Origin: Rebecca billardiae RCC1528
Taxonomy: Eukaryota; Protista; Haptophyta
DNA length: 64,000 bases
Direction: 5' to 3'
Assembly (NCBI GenBank): GCA_965240325.2
Contig: OZ251223.1
Location: forward strand, 2,108,001-2,172,000
The notes under the pieces: generated by a model
Database searches by the model: none
Told to the model about the DNA's origin: nothing
The model's input: the letters and a program-made list of their open reading frames with translations, nothing else
Position numbers and translations under genes: made by a program
Shown here: piece by piece, positions 1 to 64,000 of the stretch
Numbering within the stretch: the first letter of the stretch is position 1
Layout of the letters: each line of letters begins with the position of its first letter

Positions 1-39
1 GTGCCCTGCGCCCTGCTGCGCTCCCACCCCGCCCCGCAG

Positions 40-3000
40 CGACCTCGACGCGAGCGGCCTAACGGGCACCATCCCGACAACGATTGGACATATGAGTGCT
101 CTCACCGCGCTGTGCGCGCACCGCGCGTGCGTGCGCGCATCGCGGAGCGCACTGCGGAGGGCACCATGGACGCGTGGGGCTGATCCGCGCTCGCGCCACG
201 CGACGCGACGCGCGGCAGGCGGCTGCACAACAACACGCTCAGCGGCACGCTGCCCACGGAGATCGGCCTCGCCACGCGGCTCGAGCTGCTGTGAGCGCGC
301 GCGTGCACGCGGCGGGATGCGCGCTGGCGCGCTGGCGCGGGAGCGCTCGGACCTCACAGCCGCGTACCGCCTCTTCCCGTGCGCGCGCGTAGGGAACTAT
401 ACGCCAACGCCCTGACCGGCTTCGTACCCTCCGAGCTCGGGCTGCTGACCGCACTCACCGCCCTGTGAGCGCGCACGCGTGCGGCGGCATGCGCGCCGCG
501 CGACGCCGCCTCCGCGCGCCCGGCGGTTGGCAGTGGGGTGCTCCTGCACGCCGCGCAGCGCGGCGGGCTCACCGCGCGCGCGCGCGCGCGCCGCCCCGCC
601 GCCCTCCTCCTCGTGCAGGCGGATGAGCGACACGCAGCTCTCGGGCGTGCTGCCAGCGGCTGTGCTGGCCCTCCCCAGCCTCAGCACCAAGTGCGTTGCA
701 CGGCGCGCGCGCCCCTCCGCCCGCGCGCCCCTCCGCCGCCGCCACCGCCCAGCCGCGCTGACGCCCGCGCGCTCTGCGCTTCTCCGCGTGCACACACACA
801 CCGCGCGCGCGCGCGCGCAGCGACTGGGCGCGGACGGCACTCTGCGGTGGGACCGTCACCTTTGCGGCGACCGGGACGTACACATTCGACGACTGCAGCC
901 CGCCCAGCCCGCCGCCCTCGCCGCCGCCGAGCCCGCCGCCGAGCCCGCCGCCGAGCCCGCCGCCCTCGCCGCCGCCGCCACTACCGCCGCCGAGCCCGCC
1001 GCCATCGCCGCCGCCGCCACTACCGCCGCCGAGCCCGCCGCCCTCGCCGCCGCCCTCGCCGCCGCCCTCGCCGCCGCCCTCGCCGCCACCACCGTCGCCG
1101 CCACCCAGCCCTCCGCCCTCGCCGCCACCACCGTCGCCGCCACCCAGCCCGCCGCCCTCGCCGCCGCCGCCCTCGCCGCCGCCGAACCCGCCGCCCTCGC
1201 CACCGCCGCCGGGGCCGCCGCCGCGGCCGCCACCGAGCCCGCCGCCGCCGAGCCCGCCGCCGAGCCCGCCGCCGCCGAGCCCGCCCCCCTCGCCGCCGCC
1301 AGCTCCGCCGCCGCCGACCCCGCCGCCGAGCCCACCGCCCTCGCCACCGCCGCCCTCGCCGCCGCCCTTGCCGCCGCCGAGCCCTCCGCCTGCGCCGCCG
1401 CCGAGCCCGCCGCCGCCCTCGCCGCCGCCGAGCCCGCCGCCCTCGCCGCCGCCGCCGGCGCCACCGCCCAGCCCGCCGCCCAGCCCGCCGCCGCCGGCGC
1501 CACCGCCCTCGCCGCCTCCCAGTCCGCCGCCGCCCGTGCCGCCGCCGAGCCCGCCGCCGAGCCCGCCACCGTCGCCGCCGCCGTCAGCGCCGCCGAGCCC
1601 GCCGCCCAGCCCGCCGCCGTCGCCGCCGCCGTCGCCGCCGCCCAGCCCGCCACCGCCGCGCCCGCCGCCCTCGCCGCCGCCCAGCCCGCCGCCGCCGGCG
1701 CCGCCGCCCAGCCCGCCGCCCAGCCCGCCGCCCTCGCCGCCACCCGCGCCTCCGCCCAGCCCGCCGCCGCCCTCGCCGCCGCCCGCGCCGCCACCGAGCC
1801 CGCCGCCACCCTTGCCGCCACCGAGCCCGCCGCCACCTGTGCCGCCCCCGTCGCCACCGCCGAGCCCGCCGCCACCGGCTCCCCCGCCGGCCCCACCGCC
1901 CAGCCCGCCGCCGCCCTCGCCACCGCCCAGCCCACCGCCGAGCCCGCCACCGCCAGGCGACCCGCCGCATCCGCCGCCTCCGCCCAGCCCGCCTCCCAGC
2001 CCGCCGCCCAGCCCGCCGCCCAGCCCGCCACCGGGCCCGCCGCCATCGCCGCCGCCCAGCCCGCCGCCCAGCCCGCCGCCCAGCCCGCCGCCCTCGCCGC
2101 CGCCCAGCCCACCGCCGCCCAGCCCGCCGCCCAGCCCGCCGCCCTCGCCGCCACCCTCGCCGCCACCCAGCCCGCCGCCCTCGCCGCCGCCCTCGCCTCC
2201 GCCAAGCCCACCGCCGAGCCCGCCGCCGCCCACCCCGCCGCCGTCGCCACCGCCGAGCCCGCCGCCGAGCCCGCCGCCGCCCGCGCCGCCACCGAGCCCG
2301 CCGCCGAGCCCACCGCCCTCGCCGCCGCCCTCGCCGCCACCCAGCCCGCCGCCGAGCCCGCCGCCGTCTCCGCCGCCCTCGCCGCCGCCGAGCCCGCCGC
2401 CGAGCCCGCCGCCCTCGCCGCCACCGAGCCCGCCGCCGCCCTCGCCGCCGCCGAGCCCGCCGCCCTTGCCGCCGCCCTCGCCGCCGCCCTCGCCGCCGCC
2501 TTCGCCGCCGCCTTCGCCGCCGCCTTCGCCGCCGCCGAGCCCGCCGCCCTCGCCACCGCCAAGCCCGCCATCACCTCCGCCCAACAACCCACCGCCCAGC
2601 CCGCCGCCCTCGCCGCCGCCCTCGCCGCCGCCCTCGCCACCGCCCAGCCCACCGCCGTCCCCGCCGCCCAGCCCGCCGCCCAGCCCACCTCCGAGCCCGC
2701 CGCCCTCGCCACCGCCGCCCTCGCCGCCGCCCTCGCCGCCGCCCAGCCCGCCGCCCAGCCCACCGCCCAGCCCGCCGCCCGGTCCACCACCCTCGCCGCC
2801 GCCGAGCCCTCCGCCCTCGCCGCCGCCCTCGCCGCCGCCCTCGCCGCCGCCGCCCTCGCCGCCGCCTTCGCCACCACCGAGCCCGCCGCCGAGCCCACCG
2901 CCGAGCCCGCCGCCGTCGCCGCCACCAAGCCCGCCGCCGAGCCCGCCGCCCTCGCCGCCGCCCTCGCCGCCGCCGAGCCCGCCGCCCTCGCCGCCGCCCT

Positions 3001-6000
3001 CGCCACCGCCCTCGCCGCCACCACCGTCGCCGCCACCCCGCCCACCGCCCGCGCCGCCGCCGAGCCCACCGCCCGCGCCGCCGCCCTCACCGCCGCCCTC
3101 GCCACCGCCCTCACCGCCACCGCCCTCGCCGCCTCCTTCGCCACCACCGAGCCCGCCACCGAGCCCGCCGCCGAGCCCGCCGCCCTCGCCGCCACCGAGC
3201 CCGCCGCCGAGCCCTCCGCCCTCGCCGCCGCCGAGCCCGCCACCGAGCCCGCCGCCGCCGAGCCCTCCGCCCTCGCCCCCGCCCAGTCCACCACCCTCTC
3301 CGCCGCCGAGCCCGCCACCCTCGCCCCCGCCCAGTCCACCACCCTCTCCGCCGCCGAGCCCGCCACCCTCGCCCCCGCCCAGTCCACCACCCTCTCCGCC
3401 GCCGAGCCCGCCACCCTCGCCACCGCCCTCGCCGCCGCCGCCGAGCCCGCCGCCGAGCCCGCCGCCCTCACCACCGCCGAGCCCGCCGCCAAGCCCGCCA
3501 CCCTCTCCGCCGCCAAGCCCACCGCCTTCGCCTCCGCCACCGAGCCCGCCGCCCTCGCCGCCGCCCGCGCCACCGCCCTCGCCGCCGCCCTCGCCGCCGC
3601 CCTCGCCGCCGCCCTCGCCGCCGCCGAGCCCTCCGCCACCCTCGCCGCCGCCGTCGCCGCCGCCGTCGCCGCCGCCGAGCCCGCCGCCGAGCCCGCCGCC
3701 GAGCCCGCCGCCTTCACCTCCGCCGAGCCCGCCACCCTCGCCGCCGCCGAGCCCGCCACCCTCGCCGCCGCCATCGCCACCGCCGCCCTCGCCGCCGCCA
3801 AGCCCACCGCCCTTGCCACCGCCCTCGCCGCCGCCCTCGCCGCCGCCGTCGCCGCCGCCGAGCCCGCCGCCAAGCCCGCCGCCCTCGCCACCACCCAGCC
3901 CGCCGCCGAGCCCGCCGCCAAGCCCGCCGCCATCGCCACCGCCGCGCCCGCCGCCGAGCCCGCCGCCTAGCCCGCCACCGCCGAGCCCTCCGCCCTCGCC
4001 ACCGCCAAGCCCGCCGCCATCACCGCCGCCGTCACCGCCGCCGTCACCGCCGCCGTCACCGCCGCCGTCGCCACCGCCAAGCCCACCGCCAAGCCCGCCA
4101 CCAAGCCCACCGCCTTCGCCACCGCCGCCGAGCCCGCCGCCATCGCCGCCGCCGAGCCCGCCGCCGAGCCCGCCGCCAAGCCCGCCGCCTCCAAGCCCGC
4201 CGCCCAGCCCGCCGCCCTCGCCACCGCCGAGCCCGCCACCGAGCCCGCCGCCCTCGCCGCCGCCGAGCCCGCCGCCCTCGCCACCTCCGAGTCCACCGCC
4301 ATCGCCACCGCCGAGTCCGCCACCGAGCCCGCCGCCGTCACCACCGCCTCCTTCGCCGCCGCCGAGCCCGCCACCAAGCCCGCCACCAGTGCCACCGCCG
4401 AGCCCGCCGCCGAGCCCACCACCCTCGCCACCGCCATCGCCGCCCCCAAGCCCACCGCCCTCGCCGCCGCCCAGTCCTCCGCCCTCGCCGCCACCGAGCC
4501 CGCCGCCCTCGCCGCCGCCATCGCCGCCGCCATCACCGCCGCCATCCCCACCGCCGCCGCTCCCGCCGCCGTCGCCGCCACCGAGCCCGCCGCCCTCGCC
4601 GCCGCCGAGCCCGCCGCCGTCGCCGCCGCCGAGCCCGCCGCCGAGCCCGCCGCCAAGCCCGCCGCCGAGCCCGCCCCCGAGCCCGCCGCCCTCGCCACCG
4701 CCAAGTCCACCGCCGCCGAGCCCGCCGCCATCGCCACCGCCGAGCCCGCCGCCGAGCCCGCCGCCCAGCCCACCACCATCGCCACCGCCGAGCCCGCCGC
4801 CCTCGCCGCCGCCCAGTCCGCCACCCAGCCCGCCGCCCAGCCCACCGCCCAGCCCGCCACCCTCGCCACCGCCCCCATCGCCGCCGCCAAGCCCGCCGCC
4901 ATCGCCACCACCGTCGCCTCCGCCGAGCCCTCCGCCGAGCCCGCCTCCCTCGCCGCCACCGTCGCCGCCGCCCTCGCCGCCGCCCTCGCCGCCCCCCTCG
5001 CCGCCCCCCTCGCCGCCGCCGAGCCCGCCGCCGCCGAGCCCGCCGCCGTCGCCACCGCCGAGCCCGCCGCCGAGCCCGCCGCCGAGCCCGCCGCCGTCGC
5101 CGCCGCCGAGCCCGCCGCCGTCGCCGCCTCCGAGTCCACCGCCGCCCAGCCCGCCGCCCAGCCCGCCGCCCAGCCCGCCGCCCAGCCCGCCGCCCAGCCC
5201 GCCGCCGAGCCCGCCGCCGTCGCCTCCACCCTCGCCGCCGCCCAGTCCGCCGCCGAGCCCACCGCCAAGCCCACCGCCCAGCCCGCCGCCCTCGCCGCCA
5301 CCACCCAGCCCGCCACCCAGCCCACCACCCAGCCCGCCGCCTTCGCCGCCGCCGAGCCCGCCCCCCTCGCCGCCGCCGAGCCCGCCGCCCTCACCACCAC
5401 CTAGCCCGCCCCCGCCTAGCCCGCCGCCGAGCCCACCGCCATCGCCGCCGCCCAGTCCGCCGCCGTCGCCACCGCCGAGCCCGCCGCCGAGCCCGCCGCC
5501 GAGCCCGCCGCCCTCGCCACCGCCCTCGCCGCCACCCAGCCCGCCGCCCAGCCCGCCGCCAGGCCCGCCGCCCTCACCGCCGCCGTCGCCGCCGCCGTCG
5601 CCGCCGCCCTCACCGCCGCCCTCACCGCCGCCGAGCCCGCCGCCAAGTCCACCGCCGAGCCCGCCGCCGTCGCCGCCGCCGTCGCCGCCACCGAGCCCGC
5701 CGCCGCCAAGCCCGCCGCCTTCGCCGCCGCCCAGCCCGCCGCCGTCCCCGCCGCCGAGCCCACCGCCGAGCCCACCGCCCTCGCCGCCACCGAGTCCGCC
5801 GCCGAGTCCGCCACCGCCAAGCCCGCCGCCCAGCCCGCCGCCCAGCCCGCCGCCCTCGCCGCCTCCATCACCGCCGCCGCCATCGCCGCCGCCATCGCCG
5901 CCGCCAAGCCCGCCGCCTTCGCCACCGCCAAGCCCGCCGCCCAGCCCGCCGCCCAGCCCGCCGCCCAGCCCGCCGCCCTCTCCACCGCCCAACCCGCCGC

Positions 6001-9000
6001 CAAGCCCGCCGCCAAGCCCGCCGCCAAGCCCGCCGCCAAGCCCGCCGCCTTCGCCGCCGCCGAGCCCTCCGCCGCGCCCACCGCCGTCGCCGCCGCCGAG
6101 CCCGCCCCCCCGCCCACCGCCGAGCCCGCCACCAAGCCCACCACCGAGCCCACCGCCCTCCCCGCCGCCCAGCCCGCCGCCCAGCCCGCCGCCATCGCCG
6201 CCGCCCAGTCCGCCGCCCTCTCCGCCGCCCTCTCCGCCGCCATCGCCGCCGCCCGGTCCGCCGCCCAGCCCACCGCCCAGCCCGCCCCCGTCGCCGCCGC
6301 CGTCGCCGCCGCCGTCACCACCACCCTCGCCGCCGCCCAGCCCGCCGCCCCGCCCGCCGCCCAGCCCGCCGCCGTCGCCGCCGCCATCGCCGCCGCCGTC
6401 GCCGCCGCCGAGCCCTCCGCCGTCGCCGCCCCCGAGCCCACCGCCGAGCCCACCGCCCAGCCCGCCGCCCAGCCCGCCGCCATCCCCGCCGCCGAGCCCA
6501 CCACCGTCGCCACCGCCGTCCCCGCCGCCCAGCCCGCCACCCAGTCCACCGCCCTCGCCACCGCCCTCCCCACCGCCCAGCCCGCCACCCAGCCCACCGC
6601 CGTCGCCGCCGCCGAGCCCGCCGCCGTCGCCGCCGCCGAGCCCGCCGCCAAGCCCGCCCCCCTCGCCGCCGCCCTCCCCGCCGCCGAGCCCTCCGCCCAG
6701 CCCGCCGCCGAGCCCGCCACCGAGTCCACCGCCGTCGCCTCCCCCTAGCCCGCCGCCCAGCCCGCCGCCCAGCCCACCGCCATCGCCGCCGCCGAGCCCG
6801 CCGCCGTCGCCGCCGCCGAGCCCGCCGCCATCGCCACCGCCGAGCCCCCCGCCCAGCCCGCCGCCGAGCCCACCGCCTTCGCCGCCGCCGAGCCCGCCGC
6901 CGAGCCCGCCGCCATCGCCTCCGCCGAGCCCGCCACCATCGCCGCCACCGTCGCCGCCGCCGAGTCCGCCGCCGTCGCCGCCGCCGAGTCCGCCTCCCAG
7001 CCCGCCACCCAGCCCGCCGCCGTCGCCACCGCCGAGCCCACCGCCCAGCCCGCCACCTTCGCCGCCGCCCAGCCCGCCGCCTTCGCCGCCGCCGAGCCCA
7101 CCGCCGTCGCCACCCCCGAGCCCCCCGCCCAGCCCACCGCCCAGCCCACCGCCCAGCCCGCCACCAAGCCCGCCACCATCGCCGCCGCCGAGCCCACCGC
7201 CCTCGCCGCCGCCGAGCCCGCCGCCATCGCCACCTCCGTCGCCGCCGCCGAGCCCGCCGCCGAGCCCGCCACCCTCACCGCCGCCGAGCCCGCCCCCAAG
7301 CCCGCCGCCCAGCCCACCGCCGAGCCCACCGCCGTCGCCCCCGCCGTCGCCACCGCCAAGCCCCCCGCCCTCGCCGCCGCCCTCGCCACCGCCCAGCCCG
7401 CCGCCCTCGCCGCCGCCGAGCCCACCGCCGTCGCCACCCCCGTCTCCGCCGCCGAGCCCGCCCCCGAGTCCACCACCCTCGCCGCCACCGAGCCCGCCGC
7501 CATCGCCGCCGCCCAGCCCGCCACCTTCGCCGCCGCCGAGCCCGCCGCCATCGCCGCCTCCGTCGCCGCCGCCCAGCCCGCCGCCAAGCCCGCCACCCTC
7601 ACCGCCACCGAGCCCGCCGCCGAGCCCGCCGCCGAGCCCGCCACCGTCGCCGCCGCCGAGCCCGCCACCATCGCCGCCGCCGAGCCCGCCGCCATCGCCG
7701 CCGCCGAGCCCACCCCCAAGCCCGCCGCCGAGCCCGCCGCCATCGCCACCGCCGTCGCCGCCGCCGAGCCCGCCACCAAGCCCGCCACCCTCACCGCCGC
7801 CAAGCCCGCCCCCAAGCCCGCCGCCAAGCCCACCGCCGAGCCCACCGCCGTCGCCCCCGCCTAGCCCACCGCCAAGCCCCCCGCCCTCGCCGCCGCCAAG
7901 CCCGCCGCCCTCGCCGCCACCGAGCCCGCCTCCGAGTCCGCCGCCGAGCCCGCCACCGTCGCCGCCGCCGAGCCCGCCACCGTCGCCGCCTCCGTCGCCG
8001 CCGCCGAGCCCACCGCCGAGCCCACCGCCGTCGCCCCCGCCCAGCCCACCGCCAAGCCCGCCGCCCTCGCCGCCACCCAGCCCGCCGCCCTCGCCGCCGC
8101 CGAGCCCGCCGCCGAGTCCACCGCCGTCGCCGCCGCCGTCGCCGCCACCCAGTCCACCGCCCTCGCCGCCACCGAGCCCGCCGCCATCGCCGCCGCCCAG
8201 CCCGCCACCGTCGCCACCTCCGAGCCCACCGCCATCGCCGCCTCCGTCGCCACCGCCCAGCCCGCCGCCAAGCCCGCCACCCTCACCGCCACCGAGCCCG
8301 CCGCCGAGCCCGCCGCCGAGCCCGCCACCGTCGCCGCCGCCGAGCCCGCCACCATCGCCGCCGCCGAGCCCGCCGCCATCGCCGCCTCCGTCGCCGCCGC
8401 CGAGCCCACCGCCGAGCCCGCCACCCTCACCGCCGCCGAGCCCGCCTCCAAGCCCGCCCCCAAGCCCACCGCCAAGCCCACCGCCATCGCCACCGCCGTC
8501 GCCACCGCCAAGCCCCCCGCCCTCGCCGCCGCCCTCGCCGCCGCCAAGCCCGCCGCCGAGCCCACCGCCGAGCCCGCCGCCCGCGCCGCCGCCGTCACCG
8601 CCGCCGTCCCCGCCACCCTCGCCACCGCCGAGCCCGCCCCCGAGCCCACCGCCAAGCCCACCGCCAAGCCCGCCGCCGAGCCCGCCGCCCAGTCCGCCGC
8701 CCTCGCCGCCGCCCAGCCCTCCGCCCTCGCCGCCGCCCAGCCCTCCGCCCTCGCCGCCGCCCTCGCCGCCACCGAGCCCGCCTCCGAGCCCGCCGCCAAG
8801 CCCGCCGCCCGCGCCGCCACCATCGCCGCCGCCATCGCCGCCGCCATCACCGCCGCCCAGCCCGCCTCCTTCGCCACCGCCGAGCCCGCCTCCATCGCCC
8901 CCACCCTCGCCGCCGCCGAGCCCGCCGCCCTCACCACCGCCGAGCCCGCCACCGTCGCCGCCGCCATCGCCGCCGCCGAGCCCGCCGCCTTCGCCGCCGC

Positions 9001-10729
9001 CGTCGCCGCCGCCCTCGCCGCCGCCGAGCCCGCCACCTTCGCCGCCGCCCTCGCCGCCGCCCTCGCCGCCGCCCTCGCCGCCGCCGAGCCCGCCGCCGAG
9101 TCCGCCGCCCTCGCCGCCGCCGAGCCCGCCGCCCTCGCCGCCGCCCTCGCCGCCGCCCTCGCCGCCACCGAGCCCACCGCCCTCGCCGCCGCCCTCGCCG
9201 CCGCCCTCGCCGCCGCCGAGCCCGCCGCCCTCGCCGCCGCCCTCGCCGCCGCCGAGCCCGCCACCATCGCCGCCGCCCTCGCCGCCGCCGAGCCCGCCGC
9301 CCTCGCCGCCGCCGAGCCCGCCGCCGAGCCCACCGCCCTCGCCGCCGCCCTCGCCGCCGCCCTCGCCGCCGCCCTCGCCGCCGCCTTCGCCGCCGCCCTC
9401 GCCGCCGCCGACCCCGCCGCCGACCCCGCCGCCCTCGCCGCCGCCGAGCCCACCGCCGAGCGCGCCGAGCCCGCCGCCCTCGCCGCCGAGCCCGCCGCCC
9501 TCGCCGCCGCCGGGCCCGCCGCCCTCGCCGCCGCCGAGCCCGCCGCCCTCGCCGCCGCCGAGCCCGCCGCCTCCGCCCTCGTCGCCTCCGCCCAGTCGGC
9601 CGCCGCCGGCCCTGCCGCCGGCCGCGCCGTCTGCGCCGCCGACGCCGCCGTCGGCGCCGCCCACACCACCGCCGCCGCCGCGCACGATGCCCTTCCCGCC
9701 GCCCGCGCCGCCGTCCGCGCCGCCGTCCGCGCCGCCGTCCGCGCCGCCGCCGCCGCCGCCGCCGGTGGTGCGTGCGCTCGTCCTGGGCTCGAGCCCCGAG
9801 TCGGTGGTGCTGCAGCCGCAGGCAGCACCGCTGTCGCTCGAAGGCCGTCGGCTCGCGTCCGACGCGCCGCAGCCGCAGCCGGCGCAGCTGCAGCTCAGCG
9901 GCCGCGGCTTTGCGAGTGCGCTCGAGCTGGGCGGCGGCGGCGGCGCGCGCTGCACGCTGCACGCGCCGGACGCATCAGACGCGGCCGTGGCGGCCCTCTC
10001 CGCGCCCGCGCTCGCCAGCCTCAACGGCTCGGTGTGGGGTGACGAGCTGGTGGCGTGCGATCTCGAGATTGCGCGCCTCCGCGCCCTCGGCGCCGGCTCG
10101 TTCAGCGTGGCGCTCTGGCTGGGCGGCGCGCCGGTGCCCGCGCTGTTTGGCGCGCCGCGGCTCGAGCTCGTCGACTTTGGCGCGTCGGTGGCGCTGTGGG
10201 AGCTGCAGCCGCCGCTCGGTCCGCGCAGCGGCGGCACGGCGATCACGCTGCGCGGGCGCGGCTTTGAGCGCGCCGCGGGCGGCGTCGGCGGCGCGCTCTG
10301 CTGCGTCGCGCCCTCGCTCTCGGCGGACGAGTGCCTCGCGCCCGCGGTCGTGCTGCGCCCGCTGAACGGCACGAGCCGTGCGCGCTGCGTCACGCCCGCG
10401 CTGCCCGCCGAGAGCGCGATCTCGTCGCTCGTGCTCGAGCTCGCCGTCGTGGCGGAGGGCGGCGGCGGCGGCGCGGGCGCGGCGCGCGCGGGCGCGCGCA
10501 CGGGCGCCGGGCTGCGCTTCGAGCTGTACGACGACGGCGCGCTCGCGCCCACGGCGCTCAGCCCGGCGGCGGGGCCGGCGCGCACGGCGGTCGTGGCGAG
10601 CGTGATCGGCGCGGGCGCGCTCCTCGGCGGCCCACTCGTGCGCGCGCGCTTTGGCGGCGCGCGGCCCGAGCCGCCGCTCGCGGCCGCGCCCTCCAGCGGG
10701 GTTCTGCTGCTGCGCGCGGCGTACGACGA

Positions 10730-10763
<34 letters not shown>

Positions 10764-11027
10764 GCGCGCCAGCTGTTCGTCTCGCTCAACGGGCAGCAGT
10801 GGAGCCCGCGCGACCCGCGCGGCAACGGCTCCGCGGCCGTGCCCGTCTTCTACACGTTCGAGCCAGCGCCGCACGCGCCCGCGCTCGAGCGCGCGCACTT
10901 CGACGCGGCGGGCGGCGCGTCGCTGCTGCTGCGCTTCGACGCGCAGCCGACCGACCGCGCGGGGATGGGCGGCGGCCTCGGGCCGTGCGCGCCGCTGCTC
11001 GACGACGAGACGCTCGCGCTCGTGCGC

Positions 11028-11058
<31 letters not shown>

Positions 11059-14000
11059 AGGCCGGGAGCGGCGGGCTCTCGTGCGGCTGGGCGGACGACA
11101 GCACACTGGCGGTGCGGCTGCCGCCGAGCACACGCGCCGCGCCCGGCATGCGCGTCGGCGTGCGCGCGGGCGCGGTGCGCCCCGCCGCGTGCGCGTGGGG
11201 CGGCTGTGCCGCCCCCGCCGCCGAGCTCGCCAACGAGGCCGCATCCGTCACCGTCGACCCCGACGCGCCGTGCGGCGACGCGCCGTGCCCGGCGCCCGTC
11301 GCGGTGCTGCGCGCGCCCGACGCGCTCTCGGCGTGCGCCAACGAGACGCTGGAGCTGGACGGCACCGCGTCGAGCGTGGGCGGCGCGGGCGCGCCGGCGT
11401 ACGCGTGGGGGCTGGACGGCAGCGCGTCCGAGGGCGACGCCGACGCGGCCGCGCTCGGCGCCGCGCTGCGCGCGCTGCCGCCCACCGCCGCCTCGGCGCG
11501 CGTGCGGGGTCTGCCCGCCGCCACGTCCGCGCGCGGCTACGTGGTGGCGCTCCGAGTCACGTCGTTCCTCGGCGTGCGCTCCGAGCTGGCGTGGGCGGAG
11601 GTGCGGCGCGCGCGCGCGCCCGCACCCACGCTCACGCTCGAGGGCGCGCCCGACGCGGCCGTCCGCGCGGACGCGCCCATCTCCTTGCGCGCGCGCGTGC
11701 GCCGGCTCGCGCCGTGCTGGCCCGATGCCGCGTCGGCGCGCGTCGTCTTTGAGTGGACGCTTGCGCGCGACGACGGCGGCGGCGGCGGCGCGGTCGCGCT
11801 GGGCGAGTGGGCGCGCGGCGCGGCGCTCGAGCTGCCGGCACACGCGCTCGCGCCCGGCGCGTCGTACAGCCTCGGCGTGCTCGCGCGCATGGCCGCCGAG
11901 CCGCGCGCGCTCGCGCGCGCGTCGGCGCGCCTCAGCGTGCGGCGCGCCTCTCTCGTTGCTCGGCTGAGCGCAGATGCGGCGCGCGCGCCGACGTCGCAGC
12001 CGCTCACGCTCGACGCGCGCGGCTCGTTCGACCCGGCGGACGCGCGCGGCGTGGCCGCGCTCGAGTTCGCGTGGGCGCTGTCCAACAGCTCCTCGGGCGA
12101 GGCCGTGCCGATGCCGGCCAACGCGAGCACGCCGTCGCGCGGCACGCTCACGCTGCCCGCCACCTCGCTGCCGGCCGGCGCGTACACTGTCACTGTCACG
12201 GTGCGCTCCGCGTCCGACGGCGCCGCCGCGGCGGCGAGCGCGGCGCTGTCGCTCGAGCTCGTCGAGAGCGCCGCGCCGCGCGTCAGCCTGCACCCGCTCG
12301 AGCTGCGCGCCGTCAACCCGACCTGGCAGACGAGCGCGGGCCGCCTCGTGCTGCGCGCGGCCGCGCCGCTTGACGTTGGCGCACACGAGTATGAGTGGAG
12401 TGCGCACCTGCAGGGCGCGGGCGGCGCGCTGCTGCCCGCGGGGCTCGCGCTGGACGACACGCTGCGCGTCACGCTCGGCGGCGCGCTCCGCCCCGCCCTC
12501 GCCTTCCGCTCGGGCGCGCTGCGCGCCGGCGCCACCTATCTCTTCAGCCTGGCCGTGCGCGAGCGCTCCGCGCCCGAGCGCGGCACGGCCGTCGCGTCCG
12601 TCGCCGTGACCGTGAACCGCCCGCCGTACGGCGGCGAGCTCGGCGTGCTCGGCGCGGACGGCGCGGACGCGCGCGTCTCCGAGCTCGGCGCCGAGCTCAC
12701 GCTGCGCGCCGCGCGCTGGGCGGACGACGGCCCGGACGAGCTGCCCCTCACCTTCGCCTTCGAGCACCGCCCCGCCAACGGCTCGCGCGCCGCGCCACTC
12801 GGCCCGCCGTCCGCCGAGGCGCCGTCGCTCGGCGGCGTGCTGCTGCCGCCGGGCGAGGGGCAGGTGGGCGTGGTGGTGCGCGACGCGTGGGGCGCGGCCG
12901 CGCGCGCGGCGGCGCGCGTGCTCGTGCGCACGCCGCCGCGCGAGCAGCTCACCGCCGCGGCGCTCGGCGCGCTGCTCGAGCGCGCGCGCCGAGCCCTCAA
13001 CGTTTCCGACACGGCGGGCGCGCTGCGGCTGGTCTCGGCGCTCGGCGCGCTCGACGACGCGGCCGCCGAGCCCGTGCCGGCGGCCGCGCTGCTGGGCGTG
13101 ACGCGCGACGCGGCCGCGCTCGCGCCGCGCACGCGCGACGCGCGCGCGCAGCAGGCCGCCGCGCTATCCGCGGTCGCGGGCGCGCGCGCCGGCCGCGCGC
13201 TCGACAACGACGGCGACGCGCAGGCGGAGGCCATGCGCCAGGCGGCCGAGCTCGCGGCGGAGGCGCGCGGCGCGGGGGAGGGCGTGGACGCCGAGAGCGC
13301 GGCCGCGCTGCTCGCCGCCGCCGACGCCGCCCTCCTCGCCAACGCCACCTCGGGCGTGCGCCCCGAGCACGCCGCCGCGCTCGGCGCGTCGGCGGCGCGC
13401 CTGGGCTCCGAGCTCGCGCGCGCGCTGCTCGCGGGCTCGAGCGCGGACGAGCCCTCCGTGCAGCTGCGCGGCGCCGCGATCTCGCTCACCGCGGCGCGCG
13501 TGCGCGCGGACACGCTCGGCGCCGCGGCGGACGGCTCCTCCGGCAGCGCCGCCGGCTGGATCGCCCTCGGCGCCGACGGCGCGCAGGGCGGCGCCGCGCA
13601 GCAGACGCAGCAGGGCGGGGGCGGCATCCTCCTGCCGCCGTCCGCGCTCGGCGCGCAGCCGGCCGGCGCGCTCGGCTCGGAGGGGGACGTGGACGTGGTG
13701 CTCGCGTCGATCGCGGCGCGGCCGGCCGACGTGCACGCCGCGCTCGCGAACGGCACCGCGCTCGCGGGGCCGCGCATCGTGACCGCGATGCTCAGCGCGA
13801 CGCTGTACGCGCCGGGCGGCGGCGCGCTGCGCGTCGCGTCGCTCGACGAGCCGATCGTCCTCGGCCTGCCGCCCCTGCTGGGCGGCGCAGGCGGCGCGCT
13901 GCTCCTGCAGGAGCCGGGCGCGGGCGAGGCGGACTGGGTGGTGCAGTGCCGCTTCTGGGACGAGGCGGAGGCGCGCTGGTCCGCCCGGGGCTGCGCGAGC

Positions 14001-16672
14001 GCGCGCGCGCCCGAGGGCGCGGCCGAGGGGTCGGCCGCGCTGTACTGCGCGTGCGACCACCTCACCACCTTTGCCGGGCTGGCGTTCCCGCGCTCGGCCG
14101 AGGAGGCGGCGGACGACGCGGCGGCCGTGCGGCTGAACACGTTCAGCGCGGAGCAGGCCGGTGCGGCGCTCGCCGACCCCGTGCAGGCCGCGCGGCAGAA
14201 CCAGACGATCTTCCGACTCGTATACCTGCTCGCGGGCGCGAACGCGCTCGCGTTGCTGCTCGCCGTGCGCGCCGACGCGAAGGGCGCGGCGGCGTACGCG
14301 CGCTGGCACGCCTCGGAGCTGCGCACGAGCGGGATGCCGCCCTCGCCGCCCACGCGCTGCAGCTCCGGCTCCTTCTCCGCCGCCTCGCGCACCGCGCCCA
14401 CGCGAAGCTCAAAGGGCGGCGGCTCGTTTGGTGCGCAGCCGCCGCTGCCGCAGCCGGGCTCGCGGCGCTGGCTGTGCCCGCCGCCGCCGCCGCCGCCGGC
14501 GCTGCCGCGGCCGCCCTCGGATGCGGGCGCGGCCGCCGACGCCGCGGAGCCGCGCGCCGGCCTGGGGGCCGACGCCGACGTCGAGGTGCTCAGCACAGTG
14601 CAGTGCGTGCGCGCGCGCCGCCGCGAGCGCGAGCGCGAGGCCTCGGAGGCGGGCGCGCGGGGCGGCAGCCCAGAGGCGCGCCGAGAGCCCGGGGCGACGG
14701 AGCCGTCGTCGCCCTCGCCGCCGACGACGACGGTGGCGCAGGCCACGCTCGGCGCCGCCGCCCCCTCCGTCGCCGTGCCGCGGCGCGGCTCGCAGGGCGG
14801 CGCGCACACGCCGCCGCCGCCGCCGCCGCCGCCGCGCGACGACGCGCAGGCAGCCGTGCTGCAGGCGCGCGCGGCCGTGCGCCGCGCGCGCTCGGTCGCG
14901 ATCGCGCGGCAGCGCTCGTGGAGCGACGAGCGGTTCCGGCCGAGCAGGGCGGCGCGCGCGGGCACGCGCCGCGCGGCGGCGGCGGCGCTCGCGCAGCGCG
15001 CGTGGGACGAGCACCCGCTGCTCGTGCTCCTGTTTGCGCCCGCGATGCGCGCGGTCGCGAAGGCCGAGCTCACGCAGTCGCTCTTCGACATGGCGGCGCT
15101 GCAGCTGGTGCTCGAGTGCATGCTGCACGGCGCGGCCGAGCCGGGCGCGGGCGGGCGCGCGCTCACGCTCGCGCTGTACGCGTGCGTGGGCGCGGCGGTG
15201 GCGCTGCCCGCGCTCGCCACGTTCCGCGCGCTGTGGCGCGCGGCGCACGCGGGCGAGTGCGACGCGCCGCCCGCGCGCCTCTACTCTGCGCTCAGCGCCG
15301 CGCTCGAGGGGCAGCTCGCGCAGGGCGCGGGCGCGCGCGCCGCTCGGCTCTCGGCCATCGTGGAGTCTGCGCACGAGCTCGGCACGCTCAAGGGCGCCAC
15401 GCAGCTGGGCTCGCTCGCGGAGCCGGGGGAGGAGGCGGAGGACAGCGACGAGTCGGGCAGTGAGGACGCGCCCGCGCCCGCGGCGCGCGGCCAGCCGCCC
15501 AAGGGCGCGGCGGCTGCAGCCTCGCTCGGCGCGGCGAGCGCGTGCGTGCAGCGGCTGCTCGGCGCGGCGTGCTGGGGCGCGCCCGCGCGGGACACGCCGC
15601 CGCGCTCGCCCACGCCGCCCGCGCGGCTGAGCGCGGCGGGCGCGGCCGGCGGCCCGCTCGCGCCGCGCGCCGCGCTGCCGTCCGCGCCGCCGCGCGCGGC
15701 CGGCAGCGCGCGCGTGCTGCCCACGCGCTCCGGCTCGGCGGGCGCGGCGCGCGGTGGCGCGGGCATCATCGCGCCGCTGCAGCCCGCGGGCGACGCGCTG
15801 AGCGAGCGGCTGCGCGCGCACGAGGCGGCGCGAGCCTCGCAGCAGGGGGACGAGGAGGAGGAGCGGGGCAGCGCGCCGCAGCGCCGCGCTCGACCGGGCA
15901 CTGCGCCACACGCGCGCTCGGCCGCGGTGTATGCTGGACTGCCGCCGCCGCCCATCGCCGCACCGCCGCCGGCGCCGACGTGCCGCGGCCGCGGCCGCGC
16001 GCGCTCGGCGAGCGCGCTGCCCCCATCCGAGCGAGCCAAGCTCGCGCCGCGCCGCGCCGCGCGTCTGAGCAACTCGGGCGACGACCATTCGCCCTCCCCG
16101 GGGAGCGCGGGCGGACGACCCGCCCGGCTTGGGCCCGAGTGGGGCTCGGCGCCGCCGGGCTCGGCGCTGAGCGCGCAGCCGCGGCCGCTCGGCGCGCCGG
16201 CCTCGCAGCCGCCGCCCTCGCCGCCGCCCTCGCCGCCGCCCGCCGCGCCGCCCGCCGCGCCGCCGCGCCGCACGACAGGCCGGCTGCCGCCGCCGGGCGC
16301 GCCCAACGCGCCACCGGCGCAGACGAGCGGCCGCGTGGCGCTGCCGCCGTCGGCCGCGTCGGCGGGCTGCGCGCCGCGACGCTCGTCGTGCCGGCTGCCG
16401 CCGCCGCCGCCGCCCGCGCCCGCGCAGCAGCAGCCGGGCGCGTCGCAGCCGCCTCGGCGCCCGCCGCTGCCGCACGGGACCGCCGCCGCCTCGTTCGGTG
16501 GCGGCGGCACCGGCGGCGCGCGGGGCAGCCAGCCGCCGCCACCGCCGCCGCCTCCTAAGGGCCTTGGCGCGCGCGGCGCCGCGCACCGCCCGCCGACGAC
16601 TGCGCCACAGCCGGCCGTGGCCGCGCGCTCGGCCTGGGCGCAGGGGCCAGCCCAGCCCGGGAGCACCGACCG

Positions 16673-16704
<32 letters not shown>

Positions 16705-18404
16705 GCGGGGCAGACGAGAAGGAAGAAGCGGACGCGGAGGCGGAGGCGGAGCGCGCAGCGGCGCCCTCGGCGGATGAGCTGTTGGCTGCGCAGCGGCCGT
16801 CGAGCGCCCCGGGAGACGTGGAGGGCAGGCGGGAGCGCGGTGATGCGGCCGCGCCCGCGGCCGCGCACGAGGCCGGCGCGGCCGAGCCCGAGCTGCCGCC
16901 GCCGCCGCCCTCGGAGCCCCGAGAGTCCGGCTGCTCCGCCTCGGCCTCTGGCCGCGGCACCTCCGCGGCGCTCAGCGTCGGCGTCGGCAGCGCCGCGCCC
17001 GCGCCGGAGGCAGCGGACGGCGGCGAGCTCAAGCCGACGCCCTCGCCGGTGAAGGAGGCTGTGACGCCGCCGTCCGCAGCGAGCTTTGCGGCGCGCCGCG
17101 CGAGCCGCGAGGCCAAGTTCGCCGCCGCCCGCTCGTCGCCGCGCGAGCACGGCGCGGCCGCGCCCGCCGCCGCGCCGGCCGCACGCGCGGCCGCGCCCGC
17201 CGCGCCGCCCGTCGCCCCGCCGCCGCCGCGCGCGATCGGCCGCGGCGCGCCGCTGCTGTGCGGCTCCTTCCGGCCGTCTGCGGAGGAGTGGAGGCTGGAG
17301 CCCTCGCCGCCGCGCAGGCAGGGCGGCGGCGCGGCGGGGCAGCCGAGTGCGCCGCGGCGCGTGGCGCAGGAGGCGGCGCGCGCGCCCGCCGCGCCCGCCG
17401 CCGCGCCCACGCCCGCGCCCGCTGCGGCGGTGCCGCCCGCGCTCAGCGCTGCTGCCGACGGCGCAGACTTGGCCCCGGCGGCCGCGCCCGCCGCGGCCGC
17501 GTGCGAGCGCGCGGCAGCAGCCACGCCGCTGCCGCTGCCCGCCGCCGAGCCGGCCGCTCGCCCGTGCTCCGACGGCAGGGCCGCTGCTCCATGCGCGCCA
17601 TCGGGCGCGCGGTCCGCCTTGCGTCTCCGCCCGCAAGCCTGCCTCGCCGCCCCCGCCGCAGCGCCGCCACGCGACACGGCCGCCGGCCGCGCGGCCGCCG
17701 GGGGCTGCTCGCAGCGCGCCCACGGCGCGCACAGCCGCGCGCCGCGCCCGCCGTCCGGCCGCGCGCGCGCGCTGCCGCCGCTCTCTGAGCTGGAGGGCCA
17801 CGCGCTGCGCGCGCTCGTCACCCTCTTCGACTCGGACGGCCGCGGCGCGCTCGTGCTCAGCTCGGTGCGGCTGCTGATGGTCGAGCTGGGGGACCCGATG
17901 ACCCCGCCGGAGCAGCGCGCGCTGCTGCGGGCGCTCGCGGGCGGCAAGACGAGCGCCAAGGGCGGCGCGCGCGCCGCGGAGCTGCAGGTGAGCAGCGCCG
18001 ACCTGTGCGAGTGGTACGCGCGCGCCAAGGCGGCGGACGCGCGCGCCGCGCGCCGAGCCGGCCGCGGCCCGGCGTGGCGGCGCGCGCGGCTCGGCCTCGC
18101 GTGGATCGCGATGCTCGGCATCTTCGCCGCGCTGTGCGCGCTCGCCATCGTGTACGGCACCGTGCTCGGCGAGGCGCAGATGCGGGACATGCTCGGCTCG
18201 TGGGCGCTGTCGCTGTCGGGCAGCATGCTCGTGCAGGAGGGGCTGGTCCTCGCGGTCGCGCGGCTGCTCACCTCCGCCAAGGACGGCGCGCGCGATGGCC
18301 TGTTCGCGCGCGTGCCCAGGCTCCGGCTCGGCGCCGTCGTCGACGAGATTCGGGCCGCGCCTGCGCGCGCGCTCGGCGCGGTGCGCTTCCACTTCCGAGG
18401 TTAA
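40..18404 (+). CDS. Giant LRR / Ser-Pro3 extensin-rod / IPT / REJ / GAIN-GPS / 5-TM polycystin-1-like membrane protein (5' end outside window). Exons 40-111, 219-290, 393-464, 619-690, 821-18404
   Basis: Four 72-nt AG/GT-bounded exons each encode a plant-type LRR (DLDASGLTGTIPTTIGHMSALTAL; RLHNNTLSGTLPTEIGLATRLELL; ELYANALTGFVPSELGLLTALTAL; RMSDTQLSGVLPAAVLALPSLST). They splice in frame to exon 821-18404 (same frame as ORF 1368..18404). SPPP repeat ~895-9764. IPT/TIG motifs (LQPPLGPRSGGTAITLRGRGF; LFVSLNGQQWS). REJ motifs (LTLDARGSFDP..LEFAW; VTVNRPPYGG..WADD..LPLTFAF). GPS motif CRFWD..WSARGC..CACDHLTTFAGL at ~13947-14080. Five hydrophobic helices. EF-hand FDSDGRGAL at ~17826. Confidence 0.88.
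895..9764 (+). repeat. Coding tandem repeat, (Ser-Pro3)n with 12-nt unit, ~2,950 codons
   Basis: Continuous AGC/TCG-CCG-CCG-CCN units, with occasional Pro4, Ala, Arg, Gly or Asn substitutions. Confidence 0.97.
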
Positions 18405-18907
18405 CCAATCATGTTCTCATGATGCCTGATGAGCATCAGCCCGGTGATCGTCGATGAGGCCCCGGTCAGGTCTGAGGTCATCACGCCGATGAGCCGTCAT
18501 CACGCGACGATGACGACTAGCTTACGACAAGGCTGGAGTCGGGTTTGAGCGTATGCCTGATGCAGATATGCAGGACGAAAAATTAAATCGTCGTCGATCA
18601 TCAATAATATAAGCAAGTTGTCACATCGCGAGTGCCCACCGCCAGAAAATCCGAAGATCGACGCCCAGTTCTGTGCAGCTCGCGACAGCGGCGGTTTGGG
18701 ACGATGAGCTACGCAGCAGGCCGCATCATCATGATGATGGCATATGCTGTCGGTTGGTGCAGTAGCGTATCAATCATATATATAGATGCATGCCGCGCGC
18801 AGTCAGTCGCAGCTGTGCACGCATGCGCGCACTACACGGGCTGCGCGAGTTATCTCTTATTGTTTGTCTGACTGAGTGCGAGTCGTGCCCCAGCCACCAG
18901 CTGCTGG

Positions 18908-19120
18908 CGGCAATGCAACTGACACTCATAGTTCCGGCGGAATAAAGGGCAATATTTCTGAGCAGACTATATGTTCAAGCTCGAAAACGGCAATATTCTT
19001 GAACTAAGTAGCTAGCGTGAAGGGTGATTCGTTTGAAACCAGTATTTGAGGGGCAATATTGTTGACACACTATCAACAATAAGCGGCAATATTCTTGACC
19101 CATAGCGTCAACGGCAATAC
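18908..19120 (+). repeat. Degenerate AT-rich short tandem array, core GGCAATATT(C/G)TTGA, ~6-7 units of 28-41 nt
   Basis: GGCAAT at 18909, 18948, 18989, 19052, 19085, 19113. Four copies continue ATT..TGA. A more degenerate copy lies at ~19022. Confidence 0.7.
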
Positions 19121-19134
19121 ATACATGCAGCTGA

Positions 19135-19138
<4 letters not shown>

Positions 19139-19216
<78 letters not shown>

Positions 19217-19226
19217 CTCTCTCTCT
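19139..19226 (+). repeat. (CT)n microsatellite, ~37 perfect units plus a short interrupted tail
   Basis: Directly visible. Confidence 0.98.
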
Positions 19227-19655
19227 ACGATGAATAACTGATGACGATGTTACGATCGGATGACATGCTATACAGTAGCGCTGCTACTAGCGGCGGATAG
19301 CAATGGTACGTAGCGCAGTAGTCAGTCAGCTCAGCTGATAGCCCGACATCGCGCTGCGCGGTAAGATCCCAAACCAGCTGCGGAGCAAAGCACAGGATTG
19401 GTCGGATTGGAGTCCGGCTAGGCTCAGCTGCTGCAATAATGAGGACGATGGCCGATGACGCCGACGGCCAACGGGGCAGTTTGCCTCGTGCGAGCAGGCC
19501 TGCCAGCGGTCAAAGGCAATCTGGAAGCGGCGATGTGGTGTCGTGGTCACGTACTTCTTGCCCGCGGACACAATCGATTATTGTGCCAATAACACCACAT
19601 ATATTGCTATAGACGTCGTCCATATGACTACGATCGTCAACGCGCACGCATATGC

Positions 19656-19706
19656 AGAGAGAGACGAACAGAGAGAGAGAGAGAGACGAGAGAGAGAGAA
19701 AGAGAG
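19656..19706 (+). repeat. Imperfect (GA)n microsatellite just downstream of the stop of gene 2
   Basis: Directly visible: agagagagacgaacagagagagagagagagacgagagagagagaaagagag. Confidence 0.9.
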
Positions 19707-19732
19707 ATCGTCGAACAACAACTACCGCCCAC

Positions 19733-22700
19733 TCAAGCGCGCTGCGGGAGCGTGCGGCCACTCTGCCGCGGCGATCCCGATGGATGGGCGCTGGCGGCCG
19801 GCGCCGCCGGCTTCTGGATACGCACGATCTTCGCGCCGCCGCCAGGAAGGTGGAGCACGCGAAGCCCGGCGCTCTGCCGGCGTTTGCCGCCGCCCACGCC
19901 TCGGGCCGCGCCGCCTTGCAGCCGGCTGCACGCAGCGGGCGACGGCGTCGGGCTGGAGACGTCGTCGTCCAAGGTTGGCGGCAGCTTCTTGACGCGCGAC
20001 GGCAGGCCCGGGCTCGGCATCGGCTTCAGCCGGACCCCGCCGCTGAAGCTGCGGCGCTTGGGCGGAGGTGGGCTGTGCATGATGACCACGGGCTGACCGG
20101 CGTCCGCGCTCTCGGGCCGCACATCGCGTAGGTCCGAGGCCGGGCCCTCCGATGGGCGACGCTCTTTCGACCCGCCCATGCCGAAGCGCCAGGGGAAGTC
20201 GGTGATGGGGCGGGGCATGTGGAGCGCCGAGCCGCGGCGCGGCGGGGCGGCGACCACCGGGGCGGTCGCCAGCTGCGGGCCGATGGCGAGCGGGCCGATG
20301 GCAAGGACGTGCTCCTCCTTGAAGACGTTCTTGTCCCGCCTGCGCCGCCACAGCGCGAGCAGCAGGTACAGGCCACCGCAGCAGCAGCAGAGGCAGCACA
20401 GGCCGCCGCCAACCAACCCTGCAAGGGTCCACGCGCCCGTGTCAGGGTCGCGCAGCCACCTGCGGACTTGGGTGAAGATGCTCGAGGCGTCCAGGCGCCC
20501 GCTCGTGCGCGCCTGGCCGCCCGCCTCGAGCTCCTCGTCCAGCTCGGAGCGCACGGCGCCCGCGCCAGGCGCCGCCTCGGGCTCCGCCAGAAGGTTGGGG
20601 GCGACCCCTTCGCCCTCGGACGATGCGGCCGGGGGCGGCGACGACGGCGGGGGCGGCGACGGTGGTGGCGCGGGCGGCACGTGGTTGGAGGGCTCGGCGA
20701 TCACCGGCACGCCCAGGCACCGAGACACCGCCTCCAGCGATGCCAGCGCGCCCACGGCGTTGCTCGGCGTGAGCCTCTCCGTCGGCGAGACAGGCGCCTC
20801 ACCCGCGCTCAGGTCGGTCCTGAGCTTGACCACCAGCTTGGTCGTGCTGTCGCCGAGCTCCTGCACCAGCTCGAGCGAGAGGCGCGAGAGATCGGTGCCC
20901 AGGCACTCCGCCATCGACGCGAGCAGCGCGCTGGCGCCCTCAGCGACGGCGAACCACTGGAGGGCGAGCGTGAGCGCGACGTACTCCTCGCTGGCCCAGC
21001 GCGGCGGCGGCGCGGGCGGCGCGGGCGGCGGCGAGGGCGGCACGTGGCTGTACGGCAGCGCCGCCACCGGCACGCCCAGCAGCGCGCTCAGCTCGTCGAC
21101 CAGCGACGCGGGCGGCAGCTCCGTGCTGATCGTGCTGTTGGTGCAGTTGACGACGCGCTCCCAGCCGTCGACCAAGGTCGCGTTGGTGCGATTGCCGCAG
21201 CCCGTGCCGTTCCCTAGCCCTCCGCCGCCGGCGCCGGCGCCGCCGAGGCCGCTGCCCGCGAGCGCGAGCAGGGAGGCAGAAAGGTCGAGGGGCAGCTGGC
21301 CAGCGAAGAGGTCGGTGGCCAGCTTGAAGACCACCCGGACGGTGCCGTCGCGCAGGTCGACGGCCTGCTCGACGGAGAGCCGAGACGGGTCGACGCCGAG
21401 GTGCGCGGCCAACGAGCCGAGCAGCGCCTCCTGCGCAGCCTCGAGCGCGCGGGGCGACATGGCGAGCGTGAGGCCGAGATAGTCCTCGGTGCTCGGACGG
21501 GGCGGCGGCGAGGGCGGTGCCGGCGGCGGCGAGGGCGGCGCGGGCGGCGAGGGCGGCGGCGACGGTGGCACGTGGCTGTACGGCAGTGCAAGCACCGGCA
21601 CGCCCAGCCACTCGGAGAGCTCGTCCAACGAGGCGGGGGTGCCCGGCCCGTTGTCGGGCGTGAGCCTGCCAGTCGGGTCCGCCCACGGCTCGCCCTCCGG
21701 CACTCGCACCTTCACCACGACGACGACGATGGCCGCCTCGGTGCGCTCAACGACGAGCTCGATCGAGGCCCGCGCCGGGTCGATGGCCAGCGTCGTCGCC
21801 AAGCTGCTCAGCAGCGCCTCGGCGAGCGGCCCCTCGAGCTCCGCCTGCGTCAAGCTCAGCGTCAGTGCCACGTACTCCTCTGAGGAGAGGCGGGGCGGCG
21901 CCGAGGGCGGCGACGGCGGAGACGGCGGCGGCGACGGCGGCGAGGACGGCGGCTCGAAGGCGGTGGGGACTTCAAGCACGGGCACGCCGAGCGTGGCGCC
22001 GAGCTGCTGCAGCGGCGTGAGCGCGGGCACCCCCGGCGCGAGCGCGCCCACCACGTTCACGGGCGCGTCCCCAACCGACGGATCGTTGCGGATGCGGATG
22101 ACGACGCGCGTCGCCGTCTCGCTCAGCGCGTCCACGCCGTGCAGCGCCAGCCGCTCGGGCTCGATGCCCAGCGTGGCTGCGACCTCCGCGAGGAAGTCGC
22201 TCGAGAAGCCCTCGAACGCGGCCTCGGTCGAGTTGACAACGACGGCGGCCAAGTCGTACAGCTCGAGGTTGAGAGGCGGCGTAGGAGCCGGTGGCGACGC
22301 GGGCGGCGAGGGCGGCGCCGGCGGCGGCGAGGGCGGCACGTGCGCATAAGGATCAGCGATCACAGGCACGCCCAGCGCCTCCGACAGCTCCGCGAGCGAC
22401 GACGGCGAGTCCGGCCCAAAGTCTGGAGTGAGAAGCTGGGTCGGACCCACCTGCGCCTCGCCAGCGGACGTATCGGTCGTCAGCTTCACCACGAGCTTGG
22501 TCGTGCCGTCGCTCTGGCCAAGGAGCTCGACCGACAGACGTGCCGCGTCGATGCCCAGCTCGGCCGCGAGGGCGTCGAGCACAGACTCACGCGCGGCCAC
22601 GAGCTGCTCGGGGGTGAGCGCCAGCGTGAGGGCGAAGTACTCTTCAGTGCCGTGGTCGGGCGGCGGCGAGGGCGGCGAGGGCGGCCAGGGCGGCGAGGGC

Positions 22701-25700
22701 GGCGAGGGCGGCCTCGAGGGCGGCGAGGGCGGCGCCGGCGGCGGCGAGGGCGGCACGTGCGCATAAGGATCAGCGATCACAGGCACGCCCAGCGCCTCCG
22801 ACAGCTCCGCGAGCGACGACGGCGAGTCCGGCCCAAAGTCTGGAGTGAGAAGCTGGGTCGGACCCACCTGCGCCTCGCCAGCGGACGTATCGCTCGTCAG
22901 CTTCACCACGAGCTTGGTCGTGCCGTCGCCCTGGTCGGTCACACCCTCGAGCGACAGCCGCGAGCCGTCGACGCCGAGCTCGGCCGCGAGGGCGCCGAGC
23001 AGCGCGCCGTGCGCGCTCACGAGAGCGCTCGCCGGCAGGGCGAGGTGCAGACCCAGGTACTCCTCGCTGCCCAGCTGCGGAGGCGGCGAGGGCGGCGAGG
23101 GCGGCGCGGGCGGCGCGGGCGGTGCCGAGGGCGGCGTGTGCATGTGCGCACTCAGCAGCGCAAAGCCGAGCGCAGAGCTCAGTGCCTCCAGCGGCGTAGG
23201 CGCCGGCGGCAGCGGCGTGAGCACGGCGGCGAGATCTGGCAGGCTCTCGCCAGCGGCGGGGTCGGCGGTCGCTTTGATGACCACCATCGCGGCGCCGTCG
23301 TCCAGCTCGTCGAGCCGCTCGACCGAGAGGCGCGAGGGGTCCACGCCCGCTTCGGCCGCGATCGTGCCGAGCAGCTGCGCCGTCACGACGTCCACGTCCA
23401 GGCCTGTCGTGTTGAGCTTGAGCTCCAGGTAGTCCTCCCGGCTCAGGTCGGGCGGTGGCGAGGGGGGCGCCGGAGGCGCCGGCGGTGGCGTTGGCGTCGT
23501 GGGCGCAGGACTCGGCGGCGGCGGCGGCGGCACATGGGGCGGCGGCGAGGGAGGCGGTGGGCTCGGCGGTGGCGATGGTGGTGGGCTCGGCGGCGGGCTT
23601 GGCGGTGGCGGGCTCGGCGGCGGGCTCGGTGGTGCGCTTGGCGGCGGGCTTGGCGGCGTGCTGGGCGGTGGCGACGGCGGTGGGCTCGGAGGCGGCGATG
23701 GTGGCGGGCTTGGTGGCGGGTTCGGCGGCGGTGATGGCGGTGGCGATGGTGGCGGCGATGGCGGCGGGCTGGGCGGCGGGCTCGGAGGCGGGCTCGGCGG
23801 AGGGCTGGGCGGTGGGTTCGGCGGCGGGCTCGGCGGTGGCGACGGTGGCGGGCTCGGAGGTGGCGATGGCGGTGGGCTTGGCGGGGGCGAGGGCGGGGGA
23901 GACGGCGGAGGGCTCGGGGGCGGGCTCGGCGGCGGTGACGGGGGCGGCGAAGGTGGCGGGCTCGGCGGCGGGCTCGGCGGTGGCGACGGTGGCGGGCTCG
24001 GAGGTGGCGACGGTGGTGGGCTTGGTGGCGGTGACGGGGGCGGCGACGGCGGAGGGCTGGGGGGCGGGCTCGGCGGCGGGCTTGGCGGGGGCGATGGGGG
24101 CGGCGAAGGGGGCGGGCTCGGCGGCGGCGATGGCGGCGGCGATGGCGGCGGGCTTGGCGGTGGCGACGGCGGTGGCGACGGTGGTGGCGACGGCGGTGGG
24201 CTTGGTGGTGGGCTCGGCGGCGGCGAGGGCGGCGGGCTTGGCGGTGGGCTCGGTGGCGGCGAGGGCGGCGGGGATGGTGGCGGTGACGGCGGCGGCCTCG
24301 GTGGCGGCGATGGCGGTGGGCTGGGTGGCGGGCTCGGCGGTGGCGAGGGCGGTGGCGAGGGCGGCGGCGCTGGCGGCGGGTTCGGTGGCGGGCTGGGCGG
24401 CGGCCTGGGCGGCGGGCTTGGCGGCGGCGATGGCGGTGGCGATGGCGGCGGGCTCGGCGGCGGGCTCGGCGGTGGGCTCGGTGGTGGCGATGGCGGCGGG
24501 CTCGGGGGTGGCGATGGCGGTGGGCTGGGCGGTGGGCTCGGCGGCGGGCTCGGCGGCGGGCTCGGTGGTGGTGATGGCGGTGGCGATGGCGGCGGGCTCG
24601 GTGGCGGGCTGGGCGGCGGGCTGGGCGGCGGGCTCGGTGGCGGGCTCGGCGGCGGAGACGGCGGTGGCGACGGTGGCGGGCTCGGCGGTGGGCTCGGCGG
24701 GGGCGAGGGCGGTGGGCTCGGCGGCGGCGACGGTGGTGGGCTTGGCGGAGGGCTGGGCGGTGGGCTCGGCGGCGGGCTCGGCGGCGGGCTTGGCGGCGGG
24801 CTTGGCGGGGGGCTCGGCGGCGGGCTTGGTGGCGGGCTGGGTGGTGGTGACGGAGGCGGGCTTGGTGGTGGGGAAGGTGGCGGCGATGGTGGCGGCGACG
24901 GCGGTGGGCTCGGTGGCGGGCTCGGAGGGGGTGATGGAGGTGGGCTCGGTGGTGGGGATGGCGGCGGGCTCGGTGGCGGCGACGGCGGCGGAGAAGGCGG
25001 CGGCGACGGCGGTGGCGAGGGCGGCGGCGAAGGCGGCGGCGAGGGCGGCGGCGAGGGCGGTGGTGACGGCGGTGGGGAGGGCGGTGGGCTTGGCGGTGGG
25101 GATGGTGGTGGGCTTGGCGGTGGGCTCGGCGGCGGGCTCGGCGGTGGGCTAGGAGGCGGTGAGGGTGGCGGAGACGGCGGTGGTGATGGAGGTGGGCTTG
25201 GGGGCGGAGATGGCGGGGAATTTGGCGGTGGGCTCGGTGGCGGGCTGGGCGGTGGGCTCGGCGGTGGGCTCGGCGGCGGGCTCGGTGGCGGGCTCGGTGG
25301 CGGGCTTGGCGGCGGGCTCGGCGGCGGGCTCGGTGGCGGCGGGCTTGGCGGCGGGCTTGGCGGGGGGCTTGGCGGTGGCGATGGCGGTGGGCTCGGTGGC
25401 GGACTCGGCGGCGGGCTTGGTGGCGGGCTCGGCGGCGGGCTTGGTGGCGGGCTCGGTGGTGGGCTCGGCGGCGGGCTCGGTGGCGGGCTCGGTGGCGGGC
25501 TCGGTGGCGGGCTCGGTGGAGGCGGGCTCGGCGGCGGGCTGGGGGGTGGGCTTGGCGGCGGGCTCGGTGGTGGGCTCGGTGGCGGGCTTGGTGGCGGGCT
25601 CGGAGGCGGTGTCGGTGGTGGGCTTGCCGGCGGCGAGGGTGGCGGGCTCGGCGGCGGGGACGGCGGCGGGCTCGGTGGCGGGCTCGGCGGCGGGCTCGGC

Positions 25701-28700
25701 GGCGGGCTCGGTGGCGGCGGACTTGGTGGCGGACTTGGCGGTGGGCTGGGCGGCAGGTTTGGTGGCGGGCTGGGCGGCGGGCTCGGCGGCGGCGAGGGCG
25801 GCGGGCTCGGCGGCGGCGAGGGCGGCGGGCTCGGCGGTGGTGATGGCGGCGGGCTCGGTGGCGGGCTCGGTGGCGGGCTCGGCGGCGGGCTTGGTGGCGG
25901 GCTTGGTGGCGGGCTCGGCGGCGGGCTCGGCGGCGGGCTCGGCGGCGGGCTCGGCGGCGGCGGGCTCGGCGGCGGGCTCGGCGGCGGGCTCGGTGGCGGC
26001 GATGGCGGCGGGCTGGGCGGCGGGCTCGGCGGAGGCGATGGCGGCGGCGACGGTGGTGGTGGTGGCGACGGCGGCGGGCTCGGCGGCGGGCTCGGCGGCG
26101 GGCTCGGCGGCGGGCTCGGCGGCGGGCTCGGCGGCGGGCTCGGTGGCGGCGGGCTCGGCGGCGGGCTTGGCGGCGGACTTGGCGGTGGACTTGGCGGTGG
26201 TGATGGCGGCGGGTGTGGTGGCGGGCTGGGCGGCGGGCTCGGCGGCGGCGAGGGCGGCGGGCTCGGCGGTGGTGATGGCGGCGGGCTCGGTGGCGGGCTT
26301 GGTGGCGGGCTCGGCGGCGGGCTCGGCGGCGGGCTCGGCGGCGGGCTTGGCGGCGGGCTCGGCGGCGGGCTCGGTGGCGGGCTCGGCGGCGGCGGGCTCG
26401 GTGGTGGGCTCGGCGGCGGGCTCGGTGGCGGCGACGGCGGTGGGCTCGGCGGCGGGCTCGGCGGCGGCGATGGCGGCGGCGACGGTGGTGGTGGCGACGG
26501 CGGTGGGCTCGGCGGCGGGCTTGGCGGTGGGCTCGGCGGCGGGCTCGGTGGCGGGCCTGGAGGTGGGCTTGGCGGCGGAGAAGGCGGTGGCGGGCTCGGC
26601 GGAGGGCGTGGTGGTTGGCTTGGAGGCGGGCTCGGTGGCGGGCTTGGTGGTGGCGGGCTTGGCGGTGGACTCGGCGGCGGTGATGGCGGCGGGCGTGGAG
26701 GCGGGCTCGGCGGCGCCCTCGGCGGCGGCGGGCTCGGCGGCGGGCTGGGTGGGGGCGATGGCGGAGGCGACGGTGGTGGCGGCGACGGTGGCGGGCTTGG
26801 CGGTGGGCTTGGAGGTGGCGATGGTGGGGGCGAAGGCGGCGGGCTCGGTGGTGGGCTTGGCGGCGGGCTCGGCGGCGGGGTTGGCGGCGGTGGGCTCGGC
26901 GGCGGGCTCGGCGGCGGGCTGGGCGGTGGCGATGGCGGCGGGCTCGGCGGCGGGCTCGGCGGAGGCGATGGCGGTGGCGATGGTGGCGGCGGTGACGGTG
27001 GTGGGCTTGGCGGTGGGCTCGGTGGCGGTGAAGGTGGGGGCGACGGCGGTGGGCTCGGCGGCGGCGATGGCGGTGGCGATGGCGGTGGCGACGGCGGGGG
27101 CAGTGGCGGAGGCGGCGATTTAGGTGGCGGGCTCGGCGGTGGGCTCGGTGGAGGTGACGGTGGCGGGCTGGGCGGCGGTGGGCTCGGCGGCGGCGAAGGC
27201 GGCGGGCTGGGGGGCGGGCTGGGGGGCGGAGGCGAGGGCGGTGGGCTGGGCGGCGGGCTGGGCGGCGGGCTGGGTGGGGCACTCGGCGGCGGTGGCGACG
27301 GTGGCGGGCTCGGTGGTGGACTCGGTGGCGGAGAAGGCGGGGGGCTCGGCGGTGGCGAGGGCGGCGGGCTCGGTGGTGGTGGGCTCGGCGGTGGAGATGG
27401 TGGCGGGCTCGGCGGCGGCGAGGGCGGCGGACTCGGTGGCGGACTCGGCGGCGGCGGGCTTGGCGGCGGCGATGGCGGCGGCGATGGCGGTGGGCTCGGC
27501 GGAGGCGGCGACGGCGGCGGGCTTGGCGGCGGCGATGGCGGTGGTGAAGGCGGTGGGCTTGGTGGTGGGCTCGGCGGGGGCGGGCTTGGTGGCGGGCTAG
27601 GCGGCGGGCTTGGTGGCGGGCTGGGCGGCGGGCTGGGCGGCGGGCTGGGCGGCGGGCTCGGCGGCGGTGGACTCGGAGGCGGCGAGGGCGGCGGGCTCGG
27701 CGGCGGCGACGGTGGCGGGCTCGGCGGCGGGCTCGGGGGTGGGCTTGGCGGCGGCGGGCTGGGTGGTGGGCTGGGTGGCAGGTTGGGCGGCGGAGGTGAC
27801 GGCGGAGGGCTAGGCGGCAGCATCGGAGGGAATGGAGGGGGCGACGGGGGCGGCGGACTCGGTGGCGGAGAGGGTGGCGGTGGGCTGGGCGGTGGGCTCG
27901 GCGGCGGGCTCGGCGGCGGCGGGCTGGGTGGTGGGCTCGGCGGTGGGCTCGGCGGCGGTGGGCTGGGTGGCGGACTGGGTGGCGGCGGGCTGGGCGGCGG
28001 GCTCGGGGGTGGGCTGGGTGGCGGCGGGCTCGGCGGTGGGCTCGGTGGCGGGCTCGGTGGCGGCGGACTCGGCGGCGGGCTCGGTGGCGGGCTCGGCGGT
28101 GGGCTGGGTGGAGGTGATGGCGGCGGCGCCGGCGGTGGCGACGGTGGGGGCGAGGGTGGGGGGCTAGGTGGCGGGCTCGGCGGCGGCGGACTGGGCGGCG
28201 GGGACGGTGGCGGCGCAGGGGGTGGCGGCGATGGCGGAGGAGACGGCGGGGGCGAGGGAGGCGGCGGTGGCGGGCTCGGGGGCGGAGGCGGTGACGGCGG
28301 GCTCGGTGGGGGCAACGGTGGTGGTGGGCTTGGCGGAGGACTTGGGGGCGGCGTGGGTGGAGGCGAAGGCGGCGGCGAAGGGGGTGGAGCCGGCGGTGGC
28401 GGACTCGGCGGAGGGAGGGGCGGCGGCGGGCTCGGCGGCGGCAAGGGTGGCGGCGGGCTCGGCGGTGGCGCTGGCGGTGGCGGGCTCGGCGGCGGCGCGG
28501 GCGGTGGCGGCGGCGGCGGCGGGCTTGGTGGCGGGTTTGGCGGCGGGCTCGGTGGCGGAGACACCGGCGGTGGCGAAGGAGGTGGGGGCGAGGGTGGCGG
28601 GGATGGCGGGGGCGAGGGTGGTGGTGGCGATGGCGGCGGTGGGGGTGGGGGCGCCGGCGGCGGTGGGCTCGGCGGTGGGCTCGGCGGCGGAGGCGGGCTT

Positions 28701-29323
28701 GGTGGTGGGCTTGGCGGAGGGCTTGGTGGAGGCGGGCTGGGTGGCGGGCTGGGCGGTGCTTGGGGCGGTGGCGGCGAGGGGGGCGGGCTGGGCGGAGGAG
28801 GCGGGCTGGGCGGCGGGCTGGGCGGTGGAGGTGACGGCGGCGGGCTCGGTGGCGGTGACGGCGGAGGCGGGCTCGGAGGTGGAGAGGGTGGCAGCGGCGG
28901 CGGCGACGGAGGCGGCTGCGGTGGCGGCTGCGGCGGTGATCCTGGCGGGACTGGCGGCGGGAAAGGCGGCAATGGTGGGGAGGGTGGCGGTGGACTCGGC
29001 GGTGGCGATGGTGGAGGCGAGGGCGGGGGCGGGCTTGGCGGCGGGCTTGGCGGCGGGCTGGGTGGCGGGCTTGGTGGCGGGCTGGGTGGCGGGCTTGGCG
29101 GCGGCGAGGGCGGCGGCGAGGGCGGCGGCGAGGGCGGCGGCGAGGGCGGCGGCGAGGGCGGCGGCGAGGGCGGCGGCGACGGCGGCGGCGACGGCGGCGG
29201 CAATGGTGGCAGCGAGGGCGGCAGGGATGGCGGGTTCAGCTCAAGCCGCGCCTGCTGCACGCCGAAGCCCAACACAAGCAAGATGGCCAGGCTGAGCCGT
29301 GCGGGCGTGTGCGTCGAGGCCAT
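19733..29323 (-). CDS. Giant type I membrane Ser-Pro3 HRGP/mucin-like protein: signal peptide, ~1,900-aa SPPP rod, 7 repeated ~110-aa modules, Cys-rich TM, cytoplasmic tail
   Basis: Uninterrupted ORF. First ATG at 29323 gives MASTHTPARLSLAILLVLGFGVQQA (signal-peptide-like). SPPP ~29232-23450. Seven modules (EEY..L.L...LL..LA..LG.D..RLS.E...DGTTKLVVKL..LGVPV.A.PY.HVPP) at ~23447-20675. TM WTLAGLVGGGLCCLCCCCGGLYLLLALW followed by RRRR at ~20431-20336. Confidence 0.85.
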   Translation of the reverse strand: MASTHTPARLSLAILLVLGFGVQQARLELNPPSLPPSLPPLPPPSPPPSPPPSPPPSPPPSPPPSPPPSPPPSPPPSPPPSPPPSPPPSPPPSPPPSPPPPSPPPSPPPSPPPPSPPLPPFPPPVPPGSPPQPPPQPPPSPPPLPPSPPPSPPPPSPPPSPPPSPPPPSPPPSPPPPPSPPPSPPPPQAPPSPPPSPPPPSPPPSPPPSPPPPPSPPPSPPPPAPPPPPPPSPPPPSPPPSPPPSPPPPSPPPVSPPPSPPPNPPPSPPPPPPPPAPPPSPPPPAPPPSPPPPLPPPSPPPPLPPPSPPPPAPPPSPPPSPPPTPPPSPPPSPPPPLPPPSPPSPPPPPSPPPPPPSPPPSPPPSPPPPAPPPSPPPSPPPPSPPPSPPPSPPPSPPPAPPPSPPPSPPPSPPPSPPPSPPPPSPPPSPPPSPPPPSPPPSPPPSPPPPSPPPSPPPPSPPPSPPPSPPPPSPPPSPPPSPPPPSPPPSPPPPSPPPFPPMLPPSPPPSPPPPNLPPSPPPSPPPPSPPPSPPPSPPPSPPPSPPPSPPPSPPPPSPPPSPPPSPPPSPPPSPPPSPPPSPPPPSPPPSPPPSPPPSPPPSPPPSPPPPSPPPSPPPSPPPSPPPPSPPPSPPPSPPPSPPPSPPPSPPPPSPPPSPPPSPPPSPPPSPPPSPPPSPPPPSAPPSPPPSPPPSPPPSPPPPSPPPSPPPSPPPSPPPPSPPPSPPPSPPPSPPPKSPPPPLPPPSPPPSPPPSPPPSPPPSPPPSPPPSPPPSPPPSPPPPSPPPSPPPSPPPSPPPSPPPSPPPSPPPSPPPPTPPPSPPPSPPPSPPPSPPPSPPPSPPPSPPPSPPPPSPPPSPPPSPPPSPPPPRAPPSPPPRPPPSPPPSPPPSPPPPSPPPSPPPSQPPRPPPSPPPPSPPPSPPPGPPPSPPPSPPPSPPPSPPPSPPPPSPPPSPPPSPPPSPPPSPPPSPPPSPPPSPPPPSPPPSPPPSPPPSPPPSPPPSPPPSPPPSPPPSPPPSPPPSPPPSPPPSPPPSPPPHPPPSPPPSPPPSPPPSPPPSPPPPSPPPSPPPSPPPSPPPSPPPSPPPSPPPPPSPPPSPPPSPPPSPPPSPPPSPPPSPPPSPPPPSPPPSPPPSPPPSPPPSPPPSPPPSPPPSPPPSPPPSPPPSPPPSPPPSPPPSPPPSPPPSPPPNLPPSPPPSPPPSPPPPSPPPSPPPSPPPSPPPSPPPSPPPSPPASPPPTPPPSPPPSPPPSPPPSPPPSPPPSPPPSPPPPSPPPSPPPSPPPSPPPSPPPSPPPSPPPSPPPSPPPSPPPSPPPSPPPSPPPSPPPSPPPPSPPPSPPPSPPPSPPPSPPPSPPPSPPPSPPPSPPPNSPPSPPPSPPPSPPPSPPPSPPPSPPPSPPPSPPPSPPPSPPPSPPPSPPPSPPPSPPPSPPPSPPPSPPPSPPPSPPPSPPPSPPPSPPPSPPPSPPPSPPPSPPPSPPPSPPPSPPPSPPPSPPPSPPPSPPPSPPPSPPPSPPPSPPPSPPPSPPPSPPPSPPPSPPPSPPPSPPPSPPPSPPPSPPPSPPPSPPPSPPPSPPPSPPPSPPPSPPPSPPPSPPPSPPPSPPPSPPPSPPPSPPPSPPPSPPPSPPPSPPPSPPPSPPPRPPPSPPPNPPPAPPPSPPPSPPPSPPPSPPPSPPPRPPPSPPPSPPPSPPPSPPPSPPPSPPPSPPPSPPPSPPPSPPPSPPPSPPPSPPPSPPPSPPPSPPPSPPPSPPPSPPPSPPPSPPPSPPPSPPPSPPPSPPPSPPPSPPPSPPPSPPPSPPPSPPPSPPPSPPPSPPPSPPPSPPPSPPPSPPPSPPPNPPPSPPPSPPPSPPPSPPPSPPPSPPPSPPPNPPPSPPPSPPPSPPPSPPPSTPPSPPPSAPPSPPPSPPPPSPPPSPPPSPPPSPPPPSPPPHVPPPPPPSPAPTTPTPPPAPPAPPSPPPDLSREDYLELKLNTTGLDVDVVTAQLLGTIAAEAGVDPSRLSVERLDELDDGAAMVVIKATADPAAGESLPDLAAVLTPLPPAPTPLEALSSALGFALLSAHMHTPPSAPPAPPAPPSPPSPPPQLGSEEYLGLHLALPASALVSAHGALLGALAAELGVDGSRLSLEGVTDQGDGTTKLVVKLTSDTSAGEAQVGPTQLLTPDFGPDSPSSLAELSEALGVPVIADPYAHVPPSPPPAPPSPPSRPPSPPSPPWPPSPPSPPPDHGTEEYFALTLALTPEQLVAARESVLDALAAELGIDAARLSVELLGQSDGTTKLVVKLTTDTSAGEAQVGPTQLLTPDFGPDSPSSLAELSEALGVPVIADPYAHVPPSPPPAPPSPPASPPAPTPPLNLELYDLAAVVVNSTEAAFEGFSSDFLAEVAATLGIEPERLALHGVDALSETATRVVIRIRNDPSVGDAPVNVVGALAPGVPALTPLQQLGATLGVPVLEVPTAFEPPSSPPSPPPSPPSPPSAPPRLSSEEYVALTLSLTQAELEGPLAEALLSSLATTLAIDPARASIELVVERTEAAIVVVVVKVRVPEGEPWADPTGRLTPDNGPGTPASLDELSEWLGVPVLALPYSHVPPSPPPSPPAPPSPPPAPPSPPPRPSTEDYLGLTLAMSPRALEAAQEALLGSLAAHLGVDPSRLSVEQAVDLRDGTVRVVFKLATDLFAGQLPLDLSASLLALAGSGLGGAGAGGGGLGNGTGCGNRTNATLVDGWERVVNCTNSTISTELPPASLVDELSALLGVPVAALPYSHVPPSPPPAPPAPPPRWASEEYVALTLALQWFAVAEGASALLASMAECLGTDLSRLSLELVQELGDSTTKLVVKLRTDLSAGEAPVSPTERLTPSNAVGALASLEAVSRCLGVPVIAEPSNHVPPAPPPSPPPPSSPPPAASSEGEGVAPNLLAEPEAAPGAGAVRSELDEELEAGGQARTSGRLDASSIFTQVRRWLRDPDTGAWTLAGLVGGGLCCLCCCCGGLYLLLALWRRRRDKNVFKEEHVLAIGPLAIGPQLATAPVVAAPPRRGSALHMPRPITDFPWRFGMGGSKERRPSEGPASDLRDVRPESADAGQPVVIMHSPPPPKRRSFSGGVRLKPMPSPGLPSRVKKLPPTLDDDVSSPTPSPAACSRLQGGAARGVGGGKRRQSAGLRVLHLPGGGAKIVRIQKPAAPAASAHPSGSPRQSGRTLPQRA
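23450..29232 (-). repeat. Coding tandem repeat (Ser-Pro3)n of gene 2
   Basis: GGCGGCGGGCT/GGCGGCGGCGA 12-nt units on the + strand. Confidence 0.97.
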
Positions 29324-30583
29324 CGGGGGCGTGCTCACGCTTGGAAGCACGTGATGCGGAGGGAAGTTGAGTCCCGAGTGCGGTCACACCCGAGCTCCCG
29401 GTTGCGGGTCACACGGCCAACCGGCATGAGCCACATAGAAGGGTACCGTAACCACCTAGAGGGAGCGGAAACACTGTGCGTCGAACCATTGGCAGAGGTT
29501 GAAGCGGTATAGGTATGAGGGTATCTCGGTGGGCAAACCACCGAAGGTTTCTTTGATCTGGATACCGCTGTTCACACAAACACACACAATCAGCAGGACG
29601 ATCTCGTGTCTAATGCGCGATCTCCCCACAAGGTTTAGCCCGAGATGCAGTTTATGCCGGTAGTAGGGCTCATCGAATTCAAGTTGATGATGGTTTTGGC
29701 GTTTTGCACACACGCACCGACACACGAGCTAAACTTCCGGACGGCTGTCGCGACTTCCAACCACGCGCGTGTCAACCGCGCTCGCTGCACGCGATGAGCA
29801 CTCCCTCTCCGCCGAGCGCGCGTTTCCTGCCCCAAACGTTGTCCTTGTGCCTAAGGTGCCGCAGCTGCGCGCCACTCGAGCGCGCCTCTGTTAGTTTTCG
29901 CACAAGCTGGCAGAATCAGTTCTCTCGACTTGCACACACTACGGCGCCATCGTGGGTGATGGCCGAGCGAAAGGCTTGCGAGACGGCGGCGGAGAGTGGC
30001 GTAGTGCCACTCCCCTGCATGTAGGGCGGTAATATGCGTGATGGGGAGCATGCTCGGCCGAGCAAAGAACAGTGGTCGCCTAGGCAGATTCTGTCGTGCA
30101 AAAACACATGGGCGCACGAGACGACCCGAACCGTGCGGCCCGTACCAAGGCTGGCAAGCACGGGCTTTGCAGCCGACTGTCGGTGACGTCCAGGTCCGCC
30201 ACCAGTCTGACCGTGGTCTGACGGCTGCTGTAGTACATACGCTTCAGCCGGGGCTTCCACTAGCTAGTTCCAGGGCACTTTGCAGGATTCCGATAACTAC
30301 TGTTCGCCAAGTGCTTCGTCGCCCGCCGCGCAGCATCCCGAGACGCAGTATTGTCAGAGTACTGACGAACTTTCAATTATTAGCATCGACGATAATGCGC
30401 CGGCCTGGCCCTGTCCGCTGCCGAACTTTGGTGGCCTGGCCTCCGGCAGACGACTTGACCCGCTCCGAGTAAATTCTATACGCCCGCCGCTGAGCACTGC
30501 AATCGCTGACACCGCGCGCAATTCGATGGTCGTAGGCGCGTGCATCGGGGCTGGCGCGTGCAGTCACTCTGACCGGCGGCCAC

Positions 30584-31835
30584 TCAGAAGAGCTTCGCCT
30601 CCAACCGCACGCTGGGCCCCATGCTCGTGCTGATAAAAAGCGACTGCGAGGGCGGCACACCACACACACGTGGACAGAGGGGGCGGCGGGGGGGGGGTCA
30701 GCCGGGCAGGCTCAGGGCCAGGGCGCGGGCACGCGCGCTGCGGCAGCCGCACCTTGGGTGGTTTGCGCTGGTACTGGTCGGGTCGCGCTTTGAGCACCGC
30801 CGTGACGAGCACGTGCAGGTTGGCCTGGAGCTTGTGCAGCTCAAAGCTGCGCTTGCCAAACGGCACGTGCACGACAGCGTTCCGGTCGGCCGCGTACTCG
30901 ACCTGGCCGGCCTTCGCCTCGCGCACCGCGTCCGCGACGTCGGACAGCACGGTGCCGCGCTTCGGCGACGGCATCAGCCCCTTGGGCCCGAGGATGCGCG
31001 CGACCTGGCTGAGCACGGGCATCGCGTCCGGGGTGGCGAGCGCGCGCTCGAACGCAATCGTGCCGTCCTTCACCTGTGCCACGAGCTCCTCTGCGCCAAC
31101 AAGGTCGGCCCCTGCCGCGCGCGCCGCCTGCGCCTGTGCCTCGTCCTTGGTGAACACCGCGACGGCCACCGACTGTCACGCCACGAAGCACAGGCCGCAC
31201 GCACGGTGCGAGGGGGGCGGGGCGGCCAAGCTTGGCGACGCGCGCGCACATGCGCGCGCGCACATCGTGCGCGGGGGGCCGGCGTGGGAGGGGAGGCGCG
31301 GCAGGGCGCACCTTCCCTGTCCCGTGCGGGAGTGTTATCATGCCGCGCACGCGCTGGTCACTGCGCTTGGGGTCCACGTTGAGGTGGATGGCGACGTCGA
31401 GGGTCTCGTCGAACTTGCGCGGCGGAGCTGTCGCGTGGATGTGTGCAATCTTCTCAGCCATGTGCTCCAGCTGCGCCTCGCGTCTCTTGAGCGCGAGCTC
31501 CGACTGCGCAGGCACGTCAGGCCGGCGGCGCGCGGCGATCGCGCGAAGAACGTCGGATGGCGCGGCGTCGCACCGGCGCGGCCCGCGCTGGCAAAGCCGC
31601 GCGCTCGGGCATGGAGGCGCACCTTGGTATCTGACTGCTGACCACGCTGTCTCGGCGGCTTTCGCGTCCTTAGGATGGTCACAGGCTGATCCATCTGCAT
31701 CTCCGTGGACAGCCAGCGTCGCGGCTGCGCGAAGACAGCCCTCACGCCGATGCCACGCAGGGGCATCACCGATCCCCTTGCAATTGTGAGGGCCCTGGCC
31801 ATCGTGATGGCCCGCGGCGCGATGAACGACGCCAT
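30584..31835 (-). CDS. rpl1: Organellar (probably mitochondrial) ribosomal protein uL1. Exons 31835-31623, 31503-31312, 31172-30753, 30643-30584
   Basis: uL1 motifs [80 protein letters not shown] are joined in frame by three GT-AG introns. The N-terminus is an Arg-rich presequence lacking acidic residues. Confidence 0.92.
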
Positions 31836-31964
31836 GGATGCCCGTGCGCCCGGACCCACGTCGACAGGCACTTGCTGACAGTTGTCCGGTGCCTGCGCTG
31901 CCGGCCGGGCGCGCGGCCGCCCAGCCGGGGCCGGCTGCGGGGGGGGGCGCGAAGTGGCGGCAGC

Positions 31965-32366
31965 ATGGTCCTTGCGGCCGTGATCGTGTGCCTTGTGGCC
32001 GAGTCCGCGCAGCTCTTCGGCAGCTTGGAGGTGGACTGGGGCCGGCATAACCGCGGCGAGCATGCCGGGCCAGTCGTCGTGCAGAGCCAGGCGGTCACAA
32101 AGGTCGAGCCGCTGGAGCAGCAGTGCGTGAGCAGCCTGCAGCGCACACTGCGCAGCCTGGGCGCTGACTGCGTGGCCTGCAAGACGCAGCGCCACTGGGT
32201 GAGCGCTGTGCGTCACTTCGTGCTCACGGCGGAGGAGCCTGATCTCCAGGGCCTTTTGCACCAGCGTGGCGAGTGGTGCGACGCGTGCATGCAGCCCGAG
32301 CACTGGCGCGACCGCGCCATGGCGGTCGTGCATTTGCCAATCATCAACAGCGTGGAATCGAGCTGA
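31965..32366 (+). CDS. Small secreted/ER protein with two tandem SAP-like CxxC (ARMET/MANF C-terminal-like) modules
   Basis: Signal-like [15 protein letters not shown]. Two repeats, [23 protein letters not shown] and [23 protein letters not shown]. Confidence 0.6.
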
Positions 32367-33384
32367 CGCACGCACCAGTCGTGGGCGCAGAAGCCGGCGA
32401 CAGGGCGACACTCGACCAGGTCTGTTCATCCCGCCTATCCTCTAAGCACCTGCGGCACCACCTCTATCCAGTGGCGATCTGGGATGTCCCAGCCCTCGTG
32501 CATCCACTCATGTCCACACGTGAAGCGCATCAGTCATCACATGAGAGTTTGAGAAACTGGCAGAGTCTCAGCACCTGCGCACGATGAAACAGGGCCAGGT
32601 GCCACACTTCCCGTCGAAGCGCGTGAAGAGGGACACTGTGGCACGCGATTCAGCCCAGTCAGTGACTGCCCACCCACGCTCCAGAGCCGCGCGGGCGCCG
32701 GTGAGGCCGCGTGAGCAGTCGCCCGAGTCGGTCTGTCGCCTGTCGGACCGGGCCCGGGGCGAGTGGTATCTTACTGTATGTATCTTAGCTACTACAGTAA
32801 GACTACCAGTCCTGAAGATGAATATGTTCAGTGTAGCAGCAGTGATAAAATCGACTACATCATGGGGTGGCGCCAGCCGCACCGTTGGTGAACGTTGGCA
32901 GAGGAAGTCCCCGGGTGAAGCAGTGAAGCCTCGCACTCGAAAGGCGGTCGGTGATGGTCACTCCGAGCGCAGTGGCACTGAGCGGTGACACAAGCGCGTC
33001 CGCGGACGAGTCACGAGAGATTGAGGATCAGGATCATGATGTGACTGCGCGTCGTCGCGGACCGTCAGCGTTTCGGATTTGCGCTTCGCGGCCCGGGGGC
33101 GCATTCTACGGCCAGGCGCCCGAGGCCCGGGGCAAAAGGGTTGGGGAGGGCCGGGATACCTGCGTCGGCATGGGTGCACCCACATTGCACAGGACAAGCC
33201 CGCAGCATGATGTGTTGACTCTTCAATCCTCTTGGAAAGTGAAGCGCAGCGATCGATGCCAGGGATCCAGCAGCCAATGGAGCGGTCGGGAGTGTGAGGG
33301 TGTTCCCAACTGTTGCCGCCGTGAAAGAGCACGTGGAGGACTACCGCGTTCCAGCCAGCTGCCGGGGGCTCGGGTGCGTCCGGA

Positions 33385-34215
33385 CTAGGCACCGGGGGCG
33401 GGCAGTGGGGTGAGCTGGTCGAGTGCAAGTCCATTGCCATGCTGCTCCACGCTGCGCCTCATCTCTGTGATGGGCAAGCGCGGGTCCTGCCCAGGCTTAA
33501 AGACCGACGAGCCAGCAACGATCATGTTGGCGCCAGCCTTGGCGGCCTCGTCGATCGTCTTGGGGCTCAACCCGCCGTCCACCTGGATGTCGAGGTCCGG
33601 GTACTTCGTGCGCAGCCAGAGCACCTTGGGCATCATGTCCTGCATGAATGACTGCCCGCCAAAGCCAGGCTCGACCGTCATGATCAGCACCATGTCCACG
33701 AGCTTGATGTACGGCTCGAGCGACTCGACGGGGGTCCCGGGCTTGATCGAGATGCCCACTTTCATCCCCTTCGCCGCGATGGCCTTGCACATCGCCTCGA
33801 CGCCGAGCTCGTCTGTCTCGATGGCCTCGAGGTGGAAGGTGTACTGGTGGCCACCCGCCTTGGCAATGTCGTCGATCCACTGTGATGGCTTTGAGACCAT
33901 CAGGTGGCAGTCGAGGAATGCATCTGTATGCTTACGCAGAGACGCGACGACTGGCGCGCCCCACGTCAGGTTGGGCACGAAGTGTCCATCCTGCAGGAAG
34001 CGCACCGGGCCACGGGAGCACGCGCCGCTGAACAAAGGCGTGCTCGCAGCGGGGCATTTGGGCGCGGCGCGGGCGCACACCATGATGTCGAGGTGGAGGT
34101 AGTCTGCACCCGCATCGATGACACGCTTGGACTCGTTGGCGAGGTCGGCCAGGTCGCTAGCTAGTAGCGACGGGCCGATTTTCGCCGGCCGCTTGTGAGG
34201 CGCGCACGTAGCCAT
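33385..34215 (-). CDS. RPE: Ribulose-phosphate 3-epimerase (cytosolic type). Exons 34215-34081, 33990-33385
   Basis: IGPSLLASD, LHLDIM|DGHFVPNLTWG, DCHLMV, MTVEPGFGGQSF, IQVDGGL, AGANMIVAGS. A 90-nt in-frame GT..AG intron (33991-34080) interrupts HLDIMDGHFVPN. Confidence 0.96.
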   Translation of the reverse strand: MATCAPHKRPAKIGPSLLASDLADLANESKRVIDAGADYLHLDIMVCARAAPKCPAASTPLFSGACSRGPVRFLQDGHFVPNLTWGAPVVASLRKHTDAFLDCHLMVSKPSQWIDDIAKAGGHQYTFHLEAIETDELGVEAMCKAIAAKGMKVGISIKPGTPVESLEPYIKLVDMVLIMTVEPGFGGQSFMQDMMPKVLWLRTKYPDLDIQVDGGLSPKTIDEAAKAGANMIVAGSSVFKPGQDPRLPITEMRRSVEQHGNGLALDQLTPLPAPGA

Positions 34216-35774
34216 CGTGATTTCGAGCAGCGACCGACGGCTGCGACGGCCTTCGGCGCTTCGTCAGTCCACGTTCCCGAATCGTCACTCGTTACTAGTA
34301 CTACTACATACAGTAGCGCGAGATGGATGAAGCCAACAACTGTTCACGCCGTCCACCTGCGAGGCCTGCTGAGGGCCGCGGCCGCCTCTCGGCGCGCCAG
34401 CGCCCGTCGTCCTTGCACCACCGTCGTCAACAAAACGTCGTCGTCCGAACGCTCCGACTGGGCGCCGATGCGACACAGCGCGCCGACAGGATGATATCGC
34501 CTATTTACTGGCTATTATCGGGACGGAGCCCCACTGACCCACTGTTAGCTAATACTGTAGCTGAGTTAGGAGTATTCCGCGGTACGCTGTTGGCCGGTTG
34601 GGCCTTGGCCTTGGGTTAGGCAAGCGGAACGAGTACGGACAGTACGGTAGTCAGTAGCTTACCGCACCAGCGGCTCCCGCCGAGTCCTGGCACGCACAGT
34701 CTAGCCAGGGGGAGGACCCGGAGCATCAAAGTCGGCGGAGCCCTTGACAGTGCGGACTCAGATGGCGATGCGATGGTGCCGGTGGGCAACGGCGGTCTGT
34801 TATAATGACCACCGCCGCCGCGTTGCCAGTGCAAGTGACTACAGACAGACTCTGGCACTCTGCAGGAGGTTCGGACTTCGCCTTCCCGTTCGGCCAGGCT
34901 GCGGCACCGCTGGCCGCTGGGTTCGGGCGGTTGGCCGGATCATGCACGCGCCACTGGCCACGGATCGTCCTAGACCGATTCAAATATATCAATAAGGATT
35001 CAATATATCATCGGATTCCGATGATACGATGATGACGACGATCTGCGTAGAGTCTGTCAGACTGGGCACCAGTCCTCGGTGACTACAGTCTATGATACAC
35101 CGTTCCACACGAGTCGCGGTGAAGTTTACGCACTCTGACCCGCACGTACCGACGTAAGCTACCGTAGTTAACCGGCGGAGGCACGATCTCGCACAATCTC
35201 GGCCAGTCCGGCTAGCGGCCCCAAATCAGCATGGGTTTGGTTGGGGCTGTCTACGCCCTTCATCATCCGTCATGTGACATCCGTCCGCTCCCCGCCTCCT
35301 AGTCCGGGGCGGTCCTTAGCCCCGCCTGGTCGCTTCCGCGGTGGATTCCTATCGCCCGGGACACGGCCACGCGCGCGGCGCGGTACTGTAGTAGCTACCG
35401 ACGGAATAAGCTACTACCGAGCTACGGGGAGCACCCACGGGTACGCAGCTTCTTCTTATTCATTCTAACCGCTTGTCAACCGAGCTCTGAGTCTGAGTCA
35501 TAAGTAACTACTAAGGCTGCTGCTAAGGGCGCCCACCGCCAAAAGTCCAACCAGGAACTTGGCGCGCGACGCGCCGACGATGGCCGGACGGCCCGACGGT
35601 CGACGGCGGAACGGGTCAGGCTGCGTGGCGTGGGAAGTGGGATGGTCTGGGTCCCGGAGGACCATCGGCACATTGGCATGAGCGGCACAGTGCAGTGAGC
35701 AGCACACAGCCGAGACAGCGGCGCTCAGTGCAGCATGCCAGAGAAGCCTTGGGCTGCGGGTACGCCGTGCGCCA

Positions 35775-37028
35775 TCACTCGCTCGCCGCGACGCCGCCAT
35801 GGCGCTCGGATTCCGCCTTAAGCTCGGTCAGATACTTGATCGCCGCGTTGCGCGCGCCGTTGTCCTCGGGCCGGTCGAATTCGACCATCGAGTCGGCGAT
35901 GGGCAGCGCGCGGTGCGCGTACGTCGCGGCGATGTCCCACTGCTTCGCCTTCTTGAGCGCGGCGCCGCCGTCCACCAACGCCTTCTTTGCCGCCTGCGCC
36001 GCGCTCGCGCAGCGCTTGTAGCCGAAGTGGTCAGTGCTCGAGCCGTACCGCGAGCGAGGGAGCGACGAGCCGATCTTGCGCACGAGGCGCTCGCACTCCT
36101 TGAGCGTGGGGCCGAGGTCTGCGGTGGGGAGGTGCGCCTCGACCGCGGAGGCGGTGAGCGAGCCCTCGTCCACAAGGCCTGTCACCAGCTCGATCAGCTG
36201 CGCCTTGTCCAGCACGCTGAGCCGCGGCGCGAGCGCCTTGGACACCGCGCTCGGCGGCGGCTTGAGCCGCTTGGCCACTGCAGACGAGCGCGCGTTCTCG
36301 AGCGCCTTGCGGTAGCACGCGAGGCGCACGGCCTTGGTGTGGAGGTCGTAATCGTACACGCACACCTGCAGCGGCCGGTCCGAGTAATCGCGGCGCGTGC
36401 GCTTGCCGGCCATGATCGCCCGCAGCCCGACCAGCAGGTCGGCCACCATGGCGGACTTGGTGCCCGCCTTGAGCCTGTTGAACATATAGCTGCCGCGCGG
36501 GGTGAGCTCGGAGATGACCGTCTTCAGCGCGTCGACGCCGAGCGACTCGAGAATCGGGCGCACATTGGCCTCGGTCAGCTCCGCGGGAAGCCCCTCCTCG
36601 AGCGCGCTCGCCTCTCGCGCGCGCTTCTGCGTGCGGGCGCCGCTCTGCGCCGCAGCAGCCTCTGGCTTCGCGCGCGCGGCGGGCGTAGCCAGCGCCTTGT
36701 CGCCGGGCGGCGCGTACTCGCTGCCATCGTCCCCGTCGTCCTCGCCATCGCCGTCCTCGTTCTCCTCGTCGTCGTCCTCCTCCTCCTCGCCCGCCGGTGC
36801 GGCGGCCACCACCTCCTTGGCCGCGCCCTTCGCGGCGGCGCTCTTCTGGCCCGCTTTGAAGTCACGGATGAGGTCGGTGGAGACGTTGCTCGCGGGCTCC
36901 CAGGTGTTCTGCTCCTCGTCGTACCCCTTCCACTTGATGAGGTACTGCGTACCCTTCGCCGTCCTCCGCGAGTCGAGCACCGCCTCGACCTCATATGTGA
37001 TGTCGTCGTCCCCGCTGTCGTCGGTCAT
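35775..37028 (-). CDS. Chromodomain + acidic linker + Cut8/Sts1-like (nuclear proteasome tether) domain protein
   Basis: Chromodomain YEVEAVLDSR..YLIKWKGYDEEQNTWEPASNV with its aromatic cage intact. The C-terminal LIELV..HLPTADL..SLPRSRYGSSTDHFGYKR..KKALVDGG..QW..Y..FDRPEDN..R resembles the Cut8 family pattern. Confidence 0.78.
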   Translation of the reverse strand: MTDDSGDDDITYEVEAVLDSRRTAKGTQYLIKWKGYDEEQNTWEPASNVSTDLIRDFKAGQKSAAAKGAAKEVVAAAPAGEEEEDDDEENEDGDGEDDGDDGSEYAPPGDKALATPAARAKPEAAAAQSGARTQKRAREASALEEGLPAELTEANVRPILESLGVDALKTVISELTPRGSYMFNRLKAGTKSAMVADLLVGLRAIMAGKRTRRDYSDRPLQVCVYDYDLHTKAVRLACYRKALENARSSAVAKRLKPPPSAVSKALAPRLSVLDKAQLIELVTGLVDEGSLTASAVEAHLPTADLGPTLKECERLVRKIGSSLPRSRYGSSTDHFGYKRCASAAQAAKKALVDGGAALKKAKQWDIAATYAHRALPIADSMVEFDRPEDNGARNAAIKYLTELKAESERHGGVAASE

Positions 37029-37256
37029 GGTTGCGAGTCGTCCGTTGACCCGAGCTCCCGCTCGCCCGCTCGCGAGCCGCCGAGTCCCGCAGGTTGAGTG
37101 CCGGCGAATTTGGCCGGTGGCTGCTTCGCTGGGAGTCCGGGGGGGCCGCTGCCTGACGAACCCGGGCGTCGGTTGCCGGTGCTTGTGTCGCTTTGGCGCC
37201 AATAATCTGAATAATCCTTGCGCACCACCGGGCGCAAACGCTCGCTCAGTGGAACG

Positions 37257-39749
37257 ATGCAGGCCACGCCACGACGGCCGATGACGGGCGCATCACCGGA
37301 GCAAACGCTCGGCCGCGATCTCTCCACGGGGGCGATGACGGGCGAGAGCGCGGCCGTCGTCATCCAACGGCATTACCGCGACGTCCGGGCTCGCCAGAGC
37401 CCCGAGTCGGCGGGCCCCGCCGCGATTGCCCGCATTCTGGCCTTGCACTTGAGCACCGCGCTCACACGCGCGCTGAGTGAGCTGATGCTCTTGCCCTTCT
37501 CGCTGGCCTCGCAGGCCGTCGTGCGCGCCAAGTTCAACCATCTGCTCGACGTCATCGTGCGCGATTACGATCGCAAGCGCGCTCTCAAGGTGGCGTCCAA
37601 CGGCATCCGAATCAGTGGGCGTGACGGTCTGCACCTCGACAACGACGCAGTCGCTGCGCTGCAAGGCGGCGCTACGGCCTACACGGACGTCTGGGTCTCG
37701 CAGGTTGATATCAAGGTGCCTGTGCTGCTGGGCCGCCCGATCGAGATCGAGGTGCGCGCGCTGACATTCTCCTGGACATCTGAGCCGCACGTGCTGAGCA
37801 GCTCCCGCCTCGCAAGCCTTCAGCGGGTCCTCGGCACCGCCGGCCGCGAGAAGAGCTTCGGCCCGAGCGCCGAGGCGGACGCGGGGGCTGCGCCTGCGCA
37901 GGCTGGCGCCGGCGAGGGGCAGCCCGCCATCGGCCCTGGGGAGAGATCTCCGTCATTGCACGCGCGAGCGCGAGAAGCTGCGGAAGGCGGGGTGGCCAAC
38001 GCCGGGTACACTCAGCGACAGCGGGCGTTGGATGGCGTCGTCATCCGCATCGGCCGCATGCGTGTCGACATGCCCGCGCTGACGCTGCCTGGTGACACGA
38101 GCGGATCAAGCCACGTCGCCTCGAGCGGCGCTGCGGGATGGTCTCCGTGGTTCGGAGCTCACGAGAGTGCGCAGGGTGTGGGCTGCGCTCGCTCCGCTGC
38201 TCTCGGGGCTTTGGGCGCAGGCGCTGCCCGGGCGATGATGGCGCCTGTCCAGCGCGGCGACGACGACTCCAGCGCGAGCGTCATCAGCTGTGGTGGGCGC
38301 GTCGCGTGCGCGGTCCGCTGGCCGCGCGCGTGGCGCCGCGACTCGCGCGGTGAACATGCTGCGCAATCTCTCGAGACGATCTCGCCTGCCGCCGTGCCGC
38401 CCGAGCTGCGCATGGCGCCGCCAGCGAGCACGACGCTCACGTTCAGGCACGTGGAGCTCGGCAACGCCACACCTGCGTTCGCACCGAGCGATCGACTGGT
38501 CGTGGTCAAGGCAGCGAAGCGGCCCGCCGCCGAGCCGTCGGCCGCGGAGCGATGGCTGGCTGAAGGGGTGGCAGGCGTCGCGCGGCACACGGACGCGTGG
38601 ATCGGCGGCCTCTCGTCCGGGTGGCGCGACCTGCTGGAGTGGGCGAGGAGCCGCGCTGCTGTCGCGCGCACCGGGCGAGAGGAGATTGCGCGGGACGCAA
38701 CCCCGAGCCCGGCCGCCTCCGAGCACTCCGGGCGGCAACGGCGCGCGCCCACACGCCGCCGCGCAAGCAGCGACAGCGAGGGGGCAGAGGCGCACGTGCA
38801 CGTCTTCAAGCGGCTCACGGCGCGCGCGTGCTCCGCGGATGCGACCATCGCCAACGGCGTGCGCGTTCCGCTGCTCCAGCCGCACGCGTGCGCACTGCAC
38901 GTTCGTCTGACACGAGGCCTGCGCACCGGCCGGCTCGCGGCACTCGACGTGGAAGCGATTGGGCCCGAAGCGCCGCTGGCGCTCCTCGTGGACGCGTCTC
39001 AGGGCACGCGCGGCACGCTCTGCTGGCGGACCGCCGCAGATCCCATCAACGCGCCTGGGAGTGCCCATATCGGCGCGGGACGCAGCTCGATCATCGGCGA
39101 CGCGCTCGCAAGCACGAGCACCGCAGGAAGCGGGGCGGCCGCCGACCGAGCGCGCGACGAGTGGTGGCAGCAGGCCGAGCTGGCTGCTGCGCTCGCAGAT
39201 TCCTTCGACGCCGACGACGCCCGCATCCGCACCGCTCTCGACGCGCGGCCGACAGAGGATGCGCTGCGTGGCTCGCGCGCGCGCTCCGGGGGTAAGCCCT
39301 GGCGCGCGCTCGTGCCTGCTGCGAGCGGGGTCACGGATGCCTACGCCAGTCCCGCGGGCGCGGGCAAGGCCGGCATGCTTGCGCTGAGCCGTGCGCCGTC
39401 CGCTGATTCCATCGAGTCGCCCCCGCCCACCTCCTCCTCTACCTCGTCCGAATCGACGGCGTCCTCCGCGGCCGACTCGCCATCGAGCGCGCCCGAGACC
39501 ATTGGGGAGGTGCTCTGGCGGCATCCCGACGCAGCACGGCGGGTGCATCTGAGCCACGCTGATTTGCGCGCGCTGCTCCAAACGCACGGCGTGCCGCTTG
39601 AAGAGCGCGAGATGCGCGTGCTGGCGGCCCGCCTCGATCCCGCGTGCACAGGCCGTATCGCGTTGCGCGACTTCCTGCGTGCATTCGTGCCCGAAGAGAC
39701 CTGGCGAAGTGAGCACGCGCGAGCCAGAACGTGCGTGCCGCACTCGTGA
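37257..39749 (+). CDS. Short BLTP3/UHRF1BP1-like (chorein-N/RBG) lipid-transfer protein with N-terminal IQ motif and C-terminal EF-hand-like region
   Basis: IQ-like AAVVIQRHYRDVRARQ. Chorein-N-like GLHLDND..VSQVDIKVPVLLGRPIEIEV. BLTP3-like blocks YTQRQRALDGVVIRIG, LTFRHVELGNATPAF, VHVFKRLT, LHVRLTRGLRTGRL. EF-hand-like LAARLDPACTGRIALRDFLRAF. Confidence 0.6.
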   Translation: MQATPRRPMTGASPEQTLGRDLSTGAMTGESAAVVIQRHYRDVRARQSPESAGPAAIARILALHLSTALTRALSELMLLPFSLASQAVVRAKFNHLLDVIVRDYDRKRALKVASNGIRISGRDGLHLDNDAVAALQGGATAYTDVWVSQVDIKVPVLLGRPIEIEVRALTFSWTSEPHVLSSSRLASLQRVLGTAGREKSFGPSAEADAGAAPAQAGAGEGQPAIGPGERSPSLHARAREAAEGGVANAGYTQRQRALDGVVIRIGRMRVDMPALTLPGDTSGSSHVASSGAAGWSPWFGAHESAQGVGCARSAALGALGAGAARAMMAPVQRGDDDSSASVISCGGRVACAVRWPRAWRRDSRGEHAAQSLETISPAAVPPELRMAPPASTTLTFRHVELGNATPAFAPSDRLVVVKAAKRPAAEPSAAERWLAEGVAGVARHTDAWIGGLSSGWRDLLEWARSRAAVARTGREEIARDATPSPAASEHSGRQRRAPTRRRASSDSEGAEAHVHVFKRLTARACSADATIANGVRVPLLQPHACALHVRLTRGLRTGRLAALDVEAIGPEAPLALLVDASQGTRGTLCWRTAADPINAPGSAHIGAGRSSIIGDALASTSTAGSGAAADRARDEWWQQAELAAALADSFDADDARIRTALDARPTEDALRGSRARSGGKPWRALVPAASGVTDAYASPAGAGKAGMLALSRAPSADSIESPPPTSSSTSSESTASSAADSPSSAPETIGEVLWRHPDAARRVHLSHADLRALLQTHGVPLEEREMRVLAARLDPACTGRIALRDFLRAFVPEETWRSEHARARTCVPHS

Positions 39750-39833
39750 TGATGACATGTGAGGCTTGCTTGCCGCCGCCCGGTGCCGGTGGCATCCATG
39801 CTGACCGCACTCGCCGTGAGCGCATGGAGCCAG

Positions 39834-40688
39834 ATGCAGGCCTTGATCGCCGCGTACGCGGATGAGGACTCTGATCACAGTGGCGAGGAGGCGGGCGCCC
39901 CAGCTGAGGCGTTAGAACCTCCCGACCCTAGTCGAGGCGTGAAGCGGCCCCTTGCTTCCGTGCTGCCCGATGCGGAGGAGTTGCTCGCAGACCGGCCGAC
40001 GCCAGACCCTCACCACGGCCGGGTGCGCCAGTTCCCCCACGTGGTCGGTGAGTTCAACTCGCTCGTGTATGTCCCAGCACCGCCGAGTGAGGTGCTTCGG
40101 CGCTGTGTGGAGGAGGTGATCGCGCAGCTTCAGCGTGACGAGCGAGCTTCGCCGATGCACCCTCTCCCTCTCAGCGAGCTGCACATGAGTGTGTCGCAGA
40201 GCTTTACACTGCTGCACTCACAGATACTTCCCTTTACCGATGCCCTGCAAAAGGCGCTGCGTGGCTGCCCGGCCTTCACTCTGCGTACAGCCGGCGTCGC
40301 TGCATTGCACAACGACACGCGGACCTGCCACTTTGCCGCCCTGGTGCTCCAGCCCGTCACTGCGGAGGATGCCAACAGGGCAAGCCGCTTGCTGGCCGCG
40401 GTCAACCACGTGATGGACACCTTCGGCAAGCCGCGCTTCTACGAGCCGCCTATCCTGCACCTTTCGATTGCATGGTCGCTCGAGCCCTTGCTACGCGACC
40501 AGCCGCAAATCAAGCTTGCCGGCGTCGAAACGGCCAGCCAGGGCAGCGCCGTGCCTGTCATCAATGGCGTCGGCGACGTGCGCTGGAACGCCTCTTGTGT
40601 CGAGGCCAAAATGGGCACCACCAAGGTGCATCGCATCGCTCTCGCCAGTTCCGAGGTGCCACTACTCCGCGCTGCTGTCATCGCCTAG
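39834..40688 (+). CDS. USB1: U6 snRNA phosphodiesterase USB1/Mpn1 (2H phosphodiesterase)
   Basis: ALIAAYADEDSD start, HHGRVRQFPHVVGEF..VY, and two HxS motifs (LHMSVSQ; FYEPPILHLSIAW). Confidence 0.93.
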   Translation: MQALIAAYADEDSDHSGEEAGAPAEALEPPDPSRGVKRPLASVLPDAEELLADRPTPDPHHGRVRQFPHVVGEFNSLVYVPAPPSEVLRRCVEEVIAQLQRDERASPMHPLPLSELHMSVSQSFTLLHSQILPFTDALQKALRGCPAFTLRTAGVAALHNDTRTCHFAALVLQPVTAEDANRASRLLAAVNHVMDTFGKPRFYEPPILHLSIAWSLEPLLRDQPQIKLAGVETASQGSAVPVINGVGDVRWNASCVEAKMGTTKVHRIALASSEVPLLRAAVIA

Positions 40689-40918
40689 CTGCCAGTCCTG
40701 CTGCTTAGAACGCGCGACTACTATACACGCAGTAGCATCATTGCTGCCTGCTCAATCTGCGTCGGATGCCGATGGCCGCCAGTCGCCACTGGCACTGGGC
40801 CGCGCGACCTGTTATTCACGACGAGATGATTATTTTCATCTGCTGACTGTGATGCGACTCACAATAATTGATCTGGCTGACGACCACTGAGACTATGAGA
40901 AACTCTGCTGCGACAGGT

Positions 40919-41917
40919 TCATCCCCATGGTCCTCGGCGAGGCCTGGCCGAGAGAGGCGGTGGCGCCGGTGCTGCGCCATACCCCGTACCTCCCCATGGC
41001 GTCGTGATAGGCGGCTCGATGGTGATGTTGTGGTCAAGCGGGTGGCGCGAAGCGTCACCATTCTTCCACGCGTCGAAGCACTGCGCGCACAGGTCGACCG
41101 TGTCGCAAGTCGTGCAGTGGTACCGGTACTCGCCCTGCGCGTTCCACTCATGGCCTCCGCCCCACCCGTCCGTGGGCTGCTGCCCGCGCCGTCGGCGTAC
41201 GCGCACGTCGTTGTCGATTCCGCGGCGGCAGCTGGCGCACGTGTGCGAGGTCAGCCGCTCGTCGCCTGCGCCAGATGCGGACCCCGCTCCGTGGCCGCCC
41301 TGCCCGCTCCCCGGGGCATAGATCCCCTCGAGCCCCTTGAGGGAGCGCTCGAGGCGGCGCACGTGCTCAAGAGCTTCCTGGTTCAGCGCACCCTGCACGG
41401 TGAGGACGTCGCCGCCGTTGGCGGGCGCGAAGCCCGCGGCGAGAAGGACGTCCTCAACGTGTGGGATTTGGAGCAGCCGGGAGATGGTCTGGTTCGAGCG
41501 GCGCACTGTCCGAACAGCAGGGTCATTGGGGCGCGACTCGATATTGCCCAGGAGCTTGAGCAGACAACGGGAGGCAAACATAGCCGACTCGCGCGTCGCA
41601 GAGGCCCCGAGCGAGAAGGCAGCGCGATAAGCAGCGGTCGTCCCCGTGGGCGGAGTCGAGCCGACGATGACGAGCTGCAGCGGGTCAGCAGTCACGTAGT
41701 GCGTGGCCAACAGCTCACCGCTTGGCATTCCCCGCACGTGCCATCGGTGCCCCCAGTAGGTCGCCTGCTGGACCGCAGAACCCTGGGCCACCTCCGCATA
41801 GAACTTCTCCCCCTTCTCGCCGTCCACGAAGAGCAGGTGCGCGGTCGTGTCAACGAAGTGATTGACCGCAAGGTGGACCTCAAGTGTGGCAGCCGTGGGT
41901 GCCACTGCATCAGCCAT
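40919..41917 (-). CDS. VHL-beta-like + PUB + ZZ-type zinc finger protein
   Basis: VHL-like VNH..AHLLFVDGEKGEKFYAEV..G....QATYWGHRWHVR. PUB LLKLLGNIESRPNDPAVRTVRRSN..LLAAGF. ZZ CASC..YRYHCTTCDTVDLCAQCF..H..DH. Confidence 0.75.
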   Translation of the reverse strand: MADAVAPTAATLEVHLAVNHFVDTTAHLLFVDGEKGEKFYAEVAQGSAVQQATYWGHRWHVRGMPSGELLATHYVTADPLQLVIVGSTPPTGTTAAYRAAFSLGASATRESAMFASRCLLKLLGNIESRPNDPAVRTVRRSNQTISRLLQIPHVEDVLLAAGFAPANGGDVLTVQGALNQEALEHVRRLERSLKGLEGIYAPGSGQGGHGAGSASGAGDERLTSHTCASCRRGIDNDVRVRRRRGQQPTDGWGGGHEWNAQGEYRYHCTTCDTVDLCAQCFDAWKNGDASRHPLDHNITIEPPITTPWGGTGYGAAPAPPPLSARPRRGPWG

Positions 41918-42135
41918 CTCTTCGGAGCGCTTGCGTTGACCAAGGCCGTCCGGGCCGGGCTCCCGGGCTGGGGGAGCTTGCCCGGACCTCCCTTGCCGCA
42001 CGCACGCACGCGTTCGTGAGCAACAGCGCGCCGCCGCCGCCGGTGGAAGGCGGGAAACATAGGGCGGGAAGTTGGCCGCGGGACGAGCGACACGCGATGA
42101 CGCCACGCGCCGTGGATGTGCGACTCGTACCAGCG

Positions 42136-43106
42136 ATGGACGCAGACGGACAAGTCTCGCAGAAGGTGGTCGTGCAGGTGCGCGTGCTGGGCGGCGCCGC
42201 CGGATGCGCTGGGGCTCGCCCGGGCCCGCGTGCAGAAGCGCATGCAGACTCGACAGAGTGCGTGTGCGACGCGGCAGCCAGCTGTGACGATGATGAGGTC
42301 GAGAAGCCGGATGCTCCGGAAAGCGAGACCGACTGTGGATCAAGCTCGAGCTCGCCAAGCCTCAACGCGCGCGACTGCGACGAGGTGCTCGGCCAAGTCG
42401 CGCACAGCATGAGCCATCTGCTCGAGGACTTGGAGGCTCTCGGTCGCGAGATGGACGAAGTTGAGCGGGCCGGTGCGGCGCCGCGCGCCGTGCGTGCCGC
42501 AACTGCCACGAAGTTGCTTGGCACACCCGCCTCGCTGACCGCGTCGTCTTGCCCTCGCATGCCATCGCGGAGCAGGCCACGACAATCGCAGCTCGGTCTC
42601 GGAGGATGAGCCCACAGATCCCTGGAATGCCAGTGCAAGCCTCACTTCTATGATGGACGAGATCATCGCGGAGGAGAACGAGAAGGTTCGACAGCAGGAG
42701 CGAGCATGCGCTGATGTGCATGACGGTACGCCGCCCGCGCGTGCGGTCGGAGCGTTTCGATGCGCTCTCAAAGCTAAGGCGCTCACGCCCACCCATGCTC
42801 CACCCTCCTGTTGCTCTGCCACTGCCAGGTCTCCTGCGAGCAGAGCTAAGGAACGCAGAGGAAGGCATCGGGCGGTACACCGAATACTTTGCGTGCCTAA
42901 AAGCAGCGTTGGGGCTCACGGCAAGCACGATGGACTCACCCCATGCCGGTGAAGACGTTGGCGTTCGCGCACCATCGCATCAGTCGGGTGTGCTGGATGC
43001 AAGGTTTACTCCGAGGTTGCAGATCATGGCCTGGCAGGCAGTCGTAATCGCGCTCTCGTTTGTGCTTGGCCGGCTGCTCGTGGCCCAAGCTGCGGCGAGT
43101 ACCTAA
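42136..43106 (+). CDS. Hypothetical tail-anchored coiled-coil protein. Exons 42136-42472, 42576-42725, 42829-43106
   Basis: Two GT-AG introns with CTGAC/CTCAC branch-like sites join three frames. Helical acidic segments and a C-terminal TM (IMAWQAVVIALSFVLGRLLVA). The start is uncertain. Confidence 0.5.
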
Positions 43107-44276
43107 TGCACACGACACCGAGTGCTTGCAAGAACTACGACTGAACGAAGAAGGCTGGCGGTGCCAGCATTGTCGCGCCTCTTGATTACTGCCTATAGAC
43201 GATAGCTAGACCGCGCGTAAAAGCAGCCGTAGGTACGAAGCCTGTAAGTGTAACTACCACGCATGTATATCGGCTCCATCGAACAGTGACTAGACCGACG
43301 TACGACCACCAATCAAGCAGCGACAGTCCCACGAGGTCGTATTTATTTTCGATCCGGGTCCTAGCCAGTAGCCAGCAGTAAGGACTAACTACTAGCTACT
43401 GTACTGTACTACCTTTTAACTGACTCACCACTTCACCAGCGCGCGCAATCAATCATCAATATAACAATTACTAGCTACCGCCAGCAGCATAGCAGCATTT
43501 AATGAGTATGCGGCCGCCACGGTACTACACGCCGTGAACTTTTAGTTATTAATTTCGTCCAAGGGACCGCCTGGGCTAGTGCCTAGTAGTAGTGGTTTAG
43601 GAGTTTAGGAGCTATTGCGATGTAGATATTCTTAGATCATCATCCCAGACCAGAGGCGGACGAAGCCGGGCGAGCCCTACTTACTTACTGTCGACGACGG
43701 CTGATTAGCGATATTGGCGTCATCAGTATGATCGCCAATATCTGTGGCAGTCACTTACTAATCTGGCAGCCTGGCCCAGCGCCTAGCGGGCTAGCCTGAC
43801 CCGGGGCCAGGACAGCACGGCTGCATGTGCTGAACATAGCAGCAGTTTGTGATGGCCACCTCGCCATTCATCATGACAAGCCACACTACTTTGCTTCGTC
43901 AAGCTAGCAACTAGCAAGTGAACGCAGCGGCTGCGGCGAGCCCTGGCAGCACTCGCCTGATCGATGGCACTGCCTGCCGGATGGCGGCTCGCTCATAGAC
44001 ATAATGCGGCGTCTCAGACCACTTGAGCCGAGTACTCTGTACTCTGTCTCTGTCTCGGCTCTCGCTCCAGACGCTCCGGGTCACCGGGACACGGTCCGAG
44101 TCGGAGCGTCCGCGGACACTAATCACTATACTTATTCGTATATATATTTCGTGCATCACAGTGGTCCGAAGTGAAGACGAGTATTATTATAACGTCAGAG
44201 TAGCATATTCGAGGCGAGAGGATTCGCGACTACGTATATTCGAGGAATTGCAGCCTTCGCAGCTGTGTGCGCCGCG

Positions 44277-45020
44277 TCACTTCTTTTTCTTTGCGCCCGC
44301 CTTTCCCTTTGCGCCTTTTGCGCCCTTCTTATCCTTTCTCGAACGCTCTTCGCGAGGTTCGGGCTTTTCTTCCTCGGGAGCGAGGTAGAGTATGTCGTCG
44401 CGCATGAGCTGGCAGTCGACGATGGTGCTCGCATCCGGGAGGACGGAATTCGTGAGGAGCAACTCCCATGAGATGATGTGCGGATGGAAGAGGATGCGGC
44501 CCTTTTCAATGGTCTCCTGCGGCCATTCCTCGAGAAGGCGCTGCTCGACCAGCATCGACTTCAGCGTCCCGATTGTTGTGTTTGCTCTGAGCCCAGAGAG
44601 CACAATCATCTGTTCGCCGATGCCCATCATCGGCTTGATGCGCAGCACAGCCGGCGGGTTAGACTGCACGAGGTCAGCACACTCCTCGGGCGAGCGCGGG
44701 GTGATGAGCAGTTCCACGAGGCCGTCGTCAATGAGCAGCGACTCTCGCAGGGTCGCCGAGTCGTTCAAATCAGATCCCCACGAGCGCAGCCGCAGCTTAA
44801 CGCGTGGGCTGAGTGACAGCTGCATGGCTATCACCTGCTTCAGATCCGCGATCCGCACGTCTGCGGTCAGGCCATCGACACGCTCCTCTGCTGGGGCGAA
44901 TTGGGGTGTCAGCTTGACACGTAGCGTTGTGATCTCATCCTGCAGCAGCGGCCGGTGAAACCAGGTCCCGCTCCACGACTTGATACCCGAGCTCGGCGGC
45001 CCAGCTCGCCGTGCCTTCAT
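44277..45020 (-). CDS. Protein with two ubiquitin-like domains and a Lys-rich C-terminal tail
   Basis: UBL patterns IADLKQVIA..LRLRSWGSDLNDSATLRE and TTIGTLKSML..LPDASTIVDCQLMRDDILYL. Tail KDKKGAKGAKGKAGAKKKK. No terminal GG. Confidence 0.65.
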   Translation of the reverse strand: MKARRAGPPSSGIKSWSGTWFHRPLLQDEITTLRVKLTPQFAPAEERVDGLTADVRIADLKQVIAMQLSLSPRVKLRLRSWGSDLNDSATLRESLLIDDGLVELLITPRSPEECADLVQSNPPAVLRIKPMMGIGEQMIVLSGLRANTTIGTLKSMLVEQRLLEEWPQETIEKGRILFHPHIISWELLLTNSVLPDASTIVDCQLMRDDILYLAPEEEKPEPREERSRKDKKGAKGAKGKAGAKKKK

Positions 45021-45819
45021 CGCATCGCGCCGGCACGAGCGCTCCAGACGATGGCGGAAGACCTGAAACCGAAGGCGGCGAAACGGAATCCGTTTCGAGT
45101 AGTTAGTAGCCAGCTTGCATTTTCTACGACTCAGGTGATCAGTGATGACGGCGAATCGTCATAAGCTTTTAGTCGTATGTGTTACTACTAGTACGACATT
45201 ACGATAGCGGCTGACAGGTCACGGCCGGCATCAGTAGTATCATGATGAGGATGATGGAGCCATCATGAGCGGAGTCGTCAGCGGAACAGCAGGTTGCCGC
45301 GGGGCCATCCTTCAATCTTCATCGGCACGCTCTGTCCGAAGCCATTAGAGTCCGCTAGAAACCATTGCAGACGAACAATAGTCAATGCGCGCCGACTACG
45401 CGACTGTATTCTGTAAGCTACTGGTTCGTGCCTGGACGGCCTGAATGGGGCCTGAATGGTCCCTGAAATGCAATATGCATGACGATTGACGACGCGCCGC
45501 CTAGTCGCCCGTGGCCGTGCTATACTACTAGTATAGGCTATAGCATGCAGCGCTTGATTACGCTGACGCAGGCCGCGCACGGGCCTGCCGCACCGCGCAC
45601 GGCTCGGTGCTGACTTGCTGAGCCTGTAGTGATTGTTGTGATGAACCGCGCAGTGTACGACTACGACGGCAGCGGCTGCAAGCGTCGTCGAACTGTCGAA
45701 TCGTCCGTTCGCATCCGTGTGACGGTGTGATCTGAACCGGCCGCGAGCAGTGAGCGGTCATCATCAATCAAGGCTCACGGCGCCGCTGACCGCTTCGTCC
45801 GGTGAAGGTCAAGGGCGCG

Positions 45820-46071
45820 TTACCCAGCGCGCTCCTGGGCGAACGCCTCGGCCGCTTCCGCGGCCACGGTGAGCTTCGCCGGCTCGGCCGGCGCCTGGCC
45901 CTGCGCCGAGGCGGCCTTCCCGCCGCCGCGCCCACCGATGGTCTCCACCGCGGACAGCATCCACTCGTTGGCCTTGAGGGCGCCCGAGAGGGGAGACGCC
46001 TCCGGCACCTGCGGACGCGGCGCAACGTGGGGGGCGCAGCGCGGCGGGCTGGACCGTGTCACGGCGCGCGC

Positions 46072-46108
<37 letters not shown>

Positions 46109-49100
46109 GCGCAGGGGTCCACCGGGCGAGAGGCGCGCGGGGACAGCGCACCTGCGCTACGCATGCCACCTTGCCGTCGCTCGCAGCGAGCGCGAGGCAG
46201 GGCAGCGCAGGCACCGCCTTGGCCACCTGCTTGAGCACCGACTGTACGCCCTTCCCGTCCAGGCCCTCGCCGAGGCTGAGGACGGCGAAGGGCTGGCCGG
46301 CGCCGACGGCTGCCTCCGCGTCGCTCACGGCGGCGGCGGCGACAGCGTTGGCGCGCGCGGCGGCCTCGGCCTTGGCCGCGGCGACGGCCGCCTTCTCGAG
46401 CTTGGCGCACTCCGCGCGCACCGCCGCCTTCACCGCGACGGGCGCGCCCGATCCGTCCACGCGCGTGCGCAGCGCGACCACGTCCTCTTTGCCCACGCCC
46501 TTCCGCCCCTTCAGCTGCGCGAGCTCGGCCTCGAGCTCCCGACCCTCGGCGATCGCGGCGGCGGCGGCGTCGCGCGTCACGCCGACCACGCGCCGCACGC
46601 CCTTTGCGATGCCCGTCTCCTCGACGATGGCAAACGCGCGAGCGTCAGACGTGCGCTGAACGTGCGTGCCGCCGCAGAACTCGATCGAGCTGCCGGCCCA
46701 CGCCTCGTCGGTCGGCGAGGCGAGCAGCTCGTCCACGGGCACGCCGACCGAGACGACGCGCACGGGGTCGGGATACGCCTCGCCGAAGACGGCGCGGAGC
46801 GCGCTCACCGCCGTCGCGTCGCCGAGCGGCGCGAGCTGCGCGTACACGGGCGCGTCCTGCTCGATCACTGCGCGCACGGTGCCCTCAACCGCCTCCAGCT
46901 CCGCGCCGCTCATCGGCGCGTTGTGCGAGAAGTCGAAGCGCAGCTTGGACTCGTCGACGAGCGAGCCGCGCTGGTCGACGCCATCGCCGAGCACCTTGCG
47001 CAGCGCAAAGTTGAGCACGTGCGTCATCGAGTGGTTGGGCGCAATCGCGCGCCGCCGCGCCGCGTCGACGGCCGCGACCGCGGCCGCGCCCAGCTGGAGC
47101 TCCCCGCGGGAGACGCGCCCGACGTGCACCACGTACCCGGCGTACACCTGCGTGTCCTGCACGTCGAACGCCCACGCGCCCGCGCCGGCGCCGTCGGCGG
47201 AGAGCACGCCCGAGTCGCCCACCTGCCCGCCCGCCTCGGCGTAGAAGCTCGTGCGGTCGAGGATGAGCCCGACCGTGCCGCTGGCCGCGCTCACCGCCTC
47301 GCCAGCCGGCACGAAGCGCGAGCCGTCGTACACGGCGGCGACGGCCGCGCCGCGCAGCGGGAGCGGCGCGCCGTCCTCCGCGCGCGCGTACTTGGGCTCG
47401 TCGTCCGTGGGCGACACGCCCGCCGCGCTCAGCGCCGCCGTCTGCTCCGCCTGCAGCTCGAGCGAGCGGCCGTCGGCGCCGCTCGCCTTTGCCGAGCGCG
47501 CCGCCGCCGAGCGCTCGCGCTGCGCGGCCATCTCCTGCTCAAAGCCCGCGCCGTCGACGCGCAGCCCCTTCTCGCGCGCCATCAGCTCGGTGAGGTCGAG
47601 GGGGAACCCCATCGTGTCGTACAGGTAGAAGGCCGTCGCGCCGTCGATCGTGCCCGCGCCGCTCGACGCGAGCGCGTCGGCGCGCTTCTCGAACTCGCGG
47701 ATGCCGCGCGTGAGCATCGACGAGAAGGACGACTCCTCGTCAGCCAGCACCTCCGCGATCTGGGGGAGGCGGGCGTGGAGCTCGGGGAACTGCGCGCCGT
47801 ACTCGGCGGCGACGACGGGCGCGAGCCGCGCGAAGAAGCCGTCGGGCGCGTCGAGCTTCTGCTTGCCGTACCGCACGGCGCGCCGCAGGATGCGCCGGAG
47901 CACGTACCCGCGGCCCTCGTTGGACGGCATCGCGCCGTCTGCGATCGCAAAGCTGAGTGTGCGGATGTGGTCGGCGATCACGCGGTACGCCGTGTCGCGC
48001 ATGCCCGCGTCCTCCGCGCCGAGCTTGCCGGCGTACGGCGGCGCGCCGGTCTCGGCCCGGATCGCCTCGAACAGCGGCGTGAAGACGTCCGTGTCGTAGT
48101 TCGACTGCCGGTCCTGCAGCACGGACACGAGCCGCTCGAAGCCCATCCCCGTGTCCACATGGCACGCGGGCAGTCGCTTGAGCTCGCCCGAGACCTCGCG
48201 GTTGAACTGGATGAAGACGAGGTTCCAGACCTCGAGCACGAGCGGGTCGTCCTGGTTCACCAGGGCCGAGGCGTCGCGCCCGCCCACGCGGTCGTAGTGC
48301 AGCTCGGAGCACGGCCCGCACGGGCCCGTGTCGCCCATCTCCCAAAAGTTGTCCTGCGGCGCGGCGCGGCGCGGCGGCAGCCGGAGCGCCGCGCCGAGCG
48401 CAGCCGGCCGCGCGTGAGCCGCGTGCGGCGCGTGTCCACGGCGCGCGCGGCTCGCAGCCGTGCCGCGCCCGGCCGCTGGCGCCGGCGCGCACACGCGCCG
48501 GCGCCTCGCGCGCGCGCCCAGCCGCGCGCGGCGCGCTGAGCGTGCGGGTGCGCGCGCGGCGCACCTTTGCATTCCCCGGGAGCACGTGGCCCTCGGGCAG
48601 CAGCCGCAGCCACATGTCGCGCGCCTCGTGGTCGGGCTCGAGCCCCTGCGCCTCGTCGCCCTCGAAGTAGGTGGCGTACAGCCGCTCCTTCTCCAGCCCG
48701 TACTCGCGCGTCAGCAGCTCGAACGCCCACTCGATCGCCTCCGCCTTGAAGTAGTCGCCAAAGCTCCACGTGCCGAGCATCTCAAAGAACGTGTGGTGGT
48801 ACGTGTCGAAGCCGACGTCCTCGAGGTCGTTGTGCTTGCCGCCGGCGCGGATGCACTTCTGCGAGTTCACCGCGCGCTTCAGCTTGGCGAGCGGGCTGCT
48901 CGGGTCCACCTGCCCCAGGAAGATCGGCTTGAACTGGTTCATGCCCGCGTTCGCAAAGAGGAGGGTCGGGTCATCGAGCGGCACGACCGGCGACGACTTG
49001 TAGTTGGTGTGGTCGTACTTGGACTGGAAGAAGTCGATGAATTTGCTCCGCACGTTCACCGCCGTCCATTGCTGCTGCGCCCCCGTCAGCTCCGCCGCGC

Positions 49101-49317
49101 TGGGCTTGGGCACGGCTGATGCGGAGACGCGTGCGCCGCGACGGGATGCGACGCGCGAGCCGCCCGCGGCAGGCAGGCGCTCGGCGCCGAGCGCGCGCGC
49201 GGCCGAAAGGCTCGCGCGAGGCACGTGCCAGACGCCACGCGGCGCGGCAAGCGGCCCACTCGCTAGGCCGAGGGGACACTGCAGCGCGAGCAGCGCCGCG
49301 GAGGCGAAGCGCTTCAT
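45820..49317 (-). CDS. alaS: Alanyl-tRNA synthetase (eukaryotic type) with signal + transit-like presequence. Exons 49317-48565, 48353-46152, 46008-45820
   Basis: [71 protein letters not shown], editing-site NHSMTH and EFCGGTH, C-terminal [10 protein letters not shown]. Two GT-AG introns restore the frame. Confidence 0.96.
46072..46107 (+). repeat. (GCA)12 microsatellite inside the last AlaRS intron
   Basis: Directly visible. Confidence 0.95.
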
Positions 49318-49451
49318 CAAGGCGCAGTGCCGATTCGCGCAGCTTCCGCCGCCGGCGGCCGTCTCTCGCCCTGGCTCGCTGGGTGCTGGCCTGCTGGGGC
49401 GATGGGCGTGCCGCGCAGCACAGCACGTAGCCACGATGGCGGTCTCGGGCT

Positions 49452-49511
49452 TGCTGCACTGATCCACCCTGATTGTGGTGTGGTGGGTGCTGCACTGATC
49501 CACCCTGATTG
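49452..49511 (+). promoter_or_regulatory. Perfect 24-nt direct repeat TGCTGCACTGATCCACCCTGATTG in the AlaRS/BUD23 bidirectional promoter
   Basis: Copies at 49452-49475 and 49488-49511. The regulatory role is inferred from position only. Confidence 0.55.
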
Positions 49512-49553
49512 CGGTGAATCCAGACCTCGAGCCTTCTCGCCCAGTGCCCCGTG

Positions 49554-50540
49554 ATGGTCGTACGTGACGCGCGGCCGGAGCGTTCGGCGCCCGCCGAGCA
49601 CTTTTACGACGCGCGGGAGGCCGGGCAGTACTCGAAGAATGCGCGCATGGCGCAGATTCAGAAGCACCTCGCGCAGCGCGCGCTGCACCTGCTCAACCTG
49701 GGCGCCGGCGGGGGCGGGATGCTTCTGGATATCGGCTGCGGCACTGGATACAGCGGCCGCGTGGCCGAGCGCCAAGGGCACTATTGGGTCGGGCTCGACA
49801 TCTCGAGCGCGATGCTCGCCGCGTCCGAGCGGGCGGGCACGCGCTCCGACCGCGTGTGCCACGACATGGGCGACGGGCTGCCTTTCCGCCGGCGCGTCTT
49901 CGACGGCGCGATCTCGATCTCGGCGGTGCAGTGGCTCTGCGTCTCGACCAAGAGCGGACATCGCCCGCGCGAGCGGCTGCTCGCCTTCATGAAGGGCCTG
50001 GTGCGCTGCCTGCGGCCGGGTGCGCGCGCAGCCCTCCAGTTCTACCCAGAGGAGCCCGATCAGCTGCTGCTCGTGCGCGGCGCGGCGCTGGAAGCCGGGT
50101 TCGGTGGGGCGCTCGTGACGGACTACCCGCGGAGCGAGGGCTCGAAGAAGTTCTTCCTCGTCCTCGTCGCGCCGAGCGCTCCACCGACCCAGCCTAAGCC
50201 GGCCGAGCCTGGGCGCGCGCCTGGTCTGCACCAGATGAAGAAGGCAGCCAGGGCTGGGGCGGTGCAGCGCCGGGGCGTCCCAGAGGGGCGCAGGGGTGCC
50301 TCGCGAGGCGCACACACCGGAGGGCGCCAGGACCGAGGTCCTGCGGCCGGCGTGCACAAGCGGCGTGACTGGTCTGAGGCGCGTGCTGGGCACCGGCCCG
50401 CCTCGTCCCAGGCAAGAGCCTCTCCGGGCGCCGGGCGCGGCGGCGGAGGGAATGAGCGCGGCGGGCGCGGCCGGCATGGCGGGCGCGGAGTCTGGCGAGG
50501 TCGCGGGGGCACTCGCGGGCGCGGACGGGGTTCACGCTAG
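49554..50540 (+). CDS. BUD23: 18S rRNA m7G methyltransferase BUD23/WBSCR22 with RGG-rich tail
   Basis: [70 protein letters not shown]. Confidence 0.93.
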
Positions 50541-50797
50541 GCGTGAACTGAAGAGAACGTGAAAGCGCGGCGCGGCCCGCGGCACGCACAGCAGCCTGTG
50601 CTGAAGGAATCATCGTCAGGCGACGACAATCCGGGACTGACACCGTCTTGTTGATGACCCGGCGCTGACCACAGACCAGCAGCTATAGTGACCAGCCTGG
50701 CATCATCATCGCGTGATGATGACAATATATATAATGATGATATGGTCAACGCTGATGATGATGACCGTAGATCACTCACCGTATAGTTATATTAAGT

Positions 50798-53700
50798 TCA
50801 GTTCTTGCGCCGCTTGCTGCCCAGGCTGAGACTGAGCCGACGCTTGGGAGCGCGACGGGGCGCACCGGCACCGTCATCTGCTGGCGCCTGGTGATGTGGA
50901 GCAGTCTCAGCAGCCGCTGCTGCGTGCCGTTCGGTGACGGCATCGGGAGCCTGGTTGGCGTGCGCGTGCCCAGTCGCCGCGCGTGGCGCGGCAGCGGCAC
51001 TGACCCGCACCGGAGCCGGTTGGCACGAGCCTGGCCGGCGTTTGGGCCGGCGCGCGTCGCCTGGCAGAGCCGACGGTCTCTCGCGCGGCGCTCTCACAAA
51101 GTCGCCGTCGCTGTCGCTGTCGCTCCTGACCCCGCGGGCCGACGCCGCCTCGGCCGTTGGCTGCTCGGCATCGTGCGCCTCCGCCCGCGCGTCACGTACG
51201 CCGCCACCAGTCGTCGCTGCGTCGTCGGCGTGATTTGCCGCCGATGGCGGGCGCGCTGCGCCGAGGGCGCCGCTGGCCGTCCTCGGCTCAGCTGGCGGCG
51301 CGATGGCATCCGCATCGAGATCGTCGTCGATGCTCACGCGGCACACGCAGCAGTCCACGCCCGCAGCCAGCAGCAGGTCGAACCAGCCGCGCTGCTGGTC
51401 GGACAGCCGGTCGTTGGCCGACTTGACCTCGACGAGTCGCGCCGCGCCAAACACGCCGCCGCCGCGCGCGGCCACGGCCGTGCCGCCGCCGCTTGCACAC
51501 GCAGCCGGTGCTGCAGCGGCCGGGGCGCACAGGGGAGCGTCGGCGCGCGCGAGCATGGGAGAGGCGTCGCCGCCGGGCGGTGCGGCGGCAGGCGCGGCCA
51601 TGCCGGGCGAGGCGGTGCTCGGCGGCAGCAGCAACGCCCGCACAGCGGCGCCGCCCGTGCCGCCTGCGCTCCCAGAGAGCGGTGTCACGCCGGCCGCCCC
51701 GCTCGCGCCGGCGGCGCGACTCGCGTTCTGGGCGTCGATCGGAGGCTCGAGGCGTCGCCAGAGGACGAGGTCGGGCATGCCCCGCGCCCACCCGCCGTAG
51801 TCCTCCGCCAGCACGCGCAGGATGGCGCCGAGCGCCGCCCCGCCCAAGCAGCCGGCTATCTCTGCCAACGGCTCGGCCGACGGCCAGCGCGCCCAGCTGA
51901 TGCCGCGGCACAGCTCGCCCGCGTGCTCGGCGTGGGCCGCGCGCACCTCGGCCGCGAGCCGCGCGCCCGCCATCGCGCGCAGCTCGCGCAGCCGCGCGTC
52001 GAGCGCGCCGCGCCGCGCCGCGTAGAAGGCGCCGCCGCCGCTCGCCAGGTCGAGCGGCGCCGAGAGGCAGCGCGTGGGCAGCACGTCCGGAACGGCCGAG
52101 TCGAAGATGGTCCGCCACAGCAGCAGCGCAAAGAGCGCGGTGAAGACGCCCGTCTCGGCGTGCACGCCCTGCCAGCCCGCCTGCGCGCGGTGCTCCTGTA
52201 GCACGAGCTCCTCGACGGAGCACGGCACGCCGTCGCCCTCCAGGCCCATGAAGGCGAGCTTGCCGCCGCGCGCGCGCGGCTTGGCGCCGGCTGCGGGCGG
52301 CAGCGGCCGCGCGCGCAGCCGGATGACCGGGGGCTCCGCGGGCAGCGGCGGGAGCGGCGCGCTCGCGCCGCCGCGCGCGGGCGAGGCGCGCGCGAGCGCG
52401 CGGGCGAGCGCGTCGAGCGCCGGCGTCTCCGCCCGGCCGAGCCCCGCCGAGGAGGCGGGCACCGCCGCGTCGGCGCGCGCTCGCGCCGCGGCCGAGGCGC
52501 GCGGCGCCGAGACGAGCCGCTCTCGCGCGGCGGCGAGCCTGTGCGCGCGGCGCAGCAGGCCGACGCGGTCGCCGGTGGCCACGGCCGGGTCTGCGAGCGC
52601 GGCGCGTGCGAGGGCGTCGCACGCGCGCGCGTCGACCCTCCCGGCGCGCGCGCCGTCGATCATCAGCCGCGTCCACCAGTGCCCGCGGCGCGCGGGGCCG
52701 AAGGGCGAGAGCAAGCACAGCGCCGCCGCCTCGGCCGCCTCCGCGGCTCGGCCCAGCCGGCTGAGGAGAGAGCTGTGCACGGTGAGCAGCGCACACGCGG
52801 CGCAGCCGGGGGCGAGCGAGGCGGCGAGGGGGCGGCGCGCGCGCACCGACGCCCAGCCCTCCGCCTCGTCCGCGCCGACGGCGGCCGCCTCCTCCGAGGC
52901 GTGCGGCGGCGCGCACAGCTCGCGCGCCGCGGCTGCCAGCGCGCGCCTCAGCCAGCCGCCGTCCGCGCTGGCGCCGCAGCCCTCCGCCTCCGCCTCCTCC
53001 GCCTCCTCCGCCTCCTCCGCCTCCTCCTCTGCGGGGGCGGCGGCGGTGCTGCCGCCACTGGGCCACTGCGCCAGCGGCGCGGCGCGCAGGGCGCAGGCAT
53101 CCGGCGTCGGCGGCGCGCGCGCGGCTGCGCGCAGCGCCAGCGCGCGCAGCCCCTCGCTCGCGCGCGCGGCGAGCAGCTCGCACTCGGCGACGCGTCCCGC
53201 CTCCAGCGCGCCCTCGTACTGCCGGGCGAGCGCGCATGCGGCTTCGTGCCGATCCAGCGCCGCTCGGGAGGCGAAGGGCGGAGCGGGCCGAGGCGGCGTG
53301 TGCGCGCTGGGCTCATGCGCTGCCGCGCGCGCCTCCTCCCCCGCCACCGCGCCCGCGACCGCCGGCGCCGCGGCCGGCGCGGCCGGCGCGGCCTCCGCGG
53401 CCGGCGGCGCGCACGCCGCGGCCGGCGCGCCCGCGCCGTCGCCGCGCGCGACGCTCGGCCAGGGTGTGTAGCTGGGGAAGCGCACCGCGCCCATCTCAGC
53501 GGCGGCGGCGAGGGAGAGACCGTCGCCCGCGGAGGCGTGCGGCGATGCGCAGAGCACGAGCCGCTCCGCGCGGGCGAGCGCGTCGAGCGCCTCGTCCCGG
53601 AGCAGCAGCACCGGGCCGGAGAGCGCGCCAATCCGCCGAAGCAGCGGCCGTGGCCGAGAGAGGCGGCCGACCACGCCGCCCGCGGCCGCGCGACGCGCCG

Positions 53701-54631
53701 ACTGGGGCGCGCCGAGCGAGGCGGCGTGCTCCGGAGCCGCGTCGGGCGCGCCCACGCCCAGCCGCACGAGCAGAGCGGCCTCCAGCACCGCGCGCTGCCC
53801 ACCGCCCCGGCCAACGCCCGACGCGCCCGCCTCGGCGCGCTTCCTCGCGCTCGGGGCGGCGTCCGGCGCGCCTCGGCGCGCCGGCTGCACGCCCGCGGCC
53901 GCGGCAATCTGCGCGAGCTCGGCGGCGGAGAGGGTGCCGAGCTGCAGCGCGAGCGCGAGCGCGTCGCTGCACGGCGCGTCGTCGCACACCAGCTTGACGA
54001 AGCCCGCGCCCTCCAGCTCGGCCGCCGCCCCGTCCGTGTCCTGCGCCTCGCCCACCTCGCGGTACCGGCCGCGCAGGGCGGCCAGGCGGAACGCAGTCGG
54101 CCGGCGCGCAAACAGCCGGGCGTAGAGCGCGCGCGCGCGGAGCGAGAGCGCGAGGAAGCGGCGGATCCACGCGTGCTCGCCCTCGCTGAGGAGCTCCACG
54201 TCGCGCGCGAGTGCCGCGTGCAGCAGCTCCTCGAGCTGCTGCGTGTGCGCGCCGCCGTGCGCTGCCCACCACGGCAGTGCATCCTCGCCCTCTGCGCCCT
54301 CGTCGGCGTCGTCGCCGCTGGTGCGCGCGCCAGCGTCGCCCGCGGGCGAAGGGGGCGGAGTGACAGCCACGGCGGCCGCGGGGGGCGCCGCCCGATCCGC
54401 TGCGCTCGCCGGCGCGGCCCGAGCGCCGAGCGCCGGCGGCAGGAAGGCGAGCAGCGACGTCTGCCGGAGGGGGCCGTGTGCAGCGGGCTGCGCGGGGCGC
54501 GCGGGAGAGGCGAGCCAAGACTCCGGGCGGGCGGCGCCGTCGCGGTGGCCCTCGCGATGGCGCACCCGCGCTGCGAAGCCGCCAAGCCAGCTGCGGCCCA
54601 CGAGAGTCTGCGCGTTGGTGAGCGCGACCAT
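50798..54631 (-). CDS. FAN1: Fanconi-associated nuclease 1 (VRR-NUC domain)
   Basis: LYARLFARR, RRGHWWTRL, CSVEELVL..GWQGVHAE..LFALLLW..IF, APLDL, LAEDY..GMPDLVLW, RLVEVKSANDRLSDQQRGW. The start ATG is uncertain. Confidence 0.9.
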   Translation of the reverse strand: MVALTNAQTLVGRSWLGGFAARVRHREGHRDGAARPESWLASPARPAQPAAHGPLRQTSLLAFLPPALGARAAPASAADRAAPPAAAVAVTPPPSPAGDAGARTSGDDADEGAEGEDALPWWAAHGGAHTQQLEELLHAALARDVELLSEGEHAWIRRFLALSLRARALYARLFARRPTAFRLAALRGRYREVGEAQDTDGAAAELEGAGFVKLVCDDAPCSDALALALQLGTLSAAELAQIAAAAGVQPARRGAPDAAPSARKRAEAGASGVGRGGGQRAVLEAALLVRLGVGAPDAAPEHAASLGAPQSARRAAAGGVVGRLSRPRPLLRRIGALSGPVLLLRDEALDALARAERLVLCASPHASAGDGLSLAAAAEMGAVRFPSYTPWPSVARGDGAGAPAAACAPPAAEAAPAAPAAAPAVAGAVAGEEARAAAHEPSAHTPPRPAPPFASRAALDRHEAACALARQYEGALEAGRVAECELLAARASEGLRALALRAAARAPPTPDACALRAAPLAQWPSGGSTAAAPAEEEAEEAEEAEEAEAEGCGASADGGWLRRALAAAARELCAPPHASEEAAAVGADEAEGWASVRARRPLAASLAPGCAACALLTVHSSLLSRLGRAAEAAEAAALCLLSPFGPARRGHWWTRLMIDGARAGRVDARACDALARAALADPAVATGDRVGLLRRAHRLAAARERLVSAPRASAAARARADAAVPASSAGLGRAETPALDALARALARASPARGGASAPLPPLPAEPPVIRLRARPLPPAAGAKPRARGGKLAFMGLEGDGVPCSVEELVLQEHRAQAGWQGVHAETGVFTALFALLLWRTIFDSAVPDVLPTRCLSAPLDLASGGGAFYAARRGALDARLRELRAMAGARLAAEVRAAHAEHAGELCRGISWARWPSAEPLAEIAGCLGGAALGAILRVLAEDYGGWARGMPDLVLWRRLEPPIDAQNASRAAGASGAAGVTPLSGSAGGTGGAAVRALLLPPSTASPGMAAPAAAPPGGDASPMLARADAPLCAPAAAAPAACASGGGTAVAARGGGVFGAARLVEVKSANDRLSDQQRGWFDLLLAAGVDCCVCRVSIDDDLDADAIAPPAEPRTASGALGAARPPSAANHADDAATTGGGVRDARAEAHDAEQPTAEAASARGVRSDSDSDGDFVRAPRERPSALPGDARRPKRRPGSCQPAPVRVSAAAAPRAATGHAHANQAPDAVTERHAAAAAETAPHHQAPADDGAGAPRRAPKRRLSLSLGSKRRKN

Positions 54632-55180
54632 GTCGTTGGCCGGTTGGGACGTCAGTCGCGCTCGCTCGCGCACTCGCGCTGGCCGCTGCGCCGCTGCCGC
54701 CCCCGGACCCGGACTGGCCTTACTACGGACTGGCCCTGGGCGTCGCGTAGGTAGCCTTCTAAGGCGCCCGCTTGCTGAGGTCGTCACAGGCTACTATGTG
54801 ACACTATGACATGCATAGGAAGCGTTATGACACATCAGGAACAGACACTCTGCCATTACAAGTAGCAGACCCAAATCCTTCCCGACGGAGTACTGTAGTC
54901 GCGGATGCGTCACGCGTGCCCCGCGACGGCGACCCGAGCGTGCGCCCTCAGTGCGACCCAGCCGACCCGCCTGAAGGCGCGCCGGCCCGCGCCGGGGGCG
55001 CCGCTGCTTCCGGTCGGAGGGCTGCTCCCCAGTCGGACCCCAACGTCGACTGCACCACCGGTGTCATGCCTGCTACGAGCGAGAACCGAGGACGCTTCCG
55101 CGCTCGAAGCTCGCCACGCAGCGCGTGCTCCCGCTGTGCGGGCAGCGTGGAGATAGTACTGGTAGCAGCCATCAATGCGC

Positions 55181-55702
55181 CTAGTGCGTTGGCACACCCT
55201 CCGTCACGGTCTGGAGGGTGGTGGGCGCAGCTCGTCGTCGGCGATTCGAGGGCTCGCGGGTGAGCACCGGTGGCGGCGAGGACAGGCCAGATACCCCACC
55301 CGCGGAGAGGCCGGCGTCATACGCGCCAGAGTCCGCACAATCCCGCGGGTCTGCGAAAAGCGCAGCTGAGCCGTGCATCGACTGGCTGCGCGAGGAGAGC
55401 GCCGACGACGAGACCGCGCGCTTCGAGCTCTGCGCGTCGGAGCGTGTGGAACGCTTTCGTACCGGATCGCTCGATGTCTGCGGAGTCTCCTGCACGATGA
55501 AGACAGGATGCATGGGCGGCTGTTGCACGCGCCGTGGCCGGGCGGGATTCGGGTTGAAGCCCTTGCCAAAGAGGACGACGCAGAGGATCACGTTGACGAT
55601 AACCATGGCGAAGAAGCCGATCACGATCAGTGCGAGGCCGAGGACAAGCGCGGGACTCGCGTCCGCGAGCGCGTTCACGAGGGCTGCTTCGGCTGCTTTC
55701 AT
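55181..55702 (-). CDS. Small hypothetical membrane protein
   Basis: ATG at 55702, a long hydrophobic stretch (LVLGLALIVIGFFAMVIVNVILCVVLFG), then a basic/Ser-rich tail. No family recognised. Confidence 0.45.
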   Translation of the reverse strand: MKAAEAALVNALADASPALVLGLALIVIGFFAMVIVNVILCVVLFGKGFNPNPARPRRVQQPPMHPVFIVQETPQTSSDPVRKRSTRSDAQSSKRAVSSSALSSRSQSMHGSAALFADPRDCADSGAYDAGLSAGGVSGLSSPPPVLTREPSNRRRRAAPTTLQTVTEGVPTH

Positions 55703-56276
55703 GGTGCGGGGCGTGCAGAGCGGCAAGCCGGCGATAGGGCCGACGCACTCGATCGTGTGTGTGCACAGCGCTTGCTTGGACTCCGAGCGGATGCATTTCA
55801 GCAAGTGCGCAGCACCAAGGTACCTTCTGGAAGCCCGCAGCTGGCCAATCGTGTGTGAGATTCTCTCGGGGTGTCTCAAGATTCCTAGTAGTAGCGCGGA
55901 ACAGGCTGCGGAGATCGCTGCAGATTCTCAATGTCCTAGCAAAATCGGAGAAAGATTTGATTAGTGATGAGTAGTGATGTTGGGTTGTGTTCAAGGCTCC
56001 TGAGCTGCGCCCGTTCGTCATAAGAGTGGACGAATCCGTCGACATTAATCAGTGGGTAAATGTGGGGTGCAGAACTTGTCGCCGCCAGACCACACTGAGA
56101 AGTGACAGGTGTAGCGGCCACAGCCATTGCCGACCGACGACTAAACGACAGTGACTACTGACTGTATGATGACATTGCGCACGAGCACGAGGCGGTGTGC
56201 ACGGCAAGAGGCTGACCCGTAAGTGTAGTGAGCTCATCAGTCGCGAACAAGCTCTGAGTTGACGTCGGATTATGAG

Positions 56277-58877
56277 TCAGTGCTGCTGCACGGCGCCGCA
56301 GCCCTGCACGACCCGCGCGTACGAGCGCCGGAGCCACGAGCGGTAGCTGGACGACGCACAGCTGGTGCACTCGAGGCCGAGGGCGTTCAAGTGCAGGTCG
56401 TACGCGGAGAACAGCAGAGTCTTGACGGCAGCGTCGTGCGGCTCAACATTCGCTGCCATCTGCTTCGTGACGTAATCGGCAAAGTGCACGAGCACGCACG
56501 CCGACGAGCGCTCGGACGCTGGTGCCAAGGTCGACGACGGCTCCACTGCTGCCGATCTGGCCTGCAGCGCGCGCTGCACAATCGTGGCGACGGCGAGGTG
56601 GTCTTGGTGAGTCCCCTTCCAGTTGGGGTAGAAGCGGGCGTCCGCGTCGTGGTGCGTAAACACTGCGAGCTGCCTGCCCGCTGGGGCGGCGCGCTCGGCC
56701 GAGTCGATCATCGCCGCCACGCTGGTCACAAGGCTGCCCACGCTGAACGAGTTGTTCGTCTCGCTGTCGAGCGCGCGGAGCCGCGCTGAGGCATCCGTGC
56801 TCGCAAGGAGCGAGGCCAGCGTCTTGGAGCCCTTACGCGCGCGGTACGTGGTGTTCTGCGCACTCCCTCGCTGCACCAGCGCGTCGGGGAGACGGAAAAA
56901 GGCGTGCGTGACCACTGCTCCGTTGGGACCGTCGATGTCGACCGTCTGGATTGAGTGCTCTCCATACTGCCGCCTGCGCATGTGTTCGCTCGGCGATGGG
57001 CGGAAGGGGTCCTGCCGGTAGAGAGCGCGCACAGAGGCCAAGCTTGCCTGCTCCCTACCTCGCCAGTACAGCTCGCCGCGCCCAGCGTCACCTGCTGAGA
57101 GCACGGCGATGACCGTGTGCTGCGCCGGCAGCGCAAAGGCACGCGCAGCATGCTCGCCCGCAAAGAGCTGCCAGTCGTCTGCGTGGGCGACAATGAACAC
57201 GCGCGTCGCGTTGGCGTGCACTTGCGCCGCCACCGTGTGGCTGGCAACGAGCTCGTTGCTTGGCCGCTCCTCCGGAGGCGGCGCCTGCGCTGCAGAGCGA
57301 CACGACATCTGCACGTGCCAGCCCCACTCGTCGCCGACTGCACCGAACGGCGTGGTGTCCGATGCGAACAGGATCTCAGGGCCCTCGCGCACAGCCACCC
57401 GCCAGGGCTCCGCGTGTGCACCAGAGCAGCGCTCCACGCGGCGCATCAGCACTGGGCCAAACTGGCCCAGCCACCGCGCCCCTGTGACTGATGTTACCTG
57501 CCGGCGCGCGTGGCTCGAGACAACATTGGGCCGGCGACGCTGCCGCTTCTGCGTGTGCTCGTCGGCCGCCAGATCCGCCTCGCCGGGCGCCAGTGCAGGC
57601 GGCCCAGTCACGTTGAGCCGAGTGAAGCACCTGCTCACGCACCCTTGCGCGATGCTGCTGCTGTCGGCGAGAGCAGCGCGGGCCAACGCGCCGCCCGACC
57701 CACCGTTTGCGGCTGCTGCACCCACGTGCCAAGCGGCGCGCAGGCGCAGCTCGATGTCGATCATTTTTTGGAGTCGCACCGGGTTGGAGGGCACTGTCGC
57801 CAGCTCCTCCGCCGAGCAAAGCGCGTGCTGCGCAGACTCGGCGCTTGCATCACTGATAGTGTAGCGCGCCCCTGCTTGGTGCTGTTGTTGCTGCTGTGAG
57901 GAGCGGGCAGCTGGATCAGGCGTGCTGTGATGCACTCCTCCTGCTGCTGCATCCTGCGTCGTGGGGCAGCGCTGCTTGACGATGAACTTGTACGAATGCG
58001 AGGCCCACGACGCCAGCGGAGCGTGGCACGAATATAGTGGGCGTGAGCCGTCGTCATTGCTCACCGTTCCGCCAGCCGCGTCTGGCGCGTTTGGCGCGCA
58101 GGAACGTCCCGCGCGTGATTGGGTGACGCTGCCGCGCAGGTGCGTGTAGCGCATGCGCAGGCACGCGGCGAGCTGCATCGCGCGCTGAAAGAAGTGCGGC
58201 CCTGCGACCTCCATCACGTCCCACCAGCGTGCGGTATTCTCCAGGCTGTCCAGCACCAGCTGAAAGAACGGGTGCCCTGGCTCTGCTGCAGCGAAGCCTT
58301 GCGTGACCCACGTCAAGCTCTCAGAGGAACCCGACAGCAGCAGCCGCACATCGGCACTTTCGAACCACGCGTCTGGAAGCGGTCGAAGCAGCTTCATGTC
58401 ACGGTCTGCGTACAGCCCGCCGACGCACAGGAGGATCACATACCGCGCCGCGTCGGCGCGATGGATGTCGAGGGGGTACTCGTCGTATGTTCGGAGCAGC
58501 CTCGGCACGCACTCCGCAATGAGCGCGCGCACGGCGGAGTTGTTCCACACGACATGCCTGTGCGCGGGCATCAATTCGGGCCATGCCGCAGAGCGCCGCG
58601 CCAGCTCGTGCTCCGCGCCCGTCTTGGAAGTCGCCGATGAGGTGTGCACCGCCACCTGGTGGATGACTCGCGGGATGCCCACGCCCGAGTACGTGTGCGG
58701 TCGGTGGCTGGGGGGGCCGTGCAGGCGGCGCTCATGCAGCTGTGCGGAGGCATCGTGCAGGCACGACGAAGACGCTGACTGGACGCTGCGCAGCTCCGCC
58801 GCTGCTGCCGTCAGACCGACGGCGCACGCCGTGGTCGCCCAAAGCGCCGCCAGCAGGAGCTGCCGCAGTGATGCCAT
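56277..58877 (-). CDS. Secretory-pathway GT32 (DXD, OCH1/SUR1/A4GNT-like) glycosyltransferase fused to a PIG-L/LmbE-family de-N-acetylase
   Basis: Signal MASLRQLLLAALWATTACA. GT32 motifs IPRVIHQ, RADAARYVILLCVGGLYADRD, AAEPGHPFF, AGPHFF. PIG-L motifs FIVAHADDWQLF, SAGDAG..WRGREQ, FFRLPD, HQDH. Confidence 0.85.
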   Translation of the reverse strand: MASLRQLLLAALWATTACAVGLTAAAAELRSVQSASSSCLHDASAQLHERRLHGPPSHRPHTYSGVGIPRVIHQVAVHTSSATSKTGAEHELARRSAAWPELMPAHRHVVWNNSAVRALIAECVPRLLRTYDEYPLDIHRADAARYVILLCVGGLYADRDMKLLRPLPDAWFESADVRLLLSGSSESLTWVTQGFAAAEPGHPFFQLVLDSLENTARWWDVMEVAGPHFFQRAMQLAACLRMRYTHLRGSVTQSRAGRSCAPNAPDAAGGTVSNDDGSRPLYSCHAPLASWASHSYKFIVKQRCPTTQDAAAGGVHHSTPDPAARSSQQQQQHQAGARYTISDASAESAQHALCSAEELATVPSNPVRLQKMIDIELRLRAAWHVGAAAANGGSGGALARAALADSSSIAQGCVSRCFTRLNVTGPPALAPGEADLAADEHTQKRQRRRPNVVSSHARRQVTSVTGARWLGQFGPVLMRRVERCSGAHAEPWRVAVREGPEILFASDTTPFGAVGDEWGWHVQMSCRSAAQAPPPEERPSNELVASHTVAAQVHANATRVFIVAHADDWQLFAGEHAARAFALPAQHTVIAVLSAGDAGRGELYWRGREQASLASVRALYRQDPFRPSPSEHMRRRQYGEHSIQTVDIDGPNGAVVTHAFFRLPDALVQRGSAQNTTYRARKGSKTLASLLASTDASARLRALDSETNNSFSVGSLVTSVAAMIDSAERAAPAGRQLAVFTHHDADARFYPNWKGTHQDHLAVATIVQRALQARSAAVEPSSTLAPASERSSACVLVHFADYVTKQMAANVEPHDAAVKTLLFSAYDLHLNALGLECTSCASSSYRSWLRRSYARVVQGCGAVQQH

Positions 58878-59392
58878 TGCCAAATCGTAGACAAGAGCAG
58901 TCCCGGTTCAAGACGACGCCGTGCTACGGCCCTTCCGCTTGGCCGTGCTGAAATCCCTTCGTTGCGGGGCACGATCTGATGATCGATGACGATGACGATG
59001 ATGATGATGACAATATTGACAGCAATGAGTGGCTGCCACGACCCGCCTGACATACGCGGGTTGTTCGCTTAGCCTCCGGCAGTACTAGCTAACGATGATT
59101 GCGTAGCGGCACCGCGAGCCACCGGTACTCAGTCATATCCGTGGCGTGATGGCCATGCACTCGCTGGCCGGTGGCAGCCCTCGCTCTCCGTCCGGCCTCC
59201 GGGGCGCGGAGCCTCGGATAAATGCCATGCGCCCGGATCGGACTCGCGGCCCGGCCCGGCCGGCCGAGTGATGGTGACCGAGCGGGGCGGTGTCCGGGTC
59301 TGTGAGCGCTGCAACAGTATCCGGGCGGCATCGGAACGCTCGGGCACATGGCAGCAGGCGTCCCACCAGCTGGAATGGCGCGGCTGTGCGCC

Positions 59393-62300
59393 TCAGCTGC
59401 GCCACGCGCCATCCGAGCGCCCCGCCGGGCGGTCGTCCCGGCTGAACCCCGAGCTGCGCCCGCCGTTGGCGCGGTCCTGCGCGCAGCACGGCAGCACACG
59501 GCAGGGCCCGGGGGCGGTCGGCCGAGGCGCAGCGCAAGCGGTTGGCGCGGTGGCGCGCGCGCGTCACGCGCGTCACATCACAACTGCCGAGCGGCCCACG
59601 GTCGTGTCGGGCCGGCGCGGAGCGCGCCAGCTGGGCGGCACACGCGTCAGCAGCGCACGCGTACCATTCTCGGCTTGTGAGGCGGCGGCGGCCCCGGCAC
59701 CTGCTGCTCTGCGAGCCCTGTCGTGCGCACGCGCGTGCCGACGAGGCCGCTGGGAGGGGCGCCGCTCGCGGCGGCGGCGGCTCCGCCGGCGGCGCCACCG
59801 GCGGCACTGGCGCCGCCTGGCTGGAGCTGCACGCCGGCAGTGCCCAGACCAGCCGCCGCGGCCGCGGCGGGCTGCGCAGCGCTCGAACCTTGGGCTGTGC
59901 GCGTGCCGCTGCCACCGCACGCCCCCGCGCCGCCCGGGCCGCTTCCTGCTGGACCCAACCCCGTCGCGCCAGATGCGCCCACGGTCCCGCCGGCACCTGC
60001 CGCCGCGGCGCCAGAGGCCACCGCCTCGCGCCGCGCCGGCCCGGCCGTGGGCGCGCGCTGCACAATCGCCGCCCAGGCCGTTGGTGCGGCAGCCTTGCTC
60101 GGCGCAGGCTGGCCACTCGGTGCGCCGCCGCCGGACGCGGACGCCGAGGCGCCTGGGCTCAGCGGTGCGCCCGCCGCGCTGCCGGCCGCCGCCTGCGTGC
60201 CGCGCTTGCTTGGCACGGCAGCCGCGCTGCTCGGCGGCGGTGTCGACGCCGCGGCCGCCGAGCGCGCGGCCGGCTGCGGGTTCGCGCACGCGCCTGCGCC
60301 TGGCTGTGCCGCTCCGCTCTCCTCCTGTCCGCCCTGCCCTGCAGGGCCGGCGGGGGGGCGGGGCGGCGCCGCCCGCGCCGGCCGGGCCGCAGTGGAGGCG
60401 GCGGCAGCGGCGCCGTTGCCCGGGCCCCACGCGGACGCCGCCGCTGGCCGGCGCGCGGGCGCCGCGCCGCTCGGCTGCGAGCCTCCGCCAATCGGTGGGA
60501 AGGCCTGGGTGGGCAGGGCGCGCCAGTGGCAGCACGGGCGGGCGGCGCAGCAGCGCACGGCGCGGGCGGGCGTGAGCCGCGTACTGGCCTGTGTGCGCGC
60601 TGTGTGAGCGCGCAGCCCGGCCCAGCTGCCTCCACCCTCTGCGCATCCCACGGCGCGCGCGACGCGCAGCGCGAGCGCAGGCGCGGCGCTGCGGCGCGCG
60701 GCGCGCTGCTCGGCGCCCTTCGCACCTCGATCGAGTCCGCCAGCCTGAACTCCGGCACCTGCACCTGCCGCCCCTCGCGCGAGCCGGCTGCTCCGCCCGA
60801 CAGCTGCGGCTGCGGCGTGCCGCTCGCCGACGAGAGGGCACTCGCAGGTGTGGCGCCCGACTGCCGGGGCTGCGTCGACGGGTCCAAGCCGTCGCGCGCG
60901 GCCACGTCGGCGACGGCGCCGCCCTCGCCGCCGTCTCCGCGCGCGCCGCGCGCCAGGCCGAACACGCCTGGCGGCGGCGAGCTGCCCGTGGCGGTGGTCG
61001 TCAGGCACGCCTTCTCCGCCGCCGTCTGCCCGTTCGGCGGGGCGGCGGACGCCGCCGACGCAGCGCTCACAACCGGGCCGCAGCCGGCGCTCAGCCCTGC
61101 CACGATGGCACTCACGTTACTTGCGCCTTCGTCAAGGGCCGCGCTGATGGCGGCCACGCGCGCGCGCGCGTCGCACGCACTGCCGCCCTCCCGTTCCCGC
61201 GCGGGCCCGCCGCTCGGTGCGCCCGTCGATGCCTCGGGCGCGCCGCCGCGCGCTGCGCCATCGCCGCCCAGGCTGCCGCCCACGCCGGAAGCGTGCCGGG
61301 CGGGTGAGCTGTCTGCGCTCAAGGCGCCGCCGGTTGCGCTCGCGGGCCGAGGGCCGACGTCGGCGCTCGAGGCCGCTCCGCGGTGCTCGCCGCGCGGCGA
61401 GGCGGGCGCGCTGCGGAGCACCGCGCCACCGCGCGCGCCCCACGCCCCACCGCCCGCGCGGCCTGACGCACCGGCGACGTCCACACCGCCGCCGGCCGCG
61501 CCGCCGGCCGCGCCGCCGGCCGCGCCGCCGCCGCTCGCAGCCGCATCCACCCCGGCCGCCGCCGCCGCGGTGGCGACACCACCGCCTGCCGTGCAGGGCA
61601 GCGGCGGAAAGTCGGCGTCCGCTTGGCCAGGCAGCGGCGGGAAGTGCGCGACCGACTCGACCCCGATCGGCGCCTCGGCCTGCAGCCCCTCGGCCGCCGC
61701 CCCGGGCCTTTGCTGTGGCGCGGCCGAGCGCGCGCTCGAGCCAAGGGCACCGCCCGCGCCTCCGTCGCCCTGGGGGTGTGCGCCGGTGCAGCGCGCGCCG
61801 CCGCGTCCGATACCAACGAGCGTGCTGCCGCCCATGCCGCCCGCGCCGTCGACGCCGCCGGCTGGGGCCGGCTGCTGCTGCTGCTGGAGACGCTCTGCGC
61901 CGGCGCCAACCGCCGCCGCGCCGGCCGCGCCGCCGCCCGCGCCCAGCAGCGGCATGTCTGGCGAGCCAGCCGGCGAGGCCGCCAGCTGCGACGAGCCGCC
62001 GGCATCTGAGGAGGGCGCGGCAGGGCCCGACGCGGCGCTCGCGCCAGCCGCGCACGGGGCCAGAGCGGGCGGGCGCGCGAGGTCTGCCCCGGCAGTTGCG
62101 CTCGGCTCAGCAGCCGCAGGCAGCCTGCCTGGCTCGGAGGCAGCGCCGGCGCGCACCGCTGCTGCCGCCGCCGCCTGGGGCGCGCCATCGCGGCGGCCGG
62201 GCGCGGCGACCGTCGAGCGCCTCGGCCCGACGGAGCCCGGGGCGCTCTGCTGCTCTGCGCCGCCGCGGCGTGCGGCGGACTCCCGCTCCGTCGGCATGCA

Positions 62301-62787
62301 CGCCGACACGCCGCGGTCGCGCCGGCCGCCCTTCGCCCCGGCCGCCGCGCCACCCCACGGCGCATCCTCCGTCGTCGTCGCCGACGAGGCGGTGGCCTTG
62401 GTGCGAGGGGCCGTCGTCATCGTCGTCGCGTCCGCGCGCGACGGGCTCGGCACGGGGTGCGAGGAGCCGCGCGTCGGGCTGGTCGCCGAGCTGCTCGTCG
62501 TGCGGGCGGGCGGGCGGCCATCGGCGCGCGCACCCCCGCCGCCGTCGCCGCTGCCACGGCTGCGGCGGCCGGCAGCCGCAGTGGGTGAGGAGGCGCCGCC
62601 GCGCGGCGGGCAGGGCGCGGCGCCGGCCCCGGGAGCCGGCTGCGCGCGCGCGCCAAACGGCTGCAGCATCGCGCCGCCGGCTTGCAGCCCGGCCATGGCG
62701 TGCTGCTGCGCCTGCTGCTGCGCGTGCGCCGACGGCAGCATGGCCGCTGGCTGCCCCGGCTGCCTCAGCTGTGCCCTGCCGCCGCCT

Positions 62788-62835
<48 letters not shown>

Positions 62836-63656
62836 ACCGCGGCCGAGTTGAAGGGCGTCGCGGCGGCAAACTCCCACGGCTGCGCCGTCAGCCCCAGCTG
62901 GGGCGGCAACGCGTGCAGCCTGTCCGGGAGGCGGATGTCCGGGTCGTACTCCAGGGCGTGCGCCGCGCGCGCGGGCGCAGGCACGCCCAGCTGCGCCGAC
63001 GGCCGTAGCGAGAGGTGGAGCTCGTCGGCGAGCGGCGGGAGCGGCGGCGGCGGCGGCGGCGGCGCGTCCGCGTCGCTCGGCGACGCCGTGCCGCTGCGCG
63101 AGCCCCTGGACGCGCTGCCGCCGTTCACGCCCGCGTCGGCGCGCGCGAGGCTCGTGCGCAGCAGTCGCTCGAGCACGGGCCGCGCGCTGTCGGCGGCGGC
63201 GGGCGAGCACCAGAGGGAGACACGCCAGCCGCCGTCGGCGTCGAGCTGTACGCTGGCGCCCTTCAGCTGCTCCTCGCACGGCTCGCACGCTCCGAGCAGC
63301 GCGAGGAGGAGCTCGAGGAAGAGGCTGCCCGCCGCGTGCGTGGACGGCTGCGGCGCGTGCGCGGCGGCACTCGCCGACAGCTCGGCGGAGAGCTCGGCGA
63401 GGGTGAGCACGACCTGCTGGGTGTGGTCGGCGGGCGACGGACGCATCGACGCGTGCACCTCGTTCAGCACCTCCGCCTTGAAGATGCACATGGCGAATGG
63501 CATGATGCGCATCGCCGACTGCACCTCCGCCTCGTAGAAGCGCCAGAAGCCGTGCACCGTCGCAAACGTGGAGATGTGGCCAAAGTCGGCGGCGGTCCAG
63601 CACGCCCACTGCTCGTTGAGGGGCGCCAGATCCGCGAACTCGTCGTCGCCCTCCAT
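59393..63656 (-). CDS. Divergent eIF4E-like domain protein with a long low-complexity C-terminus. Exons 63656-60726, 60504-59665, 59476-59393 (last exon tentative)
   Basis: eIF4E-fold pattern PLNEQWACW..ISTFATVHGFWRFY..IFK..FLELLLALLG..LKGASVQ..RVSLW. GT-AG introns join the ORF 60159..63833 frame to the ORF 59647..61008 frame (DSIE|AFPPIG), then to a final exon DRANGG..GAWRS*. Confidence 0.65.
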
Positions 63657-63933
63657 CGCGACGACCCCCGCCGGTCGCGCGCGCCGCGCGCACACCAGCG
63701 CTTGGCAAAGGAGGCCCGCTCCAGCAGCTCTCGGTCGCGTCGGCTTGAGTGCCCGACGCGACCCAAGAGCAAAGAGGCCGGCGGTGATTGCAATAATCAG
63801 GCCGCCATCGTGCACCGGACCGGTCGTGTCCACGCGGCGGTGGTGAGCAGCTCGCGTTCGTGAGCAGCTTCAAGCTGGCCGGCCGTGATTTCTTTCGAGA
63901 AGTAGGACGGGCATCGCCATCAAGCCGCACCCG

Positions 63934-64000
63934 ATGCGCGCCGCGGCGATGCTGCTCATCTCGGCGGCGCCCGCGCTCGGCTGGCGGGGCGCGGCGCTGC
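63934..64000 (+). CDS. Probable 5' start of a signal-peptide-bearing gene running off the window
   Basis: ATG at 63934 gives MRAAAMLLISAAPALGWRGAAL, head-to-head with the eIF4E-like gene. Confidence 0.35.
   Translation, partial: MRAAAMLLISAAPALGWRGAAL

What the first reader, a model, noticed from the sequence alone, without database searches (positions are those of the whole stretch)
40..18404. LRR-extensin-polycystin chimera: an LRR head on a ~2,950-aa SPPP stalk, anchored by a REJ/GAIN/5-TM polycystin-1-like base
Seen: plant-type LRRs, ~2,950 aa of Ser-Pro3, IPT/TIG and REJ motifs, an intact GPS (HL|T, followed by the Stachel-like TTFAGL), and five TMs whose motifs (HPLL..F; LAW..YG..LG; W..S...S.LVQE) match polycystin-1 TM1-5. 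Known: animal PKD1 is LRR-...-REJ-GAIN-11TM; plant LRX proteins are LRR+extensin but are not membrane-anchored; Chlamydomonas mastigonemes are built on a polycystin-like protein with a long hydroxyproline PPII helix (Mstax/MST3). Inference: at ~0.31 nm per PPII residue the stalk is ~0.9 um long. This could be a self-cleaving surface filament or mechano-/ligand sensor, for example the core of fine flagellar hairs. I do not recognise this architecture as described.
Basis: partly seen in the sequence, partly recalled or inferred. Interest (0 to 1): 0.9.

Follow-up and report, generated by a model that had tools for sequence, protein, structure and literature searches.

The report
Giant stalked channel-less polycystin-1-like receptor
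This alga gene encodes a surface protein of at least 5,956 residues: a leucine-rich-repeat head on a roughly 0.9-micrometre serine-proline rod, anchored by the self-cleaving front half of a polycystin-1-type receptor without any ion-channel part. No paper I found describes this layout, and public genome annotations cut it short.

Summary
On the + strand, four 72-nt exons each encode one plant-type LRR. They join a single 17.6-kb exon that encodes about 2,950 residues of Ser-Pro3, a TIG-like stretch, a REJ domain (Pfam E 2e-25), a GAIN domain with an intact GPS (HL|T) and five membrane helices.

- The rod is coding. 660 SPPP units use 88 different 12-mers and both serine codon families.
- The window's own GAIN model matches adhesion-GPCR GAIN structures (E 6e-10).
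- A model of a relative's five-helix base has human polycystin-1 residues 3063-3610 as its best match among 48,161 chains (Z 14.6).
- PLAT, the six-helix channel half and the TOP domain are absent.
- The EF-hand loops are degenerate in this copy.

The gene belongs to a Pavlovales-wide family. In public Diacronema lutheri and Pavlovales sp. CCMP2436 contigs the same proline rod sits, unannotated, in frame before the annotated REJ genes.

The scan has noted, and other agents have followed up, similar genes at many other places in this genome.

No RNA or protein evidence was obtained, and the gene's 5' end lies outside the window. Function is inferred: most likely an adhesion or force sensor, alternatively a surface or flagellar hair.

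Verdict: a new variant of a known kind.

The parts
40..111 (+). LRR exon 1 (72 nt, one 24-residue plant-type LRR). Preceded by the AG of an intron that begins outside the window.
219..290 (+). LRR exon 2 (72 nt). The intron at 112-218 has GT-AG borders.
393..464 (+). LRR exon 3 (72 nt). The intron at 291-392 has GT-AG borders.
619..690 (+). LRR exon 4 (72 nt). The intron at 465-618 has GT-AG borders.
821..898 (+). Start of the giant last exon (821-18404). It encodes a Cys-containing cap after the LRRs that runs directly into the rod.
899..9764 (+). Ser-Pro3 rod: 2,956 residues in 725 units. It is degenerate at the N-terminal end and nearly perfect over the last ~1,000 residues.
9765..11804 (+). 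Ig/TIG-like ectodomain stretch (weak Pfam TIG at 10203-10409). It aligns with TIG-bearing relatives.
11805..13037 (+). REJ domain
   Evidence: E 2.2e-25
12939..14090 (+). GAIN domain: helical subdomain A about 12954-13427, beta subdomain B about 13458-14090. Pfam GPS lies at 13944-14075. The predicted cleavage is between L (14061-14063) and T (14064-14066). The strand TFAGLAFP is modelled inside the domain.
14208..14267 (+). TM1
15009..15236 (+). Conserved H-x-L-L motif, TM2 (about 15069-15134) and TM3 (15159-15236)
15237..17777 (+). Long low-complexity cytosolic loop. It stays in frame, with GC3 0.88-0.97.
17778..18035 (+). Degenerate EF-hand pair. It aligns with canonical pairs in relatives, but both loops lack key ligand residues.
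18096..18269 (+). TM4 (18096-18158) and TM5 (about 18189-18269)
18402..18404 (+). Stop codon. GC drops to about 0.6 downstream.

Best explanation
Shown:
- This is one real gene of a very GC-rich Pavlovales-type haptophyte.
- Its product runs, outside to inside: plant-type LRR head, about 2,950 residues of Ser-Pro3, TIG-like modules, REJ, GAIN with an intact autoproteolysis site, then five membrane helices.
- In a relative, those helices fold like the N-terminal membrane domain (TM1-5) of polycystin-1.
- There is no PLAT domain, no channel half and no TOP domain.

Inferred:
- The rod is hydroxylated and O-glycosylated like algal hydroxyproline-rich glycoproteins and forms a stiff polyproline-II helix. 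At 0.31 nm per residue it would hold the LRR head about 0.9 micrometre from the membrane.
- The GAIN domain cleaves itself at HL|T but stays assembled.
- Pulling on the head, by a bound ligand, another cell, a particle or flow, strains or removes the N-terminal fragment and exposes the buried strand TFAGLAFP.
- That changes the five-helix base and its long cytosolic loops, so the protein works as an adhesion or force sensor.
- In relatives the loops carry an IQ-type motif and a working EF-hand pair, which points to a calcium-linked output. In this copy both are degenerate.
For: Gene model:
- One LRR per 72-nt GT-AG exon, with the cap and SPPP in the same exon.
- No stop from 840 to 18401.
- GC3 is 0.88-1.00 in this frame in every 300-nt bin from 9765 to 18401.
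- 660 SPPP units use 88 distinct 12-mers, with Ser coded by AGY 356 times and TCN 304 times. The longest exact repeat is 134 nt.

Domains:
- REJ and GPS pass Pfam cut-offs.
- The window's GAIN model (pLDDT 78, pTM 0.72) matches BAI3, BAI2, latrophilin, CELSR1, GPR110 and GPR126 GAIN structures, with E from 6e-10 to 6e-6.
- The family profile hits ADGRG6 by sequence at 3e-12.
- The base model of relative P0012 has the PC1/PC2 complex chain 8z6b_A, residues 3063-3610, as top hit: Z 14.6 among 48,161 chains.
- AlphaFold DB top hits are mouse PKD1L3 1246-1617, human PKD1L2, a PLAT-domain protein and a GAIN-B protein.

Family:
- 533 relatives at E<=0.001. The closest are from Diacronema lutheri and Pavlovales sp. 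CCMP2436, with the layout TIG-REJ-GPS-TM-EF-hand-TM.
- One relative is an MMETSP transcript.

Recurrence of the rod:
- A D. lutheri contig (L003) has a single 5,890-codon ORF: signal peptide, then a 5.4-kb SPPP block, then the annotated REJ gene.
- CCMP2436 has an SPPP run in frame right before the annotated start.

Rod length: 429 residues correspond to 133 nm in Chlamydomonas MST3 (PMC11015965).
Against: - There is no RNA or protein evidence for this gene. No usable sequencing run was listed, and the one run laid gave only spurious short matches.
- No protein more than 40% identical exists in the 1.84-billion-representative library, so no public annotation or transcript-derived protein represents this gene.
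- The 5' end and signal peptide are outside the window.
- The polycystin-1 match of the base is fold-level only and was made on a relative 26% identical over aligned columns. Its Z is only slightly above what helical models can reach by chance (note). Foldseek against PDB found only calmodulin, and sequence searches found no PKD1.
- In polycystin-1 the exposed stalk is thought to act through the TOP domain (PMC9672506), which is absent here. The signalling step therefore has no direct precedent.
- Hydroxylation and glycosylation in haptophytes were not tested.
Confidence: 0.6

Rival explanations
1. It is mainly a structural filament: the core of the fine flagellar hairs or of a cell-surface coat. 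The glycosylated rod is the functional part. The REJ-GAIN-5TM base serves only as an anchor, and the GPS site allows shedding or renewal.
For: - Chlamydomonas mastigonemes are built on a single hydroxyproline-rich protein, MST3, anchored by a polycystin-family membrane domain (PMC11015965).
- Free glycofibrils made of tetrapeptide repeats exist in pond water (PMC11725842).
- The D. lutheri paralogue in L003 has no globular head, only a signal peptide followed by the rod.
- This copy has lost the EF-hand ligand residues.
- From my own knowledge, untested here: pavlovophytes bear fine hairs on the long flagellum.
Against: - An LRR head at the tip argues for ligand binding.
- The GAIN fold, GPS residues, buried strand and all five helices are conserved across the family. 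A passive anchor would not need that.
- No localisation data exist.
Confidence: 0.25
2. The gene model is partly an artefact. The LRR exons or the rod belong to another gene, the rod length is an assembly error, or parts of the long low-complexity loops are introns that happen to stay in frame.
For: - In 75-88% GC sequence, stop-free frames arise easily. Other frames and the opposite strand also give ORFs of 1,000-3,400 codons.
- No transcript evidence was obtained.
- The public D. lutheri models leave out the rod and also splice out about 190 codons.
Against: - The LRR cap and SPPP share one exon.
- Synonymous variation preserves SPPP only in this frame.
- GC3 periodicity persists through the loops.
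- The longest exact repeat is 134 nt, so long reads can place the array uniquely.
- The same rod-before-REJ layout appears at independent loci in two public genomes.
Confidence: 0.1
3. It is an unexpressed or decaying family member whose signalling parts are eroding.
For: - The EF-hand loops and the IQ-type motif are degenerate compared with relatives.
- No matching transcript-derived protein exists in the libraries.
Against: - 5,956 codons run without a stop or frameshift.
- Codon bias is strong throughout.
- The GPS residues are intact.
Confidence: 0.05

Closest known systems
Polycystin-1 family (PKD1, PKD1L1-3, PKDREJ, sea-urchin REJ proteins)
   Same: - REJ domain followed by GAIN/GPS with HL|T.
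- A first block of five membrane helices with a similar fold.
- An N-terminal LRR module, which human PKD1 also has (PMC9672506).
   Different: - No PLAT domain in the first cytosolic loop.
- No TM6-11 channel-like half, no TOP domain and no recognised C-terminal tail.
- TIG-like modules instead of PKD repeats.
- A 2,950-residue Ser-Pro3 rod.
- An EF-hand pair (degenerate here) in the TM3-TM4 loop.
- No sequence-level similarity in the membrane part.
Chlamydomonas MST3 (Mstax), the axial protein of the mastigoneme (PMC11015965; bioRxiv 10.1101/2024.12.24.630281)
   Same: A giant proline-rich protein whose N-terminus points away from the cell. It has a polyproline-II rod hundreds of nanometres long, anchored by a polycystin-family membrane domain with a long cytosolic part.
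   Different: - The MST3 anchor is a PKD2-like channel domain completed by SIP and joined to PKD2.
- MST3 has no REJ, GAIN or GPS.
- It is coated by MST1.
- It comes from a green alga, not a haptophyte.
Plant LRX proteins (LRR-extensins)
   Same: A plant-type LRR module N-terminal to a Ser-Pro(n) extensin-like region.
   Different: - LRX proteins are secreted wall proteins without a membrane anchor.
- Their extensin part is short and carries Tyr cross-link motifs.
- Here the rod has no Tyr at all and ends in a membrane receptor.
Adhesion GPCRs
   Same: A GAIN domain with a buried last strand after the cleavage site, and large modular adhesive ectodomains. The window's model and profile match their GAIN structures.
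   Different: Five helices of polycystin-1 type rather than a seven-helix secretin-like bundle.
Chlamydomonas sexual agglutinins and TLP-4 glycofibrils
   Same: - Agglutinins: a head-on-a-shaft hydroxyproline-rich fibril on the flagellar surface (my own knowledge).
- TLP-4: a tetrapeptide-repeat chain inside a glycan sheath (PMC11725842).
   Different: Neither has a REJ/GAIN/TM base. The TLP-4 sequence and source organism are unknown.

Membership tests
Polycystin-1 family | REJ domain | tested here: met
   Pfam PF02010: E 2.2e-25, 89.6 bits against a cut-off of 25.
Polycystin-1 family | GAIN domain with GPS (Cys/Trp pattern and HL|T) just before TM1 | tested here: met
   Pfam GPS scores 32.3 bits against a cut-off of 22.5. 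The window's model matches solved GAIN domains at E 6e-10. The family profile hits ADGRG6 at 3e-12.
Polycystin-1 family | N-terminal membrane domain TM1-5 | tested here: met
   Fold level only, and on relative P0012.
- Top of 48,161 chains is PC1 residues 3063-3610, Z 14.6.
- PKD1L3 and PKD1L2 top the AlphaFold DB Swiss-Prot search.
- PLAT, GAIN-B and PKD1L2a entries are among the top hits in AFDB clusters.
- The window's five helices align with the modelled ones.
- No sequence-level match was found.
Polycystin-1 family | PLAT domain between TM1 and TM2 | tested here: not met
   No Pfam PLAT in the window or in eleven relatives.
Polycystin-1 family | TM6-11 channel-like half with TOP (polycystin) domain | tested here: not met
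   There is no PKD_channel hit. The protein ends about 45 residues after TM5.
Adhesion GPCR | Seven-helix bundle after the GAIN domain | tested here: not met
   Five helices, with no 7tm Pfam hit.
Extensin / hydroxyproline-rich glycoprotein | Tandem Ser-Pro3-4 units | tested here: met
   725 units, of which 610 are SPPP and 48 SPPPP.
Extensin / hydroxyproline-rich glycoprotein | Tyr-based cross-link motifs | tested here: not met
   No Tyr in the rod.
Extensin / hydroxyproline-rich glycoprotein | Proline hydroxylation and O-glycosylation | not testable with these tools
   Needs amino-acid and glycan analysis of the protein.
Plant LRX | Secreted, with no membrane anchor | tested here: not met
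   REJ-GAIN-5TM follows the rod in the same exon.
MST3/Mstax-type mastigoneme axis | PKD2-like channel membrane domain | tested here: not met
   No PKD_channel hit. The base matches PC1 TM1-5 instead.
EF-hand calcium sensor | Canonical 12-residue loops with acidic residues at positions 1, 3 and 12 | tested here: not met
   The window has no Pfam EF-hand. Its loops read DSDGRGALVLSS and KTSAKGGARAAE, against canonical loops in relatives. Relatives pass Pfam.
Plant-specific LRR | 24-residue repeat with an L.G.[ILV]P core | tested here: met
   Four consecutive repeats read directly from the spliced exons. Single 23-residue pieces are too short for Pfam.

The most novel reading that the evidence does not exclude
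Pavlovophyte haptophytes carry a large, unannotated repertoire of 'head-on-a-pole' receptors. Interchangeable heads hold out on micrometre-long glycosylated polyproline rods: LRR here, and propellers or none elsewhere. Force on the rod is read by GAIN-domain cleavage and a channel-less polycystin-1 base. This would be a force- or contact-sensing antenna system, possibly identical with the flagellar hairs. It would show what the polycystin-1 front half does on its own, without a channel.
Probability: 0.25. Interest if true: 0.85.

Novelty: new variant of a known kind. Interest (0 to 1): 0.7.

Why it matters
- **Polycystin-1 biology.** It would be a natural experiment on polycystin-1: the REJ-GAIN-TM1-5 half working without PLAT, TOP or channel. 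What that half contributes is still debated in kidney-disease research.
- **Range of the principle.** With Chlamydomonas MST3 it makes two cases of a polycystin-family membrane anchor carrying a micrometre-scale hydroxyproline-type rod. Here the lineage is different and the polycystin subfamily is the other one.
- **Annotation.** Repeat masking before gene prediction (as in the D. lutheri annotation, PMC8379373) may explain why public annotations lack the rods. If so, the surface proteome of these algae is systematically under-described.

Tried and rejected
- **Sequencing runs.** None was listed for 10000-14300. One run of unknown type was listed for 17600-19600. When laid, it gave a single true 187-nt piece downstream of the stop and only short GC-rich chance matches in the gene. 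It gave no splice or expression information.
- **Giant relatives.** A word-based search for relatives of 3,220-10,244 residues was blank. This probably reflects truncated public models rather than absence.
- **Base versus PDB by sequence.** Searches of the base and of REJ-GAIN against PDB sequences were blank. The profile of the base hit only calmodulins.
- **Base versus structures.** Foldseek against PDB and the ESM Atlas shape search returned only EF-hand matches for the base model.
- **LRR exons.** Pfam on single LRR exons was blank because the pieces are too short.
- **Species identification.** A neighbour gene (56277-58880, minus strand) was searched to pin down the species and found nothing. 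The organism is therefore given only as Pavlovales-like, based on the nearest relatives and on a GC content of 74.7% against 73-75% in D. lutheri loci.
- **Rejected ideas.** The rod is not non-coding simple sequence, and another frame or the antisense strand is not the real reading frame. The base is not a polycystin channel.
Full report
**What is in the sequence**

The first 18.4 kb of the window is 77-89% GC. The + strand has no stop in one frame from nt 840 to 18401.

Upstream of that frame lie four exons of exactly 72 nt: 40-111, 219-290, 393-464 and 619-690. They are separated by GT-AG introns of 107, 102, 154 and 130 nt, all in the same phase.

Spliced together, they give four consecutive 24-residue repeats of the plant-specific LRR type. 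A cap containing two Cys follows, and in the same exon it runs directly into SPPSPPPSPPP.

Nt 1-39 is the end of an intron. The gene therefore begins outside the window, and its start codon and signal peptide are unseen. The part inside the window encodes 5,956 codons.

**The rod**

Nt 899-9764 encodes 2,956 residues in 725 proline units. Of these, 610 are SPPP and 48 are SPPPP. The rest are mostly single substitutions of the Ser. There is no Tyr, Lys or Cys.

The N-terminal part is degenerate. The last ~1,000 residues are almost perfect, which suggests recent expansion.

The array is translated in this frame and is not a DNA simple repeat:
- 660 SPPP units are written with 88 different 12-mers.
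- Ser is coded by AGY 356 times and by TCN 304 times.
- Variation sits at third positions.
- The other five frames would give heterogeneous Ala-, Arg- or Gly-rich strings.
- The longest exact internal repeat is only 134 nt, so long reads can place the array uniquely.

**The ectodomain base**

- Pfam finds REJ (E 2.2e-25) and GPS (E 1.4e-7), both above their curated cut-offs.
- TIG is below cut-off, and no PLAT, PKD_channel or EF-hand is found.
- The GPS has its four Cys, two Trp and H-L|T-T-F.
- I modelled the window's own stretch 12939-14330 with 16 relatives as alignment. The model has pLDDT 78 and pTM 0.72. It shows six to seven helices, then a beta sandwich whose last strand is TFAGLAFP, then TM1.
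- Foldseek against PDB returns GAIN domains as its first ten hits: BAI3 at 6e-10, then BAI2, latrophilin-1 and -3, CELSR1, GPR110, GPR126 and CD97. GPR56 follows at rank 14.
- The family profile hits ADGRG6 by sequence at 3e-12.

**The membrane base**

Hydropathy shows three strong and two weaker helices. TM1 directly follows the GPS. TM2-3 come about 250 residues later. TM4-5 lie at the very end, after a low-complexity loop of about 850 residues that contains a degenerate EF-hand pair.

GC3 stays at 0.88-1.00 in this frame through every 300-nt bin, loops included. I therefore read 821-18404 as one exon.

The window's base is too long to fold in one job. I folded the compact relative P0012 (610 residues) with 14 relatives, including the window, as alignment. 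Mean pLDDT was 68, with most helices at 80-95.
- A Foldseek-independent scan of 48,161 PDB chains put the polycystin-1 chain of the PC1/PC2 complex first. This is 8z6b_A residues 3063-3610, the TM1-5 region, at Z 14.6 over 197 aligned residues. EF-hand matches follow, from Z 12.0 down.
- In AlphaFold DB Swiss-Prot the top hit is mouse PKD1L3 residues 1246-1617, and human PKD1L2 is fourth.
- In AFDB clusters the non-EF-hand top hits are GPS-, PLAT- and GAIN-B-domain proteins and a PKD1L2a entry.

The caveats are real:
- E-values are modest.
- Z is only just above what helical models can reach by chance.
- Foldseek against PDB saw only calmodulin.
- No sequence search linked the base to PKD1.
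- The modelled protein is a relative.

The window's GPS strand, all five helices and the EF region do align block by block with that relative.

**Family and recurrence**

A full HMMER scan with the window's REJ-GPS part found 533 proteins at E<=0.001. The best is only 40% identical.

Named members come from Diacronema lutheri (KFE25_002410, _012990, _001592) and Pavlovales sp. CCMP2436. One is an MMETSP transcript, so at least one family member is expressed.

The closest relatives scanned, and the family alignment, give the layout TIG(n)-REJ-GPS-TM1-IQ-type motif-TM2/3-EF-hand pair-TM4/5. PLAT and channel domains were not seen in any of them. More distant REJ-GPS proteins also lack the channel and carry other cytosolic modules.

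None of the first 70 public proteins has a proline run longer than about 160 residues. This is an annotation gap, not a real absence:
- In the public D. lutheri contig JAGTXO010000041 there is a single ATG-started ORF of 5,890 codons.
- It reads signal peptide, then a 5.4-kb SPPP block, then the annotated REJ/GPS/EF-hand gene. The annotation begins only after the block.
- In Pavlovales sp. CCMP2436 an SPPP-rich run, broken by an assembly gap, lies in frame immediately before the annotated Met.

The D. lutheri genome paper soft-masked repeats before gene prediction and mentions neither proline-rich nor REJ proteins (PMC8379373).

The window's GC (74.7%) matches D. lutheri loci (73-75%). The absence of any near-identical protein means either another strain or species, or an unannotated gene.

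**Earlier notes of this scan**

First readers listed many similar giant 'polycystin-1-like receptor on an SPPP stalk' genes at other places in this genome, with other heads.

Three follow-up agents reached the same reading at other loci. I count these as leads, not support. My own tests of recurrence are the two public loci above.

**How it most likely works**

Shown:
- The domain order.
- The GAIN fold with intact cleavage residues and a buried last strand.
- The five-helix base.
- The absence of a channel half.

Inferred:
- The rod is hydroxylated and glycosylated and forms a polyproline-II helix. At 0.31 nm per residue, as measured for MST3 where 429 residues give 133 nm (PMC11015965), it would be about 0.9 micrometre long.
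- The GAIN domain self-cleaves.
- Tension on the LRR head exposes the strand after the cleavage site and switches the base.

In polycystin-1 that strand is thought to act via the TOP domain (PMC9672506). TOP is absent here, so the last step has no direct precedent.

Relatives carry an IQ-type motif and canonical EF-hands in the cytosolic loops, which hints at a calcium-linked output. This copy has lost the key loop residues.

The main rival is a purely structural role as a hair or surface-coat filament, in the manner of MST3 or the TLP-4 glycofibril.

**Comparison and novelty**

The protein works most like a cross between polycystin-1 or an adhesion GPCR (GAIN-gated sensor) and MST3 (rod on a polycystin-family anchor).

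It is not a full member of the polycystin-1 family, because PLAT and the channel half were tested and are absent. It is not an LRX, because it is membrane-anchored and lacks Tyr motifs.

Literature searches found no description of this layout. I rate it a new variant of a known kind.

Its interest is reduced by the lack of any expression or protein evidence, and by the fact that this locus is one of many paralogues already flagged in the scan.

Noticed in passing
window 19733-29350, minus strand: A second giant open frame (3,205 codons) lies tail-to-tail with this gene. It has its own SPPP block at 23537-29203. Its 1,267-residue non-repeat C-terminal part has no Pfam match.
   Followed up: partly
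L003 4144-21816 (D. lutheri JAGTXO010000041.1): The public model KFE25_012990 starts at 10001. A single 5,890-codon ORF begins at an ATG at 4144, with a signal peptide and a 5.4-kb SPPP block. The annotation is therefore truncated by about 1,950 codons.
   Followed up: yes
L005 8395-10001 (Pavlovales sp. CCMP2436 MU631364.1): SPPP-rich coding sequence, interrupted by an assembly gap, runs in frame into the annotated start of KAJ1635852.1.
   Followed up: partly
alignment A2, between TM1 and TM2; window about 14835-14900: The family consensus has an IQ-type motif (IQRxxRGxxxR) in the first cytosolic loop. It is degenerate in the window's copy.
   Followed up: partly
window 899-9764: Repeat purity shows a gradient. 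Variant units are dense in the first ~1,800 residues, with SPPPP recurring every 13-53 residues. They are almost absent from residues ~1,820 to 2,840. This suggests recent expansion or homogenisation at the membrane-proximal end.
   Followed up: partly
protein P0054 (JGI metagenome, 2,588 aa): A distant REJ-GPS membrane protein carries four TRAF-type zinc fingers at its cytosolic end. Channel-less REJ-GPS bases are therefore combined with different cytosolic modules.
   Followed up: no
L001 4800-5340 (Logan ERR14847148 contig): The relative P0001 is mis-called across two short introns inside its GPS. The true protein continues into a five-helix base without EF-hands.
   Followed up: partly

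What the first reader, a model, noticed from the sequence alone, without database searches (positions are those of the whole stretch)
35775..37028. Chromodomain fused to a Cut8/Sts1 proteasome-tether domain
Seen: an HP1/Polycomb-like chromodomain with Y/W/Y cage, an acidic linker, a SAP-like helical segment, then a Cut8-like C-terminus in place of a chromoshadow domain. Known: Cut8/Sts1 localises 26S proteasomes in the nucleus, and chromodomains read methyl-lysine. Inference: a direct adaptor recruiting proteasomes to methylated chromatin. I know of no described fusion of this kind.
Basis: partly seen in the sequence, partly recalled or inferred. Interest (0 to 1): 0.75.

Follow-up and report, generated by a model that had tools for sequence, protein, structure and literature searches.

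The report
Chromatin-reader head on a proteasome-tether protein
One intron-free gene of a GC-rich alga joins an HP1-type reader of methylated histones to the Cut8/Sts1 domain that yeasts use to position proteasomes in the nucleus. Unnamed marine microbes carry the same join, sometimes with a different chromatin reader, so it may dock protein degradation onto marked chromatin, though that function is untested.

Summary
Window 35775-37028 (minus strand) is one uninterrupted 417-codon ORF with GC3 of 92%.

**Domains**
- Residues 12-58 match Pfam Chromo (E 6e-17). The aromatic cage is Y12/W33/Y36, and the model fits HP1/CBX1 at 1.1-1.4 Å.
- Residues 265-402 match Pfam Cut8 (E 5e-15). A family profile hits only S. 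pombe Cut8 in the PDB (E 4e-21). The AlphaFold model superposes on 3Q5W (Z 12.5, 2.3 Å over 112 residues).
- Between them lie an acidic disordered linker, a conserved KRAR-type basic patch and a conserved ~100-residue helical domain.
- The "SAP-like" label for that helical domain is only weakly supported (Z ≤ 6.3).

**Relatives**
- An exhaustive search found the Chromo+Cut8 architecture in seven further 50%-identity clusters, all unnamed metagenomic proteins. One sits in a separate Cut8 clade (AU p 0.01).
- Other Cut8 relatives carry a PHD finger (Pyramimonas obovata), a Tudor domain or an AT-hook-like motif instead.

**Reading**
- Cut8 has repeatedly acquired chromatin-binding heads. This supports, but does not prove, a chromatin-docked proteasome adaptor.
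- Histone binding, proteasome binding and transcription are all untested.
- No paper found describes the fusion.
- Verdict: a new variant of a known kind.

The parts
35775..37028 (-). Complete intron-free CDS (417 codons plus TGA) of the chromodomain-Cut8 protein (P0001)
   Evidence: Single ORF. GC3 is 92% in this frame. The identical protein is called on an independent Logan contig.
36828..37001 (-). HP1-type chromodomain, residues ~10-67, with cage Y12/W33/Y36. It is preceded by an acidic D/S-rich N-terminal tail (residues 1-9, 37002-37028).
   Evidence: Pfam Chromo E 6.2e-17. phmmer to CBX1/CBX5 gives E ~6e-11. Foldseek and VIA give HP1/CBX1/Rhino/CDY matches at rmsd 1.1-1.8 A and Z 7.7-8.8. 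The cage columns are conserved in the family alignment A1.
36645..36827 (-). Disordered hinge, residues 68-128, with an acidic run (residues ~80-103, E/D-rich)
   Evidence: pLDDT below 50 over ~70-123. Composition. Equivalent acidic linkers occur in the orthologues.
36591..36644 (-). Helix with a conserved basic patch (K135-R136-A137-R138); candidate nuclear localisation signal
   Evidence: Helix 130-144 in the model. KR-rich patch conserved in alignment A1. The NLS role is inferred from the N-terminal NLS of Sts1 (PMC10808114).
36258..36581 (-). Conserved middle helical domain (residues ~150-257: four helices, a beta hairpin and a long helix); fold affinity unresolved
   Evidence: Conserved in relatives with chromo, PHD and other heads. 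The AF2 model of this domain alone has pLDDT 82.5. Only weak matches to CARD and SAP-type bundles, Z <= 6.3. No usable matches in the Atlas search or by PDB sequence profile.
36132..36248 (-). Three short helices (residues 261-299) at the position of the Cut8/Sts1 three-helix dimerisation domain
   Evidence: Helices 261-272, 275-288 and 293-299. They lie inside the Pfam Cut8 match. The Foldseek alignment to 3Q5X spans 157 columns, but the rigid-body fit covers only the bundle.
35793..36119 (-). Cut8/Sts1 helical-bundle core (residues 304-412), including the family signature loop L323-C340 (36009-36062)
   Evidence: VIA-align gives 3q5w_A Z 12.5, rmsd 2.3 A over 112 aa, model 304-417 against Cut8 73-192. 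Family profile against the PDB gives Cut8 only, E 4.1e-21. P301, P324, D333 and R339 are nearly invariant across 119 sequences.

Best explanation
The gene encodes a Cut8/Sts1-family adaptor whose usual disordered N-terminus has been extended with an HP1-type methyl-lysine-reading chromodomain. Proposed mechanism: the basic KRAR patch takes the protein into the nucleus. The chromodomain cage (Y12/W33/Y36) docks it on methylated histone tails, most likely H3K9me or H3K27me. The C-terminal three-helix plus helical-bundle Cut8 module dimerises and binds 26S proteasomes, as the equivalent bundle of yeast Sts1 does. Proteasomes would then be concentrated on marked chromatin rather than, or as well as, at the nuclear envelope. 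Shown here: the domain identities by sequence and by fold, an intact cage, one ORF, conservation of the fusion, and repeated replacement of the head by other chromatin-binding modules. Inferred: which mark is read, proteasome binding, dimerisation, nuclear import, and any effect on chromatin-protein turnover.
For: Both domains score far above the Pfam thresholds. The family profile hits only S. pombe Cut8 in the PDB, E 4e-21. The model's bundle superposes on 3Q5W at Z 12.5, 2.3 A over 112 aa, and its chromodomain on H3K9me3-bound HP1/CBX1/Rhino/CDY structures at 1.1-1.8 A. Chromo+Cut8 recurs in P0012, P0014, P0017, P0018, P0024, P0030 and P0048, plus P0181, each as a single ORF in independent metagenomes. 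The cage columns are conserved across them. P0048 lies in a different Cut8 clade, and forcing it into the main clade is rejected (AU p 0.01; tree), so the fusion arose at least twice or is ancient. The same scaffold carries a PHD finger in Pyramimonas obovata (P0021). Other Cut8 relatives carry a PTM/DIR17-type Tudor domain (P0106) or an RGRP AT-hook-like motif (P0002/P0003). The Sts1 six-helix bundle alone binds 26S proteasomes, and Sts1 carries an N-terminal NLS (PMC10808114).
Against: No experiment or transcript supports it, and no RNA run was listed. Identity to S. pombe Cut8 in the structural alignment is only 18%. Proteasome binding has been shown only for fungal members and, according to reviews, a fly member. 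The match covers Pfam profile positions 52-189 of 241, so it excludes the profile's N-terminal ~50 positions. In fission yeast the N-terminal region is where Cut8 has been proposed to bind proteasomes through ubiquitinated lysines (my recollection of Takeda & Yanagida 2005; I could not read the paper). I could not check whether the genome has a second, head-less Cut8, or which histone methyl marks it makes.
Confidence: 0.45

Rival explanations
1. Heterochromatin-to-nuclear-envelope anchor. The chromodomain holds methylated chromatin while the Cut8 module binds the inner nuclear membrane or pore basket. This would resemble C. elegans CEC-4, with proteasome binding secondary or absent.
For: S. 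pombe Cut8 is described as a nuclear-envelope protein with a membrane-binding domain (PMC5674884; PMC5748218). CEC-4 is a chromodomain protein that anchors H3K9me chromatin at the periphery (review PMC4783997). The domain identities are the same as for the main explanation.
Against: Nothing in the sequence shows membrane binding. No transmembrane segment or lipid motif was identified. PHD and AT-hook heads in relatives do not point specifically to heterochromatin. This rival is not exclusive of the main explanation.
Confidence: 0.22
2. An HP1 substitute. The Cut8 module serves only as a dimerisation and partner-docking platform in place of a chromoshadow domain. The protein would bridge nucleosomes and compact chromatin without any link to the proteasome.
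For: The layout mirrors HP1: acidic tail, chromodomain, hinge with a basic patch, then a C-terminal dimerising domain. Cut8 and Sts1 are reported or predicted to form homodimers through the three-helix domain.
Against: The most conserved part of the whole family is the bundle's signature loop (P324, D333, R339), not the putative dimer helices. That suggests a conserved ligand shared with the fungal proteins. Dimerisation was not tested here.
Confidence: 0.15
3. Sts1-like import adaptor only. The protein ferries proteasomes through the pore by way of its NLS, and the chromodomain merely retains the short-lived adaptor in the nucleus or times its release, for example after mitosis.
For: Sts1 and AKIRIN2 work as NLS-bearing, short-lived import adaptors. 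The basic patch is conserved.
Against: An import-only role does not explain why several different chromatin-binding heads were acquired repeatedly.
Confidence: 0.1
4. Annotation or assembly artefact, or a recent accident: two neighbouring genes read through, or a transposon-derived chromodomain landed next to Cut8.
For: The genome is reported to hold many chromodomain-bearing transposases (earlier notes). Long antisense ORFs are common in this GC-rich DNA.
Against: There is one ORF with uniform GC3. An identical protein is called on an independent contig. Orthologous fusions at 28-38% overall identity occur in many metagenomes. The chromodomain is closest to HP1/CBX and carries an HP1-like acidic tail.
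Confidence: 0.03

Closest known systems
S. pombe Cut8 / S. cerevisiae Sts1 (Pfam PF08559; PDB 3Q5W, 3Q5X)
   Same: The C-terminal three-helix plus helical-bundle core matches: profile E 4e-21 and Z 12.5 at 2.3 A. The signature loop is shared. A basic NLS-like patch lies upstream in a disordered region.
   Different: The algal protein has a folded chromodomain and an extra ~100-aa helical domain upstream. It does not match the first ~50 and last ~50 positions of the Pfam profile. Only 18% identity in the structural alignment. No functional data.
HP1 / CBX1/3/5 and CDY-type chromodomain proteins
   Same: Chromodomain at 40-49% identity with an intact three-residue aromatic cage, an acidic N-terminal tail and a hinge.
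   Different: No chromoshadow domain. The C-terminal half is Cut8-like, so it is not an HP1 family member.
Pyramimonas obovata PHD-type domain-containing protein (UniRef100_A0A7S0RBS8; P0021)
   Same: Same scaffold: reader head, acidic linker, basic patch, the conserved middle domain, then Cut8. It falls in the same Cut8 clade.
   Different: The head is a PHD finger, not a chromodomain. 39% identity over the shared part.
AKIRIN2 (vertebrate proteasome import adaptor)
   Same: A possible functional analogue: a small NLS-bearing dimeric adaptor that binds proteasomes and sets their nuclear level (review PMC8961600).
   Different: Unrelated in sequence and fold, and it has no histone reader.
C. 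elegans CEC-4
   Same: A chromodomain joined to a non-HP1 localisation module. It links methylated chromatin to a nuclear landmark (PMC4783997).
   Different: CEC-4 has no Cut8 domain and no known proteasome link.

Membership tests
Cut8/Sts1 (PF08559) | Sequence match to the family profile above the curated threshold | tested here: met
   56.3 bits against a cut-off of 26.2, E 4.8e-15. A profile of 119 relatives hits only Cut8 3Q5W in the PDB, E 4.1e-21.
Cut8/Sts1 (PF08559) | Helical-bundle (14-3-3-like / six-helix) core fold | tested here: met
   AF2 model (pLDDT >90 over residues 300-410) against 3q5w_A: Z 12.5, rmsd 2.3 A, 112 aa, the top match. Foldseek's top hit is 3q5x, E 2e-4.
Cut8/Sts1 (PF08559) | Three-helix dimerisation domain before the bundle; homodimer | tested here: inconclusive
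   Three helices at 261-299 are predicted at the right place. They were not superposed rigidly on Cut8, and no multimer prediction was run.
Cut8/Sts1 (PF08559) | NLS in a disordered N-terminal region | tested here: inconclusive
   The conserved KRAR / KR-rich patch at 135-138 follows the disordered linker. This is a motif only.
Cut8/Sts1 (PF08559) | Binds 26S proteasomes; short-lived proteasome substrate | not testable with these tools
   Known for Sts1 and Cut8 (PMC10808114; PMC8961600). It needs pull-down and half-life assays.
Chromodomain methyl-lysine readers (PF00385) | Profile match and chromo fold | tested here: met
   E 6.2e-17. Rmsd 1.1-1.4 A to HP1/CBX1 bound to H3K9me peptides.
Chromodomain methyl-lysine readers (PF00385) | Three-residue aromatic cage | tested here: met
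   Y12, W33 and Y36 align with the HP1beta cage. The columns hold Y/F, W and Y/F in all 12 fusion proteins.
Chromodomain methyl-lysine readers (PF00385) | Binding to a methylated histone peptide | not testable with these tools
   Needs peptide array or ITC.
HP1 family | C-terminal chromoshadow domain | tested here: not met
   No PF01393 hit at E <= 1. The C-terminal half is Cut8.
SAP domain | SAP helix-extended-helix motif in the middle segment | tested here: inconclusive
   No Pfam SAP hit. Structural matches: PIAS1 SAP Z 5.7 (2.2 A over 65 aa), FAN1 SAP region Z 5.5, rice SIZ1 SAP Z 4.5. These tie with CARD domains at Z 5-6.3, and all fall below the tool's Z 8 guide.

The most novel reading that the evidence does not exclude
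Cut8 proteins with interchangeable chromatin-reader heads (chromo, PHD, Tudor, AT-hook) form a previously unrecognised class of adaptors in algae and other protists. They would station 26S proteasomes directly on specific chromatin states. They evolved more than once, and they would give a genetically simple, natural system for chromatin-targeted protein degradation.
Probability: 0.35. Interest if true: 0.8.

Novelty: new variant of a known kind. Interest (0 to 1): 0.64.

Why it matters
How proteasomes reach chromatin is an open question (review PMC8961600). The known localisers, Cut8/Sts1 and AKIRIN2, act at the nuclear envelope or in import. A single polypeptide that joins a histone-mark reader to the Cut8 core would be a direct physical link that can be tested with a handful of standard assays. 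Its recurrence with four kinds of chromatin-binding head argues that the link is selected for. It also shows that Cut8 homologues exist in algal lineages, whereas a cryo-ET study found no obvious homologue in Chlamydomonas (PMC5748218).

Tried and rejected
- **RNA evidence.** The look-up of sequencing runs listed no run, so read laying was not used and transcription is unverified.
- **Protein Atlas and ESM structure atlas.** No usable hit for the whole protein or for the middle domain.
- **Single-sequence PDB search.** It found only chromodomains. Cut8 appeared only with a family profile.
- **Word-index protein searches.** They missed most of the fusion relatives that the exhaustive search found, so their blanks mean little.
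- **SAP assignment of the middle domain.** Not established. A weak sequence hit to a de novo designed protein (7vty, E 0.003) and CARD-like structural matches are equally uninformative.
- **Apparently head-less close relatives.** P0011 and P0013 are truncated gene calls on short contigs and say nothing about loss of the chromodomain.
- **L014.** An annotated 85-aa relative in NCBI GCA_026770615.1 is a fragment of an intron-rich gene. tblastn found no chromodomain in the 4 kb upstream, which is not informative.
- **Host identification.** The Cut8 part is nearest to prasinophyte green algae. The neighbouring AlaRS is nearest to ochrophyte algae among named hits. The host is unresolved.
- **Gene-fusion artefact.** Rejected.

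Full report
**1. What is there**

The minus strand of window 35775-37028 carries one uninterrupted ORF of 417 codons, from ATG at 37028 to TGA at 35775-35777.

GC by codon position is 68%, 49% and 92%. This pattern is typical of real coding sequence in GC-rich algae. The long antisense ORF at 35799-37097 shows the mirror-image pattern, so it is a by-product of composition.

The ORF stays open upstream to a TTG at 37202. The ATG at 37028 fits better as the start. It yields an acidic N-terminal tail (MTDDSGDDD...), and the orthologues begin the same way (MSSDSE..., MSSESESEEE...).

An 843-aa ORF starts about 190 bp upstream on the other strand, so the two genes are divergent neighbours. An identical protein is called on an independent 7-kb Logan contig with the same neighbours.

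**2. Domains**

Pfam finds two domains far above threshold:
- Chromo at residues 12-58, E 6.2e-17.
- Cut8 (PF08559) at residues 265-402, E 4.8e-15, covering profile positions 52-189 of 241.

*Chromodomain.* Against PDB sequences it is closest to HP1-class proteins: CBX1 and CBX5 at E ~6e-11, CDYL at ~1e-9, and Drosophila HP1 at 1e-9. Polycomb-class chromodomains score much lower. In that alignment Y12, W33 and Y36 fall on the three cage residues of HP1beta.

*Full-length model.* An AlphaFold2 model built on 119 relatives has mean pLDDT 82. It shows:
- a chromodomain at 12-67;
- a disordered acidic hinge at about 70-125;
- a helix at 130-144 carrying K135-R136-A137-R138;
- a folded helical domain at 153-255;
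- three short helices at 261-299;
- a helical bundle at 306-410.

*Structure comparison.* Foldseek's best PDB hits are the two Cut8 crystal structures (3Q5X, E 2e-4). They are followed by many H3K9me3- or H3K27me3-bound chromodomains at rmsd 1.1-1.8 Å. VIA-align gives 3q5w_A as the top match: Z 12.5, rmsd 2.3 Å over 112 residues, model 304-417 on Cut8 73-192. A sequence profile of the family hits exactly one PDB sequence, Cut8, at E 4e-21. Both assignments therefore rest on sequence and on fold.

*Middle domain.* Residues about 150-257 are real and conserved. Folded alone, the domain gives pLDDT 82.5. Its affinities are unresolved:
- An exhaustive structural comparison gives nothing above Z 6.3.
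- CARD/death-fold bundles (Z 5-6.3, rmsd 3.6-4.2 Å) tie with SAP-type bundles: PIAS1 1v66 at Z 5.7 (2.2 Å over 65 aa), the FAN1 SAP region at Z 5.5, and rice SIZ1 at Z 4.5.
- Pfam SAP does not match.

"SAP-like" is therefore possible but not shown.

**3. Relatives**

An exhaustive phmmer search of 1.84 billion representatives with residues 140-417 gave 148 hits at E ≤ 1e-3. I tested these for a chromodomain and scanned them with Pfam.

- Seven further 50%-identity clusters have the same Chromo+Cut8 architecture: P0012, P0014, P0017, P0018, P0024, P0030 and P0048.
- P0181 adds one more protein.
- All come from metagenomes or unnamed assemblies, as single ORFs on gene-dense contigs. P0018 occurs in several ocean samples and P0163 in NCBI GCA_035092305.1.
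- Across the 12 aligned fusion proteins the cage columns are Y/F, W and Y/F. W33, G35 and the TWEP motif are invariant.

The head is also interchangeable:
- P0021 from Pyramimonas obovata has a PHD finger on the same scaffold: acidic linker, basic patch, the conserved middle domain, then Cut8.
- P0106 has a PTM/DIR17-type Tudor domain.
- P0002 and P0003 begin with a KRGRGRPPGSKNKK motif, which looks like an AT-hook.

A maximum-likelihood tree of 112 Cut8 cores gives the following placements:
- The window's protein falls in a 22-member clade (SH-aLRT 93). That clade holds the two named prasinophyte sequences, the AT-hook forms and five of the six other chromo forms in the tree.
- P0048 lies in another clade (SH-aLRT 97).
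- Forcing P0048 into the main clade costs 70 log-likelihood units and is rejected (AU p 0.01). One caveat applies: the group was defined after the tree had been seen.

So the chromodomain fusion arose at least twice, or it is old and was lost often.

Two apparently head-less close relatives, P0011 and P0013, are truncated gene calls and carry no information.

**4. Mechanism**

What is known of the family:
- Sts1 has an N-terminal NLS, a three-helix putative dimerisation domain, and a six-helix bundle that is sufficient to bind 26S proteasomes (PMC10808114).
- Cut8 is needed to hold proteasomes at the fission-yeast nuclear envelope. It is described as having a membrane-binding domain, and it affects centromere protein levels (PMC5674884).

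On that basis my best reading is a dimeric adaptor. It enters the nucleus by way of the basic patch, docks on methylated histone tails through the chromodomain, and holds proteasomes through the Cut8 core. The repeated acquisition of different chromatin-binding heads is the strongest argument that the coupling is functional.

Every biochemical step is inferred. I put this reading at about 0.45.

The main rival is a CEC-4-like anchor that ties methylated chromatin to the nuclear envelope (0.22; PMC4783997). It is compatible with the main reading. The other rivals are an HP1 substitute that uses Cut8 only to dimerise (0.15), an import-only adaptor (0.1) and an artefact (0.03).

**5. Comparison and novelty**

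By sequence and fold it is a member of the Cut8/Sts1 family and of the chromodomain readers. It is not an HP1, because no chromoshadow domain is present.

I found no paper that describes a chromodomain-Cut8 or any reader-Cut8 fusion. A cryo-ET study states that Cut8/Sts1 has no obvious homologue in Chlamydomonas (PMC5748218). I class the protein as a new variant of a known kind. The parts are familiar; the combination and its recurrence are not documented.

**6. Limits**

- The host organism is unidentified. The Cut8 core is nearest to prasinophyte sequences. The neighbouring alanyl-tRNA synthetase is nearest, among named hits, to ochrophyte algae such as Heterosigma, Tribonema and Chattonella.
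- No RNA run was listed.
- The rest of the genome could not be searched for a second Cut8, for HP1 or for histone methyltransferases.

Noticed in passing
P0021 (Pyramimonas obovata, UniRef100_A0A7S0RBS8); P0106; P0002/P0003 (loci L002-L005): Cut8 relatives with other chromatin-binding heads. P0021 has a PHD finger on the same linker / middle-domain / Cut8 scaffold. P0106 has a PTM/DIR17-type Tudor domain plus Cut8. P0002 and P0003 have an AT-hook-like KRGRGRPPGSKNKK motif plus Cut8 in compact ocean picoeukaryote contigs.
   Followed up: partly
window 46059-49503 (-): An alanyl-tRNA synthetase is split over two overlapping ORFs (46059-48572 and 47740-49503), so there is an intron or a frameshift. 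Its best named relatives are ochrophyte algae at 54-61% identity.
   Followed up: partly
window 50798-54787 (-): A 1329-aa ORF with FAN1 HTH, FAN1 TPR and VRR-NUC domains: a FAN1-type repair nuclease.
   Followed up: no
window 37218-39749 (+): The divergent neighbour of the chromo-Cut8 gene is an 843-aa ORF with no Pfam match. The same gene (822 aa) sits beside the fusion gene on the independent Logan contig L001.
   Followed up: no
window 39759-40688 (+) and 40919-42358 (-): A USB1/HVSL-family protein, and a PUB+ZZ domain protein.
   Followed up: no
L014 (NCBI GCA_026770615.1, MU631795.1): An annotated 85-aa 'Cut8' product is a fragment of an intron-rich gene. At least four exons match residues 285-410 of the window's protein, at up to 81% identity in the signature loop.
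   Followed up: partly

Follow-up and report, generated by a model that had tools for sequence, protein, structure and literature searches.

A single intronless gene of Rebecca billardiae RCC1528 encodes an 866-residue protein in which a GT32 glycosyltransferase domain is followed by an LmbE-like (PIG-L family) metal-dependent hydrolase domain with predicted deacetylase activity. The gene lies on the minus strand of a 64,000-nucleotide stretch of contig OZ251223.1 (hereafter the window, to which all coordinates refer). The favored reading, to which a probability of roughly 0.55 is assigned, is that the product is a secretory two-enzyme protein whose active sites would act successively on the same glycoconjugate, with transfer of an N-acetylhexosamine (HexNAc) by the GT32 domain as the preferred first step. 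What is new is the GT32–LmbE architecture; both families were already known.

The minus strand between 58883 and 56277 forms one open reading frame (ORF), with its first ATG at 58877 and no internal stops. GC content at third codon positions (GC3) was 0.80, 0.75 and 0.83 in the three parts of the ORF, in each case far above GC2. Since GC3 is high throughout and the flanks drop to 52–55% GC, the ends of the ORF look like gene boundaries; in domain alignments, similarity to relatives stops exactly at both of them. The two domains are complete, in the same frame and in the right order, and their catalytic motifs are intact. A fusion of GT32 and PIG-L/LmbE domains in one intronless ORF, as proposed in a preliminary description of this DNA, was thus borne out by a stop-free frame of uniform GC3, and, as judged from the sequence, positions 56277–58877 hold a genuine and undamaged one-exon gene whose protein combines two enzymes. 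It is very improbable that the ORF is instead an untranscribed or decaying fusion, a chance read-through of two genes or an assembly error. Long spurious ORFs are plentiful in GC-rich DNA here, and the exact protein was absent from a collection of 15 billion proteins that does include its C12 paralogue. Against such doubts stand the completeness, common frame and order of the domains, the excess of GC3 over GC2 in all three parts, the precise termination of homology at the ORF ends and the retention of every invariant deacetylase residue despite a long branch. The contig is of chromosome scale and the genes around the fusion are eukaryotic, its neighbors encoding a FAN1 nuclease and an alanyl-tRNA synthetase. 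As these are unrelated to it, no functional gene cluster surrounds the fusion, and a gene-cluster context was rejected.

Table 1. Features of the fusion gene and its product; positions are those of the window, residues those of the 866-aa protein.
Feature	Residues	Position	Strand	Basis or remark
Complete CDS		56277..58877	(-)	866 codons plus stop; no intron necessary; start and stop verified
N-terminal hydrophobic segment	6-28	58794..58862	(-)	Cleavable signal peptide or type II signal anchor; based on hydropathy
GT32 (Gly_transf_sug) GT-A catalytic domain	66-250	58128..58682	(-)	Pfam, AF2 model, Och1 structural match
DxD motif, D158-R159-D160	158-160	58398..58406	(-)	Invariant Asp pair in alignment A2; translation checked
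Conserved cysteine-bearing C-terminal module of the GT32 subfamily	283-526	57300..58031	(-)	Shared with paralogues and relatives
Inter-domain linker, ~29 aa	527-555	57213..57299	(-)	Last conserved GT32-module residues to first deacetylase strand
LmbE-like (PIG-L family) metal-dependent hydrolase domain	556-866	56280..57212	(-)	Pfam, AF2, fold match, relatives
HXDD part of metal motif, H565-A-D567-D568	565-568	57174..57185	(-)	Predicted two metal ligands and general base; invariant in alignment A1
HxDH motif, H757-Q-D759-H760	757-760	56598..56609	(-)	H760 expected as third metal ligand; H, D and H invariant in A1

The N-terminal enzyme belongs to family GT32. Pfam profile PF04488 (Gly_transf_sug) matched aa 98–172 with 47.2 bits (cut-off 23), and in a six-frame search of the genome it scored 52 bits for the fusion gene. 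In alignment A2, comprising 14 relatives, residues H73, D132, R145, Y146, G153, G154, D158 and D160 were invariant. The AF2 model reached a pLDDT of 80–95 over most of the domain and placed the DRD motif in a GT-A fold; its best PDB match was Och1 (9n3s; Foldseek E 1.4e-8), followed by other retaining GT-A enzymes, and by sequence Och1 was matched by phmmer with E 0.0034 over 49 residues. Profile, aspartate pair and Och1-like model together sustain the GT32 domain with DxD of the preliminary description. PF04488, the DxD motif and the GT-A fold are held in common with Och1, the Sur1/Csg1 IPC mannosyltransferases, A4GALT and A4GNT; the Pfam scan did not pick up the Gb3_synth region of A4GALT/A4GNT in the fusion protein. 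Sequence similarity to Och1 is low, however, and the subfamily of the fusion has a cysteine-bearing C-terminal module of its own. Known GT32 enzymes are Golgi proteins with an N-terminal anchor, a layout like that of the fusion, and we know of none with an attached deacetylase. GT32 is a retaining family whose characterized members transfer mostly Man or Gal, so that HexNAc would not be the first donor to expect; to our knowledge, A4GNT is the only characterized member that uses UDP-GlcNAc.

The region between the two enzymes (aa ~250–555) had been described as a long linker. A true linker of about 29 residues does occur at its end, but most of the remainder is the conserved cysteine-bearing module, which is broken by low-complexity inserts, terminates in EWGWHVQMSC and matched no Pfam family above chance. 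The module is common to paralogues on C20 (51% identity over aa 346–555) and C12, and its motifs also occur in six outside relatives (P0021–P0026). Both paralogues and all six outside relatives, marine ones included, end before the deacetylase. A relic of the deacetylase downstream of the paralogues on C20 and C12 was looked for and rejected, the matches being at chance level. The deacetylase would thus appear to have been added to one member of a group of three GT32 paralogues.

For the C-terminal domain, the PIG-L profile PF02585 aligned over aa 560–770, spanning profile positions 1–128 of 129. The whole protein scored 27.1 bits, slightly below the cut-off of 28.2, whereas the domain scanned alone scored 30.7 bits and is a member by this measure; the six-frame search, with neighbors in frame included, gave 32.2 bits. 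An HXDD + H metal-binding motif has been defined for LmbE-like enzymes (PMC4101496), and both of its parts are recognizable here. In alignment A1, which comprises 18 sequences including the fusion's own domain, all 21 invariant columns hold the subfamily residue in the fusion, among them H565, D567, D568, H757, D759 and H760. The putative second and third ligands are 192 residues apart, compared with 97–148 in characterized LmbE enzymes (PMC4101496), a distance due to a low-confidence insert at aa ~665–710 of the model. The AF2 model of the domain had a pTM of 0.79. VIA comparison gave Z scores of 13.0–15.4 against 22 LmbE-like PDB entries, with the next unrelated fold at 7.3; the matches include Dac, Orf2*, BshB, MshB, LnmX, TT1542 and GalB, and in Foldseek all 27 of the best matches listed were LmbE-like. 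A sequence search of the PDB returned no match for the domain, and a profile search only a weak one to LnmX, in which the HxDH motif aligned on ...PDH. Combined, sequence and model indicate that aa 556–866 is a complete LmbE-like domain of the zinc-type amidohydrolases, its activity being predicted. The AHADD and HQDH motifs of a metal-dependent deacetylase noted in the preliminary description thus hold as to family, motif and fold, and both domains of the protein passed profile (PF04488; PF02585 for the isolated domain) and structure matching (Och1; LmbE-like fold). The substrates of every enzyme covered in a 2014 review of LmbE proteins have an N-acetyl- or N-acyl-glucosamine core (PMC4101496), and amidases also belong to the fold (PMC4101496). 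GalB is a hydratase with the LmbE fold, so the fold does not guarantee a deacetylase.

The domain carries all the motifs that mark a particular deacetylase subfamily, AH[AQ]DDWQLF...AGDAG...FRLPDG...DHxDH, with AHADDWQLF as the first. This subfamily is overwhelmingly bacterial (Bacteroidota, Gemmatimonadota, Oligoflexia, Saccharibacteria and others), with the Atlas hinting at a fungal cluster as well. Relatives scored E 1e-11 to 1e-25; the nearest taxon-labelled ones are bacterial, and most of the closest matches are unlabelled metagenome proteins. Bacterial relatives bear signal peptides, fn3 domains or a T9SS tail, suggesting that they act outside the cytoplasm. Of 80 bacterial loci, 23 have a GT4 gene no more than 200 bp upstream of the deacetylase gene and on its strand, both such neighbors that were scanned being GT4 by Pfam, and in Chitinophagales-type loci the deacetylase directly follows the GT4 glycosyltransferase gene. 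These bacterial proteins, annotated as 'PIG-L family deacetylase', come closest in sequence to the algal domain and, like it, are often associated with a glycosyltransferase and often exported; they differ in that no GT32 gene adjoined or was fused to any of them in the 80 loci, and a GT32 neighbor for the bacterial relatives was therefore rejected. No NCBIfam model, those for bshB and mshB included, matched the fusion protein, its deacetylase domain or the bacterial relatives, and no functional study of the subfamily was found in the literature searched.

The preliminary description had also raised horizontal transfer on account of the bacterial look of the DDWQLF and AGDAG motifs. The bacterial type was supported by the signature of this large subfamily, together with the genome-wide results on PF02585 and GPI synthesis given below. 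Horizontal acquisition of the deacetylase from bacteria is plausible, but identity to the bacterial subfamily members is 24–33% over the full length, no relative exceeds about 33% across the tree alignment, and the codon composition is host-like. In the tree that was computed, the algal domain sits on a long end branch (1.34), has an odd composition and falls inside no supported group, so that no donor lineage is named.

In a six-frame search, the fusion deacetylase was the only PF02585 match in the genome, and none of the GPI markers PIGA (PF08288), PIG-C (PF06432), PIG-M (PF05007) and Gaa1 (PF04114) was matched; the control for this search was GT22 (PF03901), with two strong matches (E 8e-78), rather than a known GPI-positive eukaryote. 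The GPI pathway thus appears to be missing from the genome, and, with the sole PF02585 match in a genome where the six-frame search found none of four GPI markers, the fusion is taken not to be the GPI enzyme. Neither a GPI pathway context nor eukaryotic nearest relatives with a cytosol-facing domain was found. Identity with eukaryotic PIG-L, the GPI GlcNAc-PI de-N-acetylase, was rejected on the unmatched markers, the bacterial affiliation of the labelled relatives and the putative lumenal orientation.

That orientation follows from the hydropathy profile, in which aa 6–28 are the sole 19-residue Kyte–Doolittle window above 1.6 in the whole protein; AF2 models aa 2–39 as one helix. The signal peptide of the preliminary description is therefore kept as an N-terminal hydrophobic segment, which by hydropathy may be either a cleavable peptide or a type II anchor. 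With one such segment, N-terminal and without a second, everything beyond it should be lumenal (ER/Golgi) or extracellular. Lumenal placement of both domains is thus supported, that of the deacetylase being deduced from its place after both the signal or anchor and a glycosyltransferase of Golgi type. The protein contains 17 cysteines and five sequons for N-glycosylation.

No protein combining the two domains was present among the best 150 of 3331 matches from 1.84 billion cluster representatives. In a metagenome scan, all 80 loci matched the deacetylase part only and none reached the fusion junction. An orthologue with the fusion was not found in labelled collections, whose scope lies outside the related pavlovophytes and haptophytes. 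GT32 relatives were fused to GT2, Anp1, Glyco_transf_7C or PAN, and among the relatives searched for partner domains a deacetylase was never one of them. A whole-protein word search gave no match, low-complexity words having perhaps filled its candidate list. In the literature searched, no description of a GT32–LmbE fusion was found, an oomycete secretome paper giving CE14 counts only. The fusion is a singleton in one genome. As the join was seen nowhere else searched, the protein's probable product is an unusual coat or lipid built with amino sugar.

In the favored mechanism, the N-terminal segment would deliver both domains to the ER/Golgi lumen or cell exterior, the GT32 domain would add an alpha-linked N-acetylhexosamine, and the tethered deacetylase would then strip the acetyl group to leave a free-amine (cationic) hexosamine. 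Sequential action on one glycan is suggested by the domain fusion and by analogy, and the bacterial loci with a GT4 gene directly upstream offer a precedent for coupling a glycosyltransferase to this deacetylase. The HexNAc donor, the transfer-first order and the products put forward in the preliminary description (a GIPC-like lipid or SPPP proteins) likewise draw on fusion and analogy, and that interpretation as a whole is partly supported.

The order could be reversed, the LmbE domain de-N-acetylating a GlcNAc-bearing lipid or glycan before the GT32 domain adds alpha-Man or alpha-Gal to or near the glucosamine. This is rather unlikely, although the nearest solved GT32 structure is that of the mannosyltransferase Och1, most characterized GT32 members use Man or Gal, and in the GPI pathway the addition of mannose has to await the action of PIG-L. 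Transfer first is weakly favored by the layout of the chain, with the glycosyltransferase leading, and by the GT4-then-deacetylase gene order in bacteria. It is less likely still that tethering serves co-location only, with the domains using different substrates or with the LmbE domain serving as an amidase or hydrolase for a compound that the GT32 domain does not make, for instance chitin-like oligomers or some other amide. Subfamily proteins from bacteria are frequently free-standing and bear fn3 domains or T9SS tails, as secreted enzymes acting on polysaccharides do, the partners of GT32 relatives are varied (GT2, Anp1, Glyco_transf_7C), and the LmbE fold extends to amidases and one hydratase. 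Successive action on one glycoconjugate nevertheless agrees better with the short linker, with the recurrence of a glycosyltransferase beside this deacetylase in bacteria and with the general tendency of enzyme fusions to link steps within one pathway.

The proposed two-step logic is that of MshA/MshB, BshA/BshB and PIG-A/PIG-L, in which GlcNAc is first attached by a glycosyltransferase and then stripped of its acetyl by an LmbE-like zinc enzyme, and the fold and HXDD + H metal motif of the deacetylase match as well. By contrast, MshA, BshA and PIG-A are separate GT4 (GT-B) proteins that are cytoplasmic or face the cytoplasm, whereas the algal transferase is of GT32 (GT-A) type and joined to its partner behind a signal or anchor. 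With GT32 in place of GT4 and the bshB and mshB models unmatched, the fusion did not fit the MshA–MshB or BshA–BshB pathways; the NCBIfam BshA and MshA models stayed below cut-off even for the bacterial GT4 neighbors. Another parallel is NDST, the heparan sulfate N-deacetylase/N-sulfotransferase, which, according to PMC10864358, works in the Golgi lumen, takes the acetyl group off GlcNAc residues of a glycan and is joined to the enzyme for an adjacent pathway step. In NDST the deacetylase is paired with a sulfotransferase that acts next, whereas the algal partner is a glycosyltransferase; no sequence or fold relation between NDST and the fusion was seen in PDB sequence, Foldseek or VIA searches. 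For plant GlcN-GlcA-IPC (GIPC), PMC9113257 describes GlcNAc transfer in the Golgi, after which a predicted deacetylase would remove the acetyl group from the completed glycolipid. The transferase there, GINT1, is of family GT64, and the likeness to the algal GT32 protein is one of analogy. No plant relatives of the deacetylase subfamily were seen in the searches made here.

Few systems are known in which glycans lose N-acetyl groups inside the secretory pathway of eukaryotes, NDST in heparan sulfate synthesis being one. As a tentative and less probable extension of the above, the fusion may be the first eukaryotic Golgi-lumenal LmbE-type de-N-acetylase, of bacterial origin and joined to the glycosyltransferase that makes its own substrate, producing cationic hexosamine on a glycolipid or surface glycoprotein of an alga that lacks GPI anchors. 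If so, it would provide a working model of the deacetylase that plant GlcN-GIPC synthesis is predicted to require. The GT32–LmbE fusion would be a compact, testable enzyme pair and would offer a first functional handle on a large bacterial deacetylase subfamily. It would also suggest that haptophyte-like algae, about whose surface chemistry little is known, carry glycans with free-amine hexosamine.

The fusion gene is a single open frame on the minus strand, whose first ATG at 58877 gives a protein of 866 residues. From the N-terminal to the C-terminal third GC3 was 0.80, 0.75 and 0.83, each value well above GC2, and the GC content of the flanking DNA fell to 52–55% on both sides, indicating one coding unit whose ends are those of the gene. 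The assembly comprises 72 Mb in 41 contigs, the contig concerned measures at least 3.2 Mb judging from the coordinates of another match, and genes of eukaryotic type adjoin the fusion; bacterial contamination is excluded as its source. These neighbours, encoding a FAN1-like nuclease and an alanyl-tRNA synthetase, have no functional link to it. With two complete domains and intact catalytic motifs in one frame, the fusion proposed in the preliminary description was borne out.

Features discussed in the text, with their positions (plain numbers refer to the window; L numbers are extracted loci, and C numbers are contigs of the algal genome, G000)
Feature	Position	Strand	Remarks
GT32–deacetylase fusion	56277-58883	-	open frame
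FAN1-like nuclease (downstream neighbour)	50801-54787	-	VRR_NUC, FAN1_HTH, FAN1_TPR; 1329-aa frame
Alanyl-tRNA synthetase (downstream neighbour)	46062-48572	-	coding neighbour
GT32 + cysteine-module paralogue	G000:C20:885031-886557 (L002 1450-3033)		without deacetylase
GT32 + cysteine-module paralogue	G000:C12:346198-347406 (L003 1477-2766)		without deacetylase; P0020
GT22 control matches	C3:3243059-3244393; C14:2192845-2193822
Conserved two-gene unit, GT4 directly before AHADDWQLF-type PIG-L deacetylase	L011, L013, L014, L019, L020, L024-L027, L029, L030, L033, L037, L049, L053, L054, L056, L057, L060, L062, L065		Chitinophagales-type genomes

In the N-terminal part, the Pfam family Gly_transf_sug, the GT32 signature, scored 47.2 bits (cut-off 23), and alignment with 13 relatives revealed invariant residues including H73, Y131-D132, R145-Y146, G153-G154, Y156 and the DxD pair D158/D160. 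An AlphaFold model built from the GT32 alignment was confident for the catalytic core (pLDDT 80–95 across most of residues 66–250). Its top PDB match was Och1 (9n3s; Foldseek E 1.4e-8), a fungal mannosyltransferase of family GT32 that is also the sole PDB match at sequence level, followed by further retaining GT-A enzymes (SetA, YeGT, PaTox and glycogenin), all consistent with the GT32 domain with DxD initially reported. At least 20 PF04488 (GT32) genes were counted in the genome, several within very long open frames (1280–1649 aa). The fusion protein contains five N-glycosylation sequons, 17 cysteines and a sole hydrophobic segment, residues 6–28. Read from hydrophobicity, this segment may be the signal peptide originally proposed or a type II anchor; either would leave the remainder of the protein lumenal or extracellular.

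The region between the two domains had been taken for a long linker. The C20 paralogue is 68% identical to the fusion protein over residues 10–309 and 51% over 346–555, and the C12 paralogue is 50% identical; both run on through this region and stop shortly past a common ...WGW...SC motif. The same cysteine pattern and terminal W-G-W recur in six relatives of marine or metagenomic origin (P0021–P0026, 394–465 aa). Residues ~283–526 thus form a module conserved in this GT32 subfamily, broken here by low-complexity inserts, for which a Pfam scan returned no family; the actual linker shrinks to about 29 residues (527–555). Directly past the C12 paralogue (L003, ~3000–3300) lies a long TC/CT-rich simple repeat with the translation (SL)n.

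PIG-L (PF02585) aligned with the C-terminal part at profile positions 1–128 of 129, scoring 27.1 bits with the whole protein and 30.7 with the domain alone (cut-off 28.2). Used by itself as a word-search query, the domain retrieved 19 relatives, most of 260–310 aa, 17 of them with PF02585. All 21 invariant columns of their alignment are retained in the alga, including A-H565-A-D567-D568, AGDAG, R-E, F-R-L-P-D and H757-x-D759-H760; the first and last correspond in sequence to the defining metal site of LmbE-like enzymes, HXD1D2 + H (PMC4101496). The AlphaFold model of the domain (pTM 0.79) matched 22 LmbE-like PDB entries with Z 13.0–15.4, including diacetylchitobiose deacetylase, teicoplanin deacetylases, BshB, MshB, LnmX, TT1542 and GalB; the next fold reached Z 7.3, and Foldseek was concordant. 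Profile, invariant columns and fold all support the metal-dependent deacetylase-type domain first described. The D568–H760 spacing is 192 residues, compared with 97–148 in characterised LmbE-like enzymes (PMC4101496), owing to a low-confidence insert.

The bacterial character of the deacetylase motifs was also upheld. Over 330 bacterial loci matched the signature AH[AQ]DD[WD][QL]LF; their hosts are Bacteroidota, among them many Chitinophagaceae and Flavobacteriaceae, as well as Gemmatimonadota, Oligoflexia, Saccharibacteria, Chloroflexota and Alphaproteobacteria, and the nearest clusters in the protein atlas were bacterial PIG-L. At rank 15 (0.93 against the domain) came a cluster of hypothetical proteins of 339 aa drawn from Ascomycota only, and fungal members of the subfamily may exist. 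Larger relatives bear a type IX secretion tail or fn3 domains, and signal peptides occur in several, indicating that much of the subfamily acts outside the cytoplasm; NCBIfam holds no model covering it. A conserved GT4 gene lies on the same strand within 200 bp upstream in 23 of 80 bacterial loci; these 23 belong largely to one lineage and are not 23 independent observations. By NCBIfam cut-offs this neighbour does not qualify as a BshA or MshA equivalog, and the unit is neither BshA/BshB nor MshA/MshB. Bacteria thus offer a precedent for coupling a deacetylase of this type to a glycosyltransferase, though in two genes and with another GT family; no GT32 neighbour occurred among the 80 loci. 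In L019 the unit is followed by a SAM methyltransferase and DUF2264. In Mucilaginibacter sp. E4BP6 (L022, 2476–6771), a GT2, an alpha/beta hydrolase and a stand-alone Condensation-domain protein precede an AHADDWQLF-type deacetylase, an arrangement suggestive of a cluster that tailors a glycolipid or glycopeptide.

Six-frame profile searches of the algal genome, which are blind to introns, gave the fusion gene as the sole PF02585 match, with no canonical PIG-L detected and none of PIGA, Gaa1, PIG-M or PIG-C/GPI2 found, while the control family GT22 gave two strong matches (E 8e-78 and 2e-44), the number expected with ALG9 and ALG12 alone. GPI anchoring thus seems absent, and judging from the genome sequence the alga may lack it; a role as GPI GlcNAc-PI deacetylase was rejected on these grounds. 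As the subfamily is bacterial and the genome has no eukaryotic PIG-L, a bacterial origin of the domain, raised earlier as possible transfer, is plausible, but in the tree the algal domain ends a long branch (1.34 changes per column) without supported placement, shares no more than 33% identity with any relative in the tree alignment, and has fully host-like codon composition. Domain gain by one paralogue is the parsimonious reading, given that paralogues and outside relatives are without the deacetylase and that no relic follows either paralogue.

Of the 3331 matches from a full HMMER search covering 1.84 billion cluster representatives, none of the best 150 carried both domains, and a word search with the whole fusion protein gave no matches. 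Scanning metagenome DNA recovered 80 loci matching the deacetylase part only (23–45% identity in the best segment), all without the junction motif. Long GT32 relatives had GT2, Anp1, Glyco_transf_7C or PAN partners, never a deacetylase. The exact fusion protein is absent from a 15-billion-protein collection that holds the C12 paralogue. A literature search found no description of a GT32–LmbE fusion.

Both domains would be lumenal and active, acting in sequence on one glycoconjugate, with the GT32 domain probably transferring an N-acetylhexosamine that the deacetylase domain then de-N-acetylates. This order is favoured by the logic of MshA/MshB, BshA/BshB and PIG-A/PIG-L, where transfer precedes de-N-acetylation, and by the position of the deacetylase after the glycosyltransferase in both the fusion chain and the bacterial operons. 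A serious rival is deacetylation first, as in GPI synthesis, with Man or Gal added afterwards, since GT32 enzymes of known activity mostly transfer these sugars. Transfer first is further favoured by the LmbE enzymes treated in a 2014 review (PMC4101496), whose substrates are all N-acetyl- or N-acyl-glucosamine. The products initially suggested would be GIPC-like lipids or possibly the SPPP proteins; the former would have a parallel in plants, where GlcN-GlcA-IPC is the predicted product of GlcNAc-GIPC deacetylation (PMC9113257). Overall, the observation is confirmed and its interpretation as a lumenal transfer-then-de-N-acetylate enzyme partly supported; the fusion, known so far from one genome, is a new domain architecture made from two known families.
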